Assembly: GCA_041494445.1 (NCBI GenBank)
Contig: JBGQAU010000003.1
Coordinates: 1,018-65,017, forward strand
Reading direction: 5' to 3'
Length of the DNA stretch: 64,000 nt
Source of the DNA: Acidobacteriota bacterium
Lineage (GTDB): Bacteria > Acidobacteriota > Polarisedimenticolia > Polarisedimenticolales > JAIQFR01
Part shown: piece after piece, positions 1-64,000 of the stretch
Layout: every line of letters begins with the position of its first letter
Position numbering within the stretch: position 1 is the first letter of the stretch
Made by a program: the position numbers and the translations under genes
The notes under the pieces: generated by a model
What the model was told of the DNA's origin: nothing
Databases searched by the model: none
The model's input: the letters and a program-made list of their open reading frames with translations, nothing else

Positions 1-2877
1 AACGTGGGCCTCGTGACCGACGGCGAGCAGTTTGTTTTCGTTCAGCGCCGGGGCAAGAAATGGCACACCGACAGCCGCAGCCTCGACGCGGACACCGCCG
101 AGAAGCTGTTGTTGTGGCTTCGGGCCATGAGCCGGAAAGACCTCTCGCCGGAGAACCTCATCGCCGATTTCGGACCCGAAAGTCCTCTCGCCGCGGACGT
201 CGTCGGCGTCTTGGCAAAGCTCGTCGCCTCTAAGAAACACCCGAAGGCCAATGTCGTCTACGAAGAGTGGCGCCGCATCTTCGGCATCGTGTACGGGACC
301 GACCAGTTGTTGCGGGCCCGACGCGATTCGGAGTCCCGCGATCTGGCCAAGGCGTACCGGCTGAAGCTCGGGTTGGAGTTCCCCGTCCTCCTCTTCTCCG
401 TCCACACCTACTACGCCCTGTTGATGAAGCTCCTGGCGACCGAAGTAATCGTCGCGCAGGGAGAGCTCGGGGCTTCCTTCATCGGCGTCCTCGCCGCTGG
501 CCGTCTCAAGGAGCAGCTGCGCGAGCTCGAGTCCGGAGAGGTACTGCAGCGCCACAATATCCGGAACGCAATCGAGCAGGACTTCTTCGGGTGGTATCCG
601 GAGGCATGGACACGTGACCTTCAGACGGTGCTGTGGCGGTTCGCGCAGACCCTCGGCGCGTACGATATCGGGTCGGTCGAGCTCAAGCCCGACCGGGCGC
701 AAGACCTCCTGAAAGACCTGTACCACGGGTTGATTCCCGAGTCGGTCCGGCACGCGCTTGGTGAGTACTACACCCCAGATTGGCTGGCCGAGCACACGCT
801 CGACCTCGCCGGCTACGATGGGGATCCTCACAAGACGTTCCTTGACCCCTCGTGCGGGTCGGGGACTTTTCTCGTGCTTGCGATCCACCGCGTCCGGCAG
901 TGGCTGACGGACCGTACGGTCGAATGGGGCAGCAGCGAGAAGAAGCTCGAGGCCGTGAGGCTCATTCGCCACAATATCGTAGGGTTCGACCTCAACCCTC
1001 TGGCGGTCATCGCGTCCAGGACCAACTACCTTTTCGCCCTCGGCCCCCTGCTGCGGTATCGCGAGCGAGGCCCGGAGTTCGAGATCCCGGTCTACCTCAC
1101 GGACTCCGTACTCCTGCCCGGCCGCTCAATGGCCCAGGCAAACCTCTTCGCTCAGGAGACAGTTGCGTTCCCGATGACGGTCGGGACTTTCAACGTCCCG
1201 GCGGAGGTGGTGGACAACCGACAGGTTCCCGACTTGATGAACCTGCTCCACGAGTGCATCACGGAGCGGCATGACAGCGACTCGTTCGTCGAGCGATCCA
1301 TCGCGGAGCTCGGTCTGCGGGGGACCGATAACCTCAAGGCCTCCCTTGGCGCACTCTTCGGGACAATGCGGGATTTGGACCGTCAGGGCAAGAACCGAGT
1401 CTGGGCGAAGCTCATTCGCAACCGTTACGCCTCGCTGTTCTTCAAGGGGTACTTCGACTTCGTCGTCGGGAACCCGCCCCACGTCAATTGGGAATCCCTG
1501 ACGCCAGAATGGAGAACGGCGGCGGAGGAATCCTACCGGCATTACGGCTTGTTCACCCTCAAGGGCCTGGAAAGCCGGCATGGCGGCGGCAAGAAGGACA
1601 TCGCGACGCTCTTCACGTACGCCGTGATGGATCACTTCGTCAAAGACGGTGGAATCTTGAGCCTCGTGGTCCACGTATCGCTTTTCAAGACGTCCGGCGC
1701 CGGAGAGGGGTTCCGGCGATTCCGCCTTGGTGACAAGGACCCGTTCTGCGTCGAGGAAGCTCACGACTTCAAGAGCTTCCAGCCCTTTCAGACCGACCCC
1801 AAGATGAAGATCAAGACGCGAACCCTGACGTTCCGTGCGGTGAAGGGCAGGGCAACCCGTTACCCCGTGCCGTACTTCGCGTGGTCGAAGACGACGCCTG
1901 GGTTTATCCCCGGCAATCTGGAGTGGAGGGAGGTCCTTCAGCGACTCGAATCAACGGAGCTGGTGGCGACACCCTTGCGCGGTACGAGCCCTGAAGGGAT
2001 TCTCTCCCCGTGGCTGACGATCCCGAAGGCGAAGCACCCGCAGTGCAGACGTGTGATTGCTCCGGTGAACTACAAACCCTCCTACGAGGGTCACGCTGGC
2101 ATATACAGCGGTGGTTTAAACGGCGCATACTTCCTCGAGATCGTGGACCGAAACCCCAACGGGACTGTGCTCGTCCGCAACATGCACGATGTAGGCAAGA
2201 TCGCGTGTCCGCGTGTGGAGGCTACTATCGAGGCGGACCTTGTGTTCCCTCTCCTGCGCGGTCGCTCCGTCCGGCGCTGGGGTTACAAACCGGCGGGGCA
2301 TGTTCTTATCGTGCAGGATCCAAAGACGCAGCGTGGGTACCCCGAGAAGTGGCTGCAGCAGACGCACCCGCTGACTTGGGCCTACCTGAAGAAATTCGAG
2401 AAGTTGCTGCGGGAGCGCAAGGCGTTCAAGAAGTTCTTCGACCCGAAGACCGACCCGTTCTATTCCATGTACGCCGTGGGCCAACACACCTTTGCGCCAC
2501 ATAAGGTCGTCTGGATGGACATCTCGGCAACGATGAAGGCTGCCGTGGTCTCGCGCGAAGTCGGCGTGGAACTGCCGATACCCGAGCACAAGCTGTTGCT
2601 TCTGACCACCGCGACCGCCGATGAGGCGTACTACGTCGCGGCGGTCCTGAATAGCGACCCTGTGGACACAGTCGTCACCGGGTACATCGTTGATAACTCC
2701 GTCTCTACGCACCCGATTGAGAACATCCGGATCCCGAAGTATGACCCGAAGGACGACGTCCACAGCACCCTGGTGGGTCTCTCTCGCAGCGCCCACGCAG
2801 CGACGGCCAGGGACGACGACAGGGCGGTTGCCAAGGCAGAGGCGATTATCAACAAGGCGGTTCTGGCCCTTTGGTAG
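1..2877 (+). CDS. Type IIG-like restriction-modification fusion enzyme / N6-adenine DNA methyltransferase (5' end cut by window edge)
   Basis: The ORF is open to nt 1. SAM motif I is DPSCGSGTFL (from nt 844) and catalytic motif IV is GNPPH (NPPH at nt 1471-1482). The first residues (LVTDGEQFVF) resemble the last strand of a PD-(D/E)XK nuclease core. The C-terminal region of more than 400 aa (YSGGLNGAYFLEIV...) is consistent with a TaqI_C/Eco57I-type specificity domain. Confidence 0.75.
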   Translation, partial: NVGLVTDGEQFVFVQRRGKKWHTDSRSLDADTAEKLLLWLRAMSRKDLSPENLIADFGPESPLAADVVGVLAKLVASKKHPKANVVYEEWRRIFGIVYGTDQLLRARRDSESRDLAKAYRLKLGLEFPVLLFSVHTYYALLMKLLATEVIVAQGELGASFIGVLAAGRLKEQLRELESGEVLQRHNIRNAIEQDFFGWYPEAWTRDLQTVLWRFAQTLGAYDIGSVELKPDRAQDLLKDLYHGLIPESVRHALGEYYTPDWLAEHTLDLAGYDGDPHKTFLDPSCGSGTFLVLAIHRVRQWLTDRTVEWGSSEKKLEAVRLIRHNIVGFDLNPLAVIASRTNYLFALGPLLRYRERGPEFEIPVYLTDSVLLPGRSMAQANLFAQETVAFPMTVGTFNVPAEVVDNRQVPDLMNLLHECITERHDSDSFVERSIAELGLRGTDNLKASLGALFGTMRDLDRQGKNRVWAKLIRNRYASLFFKGYFDFVVGNPPHVNWESLTPEWRTAAEESYRHYGLFTLKGLESRHGGGKKDIATLFTYAVMDHFVKDGGILSLVVHVSLFKTSGAGEGFRRFRLGDKDPFCVEEAHDFKSFQPFQTDPKMKIKTRTLTFRAVKGRATRYPVPYFAWSKTTPGFIPGNLEWREVLQRLESTELVATPLRGTSPEGILSPWLTIPKAKHPQCRRVIAPVNYKPSYEGHAGIYSGGLNGAYFLEIVDRNPNGTVLVRNMHDVGKIACPRVEATIEADLVFPLLRGRSVRRWGYKPAGHVLIVQDPKTQRGYPEKWLQQTHPLTWAYLKKFEKLLRERKAFKKFFDPKTDPFYSMYAVGQHTFAPHKVVWMDISATMKAAVVSREVGVELPIPEHKLLLLTTATADEAYYVAAVLNSDPVDTVVTGYIVDNSVSTHPIENIRIPKYDPKDDVHSTLVGLSRSAHAATARDDDRAVAKAEAIINKAVLALW

Positions 2878-2898
2878 GACCACCTTCGCTGCGGGGAA

Positions 2899-3216
2899 CT
2901 ACTCCGCCGCCATCCTTTTTGCCATCGCGATCGCCGCGCGGAATCCCCTCTTCGCTCGCACCGCCTTGACCTGCGCCTTCTGCCTGGGCTTCAGTATTCG
3001 CAGGTGGCCCATGTACTGACCCTGGAGCCTCAGATGGGCGCGGCGCTTGGCTGAAAGCTTCAGCCTGCGTTTCGGCGGCTCGCATTCCACCGACGCGCCG
3101 CGCCCCGCGCCGTTCGTGAGCGCGACGAACCGGCCGAGCGACCGGTCGATCGCGGTGAGCGCACGACGGATGGCGCGGACGTGTCGCGTGATGGGGTTAC
3201 GGGTGCGGTTTGGCAC
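2899..3216 (-). CDS. Small basic protein of unknown function (possibly nucleic-acid binding)
   Basis: 105 aa with a GTG start preceded by GGAGGA. Very Arg/Lys-rich C-terminal half (KRRLKLSAKRRAHLRLQGQYMGHLRILKPRQKAQVKAVRAKRG). No recognisable catalytic motif. Confidence 0.5.
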   Translation of the reverse strand: MPNRTRNPITRHVRAIRRALTAIDRSLGRFVALTNGAGRGASVECEPPKRRLKLSAKRRAHLRLQGQYMGHLRILKPRQKAQVKAVRAKRGFRAAIAMAKRMAAE

Positions 3217-3250
3217 GGCGGATCCTCCGTCGACGCGGCAATCCTAACAC
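3167..3250 (-). repeat. Copy 1 of a duplicated module (-10-like box, SD, start codon, first ~17 codons)
   Basis: On the minus strand, GTGTTAGGAT lies 34 nt upstream of a GTG start. The first 50 coding nt match the copy at 4171-4220 at 37/50 positions. Encoded peptide: MPNRTRNPITRHVRAI. Confidence 0.6.
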
Positions 3251-3278
3251 TCGTGCCTCCGGGAGACGCAGACTACCA

Positions 3279-4220
3279 TCACGGCTTGTCCGGGGTCGGC
3301 TTGGCCGTTGTGCGGTCAGCTGCAAGCTTGGCGAGGATGCCGGCGTCCCGCAGAGCTTCCTGGTACCGGCGCGTCAGGTCGCAGGCCGCCTTCCGAAATC
3401 CCGGATCTTTGGCCTTGAGCATCGCGTTGACCTTATCCGCCTCCTCGGCGAAGGGACGTGAGACCTTGGAGAAGGCTGTGTCGTAGTCCGGATTCTTGAG
3501 GGCCTTCCTGTGGGCTTCGAAACACCCATCTCCGAGATCTGAGTAACGCAAGGCACCAGAACAGAAGTGAAAGGTCCTTGCGCAGGGAACGTCTTCCAGA
3601 TTGCAGCCCGTTTGGTCCCCTTGGACAAAGGGCATGGAGTTCGCGAGGTCCTGATCCATTCGTGCGCGCTTGGGGACGCCGCCCGGCCAAGGCCTGAAGC
3701 CGAGCTTGCTCGCTTGCGCCTCGACGGTGTTGTAGATGCCGGCCGCGCAGAACTCCTCTTTGACGATCGCCTGCCCACGCAGAATGCTCATGAACGGGTC
3801 TTCCGCGTTGATCCTGGCGACGGCGTTTCCAGAGGCCTTGGTGAAGCTCTCCCGGAATCCCGCATCGTTCTTCTGAAGGTGTATGACGGTTTCAGCGAGG
3901 TCCTTGAAATGGAAGGCGTACCTTCCGAACTCGGTGCGGGCGTCCAACCCGCCGACAGCACCAAAATGGGGAACGATCTCCACGGTCCCGCCACCGCGTT
4001 TCTCCTGGGCCCCGAACAGCATCTCAAGAAGCTGACGCTCACCAGCCGAGCACTTCCTCAGGCAGTCTTTCGCTGGTCCAGCTACCGAGGCGGACGTGAT
4101 CAGCGAGAGTGGCAGGATCCAGGCCAATAGCTGAAATCTCCGAGCGACCAGGCATCGAAGGGGGAATTGGCTGATGGACTGGGCGTGACGAATGATGGGG
4201 TTGCAGGCGCGCTTCGGCAC
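3279..4220 (-). CDS. Secreted hypothetical protein
   Basis: 313 aa with a GTG start and a G-rich SD. N-terminal MPKRACNPIIRHAQSI is followed by a hydrophobic signal-like segment (RRFQLLAWILPLSLITSASVAG). Several Cys residues. No known motif recognised. Confidence 0.55.
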   Translation of the reverse strand: MPKRACNPIIRHAQSISQFPLRCLVARRFQLLAWILPLSLITSASVAGPAKDCLRKCSAGERQLLEMLFGAQEKRGGGTVEIVPHFGAVGGLDARTEFGRYAFHFKDLAETVIHLQKNDAGFRESFTKASGNAVARINAEDPFMSILRGQAIVKEEFCAAGIYNTVEAQASKLGFRPWPGGVPKRARMDQDLANSMPFVQGDQTGCNLEDVPCARTFHFCSGALRYSDLGDGCFEAHRKALKNPDYDTAFSKVSRPFAEEADKVNAMLKAKDPGFRKAACDLTRRYQEALRDAGILAKLAADRTTAKPTPDKP

Positions 4221-4255
4221 GGTAGAACCCCCTGGAGAGGGGGCGATGGTAACAC
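4171..4255 (-). repeat. Copy 2 of the duplicated module (-10-like box, SD, start codon, N-terminal codons)
   Basis: On the minus strand, GTGTTACCAT lies 35 nt upstream of the GTG start at 4220. The first 50 coding nt are 37/50 identical to 3167-3216. Confidence 0.6.
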
Positions 4256-4324
4256 AGCGAAGGAGCCGGGGCGTCGTGCATTACATCTTCGACATAGGCG
4301 TCACGGATCGTCCGGCTGATGCGT

Positions 4325-4353
4325 TTGACGTGGCAGAACCTGGGACCTAGATT
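4325..4353 (+). promoter_or_regulatory. Sigma70-like promoter candidate for the Cys-rich secreted gene
   Basis: TTGACG (4325-4330), a 17-nt spacer, then TAGATT (4348-4353), located in the divergent intergenic region. Confidence 0.35.
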
Positions 4354-4497
4354 TCGAGTCGGAGCCGGGGGAACAGCATGCGACGCGAGACCCTTCGGGC
4401 GTCCCCCCACGCGCGTTCGGCCGATCTCGGCGATACAGCGTCAGATTCCAACTGGTCAGCCCGTCGGCCAGCCGCGGCAGCAGAATCGAGGCGAGTC

Positions 4498-5055
4498 ATG
4501 AGCCGAACCAGCGTCCGATTCCTCGTTGTCGCGGCGACACTCCTACTGGCGAGCCATCGCACCGTCTGGCCTTGCTGCCAACTCGTGGGCAGCATGTGCG
4601 GAGAACCTTACGCGGTCAATTGCAACAACGGCGTGGTGTGTCTTCCCGGGTACACTTCGTGCCCTGGTGCCACGTGTACCTCGACGGTCATCGGGCACAC
4701 GTGCCTCGACGTAACTTCTCAGCCCGGAACGGTCTTCACGCTTCGTATTGGCAAGAGCGCGCTGGTCCCAGGAGACATTGACCTCAGCTGGGATCCGAGC
4801 TGCAGTCCGCACGCGTCTGACTACTCGGTCCACGAGGGCGCTGTCGGGAGTTGGTACTCTCACACCCCGGTCAATTGTTCGTCCGGCGGTGCTCTGTCGA
4901 TGACGATTGCCCCCGGGACGGGCAGCCGGTACTACCTGGTCGCTCCGATTTCGGGCAACTGGACGGGCAGTTTCGGGACAAACTCGGCAGGCGTGGAGCG
5001 GCCCGATTCGGATCTGCCGTGCACGGATGCCCGGGCGATCGCACCCTGCCCCTGA
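4498..5055 (+). CDS. Cys-rich secreted hypothetical protein
   Basis: The internal ATG at 4498 gives MSRTSVRFLVVAATLLLASH, a signal peptide. This is followed by a Cys-dense segment (CCQLVGSMCGEPYAVNCNNGVVCLPGYTSCPGATC) and a beta-rich domain. The longer 4378 start would put 40 non-signal residues ahead of the signal peptide. Confidence 0.55.
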   Translation: MSRTSVRFLVVAATLLLASHRTVWPCCQLVGSMCGEPYAVNCNNGVVCLPGYTSCPGATCTSTVIGHTCLDVTSQPGTVFTLRIGKSALVPGDIDLSWDPSCSPHASDYSVHEGAVGSWYSHTPVNCSSGGALSMTIAPGTGSRYYLVAPISGNWTGSFGTNSAGVERPDSDLPCTDARAIAPCP

Positions 5056-5581
5056 AGGCCCGTTCCCCTGTCGAGATCAACGCGAACCTCGGGAAGCTCC
5101 GCTGACGGGGCGAGGGATCCTTTCTGCTCGCGTGTCATTGTGAGGTGTCTGCGGCGTCACAGTCGATCGTATCAATTGTAAATGCATCTCTATTCTATGT
5201 AAGCACACAATAGAAAGTGGCCCTGGCGAAGCGTTACACAATCAAAGCACTTACAAACCGATCACTTACCGCATGGCGTTGCACGCTGAGAGCCGGACAT
5301 GCGGCCCACCCTCGCCAACCGCAAGCGGCAGTTTAGGGGCTTTCCCGGCGGTTTGGGAAGCGTTCCGTGGACCTGGTGAGCGGCATCTGGGGGGCCGTCC
5401 GGGGGTTTCCGGGCCGCCAACCGGCATTCCATGGGCACGATTTGGGCCGAAAAGACGCGTTCGGGAGGGGGCCGAGAGAGTGCTAACAAGATTCAACTTG
5501 TTGACAATTCATGTAGTTAGCTAATTTGAGGCGACCGGCAGAATCCGGGCGGCATGCCGCTGGACCCTCGAAAACGGCCCC

Positions 5582-5686
5582 ATAAACGCACTCGCCGCGC
5601 CGATTCCGTTCGATAAATGCACTCGGGAAGGCCTCTCCCCCACCATAACTGCACCCGCGGAGGCCCCGACCCCTCGATAAATGCAC
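5582..5686. repeat. Four phased direct repeats (iteron-like), core ATAA[AC][CT]GCAC
   Basis: ATAAACGCAC at 5582-5591, ATAAATGCAC at 5613-5622, ATAACTGCAC at 5645-5654 and ATAAATGCAC at 5677-5686. Start-to-start spacing is 31, 32 and 32 bp. Each core is followed by a GC-rich GGARGGCC..CCCC-like tail. The repeats lie in ORF-poor DNA. Confidence 0.7.
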
Positions 5687-5720
5687 CCTACTGAGGGACC
5701 CGGGCGGTCCCCCTCGCGGC

Positions 5721-5915
5721 TCACCATTGCGTGTCCAGGGCTTCGTCCCAGTGCCGTTCGGCCTGCCAAGGAATGCCGATGCGCGGCCCCCACGACGTGT
5801 CCCTCGACCACGCGATGCAATCGTAGGTGAATGTCGCTCCGAGACGGAATCGACTTTCTGCAGGACGACCGCGTCGCCACGCGCACGCGTCCCAGCTGAC
5901 CACCATCATTCGCAC
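5721..5915 (-). CDS. Possible small Trp-rich ORF downstream of the ApeA-like gene
   Basis: 64 aa with a GTG start and 7 Trp residues (…SWDACAWRR…YDCIAWSRDTSWGPRIGIPWQAERHWDEAL). Third-position GC is moderately high and the composition is not Arg/Pro shadow-like. No SD and no known motif. Confidence 0.25.
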   Translation of the reverse strand: MRMMVVSWDACAWRRGRPAESRFRLGATFTYDCIAWSRDTSWGPRIGIPWQAERHWDEALDTQW

Positions 5916-6060
5916 CCACCCCAGCGATGAGGAGATGTCCCGCAGAATCCGGACGCTGGCCTGCTGACTCGGTTCGCCCCCCGCGCCGCAGGTCGTCTCC
6001 CTGTTCAGATGCGTCGCCGTCGCCCGCTCGGGAGTACAGATGTGCCGCGGAACCTTGTTC

Positions 6061-7398
6061 TTACGGCAGCCTGATACTCCTTCTCAGATAGGAGTACTCA
6101 GGCGAGGTGGTGGCGAGAAGTGACGCGTTTGGACGACTTGGCAAGAGGCGGGAGAATAGCACCGCCTTCATCAGTGTGCTCAGCACAAAGCAATATTTCC
6201 AGAGAACATCCGGCGTGGCGGCGCCCGCTGCGAGCTCCGGCGTCCTGTGCACGAGGTAGTTGCGTGTCTTCACCACCGTCCGCACGAACGCTTCCTCGTC
6301 AGACACGAACGGCGTTATTGCTTCACGACAGCCTTCGATTAGTGCGTGGATGCGCGCGCGAAGGCTCGGCTCGTGGCTGAACGCGAGGCACCCGCCGAGC
6401 CAAGCGCGGTGCTCTTGAGGGACGGACTTCATGATCTCGCGGAGACGCTCTTGATGGCTGGCGTCGCGCCCGGCACAAGGGTCCAGGGTTCGATGGAATC
6501 CCTCAAGCGCCTGCATGACGCAAAGGAACTTCTGCTCGACGTACATGTCGGGTTTCTGATCAACACTGAAGAACACGTTTAGGGGCGCCCGCGCGACGGC
6601 GCTAAGCGCCAGCCAGGCAGGAATGAGAGTCGGCAGGTCCGCTTCCAAGTCGCGATAGGTTGTGGGCATGTTATGAAGGTCGGAAGGCTGGTCAAGAGCA
6701 CGCTCTCGATTGTATGCTTCCACCACTTCCACGGACTTCTCCCAGGCCCTTCCGTCGATCGTCGGATGCTCGAATCGAAGGGCGGAACGCACACTCCGAG
6801 CCCCAGTGAGAAGCGTGACGAGATTCGCCAGTGGGTAGAAGTACTCATCATGCCATTGGTGCATTCCGAGAGGCTGTGCAATGCCGATTTCCAATCCAGC
6901 TTCTTCGCGCAGCGTCACATCGTGACTTCTAAAAGCGCTGCTCAAGCCCAGCCACAAGGTGAGATTTCCATCTTGCAGACGAATCTCAATGGGCGCGCTC
7001 TGCTCATAGGTGATGTCGTGGCGTCCCGACATCCGAAGACCTCCAAGTCCGAGCCATTCCTGAAGGTGGCTCAACTGGAGACTCGCCCGCCTGAATTGGA
7101 TGTCTGACTCCCGAGTGAACGCGGCACCCAGGAAGATCAGCGACGGAAGGTACTTCACGATCTCTAGGTCGGGCCTGGAACCCCCCCGAGAGCCGCCGAA
7201 GTATGAGTCGCAAAGGGTTATGGACCCTCCTCCCAGATCGGTCCCTATGATCAAGGGCGTGCAGAAATCGGACTGCCGAAGTGACTGGAACAAGGTAAGG
7301 AGCGGCCGCTTCCCGGCCGGCAGCTCTAGCGTGCCTGGATAGGTCTTCCCTGGATCATCCGGGAAGTGCCAAGTGCCATGGCGTGTGCTTTCTTCCAT
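6061..7398 (-). CDS. ApeA-like HEPN-domain protein (abortive-infection/defence type)
   Basis: N-terminus MEESTRHGTWHFPDDPGKTYPGTLELPAGKRPLLTLF…GGGSITLCDSYF matches the ApeA N-terminal domain pattern. The C-terminus carries VVKTRNYLVHR, an R-x4-H HEPN motif. The start was chosen at the ATG at 7398; an alternative upstream ATG is at 7446. Confidence 0.8.
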   Translation of the reverse strand: MEESTRHGTWHFPDDPGKTYPGTLELPAGKRPLLTLFQSLRQSDFCTPLIIGTDLGGGSITLCDSYFGGSRGGSRPDLEIVKYLPSLIFLGAAFTRESDIQFRRASLQLSHLQEWLGLGGLRMSGRHDITYEQSAPIEIRLQDGNLTLWLGLSSAFRSHDVTLREEAGLEIGIAQPLGMHQWHDEYFYPLANLVTLLTGARSVRSALRFEHPTIDGRAWEKSVEVVEAYNRERALDQPSDLHNMPTTYRDLEADLPTLIPAWLALSAVARAPLNVFFSVDQKPDMYVEQKFLCVMQALEGFHRTLDPCAGRDASHQERLREIMKSVPQEHRAWLGGCLAFSHEPSLRARIHALIEGCREAITPFVSDEEAFVRTVVKTRNYLVHRTPELAAGAATPDVLWKYCFVLSTLMKAVLFSRLLPSRPNASLLATTSPEYSYLRRSIRLP

Positions 7399-7456
7399 GA
7401 ACGCTCGTGATCGCCCAACCTGGGGCGAGTTACTGCGGGCTCGCATCCCGCCTGCC

Positions 7457-7492
7457 CCCGGCTCGCGAAGCAGCGAGGCGCGGCGAGCCGGG
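7457..7492 (-). terminator. GC-rich hairpin downstream of the Abi_C-like gene (possible terminator or insulator)
   Basis: CCCGGCTCGC (7457-7466) pairs with GCGAGCCGGG (7483-7492), giving a 10-bp stem and a 16-nt loop. There is no U-tract, so confidence is low. Confidence 0.25.
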
Positions 7493-7520
7493 CTCCTCTG
7501 TTACCTATCTCCCCGACCGC

Positions 7521-8354
7521 TCAACCTCCTGTTGCCTTCGCCACCTTTCGCGCGTCCCAGGTCTCTAACACGAATATTGCCAGGGTGTGGGCTGCGTGCA
7601 CAGCGAGTCTTGCGTGTCGAGGTGAGGGCCGATACGGGCGGCGGCCTCGGCCATGCGCGGACCCCACGTGAGTTCGGAGCGCCCCTAGGCCATCAACGAT
7701 CGAAGTCAACCCGGACAGGATTCGCTTCAGGTCGTCGTCGGCCAGTTGGGAGGGGTCCAGCCCCAGGTGAGCCTGGACGACTTTCCACAGCGGCTTGATG
7801 GACTGGTCAGTCGGAGGCGTGAGTCCCTCATCCTCGATACAGACGTGACACAGGGACTCGACGCTCGCGCAGGCGGCAGTGATAGCGGCGCCCGGGTCTG
7901 TTTCGACGCTGGCCAGCGCCCGTTGGGACTCCATCTCGAGCGCTCCAAGGTCGCGAGATCGGAGAATCGACTCCAATGAGCGAGTTGGCACCCCTGCTTT
8001 GACCCTTAGAATCTTTCCGCCCGTATGATAGCTGAGCCCAAATCTCGCGAGCACGTCACGGACACGCTGGCGGGATCTGTCCAGATTGTCCTGCGTATCG
8101 TCACACCGGGGTCGATCGACCTCCATGAACTCTTCCAGCACCCCACCGAGGACTGCCAACGCATCGGTGCCCGAATCGGCGCTCGCGCGTCCTAGCCACC
8201 GGGCACACTTATCCTGACAGTTACCCTCCGGGGGGTCGCCTGGCGCACCCTTCTCCATGAACAGGCTGTCAAGGCGGCGGTGGCTGTAGTAGTGGGCGCC
8301 GAGAACCTCGCCCACGGTCACCCTGACAGGAATGGGAATACTCGTTTGATTCAT
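7521..8354 (-). CDS. Abi_C-type (abortive infection C-terminus) HEPN-family protein
   Basis: 277 aa. The C-terminal half contains LSGLTSIVDGLGALRTHVGSAHGRG, the Abi_C signature (R…GSAHG). The N-terminal region (YYSHRRLDSLFMEKGAPGDPPEGN…KCARWL) is typical of this family. Confidence 0.8.
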   Translation of the reverse strand: MNQTSIPIPVRVTVGEVLGAHYYSHRRLDSLFMEKGAPGDPPEGNCQDKCARWLGRASADSGTDALAVLGGVLEEFMEVDRPRCDDTQDNLDRSRQRVRDVLARFGLSYHTGGKILRVKAGVPTRSLESILRSRDLGALEMESQRALASVETDPGAAITAACASVESLCHVCIEDEGLTPPTDQSIKPLWKVVQAHLGLDPSQLADDDLKRILSGLTSIVDGLGALRTHVGSAHGRGRRPYRPSPRHARLAVHAAHTLAIFVLETWDARKVAKATGG

Positions 8355-8467
8355 CGCGCTATTCAGATCCGGCTAGACGATCCAGCTGACCCACCGGCGG
8401 GACCGGCGCGGGCGCCGCGCTGTTTGGAACGCCCGTGATAGGCCGGACCGTCAGCTTGGCGCGCGCG

Positions 8468-9313
8468 TTAGACGTCAGCCCCCTTGGCGGCTCTAAGTTT
8501 CTTCTCCAGGTACGTGGCGACGCCAGCCGCCGTGATTACTGCGAGTTCGGCTTCTTCGTAGGAAGGTGGCCGACCTTCCCGCAAGTGCCGCCCCATTTCA
8601 GAGGCGTAGCCCCACAGTCTTTTCAGTCCTTCATCCAGAGGTCGCGGAACGAGCCCGGGGTGGCGATCGATGATCTCGCCAAGCGTGGCCCTTTGATCGC
8701 CACAGGCCTCCCGTGCGACACATTCAACCGCAGCCATTCCGTGCTGCATCGCCCCTGTGACGTCCGGTTCGGGCCGACGGGCTAGGTCGCGCAACGCCTC
8801 ATGAATCTCCGTCGCCGCGGTGTTGAGTCCGGCCGCCGCGAGATCGTCGGCAGCTGGCCGCACCGCAGCCTCAAACGCTTCGGGACCCCGCACTTCAATC
8901 CGACCGTCGATCAGCTGCCAGCCGATACCCGCCTTCACGAAGAAAGCATTGACGCGTCTTGCGAATGAATCGTCGGCCCTTTCTGCGTCCGGTTCACGAA
9001 AGGCAGCACTCGCTTGACGCTTGAGGCTGGCATGGATTGCTTCAATGATGTCGTAGACTTCGAACCAGGAACAAGCATCGAGGAACTGGCGCACTTCCCA
9101 ATCGACGTTGGGAAAGGGCGACCAGTTGCTATCGTCCGGCCGACGCATCAGGACATCGCAGGCGATCGCCCGAACCTCGTGGGGGCCGAGGCCTGCGCCG
9201 TATGCGAAGTCGACTACGAGACCACGCAGATCGTGTGGCGCGTCGCGGCGCACGGTAATTTCTGCCGGTTTGGGCGCAAAGCCGTGACGTTCGGAGAAGG
9301 TCTTATCATCCAC
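8468..9313 (-). CDS. AbiJ-N-terminal-domain-like protein with C-terminal HEPN-like module
   Basis: 281 aa with a GTG start. N-terminus MDDKTFSERHGFAPKP…VRRDAPHDLRG resembles AbiJ NTDs. The C-terminus (LKRLWGYASEMGRHLREGRPPSYEEAELAV) resembles HEPN-type helical modules with a conserved R-H pair. The family assignment is less certain than for the two neighbouring genes. Confidence 0.65.
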   Translation of the reverse strand: MDDKTFSERHGFAPKPAEITVRRDAPHDLRGLVVDFAYGAGLGPHEVRAIACDVLMRRPDDSNWSPFPNVDWEVRQFLDACSWFEVYDIIEAIHASLKRQASAAFREPDAERADDSFARRVNAFFVKAGIGWQLIDGRIEVRGPEAFEAAVRPAADDLAAAGLNTAATEIHEALRDLARRPEPDVTGAMQHGMAAVECVAREACGDQRATLGEIIDRHPGLVPRPLDEGLKRLWGYASEMGRHLREGRPPSYEEAELAVITAAGVATYLEKKLRAAKGADV

Positions 9314-9636
9314 CTCTTGTGCCCTCTCTCCTGCGTCAACCCTGCACCTGACCCGCCGCCCTGCGGCTCAGCCCGACGGATCCCTCGCTGTCGGGGAGCA
9401 TACGCCGGTCGTGCTCGAAGTGGAAACGGCTCTCCGCCGGCCGCTCAGAGCGAGAGAGCCCCCGTGGCGCGGCGGTCGCTGTAAACCACTTCCGCCGGCC
9501 AGACCACGGCGGCGGAGAGCGCGACGGGTTCTTCTGGACGAAAAAGGTCGCGAGTTTCGCGGAGGTGAGCGCGGAAAAGCTTGAGAATCCAGGCTCGGCC
9601 TGTTCACCACTCCCCGGGTTTTGTAGTCGAGTGGTT

Positions 9637-9660
9637 TGGCTCCCGAACCGGGACTCGAAC
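9637..9660 (-). pseudogene. tRNA 3'-terminal fragment (T-loop, 3' T-stem, 3' acceptor strand, CCA); possible att repeat or decayed tRNA
   Basis: The minus strand reads GTTCGAGTCCCGGTTCGGGAGCCA. The upstream bases cannot form the 5' T-stem, and no complementary 5' acceptor strand is present. The fragment sits at the GC-composition switch. Confidence 0.7.
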
Positions 9661-9674
9661 TATCGACGCGGTGG

Positions 9675-10082
9675 TTACGACTCGATCGCCTTCCCGCAGT
9701 ACCGGCAGAGCTTCGCGGCGGCCTTGATCGTCTCCGCGCAGTAAGGGCACGCGCGCGTCGCTCCCGGCGCGGGCGATGGGGCGCTCGGGTCGCGCGCCTG
9801 GGCTCCCTCGATCAGCTCCTTGATCCGGACGGCGTCCCTCTTGCGGTGGCCGTGGCTCGCGATCGGGTCGGAGCCGCCCGACGACTCGATCAGGATGTCG
9901 GACCAGAGGACACCGGTCTCGATCCGGACCGATGCGATCCGGTTCAGGTGGATGCTGATCTCGTTCTTCGTGAACAGCGTGCGCGTGCGCTTCACGACGA
10001 ACGTGTCCCCCACCTCGATCACCGTGGGGAACAGGTGGTTTCCCTTAGTCAGGCGGCTCGCGGCGAACGTCTCGACGGGCAT
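9675..10082 (-). CDS. Bacterial PH-domain protein with C-terminal zinc ribbon
   Basis: 135 aa. The pattern FPTVIEVGDTFVVKRTRTLFTKNEISIHLNRIASVRIETGVLWSDILIESSGG is bPH-like. The C-terminus carries CPYCAETI…CRYCG. It lies 12 nt downstream of glgP, so it is probably co-transcribed. Confidence 0.7.
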   Translation of the reverse strand: MPVETFAASRLTKGNHLFPTVIEVGDTFVVKRTRTLFTKNEISIHLNRIASVRIETGVLWSDILIESSGGSDPIASHGHRKRDAVRIKELIEGAQARDPSAPSPAPGATRACPYCAETIKAAAKLCRYCGKAIES

Positions 10083-10094
10083 GGTGGCTCCGAT

Positions 10095-12659
10095 CTACGC
10101 CCATGCGATCAGGCCGGTCTCGTGCGTCCGGCCGAGGTCCTCGTGCCGCGGCAGCACGCGGACGGTGAGCCCCTGCGTCCCGCTGGTCCGGCAGGGCATC
10201 TTGACGGAGAACGTGAGTCCGCCGGCGGGGTCCTGCCCCGCGGGCGCCATCTCCACGGCCTCGGGCTCGACGATCTCGCGGCTCTCGCGGAGCTTCCCGA
10301 GGTAGACCTGCACCGCGAGGTCGGCGGCGTCGAGCCCCCCGGTCTCGATCCAGGCCTTGACCTCGAACTGCATCCCGACCCGCGTATCCTCCGGCAGGAC
10401 GATCTCGACGCGGAGGACGCGGACGCCGCCCCAGGCCCTGCGCACCCGCTCCTTCCAGCGGGCCAGCTCCCGGGCACGCCGGTAGCCGTCCTCCTCGAAC
10501 CGCGCGCGCCGCTCCTGGGCCGGGCCGTACGCCGCGACCATGTACTGGTGGACCATCCGGTTCGTGTTGAAGACCGGACACAGCTCTCCCATGGCGGTCT
10601 TCATCAGGGAGATCCAGCCCCGGGGCAGATGGTCGGCGCCGCGCGTGTAGAACAGCGGCACCACCTCGACCTCGAGGAGATCGCAGAGCGCGCCCGCCTC
10701 GACGCGGTCCTGGTAGTCGAGGTCGCGGTAGTCCTCCCCTTTCCCGATCCCCCAACCGGTGCGCTGCGAGCAGGCCTCGTCCCACCATCCGTCGAGGATG
10801 CTGAGGTTCAAGGCACCGTTGAACGCCGCCTTCATCCCGCTGGTCCCGCTGGCCTCCATCGGGCGCCGCGGCGTGTTGAGCCAGACGTCCACCCCCTGCA
10901 CGAGGTAGCGGGCGACCACCTGGTCGTAGTCCTCGATGAACACCAGCCGGCGCCGGAACTCGGGCCGCCTCGCCAGCTGGATGATCTCCCGGATCAGCTG
11001 TTTCCCGGGCTCGTCTCTCGGGTGCGCCTTCCCGGCGAACACGATCTGGACCGGGCGACCGGGCGCGTTCAGGATCCGCTCGAGGCGCGCGGGGTCCCGC
11101 AGCAGCAGCGTCCCCCGCTTGTACGTCGCGAACCGCCGCGCGAAGCCGATGGTCAGCGCCTCGGGGTCGAGGACGTCCTCCGCCTGGGCGATCTCCGACA
11201 TGCCCGCGCCCCGCGCCTCGAGCTGCGCCGCCAGCCGCCGGCGCGCGAACGCGACCAAGCGCTCGCGCCGCCGCTCGTGGGTCCTCCACAGCTCCTCCCC
11301 CGGGATCTGCTCGCCGCGCGCCCAGACCCGCGTGTCGCCCGGCTCCTCGGACCAGCACGGGCCGAGGTACCGGTCGTACAGGTTTCGCATCTCGTCGGAG
11401 ATCCAGGACTGCGGATGGACCCCGTTGGTGACGTGCGTGATCGGGATCTCGTCCAGGGGGACGCCGGGCCAGGCCTCCTGCCACATCGCCCGGGAGACCT
11501 TCCCGTGCAGCCGGCTCACCCCGTTGGCGAACCCCGAGGTCCTGATCGCGAGCACGGCCATGTTGAACCGCTCGTCCTGACGGCCGGGGTGGATCCTGCC
11601 GAGGTCGAGGAACGGCTCGCGCTCGAGCGAGAGCTCGGCGCGGAACGGCGCGAAGTAACGCTCCATGAGGTCCGGCTCGAACACGTCGATGCCCGCCGGC
11701 ACCGGCGTGTGCGTCGTGAAGACTCCGCTGGCCGCCGCCACCTCCAGCGCCTCCCGGAACGCGAGGCCGTGTTCCTTCATCAGAAGGCGCACCCGCTCGA
11801 GGCCGAGGAACGCGCAGTGCCCCTCGTTCATGTGGAACACCCGGGGCCTCAGACCCAGGGCATCGAGGGCCCGCACGCCTCCGATCCCCAGGACGATCTC
11901 CTGCCGGATCCGCATCTCGCTGTCGCCGCCGTACAGCTCGGCGGTGACGTCCTGGAGGTCCGGCGGGTTCTCGACGAGGTTGGCGTCGAGCAGCACCAGC
12001 GTCACCCGGCCGACCTCGGCCCGCCACGGCCGCAACACCAGAGGCCGCCCCGCGAGGTCCACGGTGATCCGGACCGGCCGGTTCCGCTCTCCGTGGAACG
12101 GCCGCACCGGCAGAACGGAGAAATCGTTGACCGGGTAGCGCTCCTGCTGCCACCCCTCCGCGGTGAGGTACTGCCGGAAGTACCCGTTCTGGTAGAGGAG
12201 CCCGACCCCGACGAGCGGGAGGCCCAGCTCGCTCGCCGACTTCAGGTGGTCGCCGGCGAGGATGCCGAGACCCCCAGAGTAGATCGGCAGGCTCTCCGTC
12301 AGGCCGAATTCCATGGAGAAATACGCGACCTCGGGGGTCGCCCAGGCCCCGTACCTCCTCTGGTGCCAGGTCCCGGCGCCCGCGACGTACTCCCCGAGAG
12401 CCGCCGCCACACGGTCCATGTGCGCGAGGAACGCCTCGTCCTGGGCCGCCTCCTGGAGCCGCTCCTGCCGGATGCTCCCGAGCATCAGGACGGGGTTGTG
12501 CCCGCTCTCCTCCCAGAGGTCGCGGTCGAGCCTGCGGAACAGGCTGATCGTCTCGTGGTCCCAGGACCACCTAAGGTTGTAGGCGACCTCCTCGAGCGCG
12601 GCCAGGCGCTCGGGGAGCGCGGGCTTCACGTGAAACGTCTTGACGGGGCGCATGGGCAT
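10095..12659 (-). CDS. glgP: Alpha-glucan (glycogen/maltodextrin) phosphorylase, alpha-1,4-glucan phosphorylase family
   Basis: 854 aa from MPMRPVKTFHVKPALPERLAALEEVAYNLRWSWDHE. Further matches include AYFSMEFGL…IYSGGLGILAGDHLKSASELGLPLVGVG and EASGTSGMKAAFNGALNLSILDGWW (pyridoxal-phosphate Lys region). The listed 1208-aa ORF is a spurious upstream extension. Confidence 0.9.
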   Translation of the reverse strand: MPMRPVKTFHVKPALPERLAALEEVAYNLRWSWDHETISLFRRLDRDLWEESGHNPVLMLGSIRQERLQEAAQDEAFLAHMDRVAAALGEYVAGAGTWHQRRYGAWATPEVAYFSMEFGLTESLPIYSGGLGILAGDHLKSASELGLPLVGVGLLYQNGYFRQYLTAEGWQQERYPVNDFSVLPVRPFHGERNRPVRITVDLAGRPLVLRPWRAEVGRVTLVLLDANLVENPPDLQDVTAELYGGDSEMRIRQEIVLGIGGVRALDALGLRPRVFHMNEGHCAFLGLERVRLLMKEHGLAFREALEVAAASGVFTTHTPVPAGIDVFEPDLMERYFAPFRAELSLEREPFLDLGRIHPGRQDERFNMAVLAIRTSGFANGVSRLHGKVSRAMWQEAWPGVPLDEIPITHVTNGVHPQSWISDEMRNLYDRYLGPCWSEEPGDTRVWARGEQIPGEELWRTHERRRERLVAFARRRLAAQLEARGAGMSEIAQAEDVLDPEALTIGFARRFATYKRGTLLLRDPARLERILNAPGRPVQIVFAGKAHPRDEPGKQLIREIIQLARRPEFRRRLVFIEDYDQVVARYLVQGVDVWLNTPRRPMEASGTSGMKAAFNGALNLSILDGWWDEACSQRTGWGIGKGEDYRDLDYQDRVEAGALCDLLEVEVVPLFYTRGADHLPRGWISLMKTAMGELCPVFNTNRMVHQYMVAAYGPAQERRARFEEDGYRRARELARWKERVRRAWGGVRVLRVEIVLPEDTRVGMQFEVKAWIETGGLDAADLAVQVYLGKLRESREIVEPEAVEMAPAGQDPAGGLTFSVKMPCRTSGTQGLTVRVLPRHEDLGRTHETGLIAWA

Positions 12660-12721
12660 CTCCCGAAGGGGTGGCGCCCAGCATAGGAACACCGGTTCCG
12701 CGGTGTCAAATCGGAAAGCCG

Positions 12722-13792
12722 CTAGGACGGCTTCGCCCGGCCGTACTGCAACGGCCAGTAATCGATCTCGACGCCGAGCGCCTCGGCGGCGTGGAGCGGC
12801 CAGTACGGATCGCGAAGTAGCTGCCGCGCGAGGAAGACCGCGTCGGCCTTGCCCGTCGCGACGATCTCCTCCGCCTGCGCGGGCTCCGTGATGAGCCCGA
12901 CGGCGCCCGTCGCGATCCCCGCGCCCTTGCGGACCGCCTCCGCGAACGGGACCTGGTAGCCGGGACCCAACGCGACCTTCGCGTGAGGCACCGCTCCGCC
13001 GCTCGAGCAGTCCACGAGGTCCACACCGACCGCCTTGAGCCGCCGCGCGAACTCGATCGCCTGAGGGAGGTCCCATCCGCCCTCCACCCAGTCGGTCGCG
13101 GAGATCCTCGCGAAGAGCGGCAGATGGGCGGGCCACGCCTCGCGCACCGCCTTCGCCACCTCGAGAGGGAAGCGCATCCGGTTCTCGAGGCTGCCGCCGT
13201 AATCGTCCGTCCTCCGGTTCGAGAGCGGCGACAGGAACTGGTGCAGGAGGTAGCCGTGGGCCATGTGGATCTCGACCGCCTCGAGCCCGCCGAGCCGCGC
13301 GAAGCGCGCCGCGTCGGAGAAACGCTCCACGAGCGAAGCGATGTCCTCGACGCTCAGCTCCTTCGGCACCGCGTCCGCGTCGTCGAACGGGATCGGGCTC
13401 GGCGCGACGGGCCGCCAGCCCCCCTCCGCCTCCGGGACCTGGCCGGTCCCCCGCCACGGCGCACGGGTCGAGGCCTTGCGCCCCGCGTGGGCCAGCTGGA
13501 TCGCCGGGACGGCCCCCTGGCTCTTCACGAAGCTCGCGAGCGAGCCGAACGCCTCCCCGTGCGCCTCGGACCAGAGCCCCGAATCGGAGGGGCTGATCCG
13601 TCCCCACGGGGCGACCGCGGTCGCCTCGACCATCACGAGGCCCGCGCCGCCGACGGCGCGGCTCCCGAGGTGCACGAGGTGCCAGTCCGTGGGGAAGCCG
13701 TCGTGGCTCGAGTACTGGCACATCGGGGAGACGAAGATCCGGTTGCGGAACACGACGTCACGGAGCTTCCAAGGGGAAAAGAGCACGCTCAC
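12722..13792 (-). CDS. NADH:flavin oxidoreductase, Old Yellow Enzyme family (YqjM/NamA type)
   Basis: 356 aa with a GTG start after AGGAGGG. Matches include LFSPWKLRDVVFRNRIFVSPMCQYSS…GFPTDWHLVHLGSRAVGGAGLVMVEATAV and HMAHGYLLHQFLSPLSNRRTDDYGGSLENR. Confidence 0.9.
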   Translation of the reverse strand: MSVLFSPWKLRDVVFRNRIFVSPMCQYSSHDGFPTDWHLVHLGSRAVGGAGLVMVEATAVAPWGRISPSDSGLWSEAHGEAFGSLASFVKSQGAVPAIQLAHAGRKASTRAPWRGTGQVPEAEGGWRPVAPSPIPFDDADAVPKELSVEDIASLVERFSDAARFARLGGLEAVEIHMAHGYLLHQFLSPLSNRRTDDYGGSLENRMRFPLEVAKAVREAWPAHLPLFARISATDWVEGGWDLPQAIEFARRLKAVGVDLVDCSSGGAVPHAKVALGPGYQVPFAEAVRKGAGIATGAVGLITEPAQAEEIVATGKADAVFLARQLLRDPYWPLHAAEALGVEIDYWPLQYGRAKPS

Positions 13793-13876
13793 GGCCGACC
13801 CTCCTGACGCTGTTGTATATTCTTCGGCCCGGACAGTTTCTCTCGGACCGGTCGCGCGATCAAGGACTCTCGGACG

Positions 13877-15793
13877 ATGCACATTCCGGACTCGGCGGTC
13901 AGTCCCGCCACGTCCCTCCTGGCCGGGGCCGCGATGCTCCCCGTCTGGTACGCCGCGGCGCGACGGCTCAAGGCGACGCTCGCGACCCGCCGCGTGCCGC
14001 TCCTCGCCGCCGGCGCCGCGTTCTGCTTCACGATCATGATGTTCAACATCCCCGTGCCGGGCGGGACCACGGTCCACGCCGTGGGCGGCGTGCTGCTCGC
14101 CGTCCTCCTGGGACCCTGGGCGGCGGTGATGGGGATGACGGTCACCCTCGCGATCCAGGCGCTGTTCTTCGCCGACGGCGGCGTGCTCGCGATCGGCGCG
14201 AACTGCCTGGCGATGGCGTTCGCGATGCCGTTCGCGGGCTACGCGGCGTACCGCGTCGCCGCCGGTGGCGCGGCCGCGGATTCGCGACGGCGCGCGGTCG
14301 CGGCGGGGATCGGCGCGTACGTCGGGGTGAACGTCGCGGCGCTCGTCGTGGCCGTGATCCTCGGCGTCCAGCCCCTTCTCCACCACGACGCCGCGGGGCA
14401 CGCGCTGTACTTCCCGTTCGGGCTCTCCCTCACCGTGCCGGCGATGATGATCGCGCACCTGACGGTCGCGGGACTTGGCGAGGCCGCGCTCACCTTCCTC
14501 GCCGTGCGGTACCTGCAGAAGGCACGCATCCCCCTCGCGGACCCTCAGGCCGCGGGGACCGCGGCGGGCCGGCCGGGTGTCGAGTGGCTCCTGGCGGGAC
14601 TCGGGGTGCTGATCGCGCTGACTCCCCTGGGGCTCCTCGCGAAGGGCTCGACCTGGGGCGAGGAATCCGTCGAGGACCTCCACGGCGTTCCGGGATCCAT
14701 TCCGTTCCCCGATTACCTGAGCGGCCATGGCCCGCTCGCGTACTGTGTATCGGGGCTCGTCGGCGCCGTCGCCGTCGGTATGCTCCTCTACGCGACGGGA
14801 CGGCTGCTCGCGCGCCGCCGGCGGCCCCCGGCGGACGGCCCGCCGCCGGGAGGATCCGGTATCGGACCGGGACCCGGCTCGATCCCCGACTGGCTTCGGA
14901 CCGACGCAGGTGCCGGCGGCCGCGAGGAAAGCGGGCACCGGCGCGGCGCCCTGCCGCTCTTCCGCGGGCGGGACTTCGTCGAGAAATCGCTGGCCGACCT
15001 CGCCGAGAGCGCGCGGACGGCGCTCGTCGCCGAGACGTGGGCTCGGCGCGACGGATTGCTCCAGCGGCTCGACCCGCGTGCGAAGGTCGTCGCTCTTCTC
15101 GGGTTCGTGGTGCTGACCGCTTTCCTCCGGAATCCCTGGACGCTCCTGGCGCTCGTGGCGCTCGTCACGGCGCTCGCGGCGGTCTCGCGAATCCCCGTCG
15201 GGGTCCTCCACCGCCGCGTGTGGCTGTCGGTGCCCCTCGCGGTGGGAGCGGTCACGCTTCCCGCCGTCCTGAGCGCCGTCACCCCGGGCCGGGCGCTCGT
15301 CGTCCTCTCGCGGGACCCGTACCTGGCCGTCACCGCTCCAGGGGTAGCGCAGGCCGGGCTTCTCGCGCTCAGGGTCGGGGTCGCGGTGTCGTTCGTGGTC
15401 CTCCTGGCGCTGACGACGCCCTGGAACGACCTGATGCGTGGCCTCGGGGCGCTCGGGGTCCCGCGGTCGTTCCTTACCGTCCTGGCGATGGCGTACCGGT
15501 ACCTTGGGGTGCTCTCCCACTCCGCGTACGAGACGTTCGTCGCGCGGAAGAGCCGGACGGTGGGACGCGCGCGCTCGCGGGAGCGGCGCGGGTTCCTGGG
15601 CGGCGCGGCGGGGGGATTGCTCGGAAGGACGCTGGCGCTGGGCGAGGAGGTCCACGCGGCGATGATCGCCCGGGGATTCGGCGGCGACGCACGGTCGCTC
15701 GCGTCGCTGCGTCTCACGGCGGCCGACGCGGCGTGGCTGGCGGCGATGGCGATGATCGCCCTCCTCGCCGCCTTCTGGGGGACGCTTGGCTAG
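13877..15793 (+). CDS. Fused ECF-transporter membrane protein: CbiM/NikM S-component + PDGLE (CbiN/NikN-like) segment + CbiQ T-component
   Basis: The N-terminus MHIPDSAVSP…FNIPVPGGTTVHAVGG is CbiM/NikM-type. The middle segment STWGEE…PFPDYLSG is PDGLE-like. The C-terminal part (LDPRAKVVALLGFVVL…ALRVGVAVSFVVLLALTTPW…YRYLGVL…ARGF) is CbiQ-like. Confidence 0.85.
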   Translation: MHIPDSAVSPATSLLAGAAMLPVWYAAARRLKATLATRRVPLLAAGAAFCFTIMMFNIPVPGGTTVHAVGGVLLAVLLGPWAAVMGMTVTLAIQALFFADGGVLAIGANCLAMAFAMPFAGYAAYRVAAGGAAADSRRRAVAAGIGAYVGVNVAALVVAVILGVQPLLHHDAAGHALYFPFGLSLTVPAMMIAHLTVAGLGEAALTFLAVRYLQKARIPLADPQAAGTAAGRPGVEWLLAGLGVLIALTPLGLLAKGSTWGEESVEDLHGVPGSIPFPDYLSGHGPLAYCVSGLVGAVAVGMLLYATGRLLARRRRPPADGPPPGGSGIGPGPGSIPDWLRTDAGAGGREESGHRRGALPLFRGRDFVEKSLADLAESARTALVAETWARRDGLLQRLDPRAKVVALLGFVVLTAFLRNPWTLLALVALVTALAAVSRIPVGVLHRRVWLSVPLAVGAVTLPAVLSAVTPGRALVVLSRDPYLAVTAPGVAQAGLLALRVGVAVSFVVLLALTTPWNDLMRGLGALGVPRSFLTVLAMAYRYLGVLSHSAYETFVARKSRTVGRARSRERRGFLGGAAGGLLGRTLALGEEVHAAMIARGFGGDARSLASLRLTAADAAWLAAMAMIALLAAFWGTLG

Positions 15794-16619
15794 CGGCCGG
15801 CGTGGACCCGCGGTGTTCTCTCTCGAGAACGCGGGCTTCGCCTACGAGCCGGGGAGGGATGCGCTTCGCGCGGTGTCCCTCACCGTGGACCGGGGCGACC
15901 GGGTGGCGATCCTCGGCGCGAACGGGGCGGGGAAATCCACGCTCCTTAGGGTCCTGGCCGGGCTCCTCCATCCGAATCCCGGGACGCTGCGGGCGTTCGG
16001 CGAGGAGATCAGCGAGCCCTCGCTCAAGGACCGTGAAACCGCGCACCGCTTTCGCCGCCGCGTCGGCCTCGTGTTCCAGAACGCCGACTCGCAGCTCTTC
16101 TCGCCGACGGTCCGCGACGAGATCGCCTTCGGCCCGCTCCAGCTGGACCTGCCGCCCGACCAGATCGAGCGGAGGATCGCGGACCTCGCGGGGATGCTGG
16201 ACCTGGTGGACCTCCTCGACCGGCCGCCCTACCGGCTTTCGGGCGGCGAGAAGAGGAAGGTCGCGCTCGCCTCGGTCCTGGTCGTGAACCCGGACGCGAT
16301 CCTGCTGGACGAGCCCACCCAAGGGCTCGACCCGCGAACGCGCGGCTGGCTCCTCCACTTCCTCGCGGACCTGCACCACGCGGGGAAAACCCTCGTGACC
16401 GCCACCAACGACCTCGAGCTCGTCCCCGACCTGGCGGACCGCGCCCTCGTCCTGAACGAGTCCCACGGGATCGAGGCCGAGGGGCCGGTCCGCGAGATCC
16501 TCGCCGACGCGCGCCTGCTCCAGTCCGTGAACGTGATCCACGAGCACGCCCACCACCACGGCGAGCGGCTCCACGCCCACCCGCACTTCCACGGCACCGA
16601 CCACGATCACGATCACTGA
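15786..16619 (+). CDS. cbiO: ECF transporter ATPase (CbiO/NikO-like) with His-rich C-terminal tail
   Basis: Walker A GANGAGKST, signature LSGGEKRKV and Walker B ILLDEP are present. The tail is HEHAHHHGERLHAHPHFHGTDHDHDH (nt 16539-16616). The start overlaps the upstream gene by 8 nt. Confidence 0.9.
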   Translation: MASGRRGPAVFSLENAGFAYEPGRDALRAVSLTVDRGDRVAILGANGAGKSTLLRVLAGLLHPNPGTLRAFGEEISEPSLKDRETAHRFRRRVGLVFQNADSQLFSPTVRDEIAFGPLQLDLPPDQIERRIADLAGMLDLVDLLDRPPYRLSGGEKRKVALASVLVVNPDAILLDEPTQGLDPRTRGWLLHFLADLHHAGKTLVTATNDLELVPDLADRALVLNESHGIEAEGPVREILADARLLQSVNVIHEHAHHHGERLHAHPHFHGTDHDHDH

Positions 16620-16635
16620 AGCGGCTGCGGCGCGG

Positions 16636-17517
16636 CTACATCGGCTCGACGCCGACGATCCAGGGCTCGAGGCGGCGTCCCCAGCGGACGCGGACCTTGT
16701 AGCGGGGCGGGCCGGATCTCTCCTCCATCCCCGGCTGACCCGGCGTGGCGACGGTCAAGGAAGCCCCGGCTTGCCGCGCTCGGCGGTCGCTCGCTACGAG
16801 CGAGTCGAGGAGCGCGGTCTTCCCGTGTGGAACGTGAACGGCATCGACCAGGAGCATGCGCACGTGGCCGCGCAAGGTCGCCGGCTTGGCGATCTTCTTG
16901 TCCGCGTCGAGCTCGATGAGCGGCGCGACGATCCCCCGTGCCAGGATGTACCGGGAGCGGTCGGTGTACCGGCGGCGCAGGTCGGCGAGATCGAGCCCGG
17001 CGTCGACGACGAAGAGCCGCGTCGCCGAGGTCCGCTCACGCTCGAGCGGCCCCCGGATCTCGCCCAACCTCCTGTCGCGGGTGGGCGCATCCGTCGACTC
17101 GTGGATTTTTCGCTCGGCCCCCTCCGACTGCTGCTCCCACGCGACGATCCACTTTCGCCAGGCCTCGCCCTCGTATTCGAGGACCAGGACGACCTCCCGA
17201 GGGAGCATGCGCTCGTAGTGCTCCAGCGCTGACGGTGCCTCGACCGGGTAGCTGCAGTCGAAACCGAGACTCTCGAGCTTCGCTCGATCGAGCCACATCG
17301 TGTCCGGGGAAGCGGGGTAGCGCGGCCCGCGCCAGTTGATATGGAGAGCGAGGCCGTTGCTCTCCTCCTCGATCCATCCCGGGAGAGAAAGTTCCCGCTC
17401 GGTGAGCACGACGTCCGCGTCCGGCTCCCCGGCGCGGTTTCGCGCGACACCCAGGAGCGTGATCGCGGCGGCGACCAGCACCCAGGCGATCGCGAGGATC
17501 GGCCCCCACCGTCTCAT
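16636..17517 (-). CDS. Membrane-anchored hypothetical protein (N-terminal TM helix, periplasmic domain)
   Basis: 293 aa from MRRWGPILAIAWVLVAAAITLL. The start overlaps the upstream stop (ATGA), which suggests translational coupling. No catalytic motif was recognised. The listed 473-aa ORF is an upstream shadow extension. Confidence 0.6.
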   Translation of the reverse strand: MRRWGPILAIAWVLVAAAITLLGVARNRAGEPDADVVLTERELSLPGWIEEESNGLALHINWRGPRYPASPDTMWLDRAKLESLGFDCSYPVEAPSALEHYERMLPREVVLVLEYEGEAWRKWIVAWEQQSEGAERKIHESTDAPTRDRRLGEIRGPLERERTSATRLFVVDAGLDLADLRRRYTDRSRYILARGIVAPLIELDADKKIAKPATLRGHVRMLLVDAVHVPHGKTALLDSLVASDRRARQAGASLTVATPGQPGMEERSGPPRYKVRVRWGRRLEPWIVGVEPM

Positions 17518-18599
17518 GCCGCGACCTTCCTCATCGCGCCCTGCAGCCGGCGCAGCAGCAGGAGGATCCCCACCGCCACCGCCCCGAGGATCAGGAAGAA
17601 CAGCCACTTCGGCATCCAGTCCCACCACCACTCGAAGAACTTCACGTAGAGGAGCACGACGAGGAACGCCGTTCCGAGGACCGTCGTCTCGGTCCACCGG
17701 CTGCGCACCCCGACCCAGACCGCCACCGCGCCCACCGCGAAGCCGACGAGTTGATAGAAGATCTCGACGGCGCCCGAGGGGAGATCGATCCAGCTCAAGT
17801 GTCCCACGCTCGCCAGGATCAGAAGCGGAATGAAGATCGCGAGCAGCCCGGTCGTCCGGTACAGCTCGGGGAACGAGGGCAGTGAGCGGTGACGAGCCGT
17901 CGCGGGGATCGCCAGCAGGAGCGCCCCGGGAAGGAACAGGCTCTCCGGCCTCTCCAGGAAGTTGCCCCAGTAGCCGCCGCCCCAGCCTCCGAGGCGCCCC
18001 GATACGAACACGGTGACGGCAATGATGGCCACGAGAAGCAGAAGCCGCATGCCGCACGTGTACGCGAGGACGCCGGCGAAGAGCCCCCAGGCGAGGAACG
18101 CGTCGGGTGATGGGCCCATGTTGAAGAGGTCGCCGAGCATGAGCAGGGTCAGCCCGAAGCTCGCGATGGCCACGAGTCCGACGATCCCGGAGAAGTAGAG
18201 CGTCTTCTCCCGGCGCGCGGCGAACTCCATCCCGACGACCGAGAGGACCGGCGCGGATACCAGCAGCGCGACCTGCGCCCAGGTCGGGATCGCCCCCCAG
18301 AACCGGTAGAAGAAGAAGAACACCGCGAAGGACAGCGCGACGGCGCCCAGGAACGAGGCGATGCGCATCCCGAGGGACAGCTGTTTCTCCGCTTCGGAGC
18401 GGTCCACGTCGAACCGCCCGGCCAGGCTCTCCAGCACCTCGTCGTGGTGGTGCCGTATCCGCGCGCCGACCTCCTCCGGGAGGACGGCGACCCCGCCCGT
18501 CTCCAGCTCCCGAAGCTCGTCGCGGAACGCGCGGATCCGGTCCGCGCGCTTCTGCGCCTCCTCGCGGGTCATGGGGGAATCGGGCCGCTCCACGGTCAA
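17514..18599 (-). CDS. Polytopic inner-membrane protein with N-terminal cytoplasmic helical region
   Basis: 361 aa. A charged N-terminal helix (REEAQKRADRIRAFRDELRELE) is followed by about 9-10 hydrophobic segments. It is coupled to the downstream gene. Confidence 0.65.
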   Translation of the reverse strand: MTVERPDSPMTREEAQKRADRIRAFRDELRELETGGVAVLPEEVGARIRHHHDEVLESLAGRFDVDRSEAEKQLSLGMRIASFLGAVALSFAVFFFFYRFWGAIPTWAQVALLVSAPVLSVVGMEFAARREKTLYFSGIVGLVAIASFGLTLLMLGDLFNMGPSPDAFLAWGLFAGVLAYTCGMRLLLLVAIIAVTVFVSGRLGGWGGGYWGNFLERPESLFLPGALLLAIPATARHRSLPSFPELYRTTGLLAIFIPLLILASVGHLSWIDLPSGAVEIFYQLVGFAVGAVAVWVGVRSRWTETTVLGTAFLVVLLYVKFFEWWWDWMPKWLFFLILGAVAVGILLLLRRLQGAMRKVAA

Positions 18600-18665
18600 C
18601 GCGGGCTTCCTCCTGCTGCGCTTGCGCCGAGTCTTTCAGCGGACCTCCCCGAAGTCAAGCGCCCT

Positions 18666-18674
18666 TGATAGAAT
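18666..18674 (+). promoter_or_regulatory. Extended -10 promoter candidate upstream of the formimidoyltransferase gene
   Basis: TGaTAGAAT at 18666-18674, about 26 nt upstream of the ATG at 18700. Confidence 0.3.
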
Positions 18675-18699
18675 CCTCCTTCACCCACGGGGAGATCCC

Positions 18700-20382
18700 A
18701 TGAAGCTCATCGAGTGCGTGCCCAACTTCAGCGAGGGCAGGAACCGGGCGGTCGTCGACGCGATCACCGCCGAGATCTCGGGGACCGAGGGGGCGGTGCT
18801 CCTCGACGTGGACCCCGGCGCGGCGACGAACCGGACCGTGGTCACGTTCATCGGCCCGCCCGAGGCGGTGGAGGAGGCGGCCTTCCGCGCGATCCGGCGC
18901 GCCGCGCAGCTCATCGACATGTCGAAGCACTCGGGGGAGCACCCCCGCATGGGAGCGACCGACGTCTGCCCGTTCGTGCCCGTCCAGGGCGCGACCATGG
19001 AGGATTGCGTCGAGATCGCGCGCAAGCTCGGGAAGCGCGTCGGGGAGGATCTCGGGATCCCGGCGTACCTCTACGAGGCGGCCGCGAGCCGGCCCGGCCG
19101 TAGGTCGCTGGCCGACATCCGCAAGGGGGAGTACGAGGCGCTCCCGGAGAAGATGAAGGACCCGTCCTTCGCGCCGGACTTCGGCCCCGCCGTCTTCAAC
19201 GAGCGGAGCGGCGCCACCGTGATCGGCGCCCGCGAGTTCCTGATCGCGTACAACTTCAACCTGAACACGCGGGACAAGAAGCTCGCCCACGCCGTCGCCC
19301 AGGAGCTCAGGGAGGCCGGCAAGCCCAAGCGCGGCCCGGACGGGAAGATCGTCAAGGACGCCGAGGGCAGGACGGTCAACGCCCCCGGGCGGTTCAAGGA
19401 GTGCCGCGCGGTCGGCTGGTACATCGAGGAGTACGGCCGCGCGCAGATCTCCATCAACTTCACGAACTACAAGGTCACGTCCATCCACGAGGTGTTCGAC
19501 GCCGCCCGCGCGGAAGCCGCGAAGCGCGGCCTCCGCGTGACCGGGAGCGAGCTGGTGGGACTGATCCCGCTCGACGCGCTCCTCGCGGCGGGGGATTACT
19601 ACCTCGCGAAGCAAGGGAAGACCACGGGCGTGCCGGAGAGGGAGCGCGTGCACGCGGCGATCCTCTCCCTCGGCCTCGCCGAGCTGGCTCCGTTCGACGC
19701 CCAGCAGAAGATCATCGAGTACCGGTACCGCGGCGCGCCGAGGGGCTTGAAGGCGATGCGCCTGACGGAGTTCGCCGACGAGCTGTCGAGCGACTCCACC
19801 GCCCCGGGAGGCGGCAGCGTCGCCGCGCTCGCCGGCTCCCTCTCGGCGGCGCTCTCGAGCATGGTGGCGGCGCTCACCTGGTCGAAGGCGGGGATGGAAT
19901 CCGTGCGGCCATCCATGAAGGAGATCGGCGTCGAGGGGCAGCGGCTCAAGGACTGGTTCCTCGAGGCGGTGGACCGCGACACCGACGCGTTCAACGCGGT
20001 CCTCGCCGCGATGCGCCTCCCGAAAAAGACCGAGGAAGAGGCCGCGGAGCGCCTCGCCGCAATCGAGAAGGCGAACCAGGGCGCGGCCCGCGTTCCGCTC
20101 GAGGTCGTCGAGCGATCCGTGCGCGCCCTCGAGATGGCCGTTGCGGTCGCGCGGGACGGGAACCCGAACTCGGTGTCCGACGCCGGGGTCGCCGGCGCGT
20201 GCGCCCTCGCCGCCGCGGAGGGGGCATCCCTCAACGTGCGCATCAACGTGCCGAACCTGACGGATGCGGAGGTCGCCGGCGAGCTGCTCAAGGAGCAGGA
20301 GCGCCTCCTCGGCCGCGCCCGCGAGCTGGCCGCGGAGGTCCGCGATACGGTGGACCGCGTGCTGGCGCGCTCGGCGAAGTGA
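18700..20382 (+). CDS. ftcD: Bifunctional glutamate formimidoyltransferase / formimidoyltetrahydrofolate cyclodeaminase
   Basis: 560 aa. MKLIECVPNFSEGRNRAVVDAI…NRTVVTF…HPRMGATDVCPFVP is the formiminotransferase signature. The C-terminal half (APGGGSVAALAGSLSAAL…DTDAFNAV…) is cyclodeaminase-like. Confidence 0.9.
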   Translation: MKLIECVPNFSEGRNRAVVDAITAEISGTEGAVLLDVDPGAATNRTVVTFIGPPEAVEEAAFRAIRRAAQLIDMSKHSGEHPRMGATDVCPFVPVQGATMEDCVEIARKLGKRVGEDLGIPAYLYEAAASRPGRRSLADIRKGEYEALPEKMKDPSFAPDFGPAVFNERSGATVIGAREFLIAYNFNLNTRDKKLAHAVAQELREAGKPKRGPDGKIVKDAEGRTVNAPGRFKECRAVGWYIEEYGRAQISINFTNYKVTSIHEVFDAARAEAAKRGLRVTGSELVGLIPLDALLAAGDYYLAKQGKTTGVPERERVHAAILSLGLAELAPFDAQQKIIEYRYRGAPRGLKAMRLTEFADELSSDSTAPGGGSVAALAGSLSAALSSMVAALTWSKAGMESVRPSMKEIGVEGQRLKDWFLEAVDRDTDAFNAVLAAMRLPKKTEEEAAERLAAIEKANQGAARVPLEVVERSVRALEMAVAVARDGNPNSVSDAGVAGACALAAAEGASLNVRINVPNLTDAEVAGELLKEQERLLGRARELAAEVRDTVDRVLARSAK

Positions 20383-20435
20383 GCCGCCGGGCGGAAGCCC
20401 CGGTCTCGTGCCGAGGACGCCGTGCGCGTGGCCGC

Positions 20436-23012
20436 CTACGCCGGCAGCGACGACCAGTCGAGCTTGCCGGTCGCGACACTCGCGACGATCTTCCGGAAGA
20501 CCTCCTTCGGCCACTTGAGGACGCCGTCCACGACCAGGAGGTCGTGCCGGATCGAGATCCCGAAGAGGTCCTCGTTGAGCCTGAGGTACGGCAGGACCAC
20601 GTTCCAGTCCGCCTGCTTGAACGGCACGAAGCTCGCGCCGTTCAGCTGGTCCTCGGTCACGGTGTGGTACGGGTCGTTGAGGTAGCAGGCGCCGCCGGAC
20701 GCCAGCGAGAACAGGTTGTTCCCCGGGTACTTGGTCTCGAGCCCGATCACCTCGCCGCCGCCGTCGTAGGCGAGGCCGTTGATCACCACGAACCCGCCGC
20801 CGAGCTGGTCGCCCGCCATGAAGCTCTCGGCGCAGTAGTCGAGGCAGGTGCCGTTCAGGATCGCGCGGATCCTGCCGACCGCGTTGATCAGGGGCCGCCC
20901 CGCAGCGGAGCCCATCACGAACGCCTCGCCGCCCTTCGCCCCGTAGAGGAACGTCTGCCCGACGCTGCCGAAGACCACGATCCGTCCGGCCTTGAGGATC
21001 TGGCCCACCTGGTCCTGGGCGTCGCCGTGGACGACCAGCGTCGCGCCGTCCATCCCCGAGCCGAGGTAGTCGCCGCTCGAGCCGTAGACGTCGATCCGCA
21101 CGTCCGACGTGTCGGGCCCCAGCCCGCAGCCGAGGAAGCGGTCTCCCCGAGCGCCGTAGACCACGAAGCGGCGCCACCCGGCCGCGTGCGCGGCGACGAG
21201 AGCGCGCGACGTGGACCCCGGCCCCTCGGGGTCGAACCCTCGCGCGTCCACGACCAGGCACGCGTCGGCGGCGGGGCCGGGCGGGGCCTCCGCCGATTCA
21301 CGCGTGAGCCGGACCGCTCCCCGGCCGTCGGCCTCCGCGGGGCCGGGGAGCGCGTCGAGCTGCTCGCGGATCGCCCGGTCCGCCGCGGCGAGGATGAACG
21401 CGCGCCGCTGCCCTCGCGCCGGCCACCGGCGGTCGCGCAGGAACGTCAGCGCATCGAACGTCGCGCGCCAGCCCGCGCGACCTCCCTCGCTCCCCGCCTT
21501 CGCCGCCCCTTCCGCGAACGCTCCGAAGTCGCCGCGCCGGAGATCTTCCATCAGCGGCTGCGCGATGCGCCCTGCCGCGCCGCCCGAAGCGAGCGCGGTC
21601 CCGAACGGGACGCCGGGTAGCTCGCCGCTCCCCTCCGGCCCCCACTCGTCCCCTTCCGCCGCGGGCGCCGCGGCGGGCCGGCCGGGGCGGACGAGAACGT
21701 GCGGCGCGCGCTCCCGCGCTCCCGTCGTTCCGGCGGTCACCTCGCTCCCGAACTTGTCCCGCACGTCGAGGACGGCGCCGCCCCCGTTCCGCCTCACCGT
21801 GAAGGCGAACGCGCCGCCATCGGTGCAGCTTCCCCCGCGGGCGTTCCAGTACCGGTCCGCCACCGGCGGGACGCGCGGGTCCTCGGCGGCGAGCCCCTCG
21901 AAGAAGGCGTCGATCGCCTGCTTCTCCGAGGCGATCGCACCGTAGCTCTCGTCGCCGACCTGCATCGAGAACACTTGCGGCCGCAGCATCGAGACGTCCG
22001 TGATCCCGATGAGCTGCGGCGCGAGGGTCTTGGGCTCGGCGCGGGCCACGATGAAGAACCAGGGGCCGTCGGGGGAGCCGTGGAGGTGCGACGCCTGGAT
22101 CGCCCGGTAGATCCGCTGGCGCCGCTTGCTCAGCCGCTCGAAGTCTCCCTCGGGCGTCGGTGCTAACGCCTCGATCACGTATTCGAGCGGGTAGCCCAGG
22201 ACCCGGGTGTACAGGTCGAAGAGGAGGACCGAAACCTCGGTGTCCGTGACGAACAGCGGAACGATGCCGCGCTGGCGGAGGTACTCGGTCACCGCGTGGT
22301 AGTTCGCGAAGTCGCCGTTGTGGACCAGCGCCTCGTGGAGCCCCGCGAACGGGTGGGCGCCGCCCGGGTGCCAGACGCGGCCGCGCGTGGGATAGCGCTG
22401 GTGCCCGATCCAGAGATGGGCGAGGCGATCCTCGAGCCGGTAGAACCGCGCGATCTCCTCGGCGTACCCCACCCCCTTCAGGATCATCAGGTCGCGGCCG
22501 TGGGAGAGGACGAACGCTCCGGGACGCTCGCGGACGTAGTAGGTCCGGTTGAGCCGGAAGCTGTTCTGATAGACGATCTCGTCTTCGGCCGCCCCGCGGT
22601 CCTCGATCCCGGTCTCGGCGCGGAAGGCGTCCAGGACGTCCTCCCGCACCCGGGCGAAGTAGCGCCAGACCGCGGGAGGCCGGATCGAGAGACCGGCCTC
22701 GCGGTGGTCGTCGAGGCTCTCCTGCCGCTCGACGTGGGCGACGTCGAAGCGGGAGAAGATGAATTCCCTCTCGATCTCCTCCCGGAGCCCTTCCTCGAGG
22801 TACGCCACGTGGATCGCGTAGTGCTCGCGGAGGTCGCCGAAGAGGCCGACGGCGGCGACGCCACCTCCCTTCGCGTTTCCCCGGTTCCTCATCTGACAGC
22901 AGGGACGGATGATGAACCGGCCCGGGAGCTGTGCCGTGCCGACGATCCCGATGACGCCGCATCCCCCCTCGAGGGTCCGGCGCTCCTGCGGCATCCCGGA
23001 GACCAGGCGCAT
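20436..23012 (-). CDS. Class-II (Ntn) glutamine amidotransferase fused to a GXGXG (GltB C-terminal/FwdC-like) domain
   Basis: A short propeptide precedes CGVIGIVG. GATase-II matches include HQRYPTRGRVWHPGGAHPF…VHNGDFANY. After a long Ala/Gly/Pro linker comes VVYGARGDRFLGCGLG…VYGSSGDYLGSGMDGATLVVHGDAQDQVG…VFGSVGQTFLYGAKGGEAFVMGSAAGRP. An alternative start is at 22994. Confidence 0.85.
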   Translation of the reverse strand: MRLVSGMPQERRTLEGGCGVIGIVGTAQLPGRFIIRPCCQMRNRGNAKGGGVAAVGLFGDLREHYAIHVAYLEEGLREEIEREFIFSRFDVAHVERQESLDDHREAGLSIRPPAVWRYFARVREDVLDAFRAETGIEDRGAAEDEIVYQNSFRLNRTYYVRERPGAFVLSHGRDLMILKGVGYAEEIARFYRLEDRLAHLWIGHQRYPTRGRVWHPGGAHPFAGLHEALVHNGDFANYHAVTEYLRQRGIVPLFVTDTEVSVLLFDLYTRVLGYPLEYVIEALAPTPEGDFERLSKRRQRIYRAIQASHLHGSPDGPWFFIVARAEPKTLAPQLIGITDVSMLRPQVFSMQVGDESYGAIASEKQAIDAFFEGLAAEDPRVPPVADRYWNARGGSCTDGGAFAFTVRRNGGGAVLDVRDKFGSEVTAGTTGARERAPHVLVRPGRPAAAPAAEGDEWGPEGSGELPGVPFGTALASGGAAGRIAQPLMEDLRRGDFGAFAEGAAKAGSEGGRAGWRATFDALTFLRDRRWPARGQRRAFILAAADRAIREQLDALPGPAEADGRGAVRLTRESAEAPPGPAADACLVVDARGFDPEGPGSTSRALVAAHAAGWRRFVVYGARGDRFLGCGLGPDTSDVRIDVYGSSGDYLGSGMDGATLVVHGDAQDQVGQILKAGRIVVFGSVGQTFLYGAKGGEAFVMGSAAGRPLINAVGRIRAILNGTCLDYCAESFMAGDQLGGGFVVINGLAYDGGGEVIGLETKYPGNNLFSLASGGACYLNDPYHTVTEDQLNGASFVPFKQADWNVVLPYLRLNEDLFGISIRHDLLVVDGVLKWPKEVFRKIVASVATGKLDWSSLPA

Positions 23013-23041
23013 GCGGGAGCGGAGGATCGCGCGGGCGTCGC

Positions 23042-25930
23042 TCACGCTCGCACCTCTTCTCCCGCCGGCGCGAGGAGGTCGCGGCGGCCGCGCAGCGCGC
23101 GCACGGAGGGCAGGCCCAGCTCCCTGAGCCGCCGCGCGAAGTGCTCGGCCCAGGCGCGATAGAGGTTCGAGATCCGCGCCTCGACGAGGTCGGGCGCCAG
23201 CTGCGGCGCCAGCGCCGGGTCGGTCGTCGCGATACCGATCGGGCAGCCCCGGCCGCGCTCGCAGTTGCAGCAGCGGACGCAGTCGATGGCCACCAGCTCC
23301 GCGGTCCCGAGGACGACCCCGTCGGCCCCGAGGGCGATCGCCTTGAGCGCGTCCTCGGCGGTCCTGACGCCCCCGCTCGCCATGAGCGCCACCTCGTCGC
23401 GAATCCCCTCGGAAACCAGGAAATCGTGCGCCTGGGCGACCGCGTATTCGATCGGCTGGGCGATGTTCTTCTTGGCGATGTCCGGAGCCGCGCCGGTCCC
23501 CCCGTAGGCTCCGTCCAGGTGGATCACGTTGGCCCCGGCGTAGTAGCTCCCCACCGCGACCATGTCGACATCGGCGGCCGTCGAGACCTTCACCGAGATC
23601 AGCACCTCGGGGTGGATCGCGCGGATCCAGTCCAGGTGCTTCTTGTGGTCCTCCACCGAGTACACGGAGTGGAACGGGAACGGCGAGAAGAGCGCCGTCC
23701 CGGGGACCGCCTCGCGCATGGCCGCGACCCCCGGCGTGTTCTTCTCGGCGAGCAGGTGGCCGCCGAGCCCCGGCTTCGCCCCTTGCGCGTACTTGAACTC
23801 CACGAGGCGCGCGAGCCGGATCGTCTCCTCGCGCACGCCGAAGAGGCCGGTGGCGATCTGGGTGATCACGTGGTCGGCGTACCGCGCGAGCTCGGGCGGG
23901 TAGCCTCCCTCGCCCGTCGAGGTGAACGTCCCCCAGCGCCTCGCGGCCCGCGCGCGGCCCAGCATGACCGTAAGGGAGACCGAGCCGAACGACATGCCGC
24001 CGCCGTAGATCGGGATCGGGATCGCGACCCGCGGACCCTCGGCGCGCCGGTTCAGCTCGATCGAGAGATCCACGGGCCCGGCGTAGGGCGACGACGACGG
24101 TGCCGCGAGACGAAGCGTGTCGAACCCGCCGCCCGAGCCGCCGACGAGCAACGACTCGCCGTCCTCCGGCGGGACGCCGGTCCTCGCCTGCCGCCACGTC
24201 TCCCGCAGGAGCGGCGCGGTCCAGCGGCGGTCGCCGAGGGCGAGCTCGGTCGGGTCGTCCTCGATCCTGATCGCTTCCCAGGGGCAGACGCGGACGCAGC
24301 ACCAGTCGTTCTCGAGGCAGCCCGGGCCCAGGCAGCGCTCGTGCCGCGGCTCCTCGAGCGCGGCCTTCCCCTCCGTCCTGCGGTGGACCAGGGGCCGGCA
24401 GCTCGCGACGCACAGGCCGCAATCGGTGCAGCGCCCCCGATCCACGACGACTCGGAAGGGGCCGAGACCGGTGGCGAAGCGGTGCGGGGCGACGGCGATG
24501 GCCGTTCCCGGCTTTCCCCCCTCGCGCGTGTCGCCCTCCCTCGCGGGCGATCCCGCGACGCCCCGGCCGAGCCGGTCCAGGAAACCGCGCCGCGCCTCGT
24601 CGGCGAAGATCGCCCGCCCCGTCTCGCCGCGCAGGCGCCGCACGTCGCGCAACCCCATCGCCCCCAGGACCTCGAGGAGCTGGTCGCGCCACGCGAGCAT
24701 CAGGTTGATCACCCGCGTCGCGCCCCAGCGCACGTCCACCTCGCCGAGGCCGAGCGGACACGGGCGCCCGGCGCCGCAGTCGGGGCACACCGTGCACCCC
24801 ATGGCGATCAGGAGCGGGACGTCCACGACCAGCGCGTCGGCGCCGAGGAGAATCGCCTTCGGGACGTGCTCCGCCATGGCGATGCCGCCCGAGGCCAGGA
24901 GGGTCAGCCGGTCCCGCAGCCCGCGGTCCACCAGCGCCAGGTGGCTCTCCCTCAGACCGGAAAGGAGTGGGGTGCCGTCTTCGCCGCGACCGTCGGTCCC
25001 GGCCGCGAGATGGATCGTCTCGGCGCCCGCCTCCGCCAGCGAGACGATCTCGCGGGCGGCTCCGGCCCCCGCCGCCACGCGGACGACGGTGAGCACGTGG
25101 GGGTTGATCTCGCGCACCCGCGCGACGGCGCGGACGGGATCGCCGCCCGGAAGGAACTCGACGATCGTGGACCAGTCCAGGACCGACCGTCTTTCCTCCA
25201 GCTCGTCGGGGTGCAGGCAGACGACCAGGTGGTTGAGGTGCTCGGTGAACCGCTCCGGGCCGTCCTCCGCGCGAACCGACGCGTACGTCGTGAGGCGGCT
25301 CGCCGCCAGGGCCAGCGCCTCCGAAGCACCCGCGCCGGGGGAGAACGGCAGGAGGCCGAAGACCACGGGGATCGGGATCTCGCGGCTCGGCGGGATGTGG
25401 GACTTCAGGTTCCCCTCCGCGTCGAACTGCATGCCGCTGAGGTCGGGGAGCGCGGCGCCCAGCGTGACCGTGGTGGAGATGTGCTCGCGGCCGTGGATCC
25501 CGTCGCGGGTCGGCCGGACGATCTCGGACATGTCGGTCCAGATCCCGTCGTACCCCTCGCCGTCGAACGGACCGCCGTACCCCGCGCCGCTCACCGGGAC
25601 CTTGCCCTCGGTCGCCTGCTCCTGGAGCGAGCAGACGACCTCGGGAGGGTACGTGGCGTTGCCGAGGGCGGCGTGAATCGGGTTCCGCTCGAGCCTGAGC
25701 GCCTGGCGCGGGCAGCGGAACACGCACGCGAAGCAGTTGCGGCAGCAGGCTTCCTTCGGGTCCGCCATCCGGCGCGGATCGTCCGCGCTCCGCTCGTGGC
25801 AGTCGTAGACGCAGGCCTCGATGCAGGTCCCGCAGTTGATGCAGCGGGTCGAGCGGATCACGCGGCAGGGCCTTGGGATCGGCTTGAGTGGCGGGGCCGG
25901 ACGCGGCTTGAGCTCGTGGTTTCGGCTCAT
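23042..25930 (-). CDS. Glutamate-synthase-like FMN protein: ferredoxin domain + divergent GltB-like barrel + ferredoxin domain + canonical GltB FMN domain
   Basis: The N-terminus carries CINCGTCIEAC…CRNCFACVFRCP and the middle carries CTDCGLCVASC…CVRVCPWEAI. The canonical second domain shows GGGMSFGSVS, QGAKPGLGGHL, GAYGGTGAAP, ASGGVRT and CVRCCNCERGRGCPIGIATTD. The first domain keeps only ASGGIAMAE…GCTVCPDCGAGRPCPLGLG. Confidence 0.85.
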   Translation of the reverse strand: MSRNHELKPRPAPPLKPIPRPCRVIRSTRCINCGTCIEACVYDCHERSADDPRRMADPKEACCRNCFACVFRCPRQALRLERNPIHAALGNATYPPEVVCSLQEQATEGKVPVSGAGYGGPFDGEGYDGIWTDMSEIVRPTRDGIHGREHISTTVTLGAALPDLSGMQFDAEGNLKSHIPPSREIPIPVVFGLLPFSPGAGASEALALAASRLTTYASVRAEDGPERFTEHLNHLVVCLHPDELEERRSVLDWSTIVEFLPGGDPVRAVARVREINPHVLTVVRVAAGAGAAREIVSLAEAGAETIHLAAGTDGRGEDGTPLLSGLRESHLALVDRGLRDRLTLLASGGIAMAEHVPKAILLGADALVVDVPLLIAMGCTVCPDCGAGRPCPLGLGEVDVRWGATRVINLMLAWRDQLLEVLGAMGLRDVRRLRGETGRAIFADEARRGFLDRLGRGVAGSPAREGDTREGGKPGTAIAVAPHRFATGLGPFRVVVDRGRCTDCGLCVASCRPLVHRRTEGKAALEEPRHERCLGPGCLENDWCCVRVCPWEAIRIEDDPTELALGDRRWTAPLLRETWRQARTGVPPEDGESLLVGGSGGGFDTLRLAAPSSSPYAGPVDLSIELNRRAEGPRVAIPIPIYGGGMSFGSVSLTVMLGRARAARRWGTFTSTGEGGYPPELARYADHVITQIATGLFGVREETIRLARLVEFKYAQGAKPGLGGHLLAEKNTPGVAAMREAVPGTALFSPFPFHSVYSVEDHKKHLDWIRAIHPEVLISVKVSTAADVDMVAVGSYYAGANVIHLDGAYGGTGAAPDIAKKNIAQPIEYAVAQAHDFLVSEGIRDEVALMASGGVRTAEDALKAIALGADGVVLGTAELVAIDCVRCCNCERGRGCPIGIATTDPALAPQLAPDLVEARISNLYRAWAEHFARRLRELGLPSVRALRGRRDLLAPAGEEVRA

Positions 25931-28092
25931 GCCTTGGCCTCCCGTTCGGGCCATTCGGGGAGATCGAGGCCGAATGCGCGGGCGAAGGCCGCCCGCTCCG
26001 CGTCCGCCCTGGCGGCGAAGGTGGCGATCAGCTCCAAGGGGCGACCGTCGCGCTCCTCGATCCAGCGCTCGAGCGCCTCGTAGCACGCCACCAGCGGGAG
26101 CCGGGTCTGGCAAACCTCCTCGCAGAGCCCGCAGGCGAAGCACTGGAACGGGCGGTGCGCCTCCTCCGCGCGGACCGCCCCGCCGCGGGAAAGGGTCTCC
26201 ACGAGGTGGAGCTTCGCTCGCCCCGTGACCAGCTCCTCGCGCGTGAGCAGGTACGCCGGACAGGTGGAGACGCACGCGCCGCAGAAGGTGCATCGCTCGG
26301 CGGACTCGATCAGGAGCCGGCGCCCGCCGTCCTCCTCCGGCGCCGGAACCCGCCATCCCTCGGCGTGCGGGCGCCGCCGCGACAGCGCGCGGGCGAGCGC
26401 TCCGAGCGCGGGAGACGCCAGACCGAGCAAAGCGAGGGCCGCGGCGTTGGCCCTCGGCGCGAACAGGACGCCCGGAACGTTGCGGAGCCGGGTTCGCACA
26501 CGGAAGAACTTCCCCGGGTTGACGAGGCCCGAGGGGTCCAGCTCGCGCTTGCGCCTGGCGAGATCCCGCAGCCGGTCCGCCGGGACCGCCGCGCGCACGA
26601 ACGGCGCGTTCCAGATTCCGACCCCGTACGGGCGGCCGCCGTGCCGGATTCCGGCCCGCGTCAAGAGCTGGACCAGCCCGAGGCGGAGCGTGTAGTCGAG
26701 ACCGTTCGCCGCGTCGCACGCGAACGCGGCGATGACCACCCCCTCCGGCCCCCTTTCGCCCCGCGCCACCGACATCTCCACCGAGAGGTCGGAGCCGAAG
26801 CGCCTCGCGGCGGCCCGGGCCTCGTCGACGAAGCCGGCGACCGCGGAAAGCGGCAACACGACCTCGCTGGCGAGCAGGCTCGGCCCGAGGCGCTGGGCCT
26901 TGAGCGGGAAGAACCGCTCGGTCCACAGGTACCGGGCGGCCGTTTCGCCCGCCGCCTCGCCGCCCGCCGGGAGCCGGGCCGCCTCGGCCGGGTCGTCGAA
27001 GTGGAGGAGCACCGCGTCGCGCTCCTCCACGATCGGCTGGCCGAGATGGGTGCGATCGCGGAACAGCCGGTTCTCCTCGGCCATGCGCTCCCTGTCGTTG
27101 ACCGCGACGTGGGACGGGCGGCACGCCGAGGCGGCGAGCCGCTCGACGAACTCGAGGGCCGGGGAGAGGTCGTCGAAGTAGAGGAGGCGCGGGAGGCTGG
27201 CCGCGGGGCTCTCGCGAACGCGCAGGGTCAGCTCGGTGAAGAGACCGAGCTGCCCTTCGGTGCCGACGAAGTCACGGAGAGCGCCGTCCTCGCGGCGCAG
27301 CTCGAGGATGAGGCCGCCGGCGGTCGCGACGCGGGCGGCCAGGAGGGCGCCGGAAAACGCGCCGTGGCGGAAGCTCTCGAGCCCGAGGCCGCCGGTCGCG
27401 GCCCAGCCGCCGACGGTCGAGAACCGGCTCGAGGGGGTCGTGACCGGAACGAGCCCGTGCGGCGCTAAGTGCCTCGCGAGGTCCGCCCAGCGCACTCCGG
27501 GCTCCACCCTCGCGACCCGTGCCGCCGCATCGATCTCGAGGACGCGAGCCATCGCGGAGAAGTCGGCCACGATGCCGTTCCGGGTCGGAACGGCGCCGCC
27601 GAACGCCGACGAGGAGACACCCCGCGGGAACACCGGGAGGCGCCTCTCGGACGCGAAACGCAGGATCTCGACGACGTCCGCCTCGGCGCGCGGCTGCACC
27701 ACGACGAGGGGGGTCGAGCGGTGCAGAAGTCCCCCGATCACGCGCGGGACCCGCGCCAGGTCACGCCGGTAGAGCCGCCGCTCGAAGCCGCCTGTCGTCA
27801 CCCGGCAGCCGTCTCCGAGCCGTCTCCCGAGGTCCGTGGCCAGCGCGGCCACCATCCGAGCCCGCCGCGGCGTGTCCTGGTCGAGCAGGTGGAGGGCATA
27901 GAGCTTGAGGCGCGCCTGAGGCGCGCCGACGATGGCGTAGGCGGCGAGGCGGACCAAGCCCCACGGCGAGAGGGCCGCGCCCTCTCCCTCGAGGAGACGG
28001 GCCACCGGGCGCGGCGGCTCGAGGCCGTCGCGGACCCTGTGCCGCTCCGCCGCCCTCTTCGCGCGATCTCTCCAGAATTCAGACCAGGACAT
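25927..28092 (-). CDS. FAD-linked oxidase (FAD_binding_4 / GlcD-like) fused to a 2x[4Fe-4S] ferredoxin-type C-terminal domain
   Basis: Matches include VVVQPRAEADVVEILRFASERRLPVFPRGVSSSAFGGAVP and STVGGWAATGGLG. The C-terminus carries CTFCGACVSTCP…CFACGLCEEVC. The stop overlaps the downstream start (ATGA). Confidence 0.85.
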   Translation of the reverse strand: MSWSEFWRDRAKRAAERHRVRDGLEPPRPVARLLEGEGAALSPWGLVRLAAYAIVGAPQARLKLYALHLLDQDTPRRARMVAALATDLGRRLGDGCRVTTGGFERRLYRRDLARVPRVIGGLLHRSTPLVVVQPRAEADVVEILRFASERRLPVFPRGVSSSAFGGAVPTRNGIVADFSAMARVLEIDAAARVARVEPGVRWADLARHLAPHGLVPVTTPSSRFSTVGGWAATGGLGLESFRHGAFSGALLAARVATAGGLILELRREDGALRDFVGTEGQLGLFTELTLRVRESPAASLPRLLYFDDLSPALEFVERLAASACRPSHVAVNDRERMAEENRLFRDRTHLGQPIVEERDAVLLHFDDPAEAARLPAGGEAAGETAARYLWTERFFPLKAQRLGPSLLASEVVLPLSAVAGFVDEARAAARRFGSDLSVEMSVARGERGPEGVVIAAFACDAANGLDYTLRLGLVQLLTRAGIRHGGRPYGVGIWNAPFVRAAVPADRLRDLARRKRELDPSGLVNPGKFFRVRTRLRNVPGVLFAPRANAAALALLGLASPALGALARALSRRRPHAEGWRVPAPEEDGGRRLLIESAERCTFCGACVSTCPAYLLTREELVTGRAKLHLVETLSRGGAVRAEEAHRPFQCFACGLCEEVCQTRLPLVACYEALERWIEERDGRPLELIATFAARADAERAAFARAFGLDLPEWPEREAKA

Positions 28093-28173
28093 CGCCTTCG
28101 ATCCCGCCTCCCGATCTCGTGCGTCGCCGATCGCTCGTGCAACCGGCGCGCCTCGAACCCGCGCCCCCCAACG

Positions 28174-29511
28174 CTAGGTGCTCCTTTTCAGCTTCTCCCT
28201 CAGCGTCTTGCGATCGATGCCCAGGATCTCCGCGGCCCGCGTGCGGTTGTCGCCGACGGCCACCAGCACGCTTCGGACGTGCGCGGCCTCCACCTGTGCG
28301 AGGGTCGAAAGCCGCGCCGGATCCCGCTGCGCAGAATAGCGCAGGAGCGCCGGCAAGTCCGGAACGTCTACCGAGTCCGCGCCGCTCCGCGCCACGAGCC
28401 ATCGGACGAGGTCGGCGAGCTCGCCGACGTTGCCCGGCCAAACGTGCTCCATGAGCGCGGCGATCGTCCGCTCGGAGAAGCGCGGCGTGGCACGACCGAC
28501 CCCCGCGGCGAAACGCCGCGCGAAGTGGTCCACGAGCACCGGCACGTCGGCGAGTCGCTCGCGAAGCGGGGGCAAGGAGATCTCGATTCCGGGCAGCACC
28601 TCACCCCGCTCGGTCCGCGGGCTCCGACCGCGGGAGGGATCTCCCGCCTCGGCGGCCACGGTCACGATCACCCGAGCGGACACGGCACCGCTCCCACGGG
28701 CCCCGGACCGGCCGGACGCCCCGGCGCGGAGAACGCGGGCGAGCACCTTGTGCAACTCCGGGTCGGCCTCGTCGAAACACTCCAGAACCAGCGTTCCGCC
28801 TCTGGCCGCGGCAACGAGCCCCGGGTCCGCGCCCCATCTCGCGCCCGAGCCGCGCTCGGCCTCCCCGACCAACTCGCGGGCGAGGTGGCGCCCCGGAACG
28901 GGCTCGCAGTCGAACCGCACGAACGGACGGCGCGCGCGCGCTCCCGCGAGGTGGAGCACCCGGGCGACGAGCGATTTCCCGGTCCCGTGCTCCCCGACGA
29001 CCCTCACGGCGTCGGAGCTCGCGGCCGCCCGCTCCACGGCCGCCATGACGGCCCGCATCGCCTCGGAGTTCCCGACGAGGGCGCCGAGGGGCCCCAGCGC
29101 GCGTCGATCCTCGGTGGGGAAGGCGCGGCGGGAGCGCAGCTTCGCGACCGCCCGTTCGACCGCCGCCGTCAGCTCCTCGCCGGTGAACGGCTTGGAGAGG
29201 TAGTCCTCCGCGCCGATCTTGACCGCCTGGATGGCGCTCTCCACCGTCGGGTAGCCGGTGATCATGAGCACTTCGGTGTACCTGTGGTTCTCCCGCACGT
29301 GCCGGACCAACTCGAGTCCGGAGGCCCCCGGCATCTTGAGGTCGGTCACCACCACGTCGAAGGGGGTCTTGCGCAACATCCTCACCGCCTCGGCCACGCC
29401 CGGCGCGGTGGCCACCGAGTAGCCCTGCAAGGTGAGGTTGCGCTCCAGCACCTCGAGCGTATCGGGCGAGTCGTCCACCAGCAGGATGCGCTCACCTGTC
29501 GACGGCGCCAT
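28174..29511 (-). CDS. NtrC-family response regulator (receiver + degenerate sigma54-interaction AAA+ domain + Fis-type HTH)
   Basis: The receiver shows ILLVDDSPD…VVTDLKMPG…KPF. Walker A is GEHGTGKS. LPPLRER and WPGNVGEL are present, and the HTH is RTRAAEILGIDRKTLREKL. The GAFTGA loop, the Walker B DE pair and the FRxDLYYRL region are not recognisable. Confidence 0.85.
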   Translation of the reverse strand: MAPSTGERILLVDDSPDTLEVLERNLTLQGYSVATAPGVAEAVRMLRKTPFDVVVTDLKMPGASGLELVRHVRENHRYTEVLMITGYPTVESAIQAVKIGAEDYLSKPFTGEELTAAVERAVAKLRSRRAFPTEDRRALGPLGALVGNSEAMRAVMAAVERAAASSDAVRVVGEHGTGKSLVARVLHLAGARARRPFVRFDCEPVPGRHLARELVGEAERGSGARWGADPGLVAAARGGTLVLECFDEADPELHKVLARVLRAGASGRSGARGSGAVSARVIVTVAAEAGDPSRGRSPRTERGEVLPGIEISLPPLRERLADVPVLVDHFARRFAAGVGRATPRFSERTIAALMEHVWPGNVGELADLVRWLVARSGADSVDVPDLPALLRYSAQRDPARLSTLAQVEAAHVRSVLVAVGDNRTRAAEILGIDRKTLREKLKRST

Positions 29512-31318
29512 TCCCCTCCCCGTTGGCGGCGTCCCCGGCCGAACGCCGCGGCAACCGGACCTCGAAACGGGATCCGCGTCCCGGCTTGCTGTCCACGCGG
29601 ATCGAGCCTCCGTGGGACGTGACGATCCCGTGCACCATCGAGAGCCCGAGCCCGGTTCCCTGGCCGACGTCCTTCGTGGTGAAGAACGGCATGAACACGC
29701 GCTCCAGCACGTCGGCGGTCATGCCGGTTCCCGCGTCCTCCACCGCCAGCACGACGTGGTCCTGCCCGGCGCGGGTCTCGATCGTCAGTGTCCCGCCATC
29801 CGGCATCGACTGGAGCCCGTTGACCACGAGGTTCACGATGACCTGGTGCATCTGGCCCGGGTCGGCGACGATCTCGGGCAGGTCCGTGGCCAGCTTCCGG
29901 CGCAGGACGATCCCCTCGGCGGCGAAGCGCGGCTCGACGAACATGATCCCCTCGGCCACGAGCCGGTTCAGGTCCACGCGCATCTTCCGAGGCGGCGTCT
30001 GGCGGGCGAACAGCATGAGCTTCCGGACGACGTCGCGGGCGTGCAGCGCGGACCGGACGATCTTCTCGAGATCCCGGCGGACTTCGGGAGGAAGCCTCTC
30101 GTGCTTCCCGGCGAGCTGGGCGAACCCCAGGATCCCCCCGAGCGGCTCGTTCAGCTCGTGCGCGGCGCCGGCGGCGAGCTGGCCGATCGTGACGAGGCGG
30201 TCGGCGTGCCGGAGCTGCTCCTGGAGTCGCGCCTTCTCCGTCTCCGCCTGGCGCCTCGAGAGGATGAGCGCCACCTGTCGCGCGACCTCGTGGATCAGGC
30301 TCCGTTCTTCCCTGAGGAACGGCCCCTCGTCGAGCGGGGGCTTCTCCTCCGTGTAGAACACCTCCACAGAGCCTCGGGGAAGTCCGTCCACGACGATGTC
30401 AGCGGCCTGCCGGTGCGGCCCCTCCCGGAAGCCCGACCTCGCGTGGGGGCGGCCGTCGAGGACGATCCTCGCGGAGCACTCGGACGGGTACTGCCACCCC
30501 GGCGGGAGGAGTTCCGCGATGCACTTGAGCATCTCCTCGAGAGTGATCCCCGGGCGCTCGGCGACCTGCGCGATCCCGTAGAGGCAGGTGAGCTCCTTGA
30601 CCCTCTCGCCGAGGGCCCACCGCGCCCGCTGGTGCGAGAGCGCGACCCCGAGAGAGGCCGCGGCCTGCTCGTAGAGTCGCATGTCGGCGCGGGTGAAGAA
30701 TCCCCGGGCCGAGTTCCGCATCTGGAGCAGGCCGGTGTTCTCAGACCCGGCGGTCAGGGGGATGATCGCCAGCGAGCGAAAGCCGAAGTCGGGTCCGAGG
30801 ACCGGGGGAGATCCGCCCCCCGCGGGCGCGATCGGGGCGTGCACCTCCTCCACGTCGCCGGTCCAGAAGCTCCCTCGCGGGGTGAAGCATGGGAGCGCCG
30901 CGTCGAACCGGCGCTCCGTCACCCTCGCGCAGAGAAGCTCCACGGCGTCCGGGCCACCGGAGGCCGCCACGCCCTCCTCGGCGGGGTGCGGCTCCCGCTC
31001 GAAGCGGAACGACATCGGATCGCCGCGGGACATCTGGCAGCGATACCCCTCCTCCGCGGCCTCCCGGTGGCGCAACTCGATCCAGTCGCAGCCGGAGAAC
31101 TCCAGGAGCATCTGCGCGACCTGCGCGAGGAACTGCGCCCTCGGGATGCCCCGCGTGGCCTGGACGTGCAGCCGGCTCAGGAACGCGCCGACGTCGCCTG
31201 GCGCGCGAGCGGCCTCGAGGCGGCGCGCCCGGGTGGGACGAGATCGAGGCACGGTCCGACTGCGGCGATTTTCCCCGGTCATGGGGGGATTATCGCGGCC
31301 CTTTTGCCGCTCGCGCAA
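29492..31318 (-). CDS. Sensor histidine kinase with GAF-like sensory region
   Basis: The H-box is LAAGAAHELNEPLGGI. HATPase_c motifs are present (VNLVVNGLQSM, EDAGTGM, FFTTKDVGQGTGLGLS). The gene overlaps the regulator gene by 20 nt. The start is uncertain (31318 or 31282). Confidence 0.8.
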   Translation of the reverse strand: MRERQKGRDNPPMTGENRRSRTVPRSRPTRARRLEAARAPGDVGAFLSRLHVQATRGIPRAQFLAQVAQMLLEFSGCDWIELRHREAAEEGYRCQMSRGDPMSFRFEREPHPAEEGVAASGGPDAVELLCARVTERRFDAALPCFTPRGSFWTGDVEEVHAPIAPAGGGSPPVLGPDFGFRSLAIIPLTAGSENTGLLQMRNSARGFFTRADMRLYEQAAASLGVALSHQRARWALGERVKELTCLYGIAQVAERPGITLEEMLKCIAELLPPGWQYPSECSARIVLDGRPHARSGFREGPHRQAADIVVDGLPRGSVEVFYTEEKPPLDEGPFLREERSLIHEVARQVALILSRRQAETEKARLQEQLRHADRLVTIGQLAAGAAHELNEPLGGILGFAQLAGKHERLPPEVRRDLEKIVRSALHARDVVRKLMLFARQTPPRKMRVDLNRLVAEGIMFVEPRFAAEGIVLRRKLATDLPEIVADPGQMHQVIVNLVVNGLQSMPDGGTLTIETRAGQDHVVLAVEDAGTGMTADVLERVFMPFFTTKDVGQGTGLGLSMVHGIVTSHGGSIRVDSKPGRGSRFEVRLPRRSAGDAANGEGNGAVDR

Positions 31319-31385
31319 GGATTCGAGCCAGGACCGATCCGCGACATCGGCCGCCGTTTTTGTCCGTGTTTATGGGCAAAATCGA

Positions 31386-31414
31386 TTGACAGCGTTTTGG
31401 TGACGGGGTACTTT
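31386..31414 (+). promoter_or_regulatory. Sigma70-like promoter candidate upstream of amtB
   Basis: TTGACA (31386-31391), a 17-nt spacer, then TACTTT (31409-31414). A strong SD (AGGAGGAA) precedes the ATG at 31474. Confidence 0.3.
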
Positions 31415-31473
31415 TCCCCAACCTGACGGGGAATTCATCCCCACCTTTTCGTTCACCATCAGGAGGAAGCGTC

Positions 31474-32694
31474 ATGTCAGGACTCGACACCGGGAACACC
31501 GGGTTCATGCTGCTCTGCAGCAGCCTCGTCATGCTGATGACCCCCGGGCTGGCGTTCTTCTACGGCGGCCTGGTCGGACGGAAGAACGTCCTCGCCATCA
31601 TGATCCAGAGCTTCGTCTCGATGGGGTGGACGACGGTGATCTGGTGGGCTTGCGGCTTCTCGCTCTGCTTCAGCGGGGACGTCGGCGGGATCATCGGGAA
31701 CCTGGACTGGGCGTTCATGCGGCACATCACGCTCAACACGCCGTCGCCGAATTCCTCGATCCCGATGATCGTCTTCGCCGCCTACCAGATGATGTTCGCC
31801 ATCATCACCCCGGCGCTCATCACCGGCGCCTTCGCGAACCGGGTCACCTTCAAAGCCTACATGTTGTTCCTGACGGCCTGGCTCCTCTTCGTCTACTTCC
31901 CCTTCGTCCACATGGTGTGGGGGGGCGGTTTCCTACAGAAGTGGGGCGTCCTCGACTTCGCCGGCGGCATCGTGGTCCACAACATCGCGGGGATCGCGGC
32001 GCTCGCGTCGGTCCTCTACGTCGGCAAGCGCCGGGTCGAGGACCGGGGGCCGCACAGCATCCCGCTGGTCGCCCTCGGCACCGGCCTTCTCTGGTTCGGG
32101 TGGTACGGGTTCAACGCGGGCAGCGAGTTCCGGGTGGACTCCGTGACCGCCGTCGCGTTCCTGAACACCGACATCGCCGCTTCGTTCGCCGCGGTCGCCT
32201 GGCTCTTCATGGATTGGATGGTCTCGAAGAAGCCGAAGTTCCTCGGCCTCCTGACCGGCGCCGTCGCGGGTCTGGCCACCGTGACACCCGCCGCCGGCTA
32301 CGTCTCGCCTTCGACGGCGGCGCTCATCGGCGTCGTCGCCGGCGTCGTCTGCTTCTACGCGGTCGCGCTGAAGAACAAGCTGCGATGGGACGACGCGCTG
32401 GACGTCTGGGGGGTTCACGGCGTGGGAGGATTCCTCGGCATCGTGCTGCTGGGGATCTTCGCTACCACCGCCTTCAACCCGGCGGGCACGGACGGCTTGA
32501 TTGCCGGCAACACCGCCTTCTTTTTCAAACAGCTCGCGGCGGTGGTCTTGTCGTCCGTCTGGGCCTTCGTCTTCACCCTCGGCATGCTCTGGGTCATCGA
32601 CCGGATCACGGTCGTCAGGGTCGACAAGGCGCAGGAGGACCTCGGCCTCGATGAGGCGATTCACGGGGAGAAGGCGTACCTCGAGGGGGTGTAG
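31474..32694 (+). CDS. amtB: Ammonium transporter (Amt/AmtB family)
   Basis: 406 aa. Matches include DTGNTGFMLLCSSLVMLMTPGLAFFYGGLV, DFAGGIVVHNIAGIAALA, GWYGFNAGS and WGVHGVGGFLG. Confidence 0.95.
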   Translation: MSGLDTGNTGFMLLCSSLVMLMTPGLAFFYGGLVGRKNVLAIMIQSFVSMGWTTVIWWACGFSLCFSGDVGGIIGNLDWAFMRHITLNTPSPNSSIPMIVFAAYQMMFAIITPALITGAFANRVTFKAYMLFLTAWLLFVYFPFVHMVWGGGFLQKWGVLDFAGGIVVHNIAGIAALASVLYVGKRRVEDRGPHSIPLVALGTGLLWFGWYGFNAGSEFRVDSVTAVAFLNTDIAASFAAVAWLFMDWMVSKKPKFLGLLTGAVAGLATVTPAAGYVSPSTAALIGVVAGVVCFYAVALKNKLRWDDALDVWGVHGVGGFLGIVLLGIFATTAFNPAGTDGLIAGNTAFFFKQLAAVVLSSVWAFVFTLGMLWVIDRITVVRVDKAQEDLGLDEAIHGEKAYLEGV

Positions 32695-32697
32695 GCC

Positions 32698-33837
32698 ATG
32701 CGGACCGCGTGCTTCCGGAGCCCGACGAGGGCGTCGGCGGCCGCTCTGCTCGTGGGCGCCCTCGCCGTTGTCCCCTGCGTCGCCGGCGACCCGCCGAAGC
32801 CCTGGTACGAGCAGCTCACGGTCGACGCGTTCCTCTCCCTTAGCTACTCGTATAGTTTCAACCGGCCCGAGTCGGGCGTGAACCGCTATCGGGTGTTCGA
32901 TTTCGACGACAACACGTTCAAGTTCGACGTGGCCGAGATCGTACTCCAGAAGGCGGTCTCAGAGCCGCGGGATGTGGGCTTCCGCGTGGACGTCGCCTTC
33001 GGCTCCTCGGTGCCCCGCGTGCTGGCTGCCGCGGACGCCGGGAGCGGGAGGAAGGGGGCCCAGGACTACGACGTGCACCAGGGGTTCGCGACTTGGGTGG
33101 CGCCGGTCGGCTCCGGCCTCAAGCTCGACTTCGGCAAATTCATCACCCACCACGGGTACGAGGTGATCGAGGGGTACGACGGCTACAACGACAACGCGAC
33201 CCGGTCGTTCCTCTTCGGCTACGCGATCCCCTTCACCCATACCGGTCTACGCGCCGCCTACGCCTTCAGCGGGAAGGTGTCCGCGATGCTCATGGTGGTC
33301 AACGGCTGGGACAACGCCAAGGACAACAACGCGTCCAAGTCGGTCGGGGCGCAGGTGACCTTGGCCCCGACCGCGTCCCTCACGATCTACGTCAACGGCA
33401 TGACCGGCCCGGAGCGCGACGGCGACAACGGCCACGACCGAAGGATGCTCGATCTCGCGGCGACCTGGAAGACGACCGACCACCTGGTGCTGGGGCTCAA
33501 CCTCGACCGCGGGAACGAGGAAGACGCGCCCGTCTCCGAGGGCCTCCCCAAGAACGTGTCCTGGGACGGCGCCGCGGCGTACGCGAAGCTCGCCGTCGGG
33601 CCGAAGCTGTCCCTGGCGCTGCGCGCCGAGCAATTCGACGACCGGGACGGATGGCGAACCGGCGTCGCGCAGAGGCTGCGGGAAATCACGCTGACCCCCG
33701 AGTACCGCGTGAGCCCGCACCTGATTCTGCGCGGCGACCTCCGCCTGGACGCGTCGGACAACGGGGTGTTCGAGAAGGACGGCGGCGCCACCGACCGCCA
33801 GGTCACGGCGCTCTTCAACGCGATCTACCTCTTCTGA
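32698..33837 (+). CDS. Outer-membrane beta-barrel porin (BBP2/DUF1597-like)
   Basis: Signal peptide (AAALLVGALAVVPCVAG), alternating beta-strand pattern and a C-terminal aromatic terminus (…ALFNAIYLF). It starts 3 nt after the amtB stop. Confidence 0.7.
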   Translation: MRTACFRSPTRASAAALLVGALAVVPCVAGDPPKPWYEQLTVDAFLSLSYSYSFNRPESGVNRYRVFDFDDNTFKFDVAEIVLQKAVSEPRDVGFRVDVAFGSSVPRVLAAADAGSGRKGAQDYDVHQGFATWVAPVGSGLKLDFGKFITHHGYEVIEGYDGYNDNATRSFLFGYAIPFTHTGLRAAYAFSGKVSAMLMVVNGWDNAKDNNASKSVGAQVTLAPTASLTIYVNGMTGPERDGDNGHDRRMLDLAATWKTTDHLVLGLNLDRGNEEDAPVSEGLPKNVSWDGAAAYAKLAVGPKLSLALRAEQFDDRDGWRTGVAQRLREITLTPEYRVSPHLILRGDLRLDASDNGVFEKDGGATDRQVTALFNAIYLF

Positions 33838-34013
33838 GGCGCCGACCGGCGAGGCCCTTTCGGCCAGGGAGGCGCCTCGCCGGGCCGCCCAGGCGTAGGA
33901 TTCCTGCGGCGGCGCTCGTCCCTGGAACTTCCGGCCCGCGTTCACGTACCAAAGGAAGGTCTTGCGTCCGCCCGGCGAGGGATCCTCGGCGGGCGCCTTG
34001 GGAGTCTCACCTC

Positions 34014-35303
34014 ATGAAGAAGCGAACCAAGATCGCCATCGGGATCGGGGCGGCCGTGGTGGTGCTCGCCGCCACCGCGGTCGTCATCCAACAGAAGAGG
34101 AAGCCGGACGGGATCCGCGTGCGGACGGCCAAGGTGGACAAGAAAGACCTGGTCTCCCTGGTCACGGCCAACGGCACGATCGAGGCGCGCACCAAGGTGG
34201 ATCTCTCCGCGAACATCATGGGGCAGATCACGAGTCTCAACGTCCGCGAGGGCGACGCGGTGAAGAAGGGGGACCTCCTCCTGGTCATCGACCAGGCCCG
34301 TTACCGGGCGGCGGTGGACTCGAGCCGGTCGTCCCTCGAGTCGCTGGAGGCGGAGCTCGCGAGGGTGCGCGAGGTCGGCGCGCAGGCGAAGCGCGACCTC
34401 GACCGCGCCGAGGCACAGTACCGCGACGGGATCCTCGCCACGGCGGACTACGACCGGGCGAAGAGCGTCTTCGATCAGTCGGTGTCGGCGGTGCAGCGCG
34501 CGGAGCGGCAGGTGACGCAGGCGCACGCGGAGCTGTCCTCCACGCACGACGCCCTGGACAAGACCGAGATCCGCGCGCCCATGGACGGGATCGTCACCCG
34601 CCGCAACGTGGAGCAGGGCGAGGTCGTGGTCACCGGGACCATGAACAACGCCGGGACGGTGCTGATGACCGTCTCCGACATGTCCACCGTCGAGGCGGTC
34701 CTCGACGTGGACCAGACCGACGTCCCTCTCCTGAAGCTCGGCCAGCCCACGTCGGTGCTGATCGACGCGTTCCCCGACAAACCCTATCCCGGCGTGGTCT
34801 CCGAGATCGGGTCGAGCCCGATCCGCGGGACCACCTCCCTCGGCCAGGCCGCCACCGGGACCGACTACGAGGTCAAGGTCGCGCTCACTTCCCATCCCGC
34901 CGGGATCCGGCCCGGGCTGACCGTCACCGCGGACATCACCACCGACACCCGGAAGGGCGTGCTCACCGTGCCGATCGGCGCGCTGATCTTGAGAAGCGAG
35001 GACGAGGGCAAGGCGTCCCCATCGAAAACCGAGGAGGGGGCCGAGAGCCGCCGGACGGACGAGCAGGTCGCCACGGTGGCCTCGAGGACCCGGGACGTCG
35101 AGGGGGTGTACGTGGTCCGGGACGGCAAGGCGGCCTTCAAGCCGGTCACCACCGGGATCAAGGGGGAGCTCGACCTCGAGGTGCTCGTCGGGCTCGCCTC
35201 GGGAGACGAGGTGATCGTCGGGCCGTTCAAGGCCCTTCGCGAGCTGAAACCCGACGCGAAGGTCGTGGTGGACAACAGCGAAACGACGGAACTCGAGAAG
35301 TGA
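34014..35303 (+). CDS. Periplasmic adaptor (HlyD/MacA-type membrane fusion protein)
   Basis: N-terminal TM anchor, lipoyl-like motifs (GQITSLNVREGDAVKKGDLLLVID; IRAPMDGIVTRRNVEQGEVV) and a coiled-coil hairpin between them. Confidence 0.85.
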   Translation: MKKRTKIAIGIGAAVVVLAATAVVIQQKRKPDGIRVRTAKVDKKDLVSLVTANGTIEARTKVDLSANIMGQITSLNVREGDAVKKGDLLLVIDQARYRAAVDSSRSSLESLEAELARVREVGAQAKRDLDRAEAQYRDGILATADYDRAKSVFDQSVSAVQRAERQVTQAHAELSSTHDALDKTEIRAPMDGIVTRRNVEQGEVVVTGTMNNAGTVLMTVSDMSTVEAVLDVDQTDVPLLKLGQPTSVLIDAFPDKPYPGVVSEIGSSPIRGTTSLGQAATGTDYEVKVALTSHPAGIRPGLTVTADITTDTRKGVLTVPIGALILRSEDEGKASPSKTEEGAESRRTDEQVATVASRTRDVEGVYVVRDGKAAFKPVTTGIKGELDLEVLVGLASGDEVIVGPFKALRELKPDAKVVVDNSETTELEK

Positions 35304-36517
35304 TCACGCTGGAGGTCGCCCGGATCGCGCTGGCGTCCATCCTGGCGCACAAACTCCGGTCGTTCCTCAACCTGCTCGGCATCATCATCGCGGTCACGAC
35401 CATCGTCGCGGTGATCTCCGTCGTCTCCGGCCTCAACGAGTACGCGGCGAACCTGATCGGGCAGCTCGGCCCCAACACGTTCATCCTCACGAAGTTCGGC
35501 ATCATCACGAGCCGCCAGGAATATCTCCAGGCGCTCAAGCGCAAGGACATCACGTTGGACGACGTCGAGGCCGTGAGGCGTCTCGTACCCCGGGCGAAAC
35601 GGGTGACCGGCCGCGTGTTCACCGCGAAGTCGGTGTACGGCGAGGGGCGGCGGCTTCCCGACGCGATCGTCTTGGGCGCGGGCCCGGAGTTCCCCTGGAT
35701 GATCGGGCTCGAGCTCGAGGACGGGCGCTACTTCACCGACGGGGAAGACCGCGCCTCCCGCGCGGTGGCGGTGATCGGCACCGACATCAGGGACGAGCTG
35801 TTCCCCCACGCGGACCCGATCGGCCGGACGGTCACCGTGCAGGGGAAGCCGTTCCGGATCATCGGCCTGACCGTGAAGCAGGGGCGGGCGCTCGGCCAGA
35901 GCCAGGACAAGTTCGTGCTCGTCCCGCTCGGCGCCTACCAGAAGGCGTTCGGGAAGACCGAAAGCGTGGACGTGTTCGTCGAGGCCCCGGACGCCGCCTC
36001 GCGCGACGCCGTCCTCGAGGAGGCGCGGGTCGCGCTGCGGACCCGCCGCGGGACCGGCTTCCGCGACCCGGACCCGTTCGGCGTCGTGGACGCCGCGGCG
36101 CTGAACACGCTCTGGAAGAACCTCACCTTCGCCGGCTTCGCCCTGGTGATCTGGATCTCGTCCATCTCGCTCCTGGTCGGGGGCGTGGCCATCGCGAACA
36201 CGATGTTCGCCTCGGTCATGGAACGGACTCACGAGATCGGCGTCCGCAAGGCGATCGGAGCGCGGCGGCGCGACGTGAGGCGGCAGTTCCTGTTCGAGGC
36301 CGCCGCCTTGAGCTCGTTGGGCGGCGTCGCCGGCGTCCTCCTGGGCTCCGCCGCCTCGAAGATCGTCGAGGGGATGACGCCGTTCCCGGCGCGGGTGACC
36401 CCGGGCCTCGTGATCGCCGGGCTCGCCGTCTCGACCCTCTCCGGCGTGCTGGCGGGCTGGCTCCCGGCCTTGCGCGCCGCCCGCCTCGACCCGGTCGAGG
36501 CGCTGCGGGAGGAATGA
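35300..36517 (+). CDS. ABC transporter permease, MacB/FtsX-type (permease only)
   Basis: The GTG start overlaps the macA-like stop (GTGA). N-terminal TM helix LRSFLNLLGIIIAVTTIVAVISV, a large periplasmic domain and a C-terminal FtsX triad with EIGVRKAIGARRRDV. Confidence 0.85.
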   Translation: MITLEVARIALASILAHKLRSFLNLLGIIIAVTTIVAVISVVSGLNEYAANLIGQLGPNTFILTKFGIITSRQEYLQALKRKDITLDDVEAVRRLVPRAKRVTGRVFTAKSVYGEGRRLPDAIVLGAGPEFPWMIGLELEDGRYFTDGEDRASRAVAVIGTDIRDELFPHADPIGRTVTVQGKPFRIIGLTVKQGRALGQSQDKFVLVPLGAYQKAFGKTESVDVFVEAPDAASRDAVLEEARVALRTRRGTGFRDPDPFGVVDAAALNTLWKNLTFAGFALVIWISSISLLVGGVAIANTMFASVMERTHEIGVRKAIGARRRDVRRQFLFEAAALSSLGGVAGVLLGSAASKIVEGMTPFPARVTPGLVIAGLAVSTLSGVLAGWLPALRAARLDPVEALREE

Positions 36518-36518
36518 A

Positions 36519-37781
36519 TTGGGCCGGCTTCGCGCGAGCCTCGCCGCCCGCCGCGAGAACGTCGCCTCGGCGTTCCGCTCGATACGGGAGCAGAAGCTCC
36601 GGTCGCTCCTGACCTGCCTCGGCATCGTGATCGGCGTCGCGACCGTGATCGTCATGGTGTCGCTCCTCACGGGGTTCAACGAGCGCTTCATCTCGTCGTT
36701 CCGCCAGTTCGGCGCGACGCTGGTGCAGTTCCAGATCCACGAGGACGAGTTCGGGGGAGGCCCCCCGCGCGAGGAGGAGCGCCTCCGGCCGGTGCTCACG
36801 CTCGACGACGCGCGGGCGATCCAGCGTTACGCGTGGGCGGTCTGGTACGTCTCGCCGGAGCGCTGGCAGTTCCAGGGAGTCGAGGTCCGGTGGCGCGGAA
36901 ACCGAGTGGAGGGAGCGACCGTCGGCGGGGTCACCCACTGGTACCCGGACGCCAACAGCCACTTCGTCCAGCACGGCCGGTTCTTCAGCGAAGGGGAGGA
37001 CCGGCACGCGGCGCAGGTGGCGGTGATCGGGAAGGGGGTCGTCGAGGCGCTCTTCCCGCGAATCGACCCGCTGGGACGCGAGGTCGAGATCAACGGGCGG
37101 CCGTTCCGGGTGGTCGGCGTGTTCGAGGACAAGGGCGGGTTCCTGGACCAGGGCGGCGCGAACCTGCAGATCGCGATCCCGATGGGGGTCTTCGACCGGA
37201 TCTGGCCGGAGACCCAGAAGACTTACGGGTGCGTGATCGCGACGGTCCCGCGGAAGCCGGAGTGGGTCAACCTCGCCATCGAGCAGGGAACGGAGATCCT
37301 GCGCGACCGGCGCGGCCTCCGCTTCGACCAGCCCAACAACTTCGCGATCCGCACCCCGGACCGTTACATCCGGCTGTTCCGGCAGATCACCGGCGGGATC
37401 GGCGCAGCGATGATCGCCATCGCCGGCATCAGCCTGGTGATCGGCGGGGTGGGCGTGATGAACATCATGCTGATGAACGTCACGCAGCGGACCCGGGAGA
37501 TCGGGATCCGCAAGGCTCTCGGCGCGCGCCGCCGGGACGTCCTGCAGCAGTTCCTCACGGAGGCGATGACCCTCACGATGGTCGGCGGCACCGCCGGGGT
37601 CCTGGCCGGCCTGGGCGTCGCACGGCTCGTCGCCGCGCTGAGCCGGTTCCCGGCGACCTTCTCCCCTCTCGCCGTTGCGGCGGGGCTCACCGTCTCCGCC
37701 CTCGTGGGCCTGTTCTTCGGCACCTACCCCGCCTGGCGCGCCGCGCGCCTCGATCCCATCGAGTCCCTGCGGCACGAGTGA
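36519..37781 (+). CDS. Second ABC transporter permease, MacB/FtsX-type (permease only)
   Basis: TTG start 1 nt after the upstream stop. LRSLLTCLGIVIGVATVIVMVSL, a periplasmic domain and EIGIRKALGARRRDV. It is a paralogue of the preceding gene. Confidence 0.85.
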   Translation: MGRLRASLAARRENVASAFRSIREQKLRSLLTCLGIVIGVATVIVMVSLLTGFNERFISSFRQFGATLVQFQIHEDEFGGGPPREEERLRPVLTLDDARAIQRYAWAVWYVSPERWQFQGVEVRWRGNRVEGATVGGVTHWYPDANSHFVQHGRFFSEGEDRHAAQVAVIGKGVVEALFPRIDPLGREVEINGRPFRVVGVFEDKGGFLDQGGANLQIAIPMGVFDRIWPETQKTYGCVIATVPRKPEWVNLAIEQGTEILRDRRGLRFDQPNNFAIRTPDRYIRLFRQITGGIGAAMIAIAGISLVIGGVGVMNIMLMNVTQRTREIGIRKALGARRRDVLQQFLTEAMTLTMVGGTAGVLAGLGVARLVAALSRFPATFSPLAVAAGLTVSALVGLFFGTYPAWRAARLDPIESLRHE

Positions 37782-37843
37782 CAGGCGGGACCCACCGAGC
37801 GCTTCTTCGAGGATCGATTTCCCCGGGGGCCTGGAAGAAACTG

Positions 37844-37872
37844 TTGACTAACGTTTGGAACGTTAGCATACT
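37844..37872 (+). promoter_or_regulatory. Sigma70-like promoter predicting a leaderless or near-leaderless mRNA; carries AACGTT palindromes
   Basis: TTGACT (37844-37849), a 17-nt spacer, then CATACT (37867-37872). The ATG at 37880 is only 8 nt downstream. AACGTT occurs at 37850, 37859 and 37883. Confidence 0.4.
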
Positions 37873-37879
37873 TAACGAC

Positions 37880-39190
37880 ATGAACGTTAGGCAAATCAAC
37901 GAGTGTCTCCTGCGCGGCGATCTCGCCGCGCCGAGGCTCTTCCCCCATCTCGACGATCTCGCCCACTCGCGGTTCGCTTTCGAGATGCATTTCGGACTGG
38001 ACGCGCTTCCCGAAGAAGAGGGCGTTCTGCTCGTCCGCGGACCGCGTCAGTACGGAAAGAGCACCTGGCTGGAGTCGAAGCTCAGGGAGACGATCACGAG
38101 CCACGGGCCAGGCAGCGCGCTCTACCTCAACGGGGACGAGCTCGGCGACGCCGACGCGCTCCGGGACGCGCTGGCGGAAACGGCCGCGGCGTTTCCGCGG
38201 GGGGTCCGGGTGCGCCGCCTGTTCGTGGACGAGATCACGGCTGTCCGGGACTGGCAGCGCCCCTTGAAGCGCGCCATCGACGCGGGCGACCTGCGAGGGA
38301 TCCTCGTCGTCACGACCGGCTCGAAGGCCACCGACCTGCGCCGGGGTAGCGAGCGGCTCCCGGGTCGCCGCGGGCGCCTCGATCGAACGACCTATCTCTT
38401 CACGCCCGTCTCGTTCGGCGAGTTCCGCCGCGTCTGCGGCCCGCACCTCGGCGATCGCGCGCTGTCGGCGTACCTCCTTGCCGGCGGCTGTCCGGCAGCC
38501 CTGAACGCGCTCGCCGAACGGGGGCATCTCCCGGAGTATCTCGTCGAGATGATGCGGGATTGGATCTACGGCGAGTGTGCGGCGAGCGGACGTCAACGCG
38601 CCGCCTTGGTCGCCGTGATGGAGAACATCCTGAAGTGGGGCGGCACGCCGGTGGGACAGGCCAAGCTGGCACGGGAAGCCGGTCTCGCCAACAACACCGT
38701 CGCCGCGGCATACGTCGAATTGCTGTCGGACCTGATGTGCGTTGGCCAGGCGCTGGCATGGGATCCTTCGCGCAGGGTCGGCCTCGCCCGCCGTCCGGCG
38801 AAGTTCCCGATGACGAATCTTCTCGTGGCCGTCGCCTGGAGCCCCGAGCGACTGCGCAGCGTGGACGACTTCGAGCAGCTTCCCGAGGATGTGCAGGGCA
38901 AGTGGTGGGAATGGCTCGTCGCGCAGGAGCTGTGGCGTCGGGCCGCCCTGAGGGGGTCGGACTTCCCCGAGAGAATGCACTACTGGCAGTCCGCCGAGCA
39001 CGAGATCGATTTCGTCCTCGATCGCGAAACCTGTCTCGAGGTCAAGAGCGGGAGGACCACCGCGCTCGAATTCGCGTGGTTCGCCCGGACGTTTCCTCGA
39101 TCCAGGCTCACCGTCGTTGGCGAGGGCCGCTTTGATTCGCGCTCGGTGACCGGCATAACGATGGAGGACTTTCTCCTGCAGGTTCCCTGA
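37880..39190 (+). CDS. AAA-type ATPase with C-terminal DUF4143-like (PD-(D/E)XK-like) domain
   Basis: Walker A is VRGPRQYGKST and Walker B-like is RRLFVDEI. The C-terminus (YWQSAEHEIDFVLDRETCLEVKSGR) is typical of AAA_14/DUF4143 proteins. Confidence 0.8.
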   Translation: MNVRQINECLLRGDLAAPRLFPHLDDLAHSRFAFEMHFGLDALPEEEGVLLVRGPRQYGKSTWLESKLRETITSHGPGSALYLNGDELGDADALRDALAETAAAFPRGVRVRRLFVDEITAVRDWQRPLKRAIDAGDLRGILVVTTGSKATDLRRGSERLPGRRGRLDRTTYLFTPVSFGEFRRVCGPHLGDRALSAYLLAGGCPAALNALAERGHLPEYLVEMMRDWIYGECAASGRQRAALVAVMENILKWGGTPVGQAKLAREAGLANNTVAAAYVELLSDLMCVGQALAWDPSRRVGLARRPAKFPMTNLLVAVAWSPERLRSVDDFEQLPEDVQGKWWEWLVAQELWRRAALRGSDFPERMHYWQSAEHEIDFVLDRETCLEVKSGRTTALEFAWFARTFPRSRLTVVGEGRFDSRSVTGITMEDFLLQVP

Positions 39191-39281
39191 TCGCTCGCCG
39201 CTCCTTGCGGAGGCGACCCGCCGAGACCGGCCTCGACGGGAACCCCGGCCCCACGACCCCCAAGGGGACCGGGCGCACGGT

Positions 39282-39896
39282 CTACCTCGATTCGGGATCG
39301 ACGGGAGCGTCCACCGTGCCGAGGCGTCCCTCCGCGCGCACGGTCACGACGACGAGCTTCTCCGCGCGCAGGATCAGGAAGCTCGGATCCTCCATGCCCC
39401 ATTCGACGTAGGGCACCTCGAATCGCAGCTCCGCCCGCAGGTGTCCGCCCTCCACGGTCAGGGCCACGGGAAGGGTCATCGGGTGGTCGCCTCCGTGGAG
39501 GCTCATCGTCCCCCCGAGCTTGACGTCGCTGCGGCCCGATTCCTCGACGCGGCCCAGGACGCGCTGAGGGCGGAAAACGATCGCCGGGTAGCGCTCGCTC
39601 TCGAGGATCGAGCCGTGCATCTTGCGGTCGCGCCTCGCGTTCCCGGTCTCCGCGCTGCGGGCGTCCACCGAGATCTCGCCCGATGCGGTCCCGGTGGCCG
39701 GATCGAAGCGGAGCGCGCCGCCCGTCAGGCGCATCGACCCGTGGACCTCGTGAAGCGTCGTGCCGAGCGTGAAGGAGACCGCGCTCGCCTTCGGATCGAG
39801 CGTCACGACGCGCTCGGCCGCGGGAGCCGGAGACGCGAGGACGCACGCGGAGAGCAGGGGGACGAGCAACGTGGCCTTCGCGATCCGTCGGCTCAT
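39282..39896 (-). CDS. YceI-family periplasmic polyisoprenoid-binding protein
   Basis: Signal peptide, then DPKASAVSFTLGTTLHEVHGSM…VDARSAETGNARRDRKMHGSILESERYP. Confidence 0.85.
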   Translation of the reverse strand: MSRRIAKATLLVPLLSACVLASPAPAAERVVTLDPKASAVSFTLGTTLHEVHGSMRLTGGALRFDPATGTASGEISVDARSAETGNARRDRKMHGSILESERYPAIVFRPQRVLGRVEESGRSDVKLGGTMSLHGGDHPMTLPVALTVEGGHLRAELRFEVPYVEWGMEDPSFLILRAEKLVVVTVRAEGRLGTVDAPVDPESR

Positions 39897-39945
39897 GCGG
39901 AACTCCTCGCTCGAGCGCGGGGCGCGCCCGGGCCGCGCGTACCCC

Positions 39946-41031
39946 TCAGTACCGGTCCTCGTCCCCCTTGGGCGCGTTCGGGAGCACGGGCCACGTCGTT
40001 CCGTTGATCGTCATCCCGCCGTGGGAGAACACCCCCGACCGGCGGATGAAGGCCGCCGGGAAGTCGAGGGACGGCTCCGACGCCTCGTCGAGAGCCGCGC
40101 GGTGCTCGGGCGAGAGCGTGAGGTCGAGCGCGGCCAGGTTCTCTTCGAGCTGCGCGGCGCTCTTCGCGCCGAGGATCGTCGAGGCGACTCCCGGGCGGCC
40201 CTGCACCCACGCGAGCGCCACCTGCGCGGGCTTCGCCCCGGCCTCCTTCGCGACGCGCTTCACGACGTCGAGCACCGAGAAGGCGCGGTCGTCGAGCGAG
40301 GACAGCACCCAGTCTCCCCTTCCGGGAGGCGTCTTCTTCACGCTCTCCCGCGTGTGCTTGCCCGTCAACACGCCGAAGCGGAGCGGGGACCACGGGGTCA
40401 CGCCGAGGCCCATCTCGAGCGCCATCGGGATCAGCTCCCCCTCGACCGTGCGCTCGAGAAGCGAGTACTCGATCTGGAGCGCGATGACGGGACTCCATCC
40501 ACGGAATCGCGCCGTCACCTGGGCCTCGGCCACCTTCCAGGCCGGCGTATCGGAGAAGCCGACGTAGCGCACTTTGCCGGACGCGACGAGATCGTCGAGC
40601 GCCCGCACCGACTCGTCGATCGGCGTGATCGGGTCCCAGCAGTGCATCCAGTAGAGGTCTATGTAATCGGTCTTGAGGCGCCGGAGCGAGTCCTCGCACG
40701 AGGCGGCGATGCACTTGCGGCTCGTGCCGCCCGCGTTCGGATCGCCGGGGAAGAGGTTCCCGAAGAACTTCGTCGCGATCACCATACGGCGGCGCTTCGA
40801 CGGAACGCTCCCGAGGTGCTCGCCGAGGATCGTCTCGGAGTGGCCCTTCGTGTACATGTTCGCCGTGTCGATGAAGTTCCCGCCGGCGTCGAGGTAGCGG
40901 TCGATCATGGCCTTCGACTCCGCCACGCTCGCGCCCCAGCCCCAGTCGTCCCCGAAGGTCATCGCGCCGAGGCAGAAGGGGCTCACACAGAGTCCCGAGC
41001 GTCCGAGGGTCACGTAGTGGTCGAGCGGCAT
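39946..41031 (-). CDS. Aldo/keto reductase
   Basis: Matches include LGRSGLCVSPFCLGAMTFG, GGNFIDTANMYTKGHSE, YIDLYWMHCWD and GKVRYVGFSD. Confidence 0.9.
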   Translation of the reverse strand: MPLDHYVTLGRSGLCVSPFCLGAMTFGDDWGWGASVAESKAMIDRYLDAGGNFIDTANMYTKGHSETILGEHLGSVPSKRRRMVIATKFFGNLFPGDPNAGGTSRKCIAASCEDSLRRLKTDYIDLYWMHCWDPITPIDESVRALDDLVASGKVRYVGFSDTPAWKVAEAQVTARFRGWSPVIALQIEYSLLERTVEGELIPMALEMGLGVTPWSPLRFGVLTGKHTRESVKKTPPGRGDWVLSSLDDRAFSVLDVVKRVAKEAGAKPAQVALAWVQGRPGVASTILGAKSAAQLEENLAALDLTLSPEHRAALDEASEPSLDFPAAFIRRSGVFSHGGMTINGTTWPVLPNAPKGDEDRY

Positions 41032-41154
41032 GGTGGCTCCTCCCGAAAGACTGCCAGTCTACCCGGGAAACCCCGTACGGCAAGGTCCAAGAGGTTCTCG
41101 ATAGGGACAGCCAGGCCCTGAGGTATCGTAGTCACCGAGGAGCGCGTGTAGAGC

Positions 41155-42672
41155 GTGACGACGAGCGCCGAGACAACCCCGGCGGTGCCACCGCCGGGAA
41201 CGCCGTTCGACGGCCGCGGCAAGCGGATCGGCATCTTCGTCGTCGCGTACAACGCAGAGAGCCAGATCGAAAAGACCCTCGCGCGCATTCCGGAGGACAT
41301 CTGGCGTGCGATCGAAGTGCTCTGGGTGGTCGACGACTGCAGCCACGATGAGACCGTCGAGAAGGCCCTTTCGTTCGGCCGGTGGCGGGAGAAGATCGTC
41401 GTGCTCCGCAACCGCGTGCGCCAGCAGTACGGCGGCGATCAGAAAATCGGCTGTCAGTATGCCCTCGACCACGGGCTGGACGTGGTGGTCACGCTGCATG
41501 CGGACGGCAAGTATGCACCGGAGCGATTGGCGGACCTCCTCTCTCCTGCGGTGGCCGGGCAGGCCCGCGTGGTCGTGGGCTCCCGCATGTTGAAGAGGGG
41601 CGATGCCGTGCGGGGCGGCATGCCGCGCTACAAGTACCTTGGCAACATGGTCCTCACGAAGATCCAGAACTCGCTCAGCGGGCTTTCGCTGACGGAGTTC
41701 CACTCCGGCTACCGGGCCTACAGTGCGGCCTTCCTGGCGGATGTCCCGTTCTGGGAGAATTCGGACGACTGGCACTTCGACTCCCAAGTCCTCCTTCAGG
41801 CGGCGCAGACCGGCGAGAAGATCGTCGAGGTCCCGATACCGACGTACTACGGCGACGAGATCTCCCGCGTGAATGGGGTGGTCTACGGCTTCCACTGCGT
41901 TGCGACCTCCGTCGGGTACTTCCTGCAACGGAAGGGGATCCTGTACTCGCGGAAGTTCGACGTCGCCCTTCGGGGTCGCCACTACTTCGAGAAGTTCAAC
42001 GACCCCGCCTCCAGTCACTCTCTGATTCTCGAGCGGCTCGGGCGCGAAGGCCTGGCCGGGAAGCGGGTTCTCGAGCTGGGTGTGGGCGACGCATCGCTCA
42101 CGAAGAGAATGGCGGAGATGGGAGCCCTGGTGGACGGGGTGGAAATCGATTCTCGGGCGGCGGGCCTCGCGGGCCCCTTCTGCAAGAACGTCTATGTCGG
42201 CGATTTGGATGCGATCGAGACGATTCTGCCCGACGCCGAATACGACATCGTCGTCGCGGCGGATGTGCTGGAGCACGTCAAGGATCCGGAGTTCGTGCTG
42301 TCGAAGCTCAAGAAGTACCTGAAGCGCGGGGGGCCTCTTGTGGTCTCGCTGCCGAACGTGGCGAATTTCTACGTGCGCTTCAGCCTGCTGATCGGCCGGT
42401 TCCCCTACTACCGAAAGGGGCTCTTGGACCGGACTCACCTGCACTTCTTCACGCTCCGGTCAGCGGAGAGGATGCTGTGGAAGACGGGCTGGTTGGTCGA
42501 GGAGAGGGCGGTTTCAGCCATTCCGCTTCCGGTCGTGTTCCCGTTTGTCGTGAAGCCTCCCTTTCATGTTGCGCTCCGGGCCTTTCATGGGCTGACGCGT
42601 CTCATGAAGGGCCTCCTGGCCTACCAGGGAATCTATTTCTGCCGGAACCCGAACAAGTCCGACTTGCTGTGA
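41155..42672 (+). CDS. Family-2 glycosyltransferase fused to a class I SAM-dependent methyltransferase domain
   Basis: The GT2 part shows IGIFVVAYNAESQI…VVDDCSHDET…HADGKYAPE. The methyltransferase part shows KRVLELGVGDASLT…VVAADVLEHV. GTG start. Confidence 0.8.
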   Translation: MTTSAETTPAVPPPGTPFDGRGKRIGIFVVAYNAESQIEKTLARIPEDIWRAIEVLWVVDDCSHDETVEKALSFGRWREKIVVLRNRVRQQYGGDQKIGCQYALDHGLDVVVTLHADGKYAPERLADLLSPAVAGQARVVVGSRMLKRGDAVRGGMPRYKYLGNMVLTKIQNSLSGLSLTEFHSGYRAYSAAFLADVPFWENSDDWHFDSQVLLQAAQTGEKIVEVPIPTYYGDEISRVNGVVYGFHCVATSVGYFLQRKGILYSRKFDVALRGRHYFEKFNDPASSHSLILERLGREGLAGKRVLELGVGDASLTKRMAEMGALVDGVEIDSRAAGLAGPFCKNVYVGDLDAIETILPDAEYDIVVAADVLEHVKDPEFVLSKLKKYLKRGGPLVVSLPNVANFYVRFSLLIGRFPYYRKGLLDRTHLHFFTLRSAERMLWKTGWLVEERAVSAIPLPVVFPFVVKPPFHVALRAFHGLTRLMKGLLAYQGIYFCRNPNKSDLL

Positions 42673-42787
42673 GGTGCGGCCGCGTCGTTCGGGGTGGGGC
42701 GGCATCGACCTGGGCCGCGCGATAGGGCGGGTGGCACGGGACGGCGAGCGGACCATATTTTCTCATAGCGAAGGAGGTCGACGCATC

Positions 42788-43240
42788 ATGAGGCGGAGCA
42801 CCGGGGGCTTCACCCTGATCGAGTTGCTGATCGTCGTGGCGATCATAGGCATCATCGCGGCCATCGCCATCCCGAACCTGCTGAACGCGATCGATCGCGC
42901 CAAGCAGAAGAGGTCCATGGTGGACATCCGCTCGATCGGCACGGCCGTGGAATCGTACGCCGTCGAGTTCAACTACTACCCCACCGCGGGCGACATCGGA
43001 ACGCTGGCGACCCCGGCGACCAACGTGGTGCCGGCGTACATCAAGCTCGTTCCGATGCAGGGCGCCTGGCAGCACGACTTCTACGTCAGTTCGGCCACCA
43101 ACGGCTTCACGATCGCTTCCGGCGGCAAGGACGGCGGCGGCCTGACGGGTGTCCAGTGGGGCGCGTTCCAGGGTTTCGACAAGCCGATCGTGCTCATCGG
43201 CGGGCAATTCGCGGCCTGGCCCGAGGGCGTCCAGCAGTGA
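42788..43240 (+). CDS. Type IV pilin-like / T2SS pseudopilin-like protein (prepilin-type N-terminal methylation domain)
   Basis: MRRSTGG/FTLIELLIVVAIIGIIAAIAIPN has Glu at +5 and is preceded by the SD AAGGAGG. The listed ORF start at 42674 is an upstream extension. Confidence 0.8.
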   Translation: MRRSTGGFTLIELLIVVAIIGIIAAIAIPNLLNAIDRAKQKRSMVDIRSIGTAVESYAVEFNYYPTAGDIGTLATPATNVVPAYIKLVPMQGAWQHDFYVSSATNGFTIASGGKDGGGLTGVQWGAFQGFDKPIVLIGGQFAAWPEGVQQ

Positions 43241-43292
43241 ACGATCCGGCCGGGCGGGTAGGAGACGGTCTCGCTCCCGGCGCTCGGCGAAA

Positions 43293-43856
43293 CTACGGCC
43301 GTTCCCTCCACGGCCTCGACAGCGCCGACGCGGCTTCCGCCAGCGCGGAGTGCTCCGGCGCCAGCGGGACGATGTCCACGAGCTTCAGCCTGGAGACGTC
43401 CCAGAAACCGAAGGAGCCCCAGCGGGAATCGTAGTGGCTCCACCAGCGGATCCCGGCCCACCGCTTTTCCCGGTAGACCCGGAGAGCCCAGCTCTGGGTC
43501 ACGGCGCGGTCGCGCGCCACGACCGCGGACGGGCGGAGCTCCCGTTCGACGAGACGTCGGGCATCGTCGAGATCCAGGGTCTCGATCCTGGCCACGTCGA
43601 ACGTCGCCAGGGCCCGGACGCTTCCCGGGAGATCGGGCCGGCCCAGGAGGAGCATCGGCGTCCAGACGGCGTGGTTGCCGAACGCCTCGGCAACGGCCCC
43701 CGCAGCGGCGTCGGACACGTAAAGGACCGCGTAGTGCTCGGGGTTGTCCACCCTGCCCGCGCCCTGCCGGCTCGCTCGGTGGAGCGGGTGCCCGGCCGCG
43801 CCCGCCCGGGCGCCGGCCAGCCACGGGAGCACCCTGTAGAGCCTAGGCGTAGGCAC
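43293..43856 (-). CDS. RES-domain toxin (MbcT/ParT-like NAD+-targeting family)
   Basis: 187 aa. It contains GRVDNPEHYAVLYVS (the R…E…S pattern) and overlaps the upstream Xre-like gene by 14 nt. Confidence 0.8.
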   Translation of the reverse strand: MPTPRLYRVLPWLAGARAGAAGHPLHRASRQGAGRVDNPEHYAVLYVSDAAAGAVAEAFGNHAVWTPMLLLGRPDLPGSVRALATFDVARIETLDLDDARRLVERELRPSAVVARDRAVTQSWALRVYREKRWAGIRWWSHYDSRWGSFGFWDVSRLKLVDIVPLAPEHSALAEAASALSRPWRERP

Positions 43857-44256
43857 CCTCGGCCTCGGCGTCTATCGCCTCGACCACCGGCCCGGCCCCG
43901 CGCAGGCTCAACACGTCCACGGGGCGCGAGCCGAGATGTGCGTTGTGCGAGGTGAGCCAGATCTCGGCCTGCTCGCGCGGATAGAGCTGGAGGAGCCGGG
44001 CGATCACGTAGTCCAGGTCCAGAAGGCGCCGCTGGTTCTCGGCGCTGATCCTCTCCTCGCCGGACTTCCAGCGCGACGGCTGCGAAGCGCTGACGTCGAG
44101 AAGGCCCGCCAGCCGGTTGTTCCCCAACTCCCGGATCAGGCCGGCGAGCCGTGCGGCGAGCAGCCATTCCACCGGGCCGGTCTCGGAGACCCGTCGCGCT
44201 CTCCCGGAACCGGTCGGGTGGTAGGTGGTTCGGGATCGATTCCTCCGGGTCGGCAT
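43843..44256 (-). CDS. Xre-family antitoxin with RES-toxin-binding (DUF2384-like) C-terminal domain
   Basis: 137 aa from the ATG at 44256, preceded by GAGAGGAGG. LAGLLDVSASQPSRWKSGEERIS is HTH-like. The C-terminus (WLTSHNAHLGSRPVDVL) is typical of the DUF2384 domain. Confidence 0.75.
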   Translation of the reverse strand: MPTRRNRSRTTYHPTGSGRARRVSETGPVEWLLAARLAGLIRELGNNRLAGLLDVSASQPSRWKSGEERISAENQRRLLDLDYVIARLLQLYPREQAEIWLTSHNAHLGSRPVDVLSLRGAGPVVEAIDAEAEGAYA

Positions 44257-44272
44257 CGGCACCTCCTCTCGG

Positions 44273-44295
44273 TACCCAACATAATACGTTGGGTA
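44273..44295. promoter_or_regulatory. Perfect palindromic operator candidate TACCCAAC-N7-GTTGGGTA
   Basis: The 8-bp arms are at 44273-44280 and 44288-44295. The spacer ATAATAC coincides with the -10 box of the toxin-antitoxin promoter on the minus strand. Confidence 0.6.
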
Positions 44296-44309
44296 TTCTG
44301 TCGAGTCAA
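44281..44309 (-). promoter_or_regulatory. Sigma70-like promoter of the Xre-RES operon
   Basis: On the minus strand: TTGACT (44309-44304), a 17-nt spacer, then TATTAT (44286-44281). Confidence 0.5.
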
Positions 44310-44398
44310 GCGGCGCGCTCGGGGCGCGCGTAACTCCTGGGGCCTCCCGCCGTAAACTGCCCCGGGGAACGTTCATCCCACGGAGGCGACGCTCGGCC

Positions 44399-47300
44399 AT
44401 GAAAACCGCTCACCACTCGATCCCGACGGCCATCCTCGTTCTCGTTCTCGCGGCGACCGCTCCCGCGTTCGCGACCGACCCGGTGCACGACGCGAGGCTC
44501 CTGCGCTTCCCCGACATCCACGGGGACACCGTGGTGTTCTCCCACGGCGGAGACCTGTGGTCCGTGCCGACCGGAGGGGGCGTCGCGACCCGCCTGACCA
44601 CGGGCGACGGTCTCGAGGTGTTCCCGCGATTCTCCCCCGACGGGAAATGGATCGCGTTCACCGGCCAGTACGACGGCTCCTCGGACGTTTACGTGATGCC
44701 GGCGACGGGAGGCGAGCCCCGGAGGCTCACCTGGTACCCGGCGGAGAACGCGTCGGAGCGGATGGGCTACGACAACATGGTGATCGGCTGGACTCCCGAC
44801 GGGAAGATCCTGTTCCGGTCCCTGCGCGGCCCGATCGGCGGGTTCGTCGGTGTGCCGTACGTGGTGAGCCCCGAGGGCGGGCCGGAGGAGCGGTTCCCGC
44901 TCCCGGAGTCGGGGATCATCTCGTTCGCCCCCGACGGGAAGCGGATCGCCTACACCCGGATCTTCCGGGATTTCCGGACGTGGAAGCGGTACGCGGGCGG
45001 GATGGCGCAGGACGTGTGGATCTACGACCTCGAGAAGAAAGCCCTCGATCGGGTCACTGACTGGGAGGGGACCGACACGCAGCCGATGTGGATCGGCGAC
45101 TCGATCTACTTCCTGTCGGACCGCGAGGACTGGAAGCTCAACCTCTGGCGGTACGACCTCGCCTCGAGAAAGACCTCCCGCGTCACGGACTTCAAGGAGT
45201 ACGACGTCAAGTGGCCGCACTCCGGAAGCGGGAAGATCGTGTTCGAGAACGGCGGCTGGCTCTACCTCCTCGATCCCGCCGCCGGCAAGCCGCTCAGGAT
45301 CCCCGTGGACCTGCCCGACGACCGGAAGCTGGCGCGGCCTCACTGGGTGGACGTCTCGAACCGGATCACCGATTTCGCCCTGGCCCCCGGCGGCAAGCGC
45401 GCGGTCTTCGCCGCGCGCGGCGACGTGTTCACGCTCCCGGCCGAGCACGGGAACACACGCAACGTCACCGCGACGGCGGGGGTGCGTGAGAAGAGCGCCG
45501 TCTGGTCCCCCGACGGAAAGTGGATCGCGTACGTATCCGACGCGACCGGCGAGGACGAGATCTACGTGGTCCCGCAGGACGGGAAGGGAAAGCCCGTCCA
45601 GGTGACGACCGGATCGGACTCCCTGCATTACGATCCCGTGTGGTCCCCCGACTCGAAGAAGGTCGCCTGGTCCGACCGCGCCATGCGCCTTTGGTACGTG
45701 GACATCGCGGAGAAGAGGCCGGTCCAGGCGGACAAGGCGGACGTCTTCGAGATCAACGAGTACGCCTGGTCGCCGGACTCGAAGTGGATCGCGTACTCGA
45801 AGGTGCAGAACAACGACCTGCCGGCGGTCTTCCTCTATTCGATCGAGTCGCGGACGATCACCCAGGCCACGAGCGGCTTCTGCCGCAGCTACGGCCCGCA
45901 GTTCGACCCCGACGGGAAGTACCTCTTCGCGCTGTCCGACCGCGACGTGAACCCGGTCGTCGGGAACTTCGAGGCCTCGTTCACGGTGACCTCGCCGACC
46001 CGTCCCTACGCGATCGTGCTCCGATCCCACCTCCCGTCGCCGTTCGCGCCGCGCAGCGACGAGGCAAAGCTCGAGGGCGAGGAGAAGACCGAGAAGCCGG
46101 CCGACAAGGACGGCGCGAAGGCCGGGGCGGCGAAGGACGAGAAGGAGAAGGACAAGGATAAGAAGGAGCCGTTCCGGATCGACCTCGCCGGGATCCAGGA
46201 TCGGATCGTCCCGTTCCCGGTCGCTCCGGGCGAATACCGCGGCCTGCGCGCGGCGAAGGACCGGCTCTTCTACCTGGCGGCGCCGGTCCGCGCCCTCACC
46301 GGTCCGCCTGCCGGGGCGAAGCCCCGCCTCGTCATGTACGACCTCGACAAGCGGAAGGAGCAGACGATCCTCGATCCGGTGGACAACTACGACCTCTCCC
46401 CCGACGGGAGCCGCATCGTTTACCGGAGCGAGAAGACCTACGGGATCGTGGACGCGAAGGAGGGCGCGAAGGTCGGCGACGGCAAGCTCGACCTCTCCGA
46501 CCTCCGCATGGAGCTCGACCCCGAGGCCGAGTGGCGCCAGATCTTCGCGGAAGCGTGGCGCCTCGAGCGCGACTTCTTCTACCTCCCGGACATGGGGAAG
46601 ATCGACTGGCCGCAGATGAAGCGGCGCTACGAGCCGCTCCTCCCCTACGTGAGCCACCGGGCCGACCTGACCTACGTGATCGGCGAAATGATCGGAGAGC
46701 TCGAGAGCGGGCACGCGTACACGGGCGGCGGCGACGCGCCGCGTCCCGAGAAGGTCCCGGTGGGAGCGCTCGGTGCCGACCTCGAGCCGGACCCGAAGGC
46801 CGGCCTCTGGCGGATCGCGCGGATCCTCGATGGGCGGCCCTGGATCGAGAGCCGCCGCTCGCCGCTCGCCGAGCCGGGCATCCGCGTCGCCGCGGGCGAC
46901 TACCTCCTGGCCGTGAACGGAAAGGACCTCGCGGCGTCCGACGATCCGTATCGTCTCCTCGTCGAGACCCCGGGACACACGGTCACGCTCCTCGTCAACT
47001 CCAAGCCGTCCCGTGATGGAGCCCGCGAGGTGACGGTGGGGCCGCTCGGCGACGAGCAGGATCTCCGGTACATCGACTGGGTGGAATCGAACCGCAAGAA
47101 GGTCGAGCAGGCCACCGGAGGAAGGGTCGGGTACGTCCACATCCCGAACATGGGCGCCGAGGGGCTTCAGGAGTTCATCCGGCAGTACTTCCCGCAGATC
47201 CGGAAAGAGGGGCTCGTCGTCGACGCCCGGTACAACGGCGGCGGGTTCGTCTCGCAGATGGTCCTGGAGCGCCTGCGCCGCGTGGTCATGGGGATGGGCG

Positions 47301-47758
47301 GCCCGCGCGGCGGACGGCCGGGCACCTTCCCCGACGCCGCGTTCAACGGCCCGATGGTCTGCCTGCTCAACATGTACTCGGCCTCGGACGGGGACATCTT
47401 CCCGTACTACTTCCGCGAGTACGGCCTCGGACCGCTGATCGGCACCCGCTCTTGGGGAGGCGTGATCGGCATCCGCGGACTCGGCCCGAACCTCGTGGAC
47501 GGGGGGTACGTCACCATGCCCGAGTTCAGCTCGTACAACCTGAAGAGCCAGTGGATCATGGAGAACCACGGCGTCGATCCGGACATCGTTGTGGACAACC
47601 TCCCGCAGGACGAGATGGCCGGAAAGGACGCGCAGCTCGAGCGCGCCATCCAGGAAGTGATGAAGCGCGTCGAGGAGAGGAAGCCCACGTGGCCGCCTCC
47701 ACCGCCCTCGCGCGACCTCCGCGACCCGGACGCGACGGAGGGGGTGGAGAGGAGATAG
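44399..47758 (+). CDS. Tricorn protease homologue (S41-family, beta-propellers + PDZ + peptidase)
   Basis: Signal peptide, then LLRFPDIHGDTVVFSHGGDLWSVP…RFSPDGKWIAFTGQYDGSSDVYVMP. A PDZ-like segment follows. The C-terminal S41 core shows GLVVDARYNGGG…NMYSASDGDIFP. Confidence 0.9.
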   Translation: MKTAHHSIPTAILVLVLAATAPAFATDPVHDARLLRFPDIHGDTVVFSHGGDLWSVPTGGGVATRLTTGDGLEVFPRFSPDGKWIAFTGQYDGSSDVYVMPATGGEPRRLTWYPAENASERMGYDNMVIGWTPDGKILFRSLRGPIGGFVGVPYVVSPEGGPEERFPLPESGIISFAPDGKRIAYTRIFRDFRTWKRYAGGMAQDVWIYDLEKKALDRVTDWEGTDTQPMWIGDSIYFLSDREDWKLNLWRYDLASRKTSRVTDFKEYDVKWPHSGSGKIVFENGGWLYLLDPAAGKPLRIPVDLPDDRKLARPHWVDVSNRITDFALAPGGKRAVFAARGDVFTLPAEHGNTRNVTATAGVREKSAVWSPDGKWIAYVSDATGEDEIYVVPQDGKGKPVQVTTGSDSLHYDPVWSPDSKKVAWSDRAMRLWYVDIAEKRPVQADKADVFEINEYAWSPDSKWIAYSKVQNNDLPAVFLYSIESRTITQATSGFCRSYGPQFDPDGKYLFALSDRDVNPVVGNFEASFTVTSPTRPYAIVLRSHLPSPFAPRSDEAKLEGEEKTEKPADKDGAKAGAAKDEKEKDKDKKEPFRIDLAGIQDRIVPFPVAPGEYRGLRAAKDRLFYLAAPVRALTGPPAGAKPRLVMYDLDKRKEQTILDPVDNYDLSPDGSRIVYRSEKTYGIVDAKEGAKVGDGKLDLSDLRMELDPEAEWRQIFAEAWRLERDFFYLPDMGKIDWPQMKRRYEPLLPYVSHRADLTYVIGEMIGELESGHAYTGGGDAPRPEKVPVGALGADLEPDPKAGLWRIARILDGRPWIESRRSPLAEPGIRVAAGDYLLAVNGKDLAASDDPYRLLVETPGHTVTLLVNSKPSRDGAREVTVGPLGDEQDLRYIDWVESNRKKVEQATGGRVGYVHIPNMGAEGLQEFIRQYFPQIRKEGLVVDARYNGGGFVSQMVLERLRRVVMGMGGPRGGRPGTFPDAAFNGPMVCLLNMYSASDGDIFPYYFREYGLGPLIGTRSWGGVIGIRGLGPNLVDGGYVTMPEFSSYNLKSQWIMENHGVDPDIVVDNLPQDEMAGKDAQLERAIQEVMKRVEERKPTWPPPPPSRDLRDPDATEGVERR

Positions 47759-47816
47759 CGTCCGATTGACGGTTGACCTCCTCGCGCCTCATGTGTTACG
47801 AAGCACCCAGGCATTG

Positions 47817-47842
47817 CCGGGGAACGGCTGGTTGTTCCCCGG
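47817..47842 (+). terminator. Hairpin downstream of the tricorn gene (possible terminator, no U-tract)
   Basis: CCGGGGAAC, an 8-nt loop, then GTTCCCCGG (9-bp stem). Confidence 0.3.
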
Positions 47843-47898
47843 ACGCGGAGGCCATCGTGATCGTCGCAAGCCTCGACCGCCGAAAAGGGGGTAGAGCA

Positions 47899-48195
47899 AT
47901 GCATCGTCGCGCCGCAGTCGTCTTCGTTCTGGCCGCCCTGGTTCTGCTGATGCCCTCGTGCAGGAAGCTCTCGGCACTCGCGCCCACCACGGGGGAAAGC
48001 CTCGTCGCCTTGCCCCTGGCGAGCACCAACTCGATCCCCCCGGAGTGGGGGACCCTGGTCTCGGTGACGAGCGCAAGCGCGTATCCGCCACTGGTCCAGC
48101 TCTGGCTGCAGGACCGTGACGGAACGCTCCGGATGCTGGTCCTCGATCTCTCCACCGCCCGCTTCGTCAACGCAAAGCTGATCCCGCGGCGCTAG
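47899..48195 (+). CDS. Small lipoprotein, function unknown
   Basis: MHRRAAVVFVLAALVLLMPSC has a lipobox-like LMPSC, preceded by an AAAGGGGG SD. Confidence 0.55.
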   Translation: MHRRAAVVFVLAALVLLMPSCRKLSALAPTTGESLVALPLASTNSIPPEWGTLVSVTSASAYPPLVQLWLQDRDGTLRMLVLDLSTARFVNAKLIPRR

Positions 48196-48295
48196 CCCGC
48201 CCCTTCGGACCGCGGCGCCCGGCGCGCTTTTCGGGTCCCATCGGGAGGACGTTCATTCCGCAGCGCTCAATACGAATTGGGAGGAGGGCAAGGAC

Positions 48296-48526
48296 GTGAG
48301 CAAGATCACAAGCCTGATCAACCGCACGCTCTTCGTGCTGTCGTTCGTCCTGGCGGCGATCGCCGTCCTGGAGAAGATCGTCAACCTGGCCGGCTACACG
48401 ATCGTTCGGGAAGCTTACAGCCCGGCTCGCCTCCTGGAGGTCTCGGTCGTCGGCCTGGTGTTCGTCATCACGCTGCTGCTCCGCGAGATCCGGCACGAGC
48501 TGGAGGGCAAGAGCGGCACTCCGTAG
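48296..48526 (+). CDS. Small two-TM membrane protein, function unknown
   Basis: 76 aa with a GTG start after GGGAGGAGGG. Two hydrophobic helices (LFVLSFVLAAIAVL and VVGLVFVITLLL). Confidence 0.45.
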   Translation: MSKITSLINRTLFVLSFVLAAIAVLEKIVNLAGYTIVREAYSPARLLEVSVVGLVFVITLLLREIRHELEGKSGTP

Positions 48527-48926
48527 CCCGCGCCCATCGCGGAATTCCGGTGCGCCGCCTCCAGTGCATCCAAAGATCGCGCCGCGGTTCGTGGAGACAC
48601 GCCCGCCGGCGTTGATTCAATATTTCGGATTCACTCCGGCACCTTGGATGCGGTTCATGTCGCCCGAGTCGCCGCCAAATTGGCACGCATGCCACAAGTC
48701 ATTGCAATGGAGCAGCTTAGCGATGGAGAGTACGCCGAGTGACGAATGGCGTCATCCTTGCTCGTTTCCGCGCTCTGTGTGCGGAGGATACTCTTGCCAG
48801 CACGCAACACGGCGTCTCCGAAGTGTTTCCCGGACGTTCGAGGGGGCGTTGCGTCTCCGGTAACCCGTTTCGCATGGACAAGACGCGCATGGTAGTGCAG
48901 CGATCAAGAAAAAGGGAGGAGGAGGA

Positions 48927-50594
48927 ATGAGTCGATTCACTTCTTGGAAGGCCGCGGCACCCGTCGTACTGGCCCTGGTGGCTCTGTTGAGCGCGGGAAC
49001 CGCGCTGGCGGCGGCGCCGGACACGGGCGACGCGTACTCGATCACTCTGCCCGGCATTTCCGCGGCACCCGCCAGCCACTCGATCCAGAACGAGGCGAGC
49101 TTCGGGCTCATCGAGAACGAGTACGACTTCTTCTTCATGCCCTGGGAGCTGGCCGACATCCAGTTCGACAGGACGCGCTATCTTGGAAACCATCACGCGG
49201 ACGAGACGGGCGCGTTGGGCACACTGCTCTGGACGCAGTTGTCCAACAACGGAAGCGTCGGCAGCAATTACGGGGGCGTTGAAGGGCAGGACGCGTTCAG
49301 CGCCGGCTTCCTCAGCAATCTTTGGGGCGGCCGCTTCGGGGTGAACCTCGGCTACCTGAACGGGAAGTACCAGCCGACGACCGTGTATCATGACATTCAA
49401 ACGACGGCTCCGACGTCGACGGCCTACAGCACGGGCAGCTCGGACCAGCTCGACGCCTACGATCTCTATCTCACGTACGGAAGGGCGGCGGGCAAGGCCA
49501 TGCAGTGGGGCGTCGGCCTGACGCTTCGGAATGCCACGGGAAAGCAGAACCCGTTCGATCAGACTCTGGATAGCAGTGGAAATACCATTCCTTATGATGC
49601 GTATTCCGAGAAGGACACCGCCTCGAACATCGTCCTCGTCGGCGGCGTCAAGTTCAAGCCCAAGCAGGACCTCAGCTTCTCCGTGTTCGCCGAGGTGGGG
49701 ATACCGGAATACAAGCGCGACGCGGCGTACCGTGAACGATTCCCGCTGACCTATGCGGAGCTGACCGGCGATGCTATCTACCCGTATAGGGTGTCCGAAA
49801 ACACGCGCGACAAGCTCGACGGCACGACCTACAAGATCGGCGGCCGTTTCAACTTGTACAAGGAAGACACGGACTGGCAGTTCGACCTCGCGTACAGCAA
49901 CGAGAGCCTCGAGTACAAGCCGTTCTTCGGCGACCGGGGGAGCTCTTCCGTGGCTGGGGACCCGCCAGTGCTGACGTGGAGCCACCTCGACAGCGCCAAC
50001 AACTTCATCAACGAATGGAACCTCACGAAGAAGGACGTCAAGAACGATGCCCTGATGCTCGACGCCCATATGGCCCACCGGCTCGGCCAGGCCGACCTTT
50101 ACGCCGGTCTGTCGATTTCCACCATGTCCTCGAAAATCGACTTCGAGGATGCCGGCAGGATCCAGTGGCAGCCTTGGTCTTCCCCTCCCTACTCGGATCC
50201 CGCCGTCGCGGCCCTGGCCGCGCGCAGCTACTACAAGTGGGAGACCACGAGTTACTCGCCGTACGTCGCGACCCGTATTCCGATCAACAACTGGCTGGCC
50301 ATCATCGGCGGAGCGGGTTGGACGCACACCGACGAGAAGGTTACCGATGACCCGTCGCACTACACGCAGATCAACTCCGGGTTCGAGATCTGGAACGACG
50401 GCTCGTACAGCTGGCAAACGTACGTGACCAAGTCGTCGTGGTCCAATGCGACAACGAGGCTGGGCGCCCAGATCCTCTTCAAGCAGGTGGCGCTCGACAT
50501 CATGTGGGAGCACGGCGGCTACGGGTCGGGTCGCCAGACCGTCGACAACAGTCGCCTCATCTACGGCGCCACATTCAAGCTCGGTCGCAGCTGA
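48927..50594 (+). CDS. Putative outer-membrane beta-barrel protein, function unknown
   Basis: Strong SD (GGGAGGAGGAGGA) and signal peptide (VVLALVALLSAGTALAAAP). It is rich in Tyr/Gly/Asn/Ser/Thr with alternating strand-like patterns, and lower in GC than its neighbours. It is followed by a canonical terminator. Confidence 0.6.
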   Translation: MSRFTSWKAAAPVVLALVALLSAGTALAAAPDTGDAYSITLPGISAAPASHSIQNEASFGLIENEYDFFFMPWELADIQFDRTRYLGNHHADETGALGTLLWTQLSNNGSVGSNYGGVEGQDAFSAGFLSNLWGGRFGVNLGYLNGKYQPTTVYHDIQTTAPTSTAYSTGSSDQLDAYDLYLTYGRAAGKAMQWGVGLTLRNATGKQNPFDQTLDSSGNTIPYDAYSEKDTASNIVLVGGVKFKPKQDLSFSVFAEVGIPEYKRDAAYRERFPLTYAELTGDAIYPYRVSENTRDKLDGTTYKIGGRFNLYKEDTDWQFDLAYSNESLEYKPFFGDRGSSSVAGDPPVLTWSHLDSANNFINEWNLTKKDVKNDALMLDAHMAHRLGQADLYAGLSISTMSSKIDFEDAGRIQWQPWSSPPYSDPAVAALAARSYYKWETTSYSPYVATRIPINNWLAIIGGAGWTHTDEKVTDDPSHYTQINSGFEIWNDGSYSWQTYVTKSSWSNATTRLGAQILFKQVALDIMWEHGGYGSGRQTVDNSRLIYGATFKLGRS

Positions 50595-50614
50595 TTCGAG
50601 CCGTCATCGCTCGC

Positions 50615-50648
50615 GAAACCCCCGCGCCCCGCGCGGGGGTTTCTTTTT
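50615..50648 (+). terminator. Rho-independent terminator
   Basis: GAAACCCCCGCG, a 5-nt loop, CGCGGGGGTTTC (12-bp stem), then TTTTT. It lies between convergent genes and could act bidirectionally. Confidence 0.85.
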
Positions 50649-50676
50649 GCGGGCTCGAGGCGCAAGAGGGCTCCGG

Positions 50677-52269
50677 CTACCGCGCCTTGAGCTCGAAGAC
50701 CCAGAAGACCGCTCCGTCCTCGAATCGGATCGGGCTCAGGCCGTAGCCGCCGTCCGCGCGGAGCCGCTCGAGGAGGTCCCGATCCATGGGCGCGGCCGCG
50801 AGGACCTCCGGCCGCCTCGGCACGAGATCGGCCCTGCCATCCCCCGCCTCGAAATACCCCCGGTTGGGCACGATCAGCCTGGGTCTCCGTGACAGGACGT
50901 AGGCGTTGTCCCACTTCATGAGCACGCCGGGCGCTCGTTCGAGGAACGGACGGCGCGCGATATGGCGGTCGTTGAGGCCGTACATGTCGATCGTGGGAAG
51001 GCCGGAGTAGTACGGGATCGCCCCGGCCGACGCCACGGCGATCCAGGTGCTGGGATCCATCGTTCGCGCGAGGTAGCGTCCGAGGCGGACGTTCCCCTCC
51101 TGGTAGACGAGCATCCCCTCGTTCATCGCGGGGAGAAGCTCGTGGCGCAAGGTCCACATCGAGACCGAGGCCGTCAGCGCCACCGCGAGCACCCCCAACC
51201 CGCGGAGGATCGTGGCCGTCCCACGTTTCGCCTCGCCCCCGAGGAACAGGAGGCCGACGAGGAACGCCATCGGCGCGAGGACGGGAACGTAGAAGCGGTG
51301 GATCCTCAGGCTGTCGTCGCCGACGGTCACGACGTAGAGAAGGTGCAGGGCGATCGCGCCGCCCATGATGGCCGCCGGCCTGCGGCTCGCGCGGCCCATG
51401 AATCCCGTGCCGGCCCCGACCGCGGAGGCCAGGAGCCACCCGAGGTGAGCGGGATTCCGAACAAAGAGGGAGAGCCCGTGCAGCCCCTGCAACCACATCC
51501 GGACTCCCCCGCCCGTCTTCACGTAGTAGGTGTTCGGGAACGGCGCGGCGTAGTACGCGAGCCGAAACAAGAAATGCGCGGCGAGCACGAGACCGGGAAG
51601 CGCGTACGAGCGGAGGGCTCGCCACCTGTCCGACCGCGCCGACATCGCGACCGGGAGGAAACCGAGGACCCAGAACAGGAGGCCCTCGGGACGGGTCAGG
51701 GCGGCGGCCACGAGCGCGAGCGAAGTCCAGGAGATCTGCCGCCCGGTCGGGCTCTCCGTTGAGAGCCTCGCGAGACCCACGAACAGCAGCAGGGCGTAAG
51801 CGACCGTCTCGAGTCCGGCGACCGTCCAGATCTGGAGCACGAAGCTCGTGCCGAGAAGGACCGTGGCCGTCGCGGCCCCCCAGTCGAGGGCTCCGGCCCT
51901 GCGGAGCGAAAGGTAGAGCGCGAGAAGGAGCATCCCCGCCGACGCGCAGCCGAGCGCCTTGGACGCCGGCACGGGGTCGAGGCCCGCGCCGATGGCGGCC
52001 GCCGTCAGCAGCAGCCACGCCGGGGAGGTGTAGCCCTCGACGCGCTCCCCCGGGTTGTAATTCGGTCCGGCGCCGACGACGAGGTTCCGCGCGTAGCGGA
52101 AAACGATGAACGCGTCGTCCACGGTTCGCGGCCACCAGAGGACGCAGCCGTACGCCAGCGCGGCGAACGCCAGCGCCAGCAGGCAGGCCACGGCCCACCT
52201 GCGGCGTCCGGCGAGCGGGGTCCCCGGATGCAGCGATCGAGTCGTCGGGAATCCGCTCGCCTGGGGCAT
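50677..52269 (-). CDS. Polytopic membrane protein, GT-C-like glycosyltransferase candidate
   Basis: The start was chosen at the internal ATG (52269), which avoids overlap with the upstream stop. The first-loop motif is RTVDDAFIVFRYARNLVVGAGPNYNPGERVEGYTSPAW. More than 10 hydrophobic segments and a C-terminal soluble domain. Confidence 0.65.
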   Translation of the reverse strand: MPQASGFPTTRSLHPGTPLAGRRRWAVACLLALAFAALAYGCVLWWPRTVDDAFIVFRYARNLVVGAGPNYNPGERVEGYTSPAWLLLTAAAIGAGLDPVPASKALGCASAGMLLLALYLSLRRAGALDWGAATATVLLGTSFVLQIWTVAGLETVAYALLLFVGLARLSTESPTGRQISWTSLALVAAALTRPEGLLFWVLGFLPVAMSARSDRWRALRSYALPGLVLAAHFLFRLAYYAAPFPNTYYVKTGGGVRMWLQGLHGLSLFVRNPAHLGWLLASAVGAGTGFMGRASRRPAAIMGGAIALHLLYVVTVGDDSLRIHRFYVPVLAPMAFLVGLLFLGGEAKRGTATILRGLGVLAVALTASVSMWTLRHELLPAMNEGMLVYQEGNVRLGRYLARTMDPSTWIAVASAGAIPYYSGLPTIDMYGLNDRHIARRPFLERAPGVLMKWDNAYVLSRRPRLIVPNRGYFEAGDGRADLVPRRPEVLAAAPMDRDLLERLRADGGYGLSPIRFEDGAVFWVFELKAR

Positions 52270-52285
52270 GAGCGTCCGGACTCGT

Positions 52286-54481
52286 CTACGGCGCTTTCTG
52301 CGCCAGCCGGTCCAGGAGACGTCGGGTCTCCGGCTGGCGCGGATCGAGAGCAAGCGACTTCTCGAAAGCCCGGCGAGCTTCGTCCCCGCGGCCCGCCGCG
52401 GCGAGCGCCCTTCCGTAGAGCGCCTGGTTCTCGGCCGTGGCCGGGCTCTTCCGCAGGAGCCGCTCGATCAGCTCCACGGCGCGGGCGGGGCGCCCGAGCC
52501 GAAGCTCCATGGCCGCGGCCCGATCGAGGACCGCCGGTAGATCCGGCTCGATGCGCAGCGCCTCCTCGTAGCGGGCGGCGGCTTCATCGAGGCGATTCTC
52601 CTCCACGGCCACGTCGCCCAGGCCGGCGCAGCCCAGCGCCCGGTCCGCCGGGCTGTCCGCCCATTGGCGCGCGACGTCCAGCAGCCGACGCGCCTCGGCG
52701 TGATCCCCGCGCCGCAGGAGAGCCAGGCCGAGGCCCAGAGACACCCTGCCGTTCGACGGGTCCCGCGCGAGCGCCGCCTTCAGCACGCGGATCCCGTCGT
52801 TCTCGCGGCCCGCGCCCACGTACGCCTCCCCGAGGCGGTCCGCGTAGGTCCCACCGACGCGGGGATCGAGCTTGGCGGCCTTCTCCAGGAAGGGAACCGC
52901 CGATCTCGCGTCGCCGTCCGCGAGGAGGACGAGCCCCTCGCCGAGGAAGCCCAGGGCGAACGCGGGCGCGTCGTGCTGAAGGGCTCTGAGAGTCCGGAGC
53001 GCCTCCTCGCGCTTGCCCGAGTTGGCAAGGATGACGGCCTTGTTGAACCGGTTCAGGAGCACGCCCTCCTGCCCGCGGGCCGCGGCGGCTCCTCCCCCGT
53101 CCGAGCGCGGCGAGCCCTCGCCGGGCGACCCGCCGATGTAACCCAGCGCGCGAAGCTTCGCGATCTGCTCGTCCGACGACGCCTCCGCCGGCCCGGGCAT
53201 CTCCCTCGGCCCCGCCGCCTCGTAGTCCTCCACCCTCCGCACCGTCTGCGCCAGGATCTCCCGCGGGAACGCCTCGTCGAGGGGCCTCCCCTTGAGCGTG
53301 GCCGCCAGCGGCAGACCCGCGAGACGGCACAGGGTCGGCAGCACGTCATAGGCCGTCGCCCCCTGCAGGGTCGCGCCGGGCTTCACTCCCCGCCCCCACA
53401 GCAGCAGCATCCCGTCCGGCCGGTGCCACAGGGGAGCCTGGTTGGCGTGCACCGTCACCGCCGGTGTCCTCGGACGGCGCGCTCCCGTCTTGAAGCCGTG
53501 GTCCGACATCACCATGACCGTCGTCTTCGCCGGGTCGACCCGCGACACGAGCTCTCCCACGATCGCGTCCATCTGCTCGTAATACCGGTCGAACGCCTCC
53601 CCGAGGTGCCGGGCGGACTCGGCGTCCACCCCGGGAAGCGGAGGAGGCGCGAACTGGGCGAAGAGGTGCCCCACCGAATCGGTCCCCTCGAAGTACACCG
53701 CCGAGATCGCGGGGTCGTATCGCTCCATGAGGAGGGGAGTCAGGCGCCGGTACAGCTCCGTGGTGCGCAGGATGTCGAGGAACGTCTTGTAGGTCTCCTG
53801 CCGGATCCGGACCGTGGCGCCGCCGCCCTCGCCTCTCTTGAAGAACCGCGCCACGGCCCGGTCGCCGACCTCCCGCTCCACCTGGGCGCGCAGGGCCTCG
53901 ATCTCCGGCAGCAGCGAATCGGGATACGCGAGTCCCGTGGCGACGCCCCCCGCCGTCCCGGCGACCTGGTGCGTTCCCAACCGGTCCGACACCAGGTACC
54001 CGTCGACCCGCTCCGCCGGCCAGGTCGCGTACCAGCCGACGACCCCGACCTTGATCCCGAGATCGCTCGCCACGTTCCAGAACGCGCGGACCTTCCGCTC
54101 GTCCGAGCGAACGGGCTGCGTCGCGTCTCCCTGCGAGGTGAGGAATCCGAAGATCCCATGATCCGTGGCGGGCCGGCCGGTCGCGATCGTCGTCCAAATG
54201 ACGGGCGACAGCAACGGCTCCTCGACGTGGAGCACGCCCGAAGCTCCCTCGCGCTCGAGCCGGGCGAGGTTGGGAAGGCGGCTCTGGGACGAGAGCCGAT
54301 GGATGATCTCCCAGTCGGCCCCGTCGAGTCCGATGAGCAGCACCCTGCACCCGCCGAACACGGGCTTTGCGGGGGGATTCGATCCGGCGGGCTGCGAACC
54401 GGAACTGCCGCAGCCGGCGAGGAGCATGAGCCAGGCGCACCCGACCGCCACGCCTCGGCGGAACCCGCTCGACGGTGACAT
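52286..54481 (-). CDS. Lipoprotein: alkaline-phosphatase-superfamily (type I phosphodiesterase/nucleotide pyrophosphatase-like) domain + C-terminal TPR repeats
   Basis: The lipobox is LMLLAGC. Matches include VLLIGLDGADWE…SPVIWTTIATG…HGIFGF and DSVGH…VMSDHGF. The C-terminal third consists of TPR-like repeats. Confidence 0.8.
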   Translation of the reverse strand: MSPSSGFRRGVAVGCAWLMLLAGCGSSGSQPAGSNPPAKPVFGGCRVLLIGLDGADWEIIHRLSSQSRLPNLARLEREGASGVLHVEEPLLSPVIWTTIATGRPATDHGIFGFLTSQGDATQPVRSDERKVRAFWNVASDLGIKVGVVGWYATWPAERVDGYLVSDRLGTHQVAGTAGGVATGLAYPDSLLPEIEALRAQVEREVGDRAVARFFKRGEGGGATVRIRQETYKTFLDILRTTELYRRLTPLLMERYDPAISAVYFEGTDSVGHLFAQFAPPPLPGVDAESARHLGEAFDRYYEQMDAIVGELVSRVDPAKTTVMVMSDHGFKTGARRPRTPAVTVHANQAPLWHRPDGMLLLWGRGVKPGATLQGATAYDVLPTLCRLAGLPLAATLKGRPLDEAFPREILAQTVRRVEDYEAAGPREMPGPAEASSDEQIAKLRALGYIGGSPGEGSPRSDGGGAAAARGQEGVLLNRFNKAVILANSGKREEALRTLRALQHDAPAFALGFLGEGLVLLADGDARSAVPFLEKAAKLDPRVGGTYADRLGEAYVGAGRENDGIRVLKAALARDPSNGRVSLGLGLALLRRGDHAEARRLLDVARQWADSPADRALGCAGLGDVAVEENRLDEAAARYEEALRIEPDLPAVLDRAAAMELRLGRPARAVELIERLLRKSPATAENQALYGRALAAAGRGDEARRAFEKSLALDPRQPETRRLLDRLAQKAP

Positions 54482-54571
54482 ATCCTTGCAAGTCTAGCAC
54501 GATGAAACGTTGTCCTTCCTCCCGCTTCCTCCTGCATAATCGGCGGCGTCTCTTCGAGGAGAGGCCCGCCC

Positions 54572-55282
54572 ATGAAGCCGAACTGGTGCCTGCTTTGCGG
54601 ATCCCGGCACGCGCCGCGCCGAACCGATTGCGCCGGCGAGATCCTCGCGACCGCACCCGAGCGGCACGGATGGAGGGTCACGGTGGAGTCCCCGAGCCGG
54701 GTCGAGGCGTATGGTGTCCTCGTGGCGCCCTGCGGCGACCGTTGGAGGGCCCGGATCCTGACGTACCCCAACGTCCTCTGGACCATCCCCGGGGGCGCGG
54801 TGTCGATGAAGTTCCTCGCCCCGACACCCCGCGAGGCCGAACAAGCCGCGGTCGCTTTCATCGAGAAGCACATCTCGAGAACGGGGATCTCCCGGCGCGA
54901 CGCTCTCGATCCGGTCCAGGTCGGCCCGTTCCCGCCGGAGGACCGCGCCGACGGTCGGCCCGTGGCCGCCCGCAGGACCCGCGGAGCGCCCGCGCGGAGG
55001 AAGGTGCGGACGATTCCCCTCCGCTTCGGCCCGTCGAAGCCGGAGCGGAGAGCCGTCACGGCGAACCTCTCGGAGACGGGCCTCTTCGTCGTCACCGACG
55101 ATCCCCTGCGCCGCGGAAGCCCCGTCGAGATCGAGCTCGAGACCGAGGCGTACTCGGTAAGGGTCAGCGGAACCGTGCTCTGGAACCGGCGCAAGCCGGA
55201 ACTCGGCCGGCTCGCGGGGATGGGGATCCGTCTCGAACCCGTGCCGGCTCTCTACACGCAGTACGTCCGCCAGATTCCCTGA
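54572..55282 (+). CDS. PilZ-domain protein with novel N-terminal domain
   Basis: The C-terminal half carries RRKVR (RxxxR) followed by NLSETG (D/N-x-S-x-x-G), which are c-di-GMP-binding PilZ motifs. The N-terminal domain of about 110 aa contains CLLCG…DC. Confidence 0.7.
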   Translation: MKPNWCLLCGSRHAPRRTDCAGEILATAPERHGWRVTVESPSRVEAYGVLVAPCGDRWRARILTYPNVLWTIPGGAVSMKFLAPTPREAEQAAVAFIEKHISRTGISRRDALDPVQVGPFPPEDRADGRPVAARRTRGAPARRKVRTIPLRFGPSKPERRAVTANLSETGLFVVTDDPLRRGSPVEIELETEAYSVRVSGTVLWNRRKPELGRLAGMGIRLEPVPALYTQYVRQIP

Positions 55283-55440
55283 CGACGAGGCAGGCATCCC
55301 CGATTCCGATGCAAACCCAGCATCGGAGGCCCTCGGGCCGCCTGCCCCGGGCACGGAGTTGCCGGTCGCCGCGTCGGACGGAGCCGGAGGAAGAACGGGA
55401 GCCCCCTCCCGGCCCCGTAGCGGCCGTGTATCCTTACCGG

Positions 55441-57609
55441 ATGCCGCGCTTCGACACGACCGGCGTCGGGCTGGCCGCCTCGGCGGTCCTCGCCGTGCTG
55501 GTCCTAGCGGCGTTCTGGCCGGTCCTCGATGCCGGCTTCCTGAATTACGACGACCCCCTCTACGTCACGCGGAACTTCCACGTCAGGCAGGGGCTCACCC
55601 TCGAGGGCGCGCGATGGGCGCTGACCTCGTTCCACGCGGCCAACTGGCATCCGCTCACCTGGATCTCCCACATGCTGGATTGGCAGATCCACGGCGGGAA
55701 CCCCGCGGGGCATCACCTCACGAGCCTCGTTCTCCACCTCGCCAACACGCTGCTGTTGTTCTTCCTGCTCGCGCGGTTGACCGGCTCCGCCGGTAAGAGC
55801 TTCGCTGCCGCCGCGCTGTTCGGAGTGCATCCGCTCCACGTCCAATCGGTCGCATGGATCGCCGAGCGCAAGGACGTCCTGAGCACGCTGTTCTGGCTGC
55901 TGACGACCTGGGCTTACGTCGGCTGGGTCCGCGCGCCGCGCCTCTCGAGATATGCAACCGTCCTCGCGCTGTTCGCCCTGGGGCTCGCCGCGAAGCCGAT
56001 GCTCGTGACGCTCCCGCTGACGCTCCTGCTGCTCGACCAGTGGCCGCTTGGACGGACCGATGCGCTCGATCCGGATGCAACGGGATCGCCCTCGCGTGGC
56101 CGGCTGGTCTTGGAGAAGATCCCACTCCTCGGAATGGCCGCCGGCTCGGCGATCCTGACGGTGATCGCGCAGCGCGCGGGCGATGCGGTCCAGCCGATGA
56201 CGAGTTACCCGCTGCTTCTGCGCGTTTCCAACGCGGTGGTGTCCTCGATGTCCTACCTCGTGAAGACCCTCTGGCCGCGAGGGCTTGCCGTGTTCTACCC
56301 CCACCCCCGGTACGGCCTGCCGGTCTGGGAAGTGGTGGTGTCGGCGATCCTCCTCGTCGTGCTCACCACGCTGGCGATTCGCGCACGTCGGAGCCGCCCC
56401 TACCTGTTGTTCGGGTGGCTCTGGTACCTCGTGACGCTCCTGCCGGTGATCGGTCTCGTGCAGGTGGGCGAACAGGCGAGGGCCGACCGGTACACCTACG
56501 TGCCACTCATCGGGATCTTCGTGATCTGCGCCTGGGGGATCCCGGACGCCCTGGGCGCTTTCGGCGCGCGTTTCCCGCGCGGCCCCGGCGCGTGGATCCG
56601 AGATCGCGCCGGACGCGGAGGCGTGGCCGCGTTGACGGCGCTCCTGCTCGCGGCCTTCGTCCTCGACACGCGCGGCGAGGCGAGGCTGTGGCACGATCCG
56701 ATATCGCTCTTCGAGCACGCGATCGCGGTGACCCGGGACAACGAAATCGCCCATAACAGCCTCGGCGTCGCCGTTGCCGCGAAGGGCAGGAGGGAAGAAG
56801 CGATCCGGCACTTCGTCGAGGCGATCCGGATCGATCCGGGCTTCGCCGAGGCCTACAACAACATCGGGATCGTCCTGGCCGAGCAGGGGAAAGCGCGGGA
56901 AGCGATCGAGTACTACCGCAAGGCTCTCCAAGTCGCCCCGGGCTACGCGGACGCGCTGAGCGATCTGGGCGTGGCGCTCTGGGCCACGGGACAGCAGGAC
57001 GAAGCGATCGACGCGTACCGTCGCGCCCTCGATCGGGCACCGGATCACGCCGACGCCCACAACAACCTCGGCGTGGCGCTCGAGAAGAAGGGGCGACTCG
57101 CCGAGGCGGTCGAGCACTACGAAGCTTCCCTGCGCTACGGCGGCGACTCCGCGCGCACGCACAACAACCTGGGTCGCGCCCTCTGCGACCTGAAACGCTA
57201 CGGAGAGGCCATCCCGCACTTCGAGCAGTCCCTGCGGATCGATCCCGCCGTTCACGAGGTCCACAACAACCTGGGGATCGCGCTGATGGGGCTTGGGCGG
57301 CTGGACGAGGCGATCGGAGCCTACGAGCGGGCGGCCCGGCTCGCGCCGAACTACGTCGAGGCCCTCAGCAACCTCGGCACCGCGCTCACGCAGCAGGGAC
57401 GGATCCGCGACGCACTGGTGCGCTTCGACGACGCGATCCGGATCCAACCCGATTACGGCAAGGCTCACTACAACCGCGCGGTGGCCCTCTACCTCGCCGC
57501 GCGGTACGCCGAGGCGTGGGAATCGATCGACCGGGCGCGGCGGTCCAACCTCGAGCCCCCGGCGCAGTTCATCCGGATGCTGACGGCAAAGATGCCGCCG
57601 CCGGGGTGA
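55441..57609 (+). CDS. PMT/TMTC-like membrane glycosyltransferase (GT-C) fused to TPR repeats
   Basis: The N-terminal region has about 10 TM helices with a loop-1 motif FLNYDDPLYV and then ANWHPLTWISHMLDW. The C-terminus has about 8 canonical TPR repeats (AEAYNNIGIVLAEQGKAREAIEYYRKALQVAPGY…). Confidence 0.8.
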   Translation: MPRFDTTGVGLAASAVLAVLVLAAFWPVLDAGFLNYDDPLYVTRNFHVRQGLTLEGARWALTSFHAANWHPLTWISHMLDWQIHGGNPAGHHLTSLVLHLANTLLLFFLLARLTGSAGKSFAAAALFGVHPLHVQSVAWIAERKDVLSTLFWLLTTWAYVGWVRAPRLSRYATVLALFALGLAAKPMLVTLPLTLLLLDQWPLGRTDALDPDATGSPSRGRLVLEKIPLLGMAAGSAILTVIAQRAGDAVQPMTSYPLLLRVSNAVVSSMSYLVKTLWPRGLAVFYPHPRYGLPVWEVVVSAILLVVLTTLAIRARRSRPYLLFGWLWYLVTLLPVIGLVQVGEQARADRYTYVPLIGIFVICAWGIPDALGAFGARFPRGPGAWIRDRAGRGGVAALTALLLAAFVLDTRGEARLWHDPISLFEHAIAVTRDNEIAHNSLGVAVAAKGRREEAIRHFVEAIRIDPGFAEAYNNIGIVLAEQGKAREAIEYYRKALQVAPGYADALSDLGVALWATGQQDEAIDAYRRALDRAPDHADAHNNLGVALEKKGRLAEAVEHYEASLRYGGDSARTHNNLGRALCDLKRYGEAIPHFEQSLRIDPAVHEVHNNLGIALMGLGRLDEAIGAYERAARLAPNYVEALSNLGTALTQQGRIRDALVRFDDAIRIQPDYGKAHYNRAVALYLAARYAEAWESIDRARRSNLEPPAQFIRMLTAKMPPPG

Positions 57610-57652
57610 GGCCGGCCGAGCGCGCCCCGGCTCGGCGACCGTGCGCTTTTCG

Positions 57653-60600
57653 TTACGGGCAAGCTCCTGCGGAGTCTTGGACCCTGGGCCCGGACGTCGC
57701 GTCGCCGGCCGGCCCTTCGCCCGCCGCGCTGAGGCCGCGAACCAGGAACCAGTAGAAATCGCCGTCGGAGGGGGTCTCCGTGATCAGTCCTCCGGTCGAG
57801 GTTTCCGGGGTGCTCGCGCGGCCGCACGAATCGGCGACCGCCGTCAGCAGGGCGGGCAGGTCCGGCGCGCTCCCGCGGTAGAGGTTGTAGCTCGCCGCGT
57901 TCGACGCCGCAGCCCACTGCACCGTGTCTCTGTCCGCCCAGACGAGGCCCGTCGCCTCCCCCGCCGGCGATGGGGTGCACGCCTGGCAGGTCGGGTCCGC
58001 CGTGGCCGTGAGCGTGACCGACCAGCTCTGCAGCGTCCCCGTGTCCCCCGGGCCCGTGTCCTGGACCTCGAGCTTCCAGGTGCCGTTGGCTGCGAGTCCG
58101 TTCAACGCCGACAGCGCCGCGTCGGGCCGGTAGCTCCCCGTGAACGGAGCGGCGCCCGAGGCGATCGGCGTCGAAGCCTGGTCGTCGAACACCGTGTTCG
58201 TGAAGTTGTCCCCGGAGCTGCCCCGGTGGTCGGCCAGGATCACGCGTGTCCCGTTCGGTCCGATGAGGGTGAGGAGGAGGTCGCCGTCGTAGGTGTGCGC
58301 AACGTTGAGCGTGGCGTTGACATCCTGGATCGTCCCCGTGTTGCTGATGGGGAGGTTCGACGTGACGGTCGCGTTGTCGAGGATCGACTTGGGCACGTCG
58401 GAGGACGGGTAGGTGTTCGTCGCCTGCGTGGGCGATCCGGTCGGCAGCGAGAACGACGAGTTCCAGCTCCCCTCGTTCGAGCTGAAGCGGATCGAGAAGT
58501 CGATCGCCCCGCCGCACGTGAAGGAAGGGCTCACGACGAAGCCGAAGTGGTTCGGGTTGCTCGGGGCGGACCCGCCAGCCGCGAGGTCCGGGAACGTCGC
58601 CTGGCCGTCCGTGACGGTCACGCCGGCCGTGGCGGTGGAAAGCGTGCCGGAGACGCCTGTGACGCCCGAAGTGCCGTTGCCGCGGGCGGTCACGACGAGG
58701 GTGACGTTCTCTCCCGGCTCGATCACGCCGTTGCCTCCGCCCGAGCCGGTCCCGTTGCAGGCGTCGGTCCTCGCGGACGAGGCGTACTGGATCGAGGGCC
58801 CGCAAGCCTGCGCGGGATAGGTCAGCTGGAGCTCGAAGCCGACGATCGTCCCGACGTCGCTGCCGGCGCCGTCCACGGCCTTCAGCGTCCAGGTCCCCGC
58901 CGCGCTCCTCCCGTTGAAGACCGACAGCGGCTGGTCGGGCCGGAACGAGCCGGTGAAAGGAGGGCTGCCGCTGGCGATCGCCGTCGTCGCCTGGTCGTCG
59001 AACACCGTGTTCGTGAAGTTGTCGCCCGAGCCCCCCCTCCTGCCGGAGAGCGCCACCGTGGTGCCGTCGGGGCCGATCAGCGAGAGCGTGATGTCGCCGT
59101 CGTACGTGTGGGTGACGTTGACCTTCGCGTTGACGTCGACGATCGTGTTCGCGTCCGGGACGCTCACCGTCACCGAGGCGCCGGTGGAATTGTTGTCGGG
59201 GATCGAAACCGGCGGGCCAAGGTAGGAGTAAGCCGGGTTCACGTTCTTTCCCGTCGCGAAGCTGTAGTACGTGCCGCCATTGTTGTCGGAAACCGAATTG
59301 CCCGCCGCATCCACCGACTCGACCCGGAAGTAGTAGGTGAGGCACTCCGCGAGGCCGGTCAGCGCCACGCCGTGGGACGTGACGAGGGCCGCGACCGAGG
59401 TGGTGGAGCTTCCGGGCGGCGCCGTTCCGTAGTGGACGACGCTCGTCGAGGCCTCGTCGGTCGTCCAGGTGACCGTCGCACCGCTCCCCGTGACGTTCGT
59501 GGATTGGACGTTCGTGATCACGGGCGCCGCGCAGTCGGTCATGGCGGTCGCGCTGTAGAGAACGTTCGCGGCGCCGTTGCAGTCGAGGACGTCCGTGTAG
59601 GATCCCGCGATGTCGTCACCCGGAGCGACGCTCAGGAGGCCGTCCCCTTGGACCGGCGAGGCGCTCGTCGTGGCGATCGTCCCCGTGAAGATCATCGAGT
59701 CCGGTCCGGTTTCGGTGAGCACGACCGTTTCCGGCCCCGTCTCGGTGTCGCTCCAGACGGTGACGGTGGCGGTCTCCACCACGGCGGGGTTCGTGTTCAG
59801 GTCCCGGTCGCCCACCGCGACGCGCACGGTGCTGCCGTCGCAGCTGTACGACCCCCGGTCGAAGGCGATCTTGAACGGCTCGGCCAGCTCCGCGAGCGTC
59901 GCGAGTGACGCCTTGACCACCGAGTAGAAGAAGGCGGGGCTCCCGTTGTTCTTGATGGTGTCCGAGGAGGTGTGGTAGTAGGGGTAGTTCCCCGAGTGGC
60001 CGCAGTACCCCTCGTTGTCGGTGATCCCGCAGACCGCCTTCCAGCCCCGGGTCCAGAACGGATAGTGGTCCGAGGCGTTGAGGCTCGGGCAGAGGAACGC
60101 GTCCACCGCGAGTCCGGTGCCGTAGGTCGTCGCCGCCTGGGAGAAGCGGAGAGCGAGGTCCTCCGAGGCGGCGTTGTAGTCGAGGTCGAGGTTCTCGGGA
60201 TTCGGCGTGCCGTCGCCCGCCCAGCCGATCATGTCCATGTTGAGGACGCCGAGGATGTTCTCGCCGCGGCTCGCCGCGTCGGCGGCGTAGGCTTCGCTGC
60301 CGTACAGCCCCTGCTCCTCGCCGGTGCAGTTGATGAACTTCACCGTGTTGCGGAACGCGTAGCAGCTCATGATCCGCGCCGACTCGAGGATGTTGACCGA
60401 CGCCGAGGCGTTGTCGTCCGCGCCGGGTGCTAAGCCGCTCGAGGGAAGGTCGTCGAGGTGGCCGATCACGATGAACACGTTGTCGGGATTCACCGCGCCC
60501 TGGTGCGTGCCGATGACGTTCGGCTTGTACGTGGTGCTCCAGGTCTGGTACTGGGCCGCCACCTTGTAACCCGTGTACCTGTTGTAGCAGTACGTCCCGG

Positions 60601-61213
60601 CATCGGCGCACCCCTGCGAGGCGGAGTATCGCGTCCCGGTCGGGGAATTCGCCGTGAGATCGTTCCAGAACTGGTCGATCTGGGTCGTGCTGACCGAGTT
60701 CACCATCTGCTGCACGAGAGGATCGCCGGCCAGGTCGGAGACGGCGGAGTCCGGGCGGAGGAGAGACGGAGTGTCCCTCGGCGGGTCCACCGGGTCGGAT
60801 GGCACGACGGAGACGAACACCTTCGCTTCCTCGAGGAGTTCCATGGAAACGTTCGGGTCGACCCTCACCAGCACCCAGTTGTCCTCATGAAAGAGAACGG
60901 TGCCCATCGATTCGAGCATCCCGCGCCGCGAATCGGGTCTCAGGCCGATGACCAGGTAGCGCCGGTCCCCGGCTGCGGGATCGAGCACGGTCGTCTCGTA
61001 CCCGCGCTTCTCGAGCCCCTCGACGTCTCGCGGGTCGCCCCGGAGGAACAGGCACGAGTCCATCTCCGCGACGATCGGGAAGCCCGCGAGCCTGAGGAGC
61101 TTCAGGTCGTCGGCGGTCTTCCGCCCGACCCGGACCAGGATCGTGGAATCGGCGGCGACGGCCGCGCCGCAGGCGAGGATCAGACAGCAGATCGAGACGG
61201 CGATTCGCTTCAC
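57653..61213 (-). CDS. Secreted M28-family metallopeptidase with FN3-like module and two proprotein-convertase P-domains
   Basis: Signal peptide. The M28 core shows VIGHLDD…GADDNASASV…FINCTGEEQGLYGSEAY. The two P-domains are …GDNFTNTVFDDQATTAIASGSPPFTGSFRPDQPLSVFNGRSAAGTWTLKAVD… and …GDNFTNTVFDDQASTPIASGAAPFTGSYRPDAALSALNGLAANGTWKLEVQD…. Confidence 0.85.
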   Translation of the reverse strand: MKRIAVSICCLILACGAAVAADSTILVRVGRKTADDLKLLRLAGFPIVAEMDSCLFLRGDPRDVEGLEKRGYETTVLDPAAGDRRYLVIGLRPDSRRGMLESMGTVLFHEDNWVLVRVDPNVSMELLEEAKVFVSVVPSDPVDPPRDTPSLLRPDSAVSDLAGDPLVQQMVNSVSTTQIDQFWNDLTANSPTGTRYSASQGCADAGTYCYNRYTGYKVAAQYQTWSTTYKPNVIGTHQGAVNPDNVFIVIGHLDDLPSSGLAPGADDNASASVNILESARIMSCYAFRNTVKFINCTGEEQGLYGSEAYAADAASRGENILGVLNMDMIGWAGDGTPNPENLDLDYNAASEDLALRFSQAATTYGTGLAVDAFLCPSLNASDHYPFWTRGWKAVCGITDNEGYCGHSGNYPYYHTSSDTIKNNGSPAFFYSVVKASLATLAELAEPFKIAFDRGSYSCDGSTVRVAVGDRDLNTNPAVVETATVTVWSDTETGPETVVLTETGPDSMIFTGTIATTSASPVQGDGLLSVAPGDDIAGSYTDVLDCNGAANVLYSATAMTDCAAPVITNVQSTNVTGSGATVTWTTDEASTSVVHYGTAPPGSSTTSVAALVTSHGVALTGLAECLTYYFRVESVDAAGNSVSDNNGGTYYSFATGKNVNPAYSYLGPPVSIPDNNSTGASVTVSVPDANTIVDVNAKVNVTHTYDGDITLSLIGPDGTTVALSGRRGGSGDNFTNTVFDDQATTAIASGSPPFTGSFRPDQPLSVFNGRSAAGTWTLKAVDGAGSDVGTIVGFELQLTYPAQACGPSIQYASSARTDACNGTGSGGGNGVIEPGENVTLVVTARGNGTSGVTGVSGTLSTATAGVTVTDGQATFPDLAAGGSAPSNPNHFGFVVSPSFTCGGAIDFSIRFSSNEGSWNSSFSLPTGSPTQATNTYPSSDVPKSILDNATVTSNLPISNTGTIQDVNATLNVAHTYDGDLLLTLIGPNGTRVILADHRGSSGDNFTNTVFDDQASTPIASGAAPFTGSYRPDAALSALNGLAANGTWKLEVQDTGPGDTGTLQSWSVTLTATADPTCQACTPSPAGEATGLVWADRDTVQWAAASNAASYNLYRGSAPDLPALLTAVADSCGRASTPETSTGGLITETPSDGDFYWFLVRGLSAAGEGPAGDATSGPRVQDSAGACP

Positions 61214-61401
61214 GTTGCCCCCCGAATGGAACGAAAGAAACCTCGCGCAAGGCAGGCGACCCGTCCCGTACGCCTCTCGGGCCGAACGCTGCTCCGGTTT
61301 CCCCGGAGCAAGACGCTCGTCCGCCCGACCGGGCCTTCCGGGACCGCACGCCCACAGGAAGCGTACGACGAAAAGCGGAAAAAGGAAGGGGAACCGCGCC
61401 G

Positions 61402-61625
61402 ATGATGCGGTGGCCGGCCGCGGACCCGCCCGCCTCCTCCACCGTACCGCGGCGCGCGTTCGTGCTGTTCTTCGCCGCCGCGGTCGGCTACGTCTCGCTC
61501 AGCCAGGAGATGATCTGGATGCGCCTCGTGTCGTACATGACCGGCGGCAACCCGTCGGCGTTCGCGCATGTTCTGGGGTTCTTCCTGGTCGGGGTGGCGT
61601 TGGGAGCGTTCTGCGACCGGCAGCC
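61402..61625 (+). pseudogene. Probable truncated remnant of a spermidine-synthase-like/MFS-fused membrane protein (N-terminal two helices only)
   Basis: RRAFVLFFAAAVGYVSLSQEMIWMRLVSYMTGGNPSAFAHVLGFFLVGVALGAF matches the conserved N-terminal TM pattern of that family. The reading frame then turns non-protein-like and runs into the next gene. Confidence 0.35.
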
Positions 61626-61729
61626 CTCTCCTGCTGATTTTGGCGGCCGATCGCCGGCACAGGTATGCTGGAGCGTTCCGTGGCAGCTCGCTTTGGCTGC
61701 CGCAGTGATCGAAGCTCGAGGAGAAGCCG

Positions 61730-63373
61730 ATGCACGAGCCTCTCGAAGAAGCCCAGCCGACCGGCCCCCGCGCGGACGACGGGACTTCGCATCGCCCATC
61801 GCCACCCACGGGCTCGCCCGACGCATCTCGGAACGGTCTAGGCGGCTCGCAGCCGAGGCTCCTGCAGGACGTCGTCGACAGCATCCCTGATGGCGTCGTG
61901 GTGGCGGACAGGAATGGCCGGTTCCTGCACTTCAATCCGGCCGCCGAACGGATTCTGGGTCTGGGGCCGCTCGGCGTACCCGTCGCCGACTGGAGTCTGG
62001 CCTACGGTTGTTTCTGCGAGGACGGCGTCACACCGCTCCCCTCGGATGAGCTCCCGCTGGCCCGAGCCATGAGGGGCGACACCGTCTTTGACTTCCCGCT
62101 CTTCGTCAGGAACCGGTGCGTGCCTGAGGGAGTCTGGCTGAGCATCGATGCCAGCCCGCTCAAAGACGACACCGGGGCGCTCATCGGCGGCATCGTGGTC
62201 TTCCGTGACGTGACGGAGAAACGTCGGGAACACCCGCGCATCGAGCTGCTGTCCTGGGTCGTGGAGCAGACCGCCGACATGGTCGTCATCACCGATCGCG
62301 ACGGCCTGATCGAGTACGTGAACGCGGCCGTGGAACGGACGACCGGATTCGCGGCGTCGGAACTGATAGGCCGGACCCCCCGGGCGTTCCGGTCCGGCGC
62401 TCACGACAACGCGTTCTACGACGATCTGTGGGCGACGCTTTCCGCGGGCCAGGTGTATCGCGGCACGATCATCAACCGCAAGAAGAACGGCGACACGTTC
62501 CATTCCGAGCAGACGATCACGCCGATTCGGGATGCCACGGGGAACGTGGCTTACTTCGTGTCGGTCGGCAGGGACATGACCGACCGTCGCAGGGCCGAAG
62601 CGCAAGAGAGCCGCCACCTTCTGGCACGGGCTGTCCAGCAGCGGCTCCTTCCGGCCGTTCCGCCCTCCGTCTGCGGGTTCAAGATCGGGGGCGCCGTGTA
62701 CACCGCCGACAAGACGGGCGGGGACTACATCGATTTCATTCCGCTCCCCGATTTCACCACAGGGGTCGTGGTGGGCGACGTGAGCGGGCACGCGTTCGAC
62801 GCCGCCCTCGTGATGGCCCAAACGCGGGCCTTTCTTAGATCGATAGCGCAGACGACCGCTGACCCCGGAACCATACTCACGCGGGTGAACCGGGCGCTCG
62901 TCGGCGACATCGCGGAGAACCAGTTCGTCACGCTGGTGTTCGCCTGTCTGCACGAGCCGTCAAGAACGTTGCGATATGCCAGCGCCGGACACCCGGCGGG
63001 CCATGTCCTCGACAGATCCGGGGTGTCGAAGTGCGAGCTCCCGAGCACCGGGATCCCGCTCGGCATGTTCGCCGAGACGACGTACGAGACGGCGCCGACC
63101 ACGCCGCTGGAAGAAGACGATCTTGTCGTGTTCTTCACGGATGGCGTCACGGAGGCCGAGAACGGCGATGGCACGCACTTCGGCGCTGCGCGCGCGCTCG
63201 ACGTGATCCGGAGCGCCTGGCGGGAGCCGGCGGCCAAGATCGTGCACCGCGTGTACCGCGCGGTCCGCGATTTCGGGGGCCGCAGGCCGCAGGACGACGA
63301 CATCACGGCGGTGGTCTGCAGGGTCGCACGCGGCGAGCCCCCCAATCCGGGCACAGGGAAGAGAATGGGTTAA
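61730..63373 (+). CDS. PAS-PAS-PP2C (SpoIIE/RsbU-type) serine phosphatase
   Basis: Two PAS modules (IPDGVVVADRNGRFLHFNPAAERILG; ADMVVITDRDGLIEYVNAAVERTTGF). The PP2C core shows GGDYIDFI…VVGDVSGHAFDAALVMA…FTDGVTEA…DDITAVV. Confidence 0.85.
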   Translation: MHEPLEEAQPTGPRADDGTSHRPSPPTGSPDASRNGLGGSQPRLLQDVVDSIPDGVVVADRNGRFLHFNPAAERILGLGPLGVPVADWSLAYGCFCEDGVTPLPSDELPLARAMRGDTVFDFPLFVRNRCVPEGVWLSIDASPLKDDTGALIGGIVVFRDVTEKRREHPRIELLSWVVEQTADMVVITDRDGLIEYVNAAVERTTGFAASELIGRTPRAFRSGAHDNAFYDDLWATLSAGQVYRGTIINRKKNGDTFHSEQTITPIRDATGNVAYFVSVGRDMTDRRRAEAQESRHLLARAVQQRLLPAVPPSVCGFKIGGAVYTADKTGGDYIDFIPLPDFTTGVVVGDVSGHAFDAALVMAQTRAFLRSIAQTTADPGTILTRVNRALVGDIAENQFVTLVFACLHEPSRTLRYASAGHPAGHVLDRSGVSKCELPSTGIPLGMFAETTYETAPTTPLEEDDLVVFFTDGVTEAENGDGTHFGAARALDVIRSAWREPAAKIVHRVYRAVRDFGGRRPQDDDITAVVCRVARGEPPNPGTGKRMG

Positions 63374-63758
63374 GGTCGTGCGCTACGCAGGTGGGAGACG
63401 GGGTGACGGTGGCCATCAAGATCGGGTCGAGCCGGCTGACGGCCTGCGGGTTCTGAGGCCCGCGGCCGACCGATCGACGCCTGACACCCTTCGCCGGGGG
63501 GCTGACACTGCGCGTCGCTCGGCGGCCCCCACCGGATGGCCGGCGGCCGCGCGGTTGCCACGCACGCTTCGCCGGCGGGGTGCGCGCCCGGAGCCGCCTA
63601 TAGGGCCGGATCCCTTGGCCCGGCCGTGAATTCCGCGCCGACGGCTTCCTGACGGTCCGGCGCGGGCCGGGAGCCAGCCGGGGGGCGATTGCGGTCTCGT
63701 TCCCTGGAACACACATTGCTTCATACGGGGAGGTGCGTTAGCGGAACGGGAGGGGGCC

Positions 63759-64000
63759 ATGACGGTTCGTGAGAACCATCGCAACAATCGGCGCGGCGAG
63801 GCCGGCTACTCGATGGTCGAGCTGATGATCGTGCTGGTTTTCATCTCCATCATCGCCGGCATCGCGCTCAACGCCGCGATGTACGCATTCGACGTGTCGC
63901 GCCTCGGACGGACCGTGGCCGAGATCCGCTGCGTCGCCGACGCCATCACCAAGTACCAGACCGACAACAGCTCCCTTCCCGGCGGCGGCCTGCAGCCGGT
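63759..64000 (+). CDS. Second pilin/pseudopilin-like protein (3' end cut by window edge)
   Basis: Own translation gives MTVRENHRNNRRGEAG/YSMVELMIVLVFISIIAGIAL with Glu at +5, preceded by a GGGAGGGGG SD. It is not in the supplied ORF track because there is no stop codon within the window. Confidence 0.7.
   Translation, partial: MTVRENHRNNRRGEAGYSMVELMIVLVFISIIAGIALNAAMYAFDVSRLGRTVAEIRCVADAITKYQTDNSSLPGGGLQP

Follow-up and report, generated by a model that had tools for sequence, protein, structure and literature searches.

Three adjacent minus-strand genes, here called g1, g2 and g3, lie near the beginning of the window, by which we mean the whole 64,000-nucleotide stretch of DNA analysed. 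They very probably belong to an ordinary defence island, in which a Type IIG restriction-modification (R-M) enzyme is combined with three independent single-gene systems of the abortive-infection type that do not form a single system. We arrive at this reading because the trio is found together in one population only, a distribution that points to an ordinary island and to no new system. All three families are already catalogued as single-gene defence genes or candidates (PDC-S58/ApeA, AbiJ/Abi_C and PDC-S32).

Genomic setting and gene layout

The host is a sediment bacterium of ~70-74% GC that is known only from metagenome assemblies. The trio has a foreign base composition, with a GC content of 0.59-0.63 and a GC3 of 0.65-0.69 compared with a GC3 of 0.91-0.96 in flanking host genes. 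A gene for a Type IIG R-M enzyme (4-2877, plus strand; PADLOC REase_MTase_IIG, 3.5e-242; Pfam Eco57I and N6_Mtase) has a GC3 of 0.81 and belongs to the same low-GC island; the window cuts off its 5' end, and its full length of 1057 aa is seen in locus L172. On the other side of the trio, the break in GC3 that separates core genome from island coincides with a 24-nt sequence resembling the 3' end of a tRNA (GTTCGAGTCCCGGTTCGGGAGCCA; 9637-9660, minus strand; one copy versus 0 expected), which may be an att remnant. As part of the overall reading, we consider it likely that a defence island of at least 9.6 kb arrived by horizontal transfer and that the trio region is its right-hand end. Described islands of R-M and HEPN abortive-infection genes (PMC3710099; PMC10952713) resemble this locus in being acquired DNA of low GC, in having an R-M gene and in stacking several defence genes, unrelated or loosely related to one another, on a single strand. 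The locus differs from them in nothing essential: its combination of genes is confined to this population, a pattern typical of such islands, and the trio would have become stacked by island accretion.

No intact tRNA was found in the window or in L172, nor is an integrase visible; these absences suggest that the island is old and immobilised. The trio could then be the inactive cargo or the decaying relics of a mobile element and do nothing at present, a view to which the public annotation, with 323 aa for g1 and 137 aa for g2, lends some support. These short calls are, however, start-site choices inside intact ORFs. All three ORFs are full length when compared with homologues and with Pfam and PADLOC models, every invariant residue is retained, and four assemblies carry the identical locus. 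We give this view almost no credence.

That the three genes are same-strand neighbours was evident from the ORF coordinates (6061-7446, 7521-8354 and 8468-9313), and every peptide quoted in the initial annotation was found. The g1 ORF stays open to an ATG at 7446, and homologues begin at the ATG at 7398; we took the latter as the start because homologue N-termini and the PADLOC model agree on it. The gap between g2 and g1 (7399-7520) accordingly measures 122 bp (74 bp with the 7446 start for g1), and the gap between g3 and g2 (8355-8467) measures 113 bp and contains a long imperfect hairpin. Both gaps had been described as free of an antitoxin-sized ORF, an MNT nucleotidyltransferase and a protease, and this description held: neither contains an ORF of at least 20 aa, a tandem repeat or an Rfam match at E ≤ 1. 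Next to the three genes, the ORF list and the Pfam searches likewise showed neither an MNT gene nor a small ORF for an antitoxin, and the lack of repeats in the gaps and of Rfam matches gave no candidate for a repeat RNA antitoxin. The g2-g1 gap folds no better than its shuffles (z +1.2); the g3-g2 gap reaches z -1.7, and 7 of 200 shuffles fold equally well. Further non-coding DNA extends for 361 bp upstream of g3 and for ~1 kb downstream of g1, the latter stretch including a 32-bp x 2.4 tandem repeat.

The intergenic or flanking DNA might encode an RNA antitoxin that restrains at least one of the HEPN proteins, as in type III toxin-antitoxin (TA) systems. There is a precedent in AbiV and AbiF, which were long thought solitary and proved to need RNA antitoxins (PMC13064643), and the two flanking non-coding stretches offer room for one. 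However, neither the gaps nor the DNA upstream of g3 contain tandem repeats, the folds of the gaps do not rise clearly above those of shuffles, and the sole repeat lies downstream of g1 and thus upstream of none of the trio. Relatives share no conserved class of flanking sequence, and ApeA needs no RNA partner. We therefore regard an RNA antitoxin as highly improbable.

Domain content and conserved motifs

Profile-HMM searches placed ApeA_NTD1, HEPN_Apea, Abi_C and AbiJ_NTD domains in the trio, all with hits above the curated Pfam cut-offs. The protein encoded by g1 (6061-7398, minus strand; 445 aa) is ApeA-like. An ApeA_NTD1 sensor region (PF18862; E 7.7e-30), which spans model positions 2-271 of 271, is combined with a C-terminal HEPN_Apea RNase domain (PF18739; E 4.8e-20), the latter with the catalytic motif R379-N-Y-L-V-H384 (R-x4-H; 6247-6264, minus strand). 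The ApeA-type N-domain and the KTRNYLVH motif that had been read from the sequence were thus both recovered. Among 79 homologues, R379 is conserved in 100%, N380 in 94% and H384 in 99%, and the R and H of the motif are invariant in A3; the Arg equivalent to R379 is essential in Ec1ApeA and Ec2ApeA (bioRxiv 10.64898/2026.01.26.701840). PADLOC matched g1 to PDC-S58 (3.3e-64) and also to a Cas13-ApeA model; no model named plain ApeA was among its matches at E ≤ 0.1. We retrieved 4021 relatives of g1, the nearest of which share 35-37% identity, and sequence search detected no solved structure.

The second gene (7521-8354, minus strand) encodes an AbiJ-like protein of 277 aa, in which an unannotated N-terminal helical domain with a beta-hairpin is followed by an Abi_C HEPN domain at the C-terminus (PF14355; E 3.5e-22, aa 188-263). 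No Pfam family matches aa 1-151 even at E ≤ 10, and the PADLOC AbiJ model covers the C-terminal part only (3.4e-12); phrog_23253 matches at 1.1e-20. The HEPN motif R227-T-H-V-G-S-A-H234 (R-x6-H; 7653-7676, minus strand) includes R227, H229 and H234, which together with the following G235 are invariant among 37 homologues. This upholds the earlier assignment of g2 as Abi_C-type with an LRTHVGSAHG motif. In the AlphaFold model (pLDDT 91) the motif closes the third helix of the C-terminal bundle. Foldseek matched the model to the four-helix fold of HEPN structures (2hsb, prob 0.99 and TM-target 0.67; 1o3u, 0.96; 3o10, 0.93) and also to Csm6 and Las1; with the whole protein as query, the E-values are weak.

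For g3 (8468-9313, minus strand; GTG start, 281 aa), which had been described as an AbiJ-NTD-like start followed by a C-terminal HEPN motif, the first half of the description stood and the second was not confirmed. Its N-terminal region matches AbiJ_NTD4 (PF18863; E 1.5e-20, aa 5-154, above the 34-bit cut-off), and PADLOC PDC-S32 extends over aa 49-274 (1.8e-24). The conserved four-helix C-terminal domain contains the motif W234-G-Y-A-S-E-M-G-R242-H243-L-R-E246-G247 (WGYASEMGRHLREG; 8573-8614, minus strand), in which W234, G235, S238, R242, H243, E246 and G247 are invariant among 37 homologues; of the 89 full-length family members from the fetched loci, 76 keep a strict form of it. R242 and H243 are adjacent, and no conserved Arg stands 4-6 residues before H243, so that the pattern S-E-x-G-R-H-x-R-E-G takes the place of the canonical Rx4-6H. 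The C-terminal 136 aa matched no Pfam family even at E ≤ 10, and the Foldseek PDB and BFVD matches of the g3 model (pLDDT 90) included no HEPN fold. The canonical R..H pair is conserved in g1 and g2, and g3 has an invariant adjacent R-H instead; structure prediction, which gave HEPN matches for g2, gave none for g3.

Cross-family HMM comparison of g2 and g3 yielded scores of up to 16.5 bits, whereas reversed or shuffled controls stayed at or below 0.1 bits (g2 profile) and 2.3 bits (g3 profile). The remote similarity between the g2 and NTD4 families spans residues 63-175 of g2 and 83-204 of g3. The C-terminal domains align collinearly over 106 columns in hhalign (E 0.009, probability 4.6%) and have the same helix topology in the predicted models; the g3 motif is located at the end of helix 3, apparently at the same position as R227-x-H229 of g2. 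Judging from these profiles, the families of g2 and g3 are remotely homologous and have a common architecture, which contradicts the initial annotation of three unrelated HEPN families. The label 'HEPN-type' for g3, which we infer from this weak homology to the g2 family, is tentative because the C-terminal domain has neither an Rx4-6H motif nor a Pfam match nor a HEPN match in PDB or BFVD. The proposal that each gene ends in a HEPN-type module is consequently upheld for g1 and g2. Support was also found for the view of the trio as defence proteins that join an N-terminal domain to an effector, which for g1 and g2 is a HEPN RNase and for g3 a putative HEPN-like domain.

The relationship between the two families raises the possibility that g3 is a catalytically dead HEPN-like paralogue that neutralises g2 by heterodimerisation, as a pseudo-enzyme antitoxin, and so would itself be the absent partner. 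Their common architecture, the missing canonical Arg of g3 and the position of g3 immediately upstream of g2 would fit such a role. However, the invariant R-H...E-G constellation suggests that the g3 family has a conserved activity of its own, PADLOC lists PDC-S32 as a single-gene candidate, and the two families are not found side by side: all 80 genome loci of the g3 family lack a g2-family gene, and all 105 loci of the g2 family lack g3. A g3 antitoxin thus has next to no probability.

Distribution of the three families

The initial annotation had singled out the trio as an undescribed defence arrangement, possibly one system, which should then recur in related genomes. No such recurrence was seen beyond assemblies of the same population, which are 99.9% identical and contain the only other copies. 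Not one of 80 g3-family genome loci (57 flanked on each side by 1.5 kb or more) contained a second trio member; no neighbour was common to more than 4 of them, and 63 such loci showed no conserved small upstream ORF. The same was true of g2, with a second member in 0 of 80 metagenome loci and 0 of ~25 viral loci and no conserved neighbour in 103 loci. The nearest ApeA relatives of g1 stand alone in the loci compared, with unrelated neighbours and neither a second trio member nor a conserved neighbour. These counts refer to a scan with family-specific HMMs, which unrelated HEPN families beside the relatives would escape, and many of the metagenome contigs are short. Plasmids carry members of all three families, annotated with routine PGAP names, and the matches listed share no accession. 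Relatives of g3 number 305 in GTDB species genomes and are widespread across phyla. In IMG/VR, 25 viral contigs carry the g2 family, often beside tail genes at the end of the contig.

With such short gaps and no predicted terminator between g1, g2 and g3, the three genes may be co-transcribed as one unit, and functional interplay between them in this organism is therefore possible. A cooperative operon system, for example with mixed HEPN oligomers or interdependent layered triggers, would agree with this layout on a single strand, with the similar atypical GC3 of all three genes and with the dimer as the established working form of HEPN domains. Yet no two of the families occur together in at least 185 independent loci, each is found alone on plasmids, in prophages and on chromosomes, and ApeA is active alone in E. 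coli. We consider a cooperative system very improbable and retain the reading of three independent systems.

Control in cis and known relatives

ApeA was reportedly first tested as a single-gene HEPN defence by Gao et al. in 2020. The single-polypeptide sensor-effector nature of these families had been predicted in 2013 (PMC3710099), and ApeA was shown in 2026 to be a self-contained, single-protein, ligand-activated tRNA anticodon nuclease (bioRxiv 10.64898/2026.01.26.701840). Ec1ApeA, Ec2ApeA and a few others are ligand-activated oligomeric RNases that cut tRNA anticodon loops or phage RNA, including the genomes of RNA phages, and protect against phage (bioRxiv 10.64898/2026.01.26.701840; 10.64898/2026.03.20.713152). 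As ApeA is self-contained, a missing antitoxin is to be expected, and the absence of a neutralising partner, initially pointed out, should not be taken as an anomaly beside HEPN genes of these families.

For the three genes, the analysis shows directly the domains, the conserved motifs, the foreign base composition and the absence of partners and of co-occurrence; RNase activity, triggers and an anti-phage phenotype are what we infer. The N-terminal and middle domains of g1 would form a ligand pocket, as in characterised ApeA proteins; an infection-derived ligand filling it would switch on a dimeric or oligomeric HEPN RNase, which may then cut tRNA anticodon loops or phage RNA. [quoted passage not shown] If each protein is self-controlled in cis in this manner, no antitoxin gene would be needed. 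HEPN-MNT (HepT/MntA) and type III TA systems (AbiF, AbiV) likewise employ a HEPN RNase effector in an abortive-infection or toxin role; they differ in having a separate MNT or repeat-RNA antitoxin, whereas the trio is presumably controlled by fused N-terminal domains.

With ApeA, g1 shares full-length ApeA_NTD1 and HEPN_Apea domains, the invariant R-N-x3-H, a standalone gene and an adjoining R-M gene, as noted for ApeA (PMC3710099). It differs in being ≤37% identical to any relative found, with PADLOC matches to the PDC-S58 and Cas13-ApeA candidate models, and in length: Ec1ApeA and Ec2ApeA are longer (Ec2ApeA HEPN to residue 583; catalytic Arg 521, 502). Lactococcal AbiJ-type HEPN proteins carry AbiJ-NTD1-5 (PMC3710099; PMC13064643), and earlier work has described the fusion of AbiJ-NTD to HEPN and an association with R-M, and has proposed that the NTD serves as sensor or antitoxin (PMC3710099). 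The g2 protein resembles AbiJ/Abi_C in its C-terminal R-x6-H domain, non-catalytic N-terminal domain, size of ~280 aa, single-gene organisation and relatives on plasmids and prophages; its N-terminal 150 aa differ in having no Pfam family and only remote likeness to AbiJ_NTD4. PDC-S32, a candidate also annotated as 'AbiJ-NTD4 domain-containing protein', is what g3 matches, being likewise a single gene, widespread and on plasmids; our literature search found no paper describing it.

The locus thus adds a divergent ApeA and two AbiJ-like genes to the catalogue and little beyond annotation. For specialists, the remote homology of the g2 Abi_C and g3 AbiJ_NTD4/PDC-S32 families within one architecture may be of use. 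Replacement of Rx4-6H by the invariant R-H...E-G makes the chemistry of g3 uncertain and PDC-S32 a reasonable target for the biochemistry of non-canonical HEPN-like effectors. A more speculative view, which we hold to be rather unlikely as a whole, is that g3-type proteins are HEPN-derived effectors with a rewired active site, making PDC-S32 a catalytic variant, and that tandem stacking of diverged AbiJ-like paralogues is a recurrent way to widen the range of triggers. Stacked genes of this kind are seen in the g3-g2 pair described here and in Pseudomonas citronellolis (L054), which has two 47%-identical g3-type genes.

Three adjacent genes and their domains

As the initial annotation described, three genes are adjacent on one strand, here the minus strand, and every peptide it quoted is found in them: the ApeA-like gene g1 (open frame 6061-7446), the Abi_C HEPN gene g2 (7521-8354) and the AbiJ_NTD4 gene g3 (8468-9313). 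Because homologue N-termini and the PADLOC model start at the second ATG of the first frame (7398), we take g1 as 6061-7398, with a likely product of 445 aa. Public calls on the source contig use internal Met starts, giving 323 aa for g1 and 137 aa for g2; both ORFs are intact, and full-length Pfam and PADLOC coverage as well as homologue alignments mark the longer predicted forms as correct.

The proposed ApeA-type N-domain and R-x4-H HEPN module of g1 were borne out by Pfam matches to the entire ApeA_NTD1 model (E 7.7e-30) and to HEPN_Apea (4.8e-20). Its R379-N-x3-H384 motif is conserved at 100/94/99% in 79 homologues and invariant in the ApeA homologue set A3; relatives were sought by an exhaustive HMMER search, a word-index search having returned g1 itself alone. 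PADLOC assigns g1 to the single-gene candidate PDC-S58 (3.3e-64). A PADLOC match to ‘Cas13-ApeA’ reflects the shared HEPN_Apea domain only, because no CRISPR array occurs anywhere in the 64-kb window. Likewise, g2 is an Abi_C-type HEPN protein: Pfam Abi_C covers aa 188-263 (3.5e-22), PADLOC matches the C-terminal part of AbiJ (3.4e-12), and R227-x6-H234 is invariant in 37 homologues. Its structure model (pLDDT 91) matched bona fide HEPN structures, namely 2hsb (probability 0.99), 1o3u (0.96), the sacsin HEPN domain 3o10 (0.93), Csm6 and Las1. Family profiles of g1 and g2 found no match among PDB sequences, and NCBIfam holds no model matching g1, g2 or g3.

For g3, the AbiJ-NTD-like start is secure (Pfam AbiJ_NTD4, 1.5e-20, aa 5-154), and PADLOC places the gene in the single-gene candidate PDC-S32 (1.8e-24). 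The HEPN signature claimed for its C-terminus did not hold: the motif is not Rx4-6H, since Arg and His are adjacent and a conserved Arg 4-6 residues upstream is absent, and the C-terminal 136 aa match nothing in Pfam even at E<=10. Invariant residues of the family are W234, G235, S238, R242, H243, E246 and G247. A whole-protein query of the g3 model (pLDDT 90) against PDB and BFVD retrieved no HEPN structure, a result we do not count against a HEPN fold; the all-helical matches it returned (GPCRs, PPAR-gamma) were spurious. A profile match to the N-terminal/PDZ region of H. pylori CtpA among PDB sequences (E 0.011), obtained partly via a His-tag, was dismissed as chance. In the models, g2 and g3 agree in the order and length of their four C-terminal helices, and helix 3 ends with the R-H dyad in g3 and with R227-x-H229 in g2. 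An hhalign comparison of the two C-terminal domains is collinear over 106 columns but reaches only E 0.009 and a probability of 4.6%. With shared helix order, dyad position and this weak alignment as its indirect positive support, we call the g3 C-terminal domain HEPN-like, an assignment that is unproven.

Remote kinship of g2 and g3

The three genes had been described as mutually unrelated, which does not apply to g2 and g3. The g2-family HMM gave g3-family proteins scores of up to 16.5 bits, compared with <=0.1 bits on reversed or shuffled controls and <=3.9 bits on ApeA proteins. The match was always one collinear stretch, pairing residues 63-175 of g2 with 83-204 of g3, that runs from the last N-domain helices through a beta-hairpin (GLSY..GGRI in g2 vs GIGWQL.DGRIEV in g3) into the first helix of the C-terminal bundle. 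The reciprocal g3 profile was weaker (<=9.3 bits on g2-family proteins vs <=2.3 bits on reversed or shuffled controls). Because of these cross-scores, and because the two models can be overlaid element by element in secondary structure, we regard g2 and g3 as ancient, remotely related paralogues of AbiJ type.

Stacked AbiJ-like paralogues were seen at one further place among 80 genome loci. Pseudomonas citronellolis LMG 18378 (locus L054) carries tandem g3-family (AbiJ_NTD4) genes at 8978-9811 and 9956-10798 of that locus, which share 47.5% identity and both keep an S-[EQ]-x-G-R-H motif.

Distribution and control of the three families

To judge whether the trio forms a unit, we surveyed loci of each family. 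For g3, whose 305 relatives in GTDB species genomes span many phyla, these were 80 genome loci (57/80 with >=1.5 kb on both sides) and one viral locus; for g2, 80 metagenome loci and 25 on viral contigs; and for g1, the contigs that carry its closest ApeA relatives, the ApeA alignment being too diverse for scanning viral contigs. HMMs of the three families detected no second trio member in any fetched locus. No neighbour family was common to more than 4-5 loci, those sharing one being close relatives, and a conserved small upstream ORF was absent from the surveyed loci. Shared contigs, suspected for some g2 and g3 homologues because their contigs were equally long, proved to be different contexts. 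Elsewhere, the trio occurs only in three assemblies of the same population (L001, L172/L173 and L174), 99.9% identical where compared. The trio is thus not a conserved unit. Plasmids likewise carry each of the three families on its own, under the PGAP names ‘HEPN domain-containing protein’, ‘abortive infection family protein’ and ‘AbiJ-NTD4 domain-containing protein’.

Relatives of g2 on IMG/VR viral contigs (L183-L200) often occupy the extreme end of a predicted prophage contig, in one case (L183) adjoining tail or baseplate-like genes, a position that fits an accessory (moron) defence role. On five related metagenome contigs (L105, L119, L122, L126 and L131), a g2-family gene stands between putative purQ- and purL-type genes, showing single-gene insertion into a housekeeping operon.

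The intergenic gaps, 122 bp between g2 and g1 (7399-7520) and 113 bp between g3 and g2 (8355-8467), contain no antitoxin-sized ORF, as noted initially, and indeed no ORF of >=20 aa. Both gaps lack tandem repeats and Rfam matches, even at E<=1, and their predicted folds are not clearly above shuffled sequence. Read as attC sites of an integron, they would lack both the canonical R'/R'' core and an integrase. Small ORFs of the flanking non-coding DNA (the 1-kb stretch downstream of g1 and the region upstream of g3) had no Pfam match. As a caution, AbiV and AbiF, formerly thought solitary, proved to be type III toxin-antitoxin systems with RNA antitoxins (PMC13064643); tandem-repeat and Rfam searches of the trio gaps found no repeat RNA that could serve as antitoxin.

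The initial annotation saw no neutralising partner. ApeA acts as a single protein, with a pocket built jointly by its N-terminal and HEPN domains, which in Ec2ApeA binds 5'-phosphorylated deoxydinucleotides; the ligand activates the oligomeric HEPN RNase, which cuts tRNA anticodon loops (bioRxiv 10.64898/2026.01.26.701840). Another ApeA homologue senses and cleaves RNA-phage genomes (bioRxiv 10.64898/2026.03.20.713152). For AbiJ, whose mechanism is still unknown (PMC13064643), Anantharaman et al., who defined AbiJ-NTD1-5, put forward the NTDs as sensors for phage components and as restraints on the C-terminal HEPN toxin, and reported association of ApeA and AbiJ genes with R-M operons (PMC3710099). 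Because control is thus self-contained in ApeA and proposed to be so in AbiJ, lack of a partner is the norm for such families. Each of g1, g2 and g3 would then be a self-regulated single-gene defence gene, the three having presumably accreted beside the R-M system of the island. The sequence observation is largely right, but its reading as an undescribed arrangement is not supported. Three single-gene systems of known kinds co-occur here in one population, and the locus is an ordinary defence island, with ApeA-like, AbiJ/Abi_C and PDC-S32-type AbiJ_NTD4 genes beside R-M. Its remaining value lies in the non-canonical g3 motif and the remote g2-g3 relationship.

The island and its border

GC content is 59-64% from 1 to about 9660 and 70-74% beyond; GC3 is 0.65-0.69 in the trio, 0.72-0.81 in other island genes and 0.91-0.96 in adjacent host genes. 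The island carries a Type IIG R-M enzyme (4-2877, plus strand), cut by the window start and 1057 aa long in the same-population assembly L172, and two signal-peptide-like ORFs without family matches. Exactly at the GC3 break, between g3 and the host gene 9675-10082, a 24-nt tRNA-3'-end-like sequence (T-loop, acceptor strand and CCA; 9637-9660, minus strand) directly follows the stop codon of the host bPH/zinc-ribbon gene and lies at the island's right-hand border. It may be an att-site remnant; neither intact tRNA nor integrase was visible in the sequences examined, the window and L172 containing no intact tRNA.

The source is a sediment metagenome, and the runs containing the locus are DNA only. 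In one such run, 9373-9600 reaches 4-5 times genome depth, and a 4116-nt contig of equal depth strings together pieces ~91% identical to 7455-7523, 8385-8413 and 9384-9406. This points to a short extragenic repeat common to the three upstream/intergenic regions, of which the window holds no second copy. Apparent deletion joints in metagenome run X1 (7490>9381, 7523>8385 and 8413>9384) were considered as cassette excision and rejected: the pieces measure 23-69 nt, are ~91% identical and lie on other contigs. Such pieces represent a repeated extragenic element or GC-rich sequence matching by chance, and not alleles from which g2 or g3 is missing.

The sole tandem repeat of the window (32 bp x 2.4; 5613-5688) lies within non-coding 5056-6060 and reads on the minus strand as four copies of GTGCAtTTATcG spaced by ~32 nt, looking like iterons or operator sites. 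The same 1-kb gene-free stretch has an AT-rich patch near 5170-5260. A 60-nt direct repeat of 73% identity (3169-3228 and 4173-4232) reflects paralogy between the 5' ends of the minus-strand ORFs 2899-3216 and 3279-4220, which both start MP[NK]R..NPI.RH and match no family; the latter has a signal-peptide-like segment. Farther along the window, an open frame of 1160 codons (44306-47788, minus strand) has an atypically low GC3 of 0.66 and no Pfam or PADLOC match, and could be a foreign gene or a spurious ORF; its neighbour 41152-42672 encodes a glycosyltransferase-methyltransferase fusion.

What the first reader, a model, noticed from the sequence alone, without database searches (positions are those of the whole stretch)
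20436..28092. Non-canonical split glutamate-synthase-like operon with an FAD/FeS oxidoreductase in place of GltD
Seen: three translationally coupled or closely spaced genes.
- An FAD_binding_4 oxidase fused to a 2x[4Fe-4S] domain.
- A 962-aa protein with two ferredoxin inserts and two GltB-type FMN barrels.
- A GATase-II domain (CGVIG, after a propeptide of 11-17 residues that must be removed to expose Cys1) fused through a linker of about 200 aa to a GXGXG domain.
No GltD-type NAD(P)H subunit is present.
Established: archaeal-type GOGAT, the glxBCD paralogues and N-methylglutamate synthase (mgsABC) all use this split domain set.
Inference: this could be an ammonium-assimilating GOGAT with a novel electron-input module, or an NMG-synthase-like amine-assimilation enzyme. 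The adjacent NtrBC-like pair and the divergent amtB support a role in nitrogen metabolism. The substrate cannot be told from sequence.
Basis: partly seen in the sequence, partly recalled or inferred. Interest (0 to 1): 0.6.

Follow-up and report, generated by a model that had tools for sequence, protein, structure and literature searches.

The report
Glutamate synthase with a new flavoprotein subunit
Three overlapping genes encode what is most likely the cell's only glutamate synthase, in which a lactate-dehydrogenase-like FAD/iron-sulfur protein replaces the usual NADPH-binding subunit; the module is widespread in uncultured bacteria and archaea, and I found no paper describing it.

Summary
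On the minus strand, three genes with 4-bp overlaps encode:
- A: 721 aa, a VAO/PCMH-type FAD domain plus 2x[4Fe-4S].
- B: 962 aa, two tandem ferredoxin + GltB-FMN-barrel modules. The first barrel is degenerate.
- C: 869 aa, an Ntn amidotransferase plus GXGXG.

A is a genuine part of the system.
- A, B and C keep this order in all 25 (B) and 18 (C) related loci that reach far enough.
- A split A-B1-B2-C form occurs in Aminicenantes, Acidobacteriota, Thermoplasmata and Methanomassiliicoccales.
- A is fused to B1 in many Chloroflexota contigs.
- Single chains of 2,526 and 3,016 aa carry the FAD, FMN-barrel and GXGXG domains.

The catalytic barrel groups with archaeal-type glutamate synthase, next to GltB. 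It lies far from GlxD/MgsC, which lack its Fe-S motif. This is the genome's only Glu_synthase and GXGXG locus.

A lacks the catalytic His/Glu set of D-2-hydroxyacid dehydrogenases, so the electron donor is unknown.

The scan had already noted the tandem barrels and the GATase-GXGXG fusion on other DNA. None of the earlier notes shown to me mentions the FAD gene. I found no paper describing it.

Verdict: a new variant of glutamate synthase.

The parts
25927..28092 (-). Gene A (721 aa): proposed electron-input subunit. Domains: N-terminal helical extension (res 1-120), FAD_binding_4 (128-265), FAD-oxidase_C cap (304-528), 2x[4Fe-4S] Fer4_8 (598-663).
   Evidence: Pfam. AlphaFold model with pLDDT 86 and pTM 0.86. 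Foldseek best matches are D-lactate dehydrogenases (TM-score by target about 0.8), followed by D-2-hydroxyglutarate dehydrogenase and AGPS (about 0.63-0.76). Eight Cys of two CxxCxxCxxxC(P) motifs are invariant in 19 homologues.
26104..26301 (-). Fer4_8 dicluster domain of A (res 598-663). No CCG domain follows it.
23042..25930 (-). Gene B (962 aa): a tandem of two [ferredoxin + GltB-type barrel] modules. It is a fusion of the genes B1 and B2, which are separate in other lineages.
25688..25861 (-). B1 ferredoxin module (res 24-81): CxxCxxCxxxC ... CxxCxxCxxxCP.
   Evidence: Sequence; Pfam Fer4_21/Fer4_9; Cys residues invariant.
24581..25678 (-). B1 degenerate barrel (res about 85-450). It lacks the substrate/FMN motifs. 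It keeps the SGGI..AEHVPKAI.GADA block and, in this genome, a CxxCxxCx5CP motif.
   Evidence: Motif alignment. The B1 clade has 100% support.
24245..24451 (-). B2 ferredoxin module (res 494-562).
   Evidence: In the fetched loci this module occurs only where gene A or a GltD-like gene lies next to the cassette.
23066..24235 (-). B2 catalytic FMN barrel (res 566-955). It carries GGMSFGS, TGEGG, AQGAKPGLGGHL, SPFPFHSVYS, GGTGAAP, SGGVRT and a 4-Cys motif, CVRCCNCERGRGCP.
   Evidence: Pfam Glu_synthase 1.3e-107. Aligned to Azospirillum and Bacillus GltS large chains at E about 1e-47. Motif table.
20436..23045 (-). Gene C (869 aa): propeptide, Ntn (class II) amidotransferase, low-conservation linker, GXGXG beta-helix domain.
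22962..23045 (-). Predicted 28-residue propeptide of C, ending in EGG before Cys1 (TGC at 22961..22959).
   Evidence: EGG|CGV(I/V)G is the same in 18 of the 19 related loci compared; in the other, L033, the script's pattern matched elsewhere. The upstream residues are also conserved (AIxxSRRxL)..
20439..21188 (-). GXGXG domain region of C (res about 620-869; Pfam match at 646-798).
   Evidence: This is the only GXGXG match in the genome.

Best explanation
A, B and C are the subunits of one iron-sulfur flavoenzyme. It is an archaeal-type (split) glutamine:2-oxoglutarate amidotransferase, that is, a glutamate synthase.

Proposed steps:
1. C loses a 28-residue propeptide, which exposes Cys1. Its amidotransferase domain then hydrolyses glutamine.
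2. The ammonia passes to the second barrel of B (B2).
3. In B2, 2-oxoglutarate is aminated to 2-iminoglutarate and reduced by FMN.
4. FMN is re-reduced one electron at a time. The electrons travel through the barrel's 4-Cys cluster and the ferredoxin modules of B, which are fed by the two [4Fe-4S] clusters and the FAD of A.

A therefore does the job that GltD does in bacterial NADPH-GOGAT, using an unrelated VAO/PCMH-type flavin domain. The first barrel (B1) is a non-catalytic paralogue. It probably serves as a scaffold and a ferredoxin carrier, as the central domain does in GltB.

Shown here: the domain content, the conserved motifs, the gene linkage, the fusions, the phylogenetic placement, and the fact that this is the genome's only Glu_synthase/GXGXG locus.

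Inferred: the reaction, the direction of electron flow, and the role of B1.

Unknown: what reduces the FAD of A.
For: Linkage
- In 27 loci from genome contigs that encode a full or partial relative of A, B follows on the same strand in all 25 whose contig continues. C follows in all 18 that reach further.
- The flanking genes differ between loci.
- The split form A-B1-B2-C, with overlapping genes, occurs in Aminicenantes, Acidobacteriota, Thermoplasmata and Methanomassiliicoccales MAGs.

Fusions
- An Anaerolineae ORF of 1200 aa consists of A (40% id, E 4e-141) plus B1 (43% id, E 2e-117).
- At least four 50%-identity clusters hold fusions of 1098-1218 aa whose single match spans the A/B1 junction. 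One cluster has nine or more full-length members from different samples.
- Chains of 2526 aa and 3016 aa carry FAD_binding_4, FAD-oxidase_C, Glu_synthase and GXGXG; Fer4_8 was detected only in the 2526-aa one.

Modularity
- In the fetched loci, B2 carries its ferredoxin module only where A is adjacent, or, in G220, where a GltD-like gene is adjacent. Loci without A also lack that module.

Chemistry
- B2 keeps the GltB motifs and aligns to solved GltS large chains at E about 1e-47. Its cluster motif has 4 Cys.
- C keeps Cys1, Arg189, Asn215-Gly216 and Asp240 (numbered from Cys1) in all sequences aligned.

Placement
- The B2 clade has 100% support. B1+B2 has 95%. GltB is the next branch out (84%). 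GlxD/MgsC lie outside.

Genome
- This is the only Glu_synthase locus and the only GXGXG locus in a genome estimated 94.9% complete. Glutamine synthetase is present.

Complex prediction: A(541-721) with B(1-570)
- Verdict: weak support. Score 0.36; best of 3 controls 0.00.
- The mark was reached by 58 of 80 solved complexes and 2 of 110 mismatched pairs.
- A score of 0.60 or under was seen in only 7 of those 80 solved complexes and in both mismatches that passed.
- The runs agree in at least 77% of contacts, and the partner's pLDDT is at least 76.
Against: - There are no enzyme or expression data.
- A lacks the H.GDGN.H and GEHG motifs of GlcD/LDHD/LctD-type enzymes. It has G.PYG.GIWN.PF instead. 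Its reductant cannot be named, and a role other than electron input is not excluded.
- The B1-B2-C form occurs without A or any adjacent flavoprotein, so A is not needed for catalysis as such.
- B2 has His where GltB has Gln in the GG(Q/H)L motif, so the substrate could differ.
- The genome also has three or four ELFV-type (GDH-like) genes, so GOGAT is not its only possible route to glutamate.
- The cluster motif of B1 is missing in some family members, so the exact electron path is uncertain.
Confidence: 0.68

Rival explanations
1. The operon encodes an N-methylglutamate-synthase/GlxBCD-like enzyme. Such an enzyme assimilates methylamine or another amine in a redox-neutral FMN cycle.
For: It uses the same set of three domain types: GATase, GXGXG and FMN barrel. 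GlxB also matches GATase_6.
Against: - GlxD/MgsC form a separate clade with 100% support, far from B2.
- tblastn of B2 against plasmids gives E about 1e-15 for MgsC-type genes, against about 1e-41 for gltB.
- GlxD/MgsC have no cysteines at the barrel cluster site and no ferredoxin modules.
- The reference operons sit beside type III GS (gmaS) and sarcosine-oxidase-like genes, which are not at this locus.
- A redox-neutral enzyme would not need an FAD subunit and up to eight Fe-S clusters.
- No SoxD match was found in the genome, but the control genomes gave no match either, so that search is uninformative.
Confidence: 0.04
2. It is one enzyme complex, but not a glutamate synthase. It is an amidotransferase-reductase that aminates and reduces a different 2-oxo acid, or that uses a different amide donor.
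For: - The Gln-to-His change in the GG(Q/H)L motif is conserved across the whole archaeal-type clade.
- The amidotransferase domain is about 400 residues long, and only its core matches known models.
- The electron-input subunit is unusual.
Against: - The Lys, Arg and Gln positions of the GltB 2-oxoglutarate/FMN site are otherwise kept. B2 is 60-85% identical across many phyla, which fits a central metabolic role.
- The GlmS-type residues that hold the amino-acid head of glutamine (Arg, Asp) are invariant.
- No other GOGAT candidate exists in this genome.
Confidence: 0.12
3. A is not the electron donor module. It is an accessory or regulatory flavoprotein, for example an oxygen or redox sensor, an output for excess electrons, or a second catalytic activity. 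Free ferredoxin reduces B directly.
For: - The B1-B2-C form works without A in other genomes.
- The active site of A differs from that of its nearest enzymes.
- The genome has an NfnAB-like pair, so it uses ferredoxin.
Against: - The ferredoxin module of B2 co-occurs with A, or with a GltD-like gene in one locus.
- A's own dicluster domain is invariant.
- The fusion order A-B1-B2-C is colinear with the gene order.
- GltD-like and A appear to be interchangeable neighbours.
Confidence: 0.12
4. The FAD/FeS gene is an unrelated neighbour that happens to lie upstream.
For: None beyond the lack of direct transcript data.
Against: - The genes overlap by 4 bp.
- The order is kept in 25 of 25 and 18 of 18 related loci across bacteria and archaea.
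- Natural fusions recur.
Confidence: 0.01

Closest known systems
Bacterial NADPH-dependent glutamate synthase GltBD (Azospirillum brasilense and Bacillus subtilis structures 2VDC, 1EA0, 6S6S, 7MFM)
   Same: - Ntn amidotransferase with Cys1.
- FMN (beta/alpha)8 barrel with the same substrate/FMN motifs.
- An Fe-S cluster at the same place in the barrel.
- A GXGXG beta-helix.
- A separate flavin plus 2x[4Fe-4S] subunit that would feed electrons in.
   Different: - The domains are split over two chains in another order: barrels in B, GATase plus GXGXG in C.
- The central domain is replaced by a degenerate second barrel.
- The barrel cluster has 4 Cys, not 3.
- There are two extra ferredoxin modules.
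- The flavoprotein is a VAO/PCMH-fold FAD_binding_4 protein. It is not the adrenodoxin-reductase-like GltD and has no NAD(P)H-binding Rossmann domain.
Archaeal-type split glutamate synthase (barrel paralogue, catalytic barrel, GATase-GXGXG fusion), biochemically uncharacterised
   Same: - The window's B and C belong to this group. B2 is 60-67% identical to the stand-alone subunits.
- The tree places them in one clade with 100% support.
   Different: - Here B1 and B2 are fused. The fusion arose once: the fused forms make one clade with 99% support, nested in the split form.
- The cassette starts with gene A.
- Forms without A also lack the ferredoxin module on B2.
GlxBCD / N-methylglutamate synthase MgsABC (Rhizobium etli p42e, Aminobacter p2, Acinetobacter plasmid loci)
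   Same: The three domain types are encoded by neighbouring genes.
   Different: - The gene order is GATase, GXGXG, FMN, as three separate genes.
- There are no Fe-S cysteines and no ferredoxin modules.
- These operons are linked to gmaS and sarcosine-oxidase-like genes.
- They form a distant clade.
FAD-dependent D-2-hydroxyacid dehydrogenases (D-lactate dehydrogenase LDHD 8JDE, 9QGZ; D2HGDH 6LPN; LctD of Ldh-EtfAB 7QH2; GlcD)
   Same: - The fold of A, residues about 120-530 (Foldseek E down to 3e-23; TM-score by target about 0.8 for the D-lactate dehydrogenases and LctD).
- An intact FAD-binding motif set.
- As in GlcDEF and YdiJ, the flavin domain is combined with a Fer4_8 dicluster domain.
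   Different: - The H.GDGN.H and GEHG motifs that GlcD, LDHD and LctD share are absent. From my own knowledge, these carry the metal-binding His, His and Glu and the catalytic His. A has an invariant Pro-Tyr and a GIWN.PF block instead.
- A has a 120-residue N-terminal extension with no Pfam match.
- A has no CCG domain.

Membership tests
Glutamate synthase (GltS/GOGAT) | N-terminal-nucleophile class II amidotransferase: Cys1 exposed after propeptide removal, plus Arg, Asn-Gly and Asp of the glutamine site | tested here: met
   EGG|CGV is the same in 18 of the 19 related loci compared; in L033 the script's pattern matched elsewhere. R189, N215-G216 and D240 (numbered from Cys1) are invariant in the alignment. 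Matches to GATase_6, glmS and purF models.
Glutamate synthase (GltS/GOGAT) | FMN (beta/alpha)8 synthase domain with the 2-oxoglutarate/FMN motifs | tested here: met
   Pfam Glu_synthase 1.3e-107. Aligns to GltS large chains at E about 1e-47. GGMSFGS, TGEGG, AQGAKPG, SPxPxH, GGTGAAP and SGGxRT are kept. There is one change: GGQL becomes GGHL.
Glutamate synthase (GltS/GOGAT) | Fe-S cluster in the synthase barrel next to FMN (3 Cys in GltB: C1102, C1108, C1113 of Azospirillum) | tested here: met
   The three Cys align, and a fourth is added, giving CxxCxxCx5CP. The cluster type was not determined.
Glutamate synthase (GltS/GOGAT) | C-terminal GXGXG beta-helix domain | tested here: met
   Pfam GXGXG 1.4e-12 in C.
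Glutamate synthase (GltS/GOGAT) | GltB central domain between the amidotransferase and FMN domains | tested here: inconclusive
   No Glu_syn_central match for the window protein. hhalign of the B family against a GltB central domain gives probability 3%, E 0.014. A degenerate barrel (B1) is present instead.
Glutamate synthase (GltS/GOGAT) | Electron supply by GltD (NAD(P)H) or by plant-type ferredoxin | tested here: not met
   No GltD in the operon. The only clear GltD-like gene in the genome sits in an NfnAB-type pair on contig C73. Use of ferredoxin cannot be tested here.
Glutamate synthase (GltS/GOGAT) | Catalysis: glutamine + 2-oxoglutarate + 2 e- gives 2 glutamate | not testable with these tools
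   This needs an enzyme assay.
Archaeal-type split GOGAT cassette (B1-B2-C) | Degenerate barrel paralogue, then catalytic barrel, then GATase-GXGXG fusion, in that order | tested here: met
   Same order in all fetched loci. The B1 and B2 clades each have 100% support.
GlxBCD / MgsABC (N-methylglutamate synthase) | FMN subunit of the GlxD/MgsC clade, without Fe-S cysteines | tested here: not met
   Separate clade. GlxD/MgsC read GDNAYDDWHEGKDPAG where B2 has its 4 Cys.
GlxBCD / MgsABC (N-methylglutamate synthase) | Linkage to gmaS (type III GS) and N-methylglutamate dehydrogenase (sarcosine-oxidase-like) genes | tested here: not met
   These genes are present at the reference loci. They are absent from the window's neighbourhood. 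The genome-wide SoxD search was uninformative.
GlcD/LDHD-type FAD-dependent D-2-hydroxyacid dehydrogenases (for subunit A) | VAO/PCMH fold with FAD_binding_4 and FAD-oxidase_C domains | tested here: met
GlcD/LDHD-type FAD-dependent D-2-hydroxyacid dehydrogenases (for subunit A) | Metal-binding His, His, Glu and catalytic His (motifs H.GDGN.H and GEHG) | tested here: not met
   Profile alignments to 9QGZ and 7QH2 show no counterpart. The A family has G.PYG.GIWN.PF, with Y489 invariant. The roles of these residues come from my own knowledge of the family.

The most novel reading that the evidence does not exclude
Subunit A is itself a substrate dehydrogenase. Its remodelled VAO-type active site oxidises a small organic two-electron donor, and the electrons run straight through the cluster chain to reduce 2-iminoglutarate. 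The donor would be a hydroxy acid or another metabolite, not NAD(P)H and not ferredoxin. That would be a third class of glutamate synthase, independent of both pyridine nucleotides and ferredoxin. It would also identify the reductant for those archaeal-type enzymes that carry subunit A.
Probability: 0.3. Interest if true: 0.8.

Novelty: new variant of a known kind. Interest (0 to 1): 0.62.

Why it matters
Two electron supplies for glutamate synthase have been characterised: GltD with NAD(P)H, and ferredoxin. The split archaeal-type enzymes have no assigned reductant. A 2021 review says only that ORFs for the single domains exist in Archaea (PMC8097209).

This locus and its relatives show a self-contained cassette, in many uncultured bacterial and archaeal lineages, in which a VAO/PCMH-type FAD/Fe-S protein is linked or fused to the synthase. 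That gives a concrete, testable candidate for the missing electron-input subunit. It also provides a defined three-gene construct to express.

It affects metabolic reconstructions too. These proteins are now named 'alpha-hydroxy-acid oxidizing protein', 'FAD-binding protein' or 'glycolate oxidase'. Genomes such as this one may therefore be scored as lacking GOGAT.

Tried and rejected
- Promoter search. The 81-bp gap between the regulator and A holds no sigma-54 -24/-12 match. The wider window shows no excess of the loose pattern (12 found, 7.5 expected). No sigma-70-like site or terminator lies inside the operon.
- Conserved regulatory context. tblastn with the window's regulator, kinase, AmtB, porin and FTCD proteins against the relatives' loci found none of them at a cassette locus; the few hits were to unrelated loci. 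I therefore dropped the nitrogen-regulation argument.
- SoxD as a marker for N-methylglutamate dehydrogenase. There was no match, but the control genomes gave no match either, so the result is uninformative.
- The idea that B1 descends from the GltB central domain. hhalign gave only probability 3%, and the tree puts B1 as sister of B2 after GltB branches off. This is not supported, though a short similar stretch exists.
- Reading A as an ordinary D-lactate, glycolate or D-2-hydroxyglutarate dehydrogenase. Rejected because the catalytic motif set is missing.
- Literature. Seven full-text searches and one on 'archaeal-type' names found no description of this subunit combination.
- A call that tried to translate a whole locus failed. 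The second GS-like gene on contig C14 was not typed.


Full report
**What is in the window**

The stretch 20436-28092 holds three minus-strand genes.
- A: 28092..25927, 721 aa, ATG start, with GGGAGG and GAAGG upstream.
- B: 25930..23042, 962 aa. Its ATG overlaps the stop of A as ATGA.
- C: 23045..20436, 869 aa. Its GTG overlaps the stop of B as GTGA.

Pfam and NCBIfam give the following.
- A: FAD_binding_4, FAD-oxidase_C and a Fer4_8 dicluster domain.
- B: two Glu_synthase stretches, each preceded by ferredoxin-type Cys motifs.
- C: a class II amidotransferase core (GATase_6; weak matches to glmS and purF) and GXGXG.

The halves of B are 26% identical over their whole length (E 4e-30). The region has about 72-74% G+C, so many spurious ORFs overlap it.

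**Anatomy in detail**

I aligned 49 barrels.

The second barrel, B2, keeps the GltB blocks: GGMSFGS, TGEGG, Q(I/V)A(T/S)G.FGV, AQGAKPGxGG(H)L, the following Arg, SPFPFHSVYS, DGxYGGTGAAP, SGG(V/I)RT and GADG. It aligns to the solved Azospirillum and Bacillus large chains at E about 1e-47.
- In that alignment the three cluster cysteines of Azospirillum GltS (1102, 1108, 1113 by chain numbering, which agrees with my memory of the literature) are matched.
- A fourth Cys is added, giving CxxCxxCx5CP.
- The one notable change is His for Gln in GGQL. It is shared by the whole archaeal-type clade.

The first barrel, B1, lacks a 44-residue stretch that holds AQGAKPG to SPFPFH. It also lacks GGMSFGS, TGEGG and GGTGAAP.
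- It keeps the SGGI..AEHVPKAI.GADA block and a very conserved C-terminal WRDQLLEVLGAMG.R.VRRLRGE.GRA.F segment.
- Its own 4-Cys motif is present in the window, in the Eisenbacteria relative and in the Thermoplasmata relative. It is absent in Aminicenantes and in the forms without A.

In C, EGG|CGV(I/V)G is the same in 18 of the 19 related loci compared (in L033 the script's pattern matched elsewhere).
- R189, N215-G216 and D240, counted from Cys1, are invariant. These are the GlmS/PurF-type glutamine-site residues.
- The residues before the Cys are also conserved. The GTG at 23045 is therefore the likely start, and the propeptide is 28 residues long.

**Gene A belongs to the system**

A scan of one genome per species with an A-family alignment found 27 loci with true relatives. 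All are MAGs: Eisenbacteria, Aminicenantes, Myxococcota, Acidobacteriota, Gemmatimonadetes and others.
- In all 25 loci whose contig goes on, B follows. In all 18 that reach further, C follows.
- The flanks differ between loci.
- Stand-alone B2 proteins 60-66% identical to the window's second half lie in four-gene cassettes A-B1-B2-C in Aminicenantes, Acidobacteriota, Thermoplasmata and Methanomassiliicoccales. A Planctomycetota contig starts inside A.

Fusions give further support.
- An Anaerolineae contig has A and B1 in one 1200-aa ORF.
- An exhaustive HMMER search with that ORF found further fusions of 1098-1218 aa in at least four 50%-identity clusters. One cluster has nine or more full-length members from different samples.
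- It also found chains of 2526 and 3016 aa that carry FAD_binding_4, FAD-oxidase_C, Glu_synthase and GXGXG, in the same order as the genes; Fer4_8 was detected only in the 2526-aa chain.
- These fusions rule out chance adjacency and make a physical complex very likely.

A complex prediction of A(541-721) with B(1-570) gave weak support only.
- The score was 0.36, and the best of 3 controls scored 0.00.
- The mark was reached by 58 of 80 solved complexes and 2 of 110 mismatched pairs.
- A score of 0.60 or under was seen in only 7 of those 80 and in both mismatches that passed.
- The runs agree in at least 77% of contacts, and the partner's pLDDT is at least 76.

**A is an exchangeable electron-input module**

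I sampled 251 genomes of the window's phylum.
- Most have a classic GltB of about 1500 aa.
- Twelve others have a B2-type barrel.
- Seven others have an A-like gene, about 35% identical.

Fetching the regions showed three arrangements.
- With A: both B1 and B2 carry ferredoxin modules (G010, G217, G057, G144).
- Without A: B2 has no ferredoxin module (G129, G234, G006, G045, G071). No flavoprotein gene lies nearby in G129.
- One locus, G220, has ferredoxin-bearing B1 and B2, no A, and a GltD-like gene right after C.

The Thermoplasmata locus also has an NfnAB/GltD-like pair close by. This pattern fits a wire that runs from a flavoprotein through the ferredoxin modules to the barrel cluster and FMN.

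**Which enzyme**

The tree (IQ-TREE, LG+C20, SH-aLRT supports) shows the following.
- All B2 barrels form one clade (100%), and all B1 barrels form another (100%).
- The two are sisters (95%).
- GltB is the next branch out (84%).
- The stand-alone 'FMN-binding glutamate synthase family' and GlxD/MgsC lie further out.
- The fused B forms one clade (99%) nested within the split form with A, so the fusion happened once.

GlxD/MgsC references were identified by their context: gmaS, sarcosine-oxidase-like genes and a GlxA regulator. They lack every cluster cysteine. They match B2 far less well than gltB does (E about 1e-15 against about 1e-41).

In the window's own genome (3.11 Mb, 94.9% complete):
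- This is the only Glu_synthase locus and the only GXGXG locus.
- A type I-like glutamine synthetase is present.
- ELFV-type dehydrogenases are also present.
- The one clear GltD-like gene sits beside a DHODB_Fe-S_bind/NAD_binding_1 gene. That is the NfnAB/SudAB arrangement, and no barrel gene is nearby.

I therefore read the operon as the organism's glutamate synthase.

**What reduces A**

The model of A is confident (pLDDT 86, pTM 0.86). Its best structural matches are D-lactate dehydrogenases, D-2-hydroxyglutarate dehydrogenase, alkyl-DHAP synthase and LctD.

Profile alignments to glycolate/D-lactate dehydrogenase 9QGZ and to LctD 7QH2 show a difference, however. Where those enzymes have H.GDGN.H and GEHG, the A family has no His pair. 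It has an invariant Pro-Tyr within G.PYG.GIWN.PF. From my own knowledge of the family, those motifs are the metal ligands and the catalytic His.
- The FAD-binding motifs are intact.
- The first 120 residues match no Pfam family.
- No conserved neighbour gene hints at a donor.
- All homologues carry generic names.

The donor therefore stays open. It could be an organic two-electron donor bound in a remodelled pocket, NAD(P)H as in the VAO-fold enzyme MurB, or something else.

**Context and regulation**

Upstream on the same strand lie a GAF histidine kinase and an NtrC-family regulator. Divergent from them lie amtB and a porin. Convergent downstream lies a formiminotransferase-cyclodeaminase gene.
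- The regulator lacks GAFTGA and has an altered Walker B region.
- No sigma-54 promoter or terminator separates it from A.
- tblastn found none of these neighbours at the relatives' cassette loci.
- They are weak evidence at best.

**Prior knowledge**

Earlier notes of this scan had already seen the tandem barrels, on this same stretch and in other genomes. They had also seen the barrel', barrel, GATase-GXGXG trio in other genomes. None of the notes shown mentions the FAD gene.

Full-text searches found no paper on this subunit combination. A 2021 review of iron-sulfur flavoenzymes says only that ORFs for single GltS domains occur in Archaea (PMC8097209). The library does not cover subscription journals, so an existing description cannot be excluded.

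**Verdict**

Its N-methylglutamate alternative is disfavoured.
- The thing is a new variant of a known kind of enzyme. It is common in uncultured lineages and, as far as I could find, uncharacterised.
- Its interest lies in the unexpected flavoprotein partner and in making the reductant of split glutamate synthases testable.

Noticed in passing
L095:3371-6973 (Anaerolineae MAG JBHIDP010000103); proteins P0366, P0367, P0369, P0371: Natural fusions of the FAD/FeS protein with the degenerate barrel protein, 1098-1222 aa. They are found in many Chloroflexota contigs from different samples.
   Followed up: yes
Proteins P0382 (2526 aa) and P0411 (3016 aa); also P0412, P0441 and P0464 (2508-3152 aa): Single giant chains on metagenome contigs. 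P0382 and P0411 carry FAD_binding_4, FAD-oxidase_C, Glu_synthase and GXGXG in the gene order, and Fer4_8 was detected in P0382. P0412 showed FAD_binding_4 and Glu_synthase. P0441 and P0464 were not scanned. The source organisms are unknown; one is labelled 'bacterium'.
   Followed up: partly
L079 (G220:C55), GltD-like match at 10257-11480, just after the GATase-GXGXG gene: A cassette with ferredoxin-bearing B1 and B2 has no FAD_binding_4 gene. Instead it has a GltD-like gene directly downstream. This looks like a swap of the electron-input module.
   Followed up: partly
L078, L080, L081, L082, L083 (G129, G234, G006, G071, G045): B1-B2-C cassettes have no gene A and no ferredoxin module on B2. 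In G129 the neighbours are an aminotransferase and a molybdate transporter. How these cassettes are reduced is unknown.
   Followed up: partly
window 28174-29511 (-): The NtrC-family response regulator just upstream has receiver, AAA+ and Fis-HTH domains. It lacks GAFTGA and reads GGTLVLECFDEA at Walker B, so it is unlikely to activate sigma-54.
   Followed up: partly
G000 contig C73 (L093:5748-6581 and 6610-8043): A DHODB_Fe-S_bind/NAD_binding_1 gene is followed by a GltD-like Fer4_20/Pyr_redox_2 gene, 29 bases downstream. This is an NfnAB/SudAB-type pair, next to an aminotransferase gene. A 54%-identical GltD-like gene with the same partner lies 1 kb from the Thermoplasmata cassette (L069:13042-15330).
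   Followed up: partly
window 24581-25678 (B1) compared with L007 and L078: The 4-Cys motif of the degenerate barrel is kept in this genome, in Eisenbacteria and in Thermoplasmata. It is lost in the Aminicenantes fused form and in cassettes without A. This cluster is therefore not an obligatory part of the wire.
   Followed up: partly
GltB central domain (L088:3169-4218; Bacillus GltS chain residues 632-677): A short stretch of the GltB central domain resembles strands 6-7 of the FMN barrel (IAxPxxxAxxxxHxxLxxxGLR...G). It is not significant (hhalign E 0.014, probability 3%; phmmer domain E 660).
   Followed up: partly
L021:4969-7134; G084:C19:1248-3125: Two relatives of gene A contain in-frame stops: one in L021, and three TGA plus one TAG in G084. 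They may be broken genes or assembly errors.
   Followed up: no
window 18361-20382 (+): A formiminotransferase-cyclodeaminase gene (FTCD_N, FTCD, FTCD_C) lies convergent to the operon. Its end is 53 bp from the stop of C. The enzyme releases glutamate from formiminoglutamate. tblastn did not find it in the relatives' loci.
   Followed up: partly
G000 contig C14 (L072:1447-2904, -): A second, weaker Gln-synt_C match (E 6.6e-37). It was not typed. It could be a GS-like ligase of another specificity.
   Followed up: no
window 1-10000 versus the rest: G+C rises from about 0.62 to about 0.71 near position 10000.
   Followed up: no
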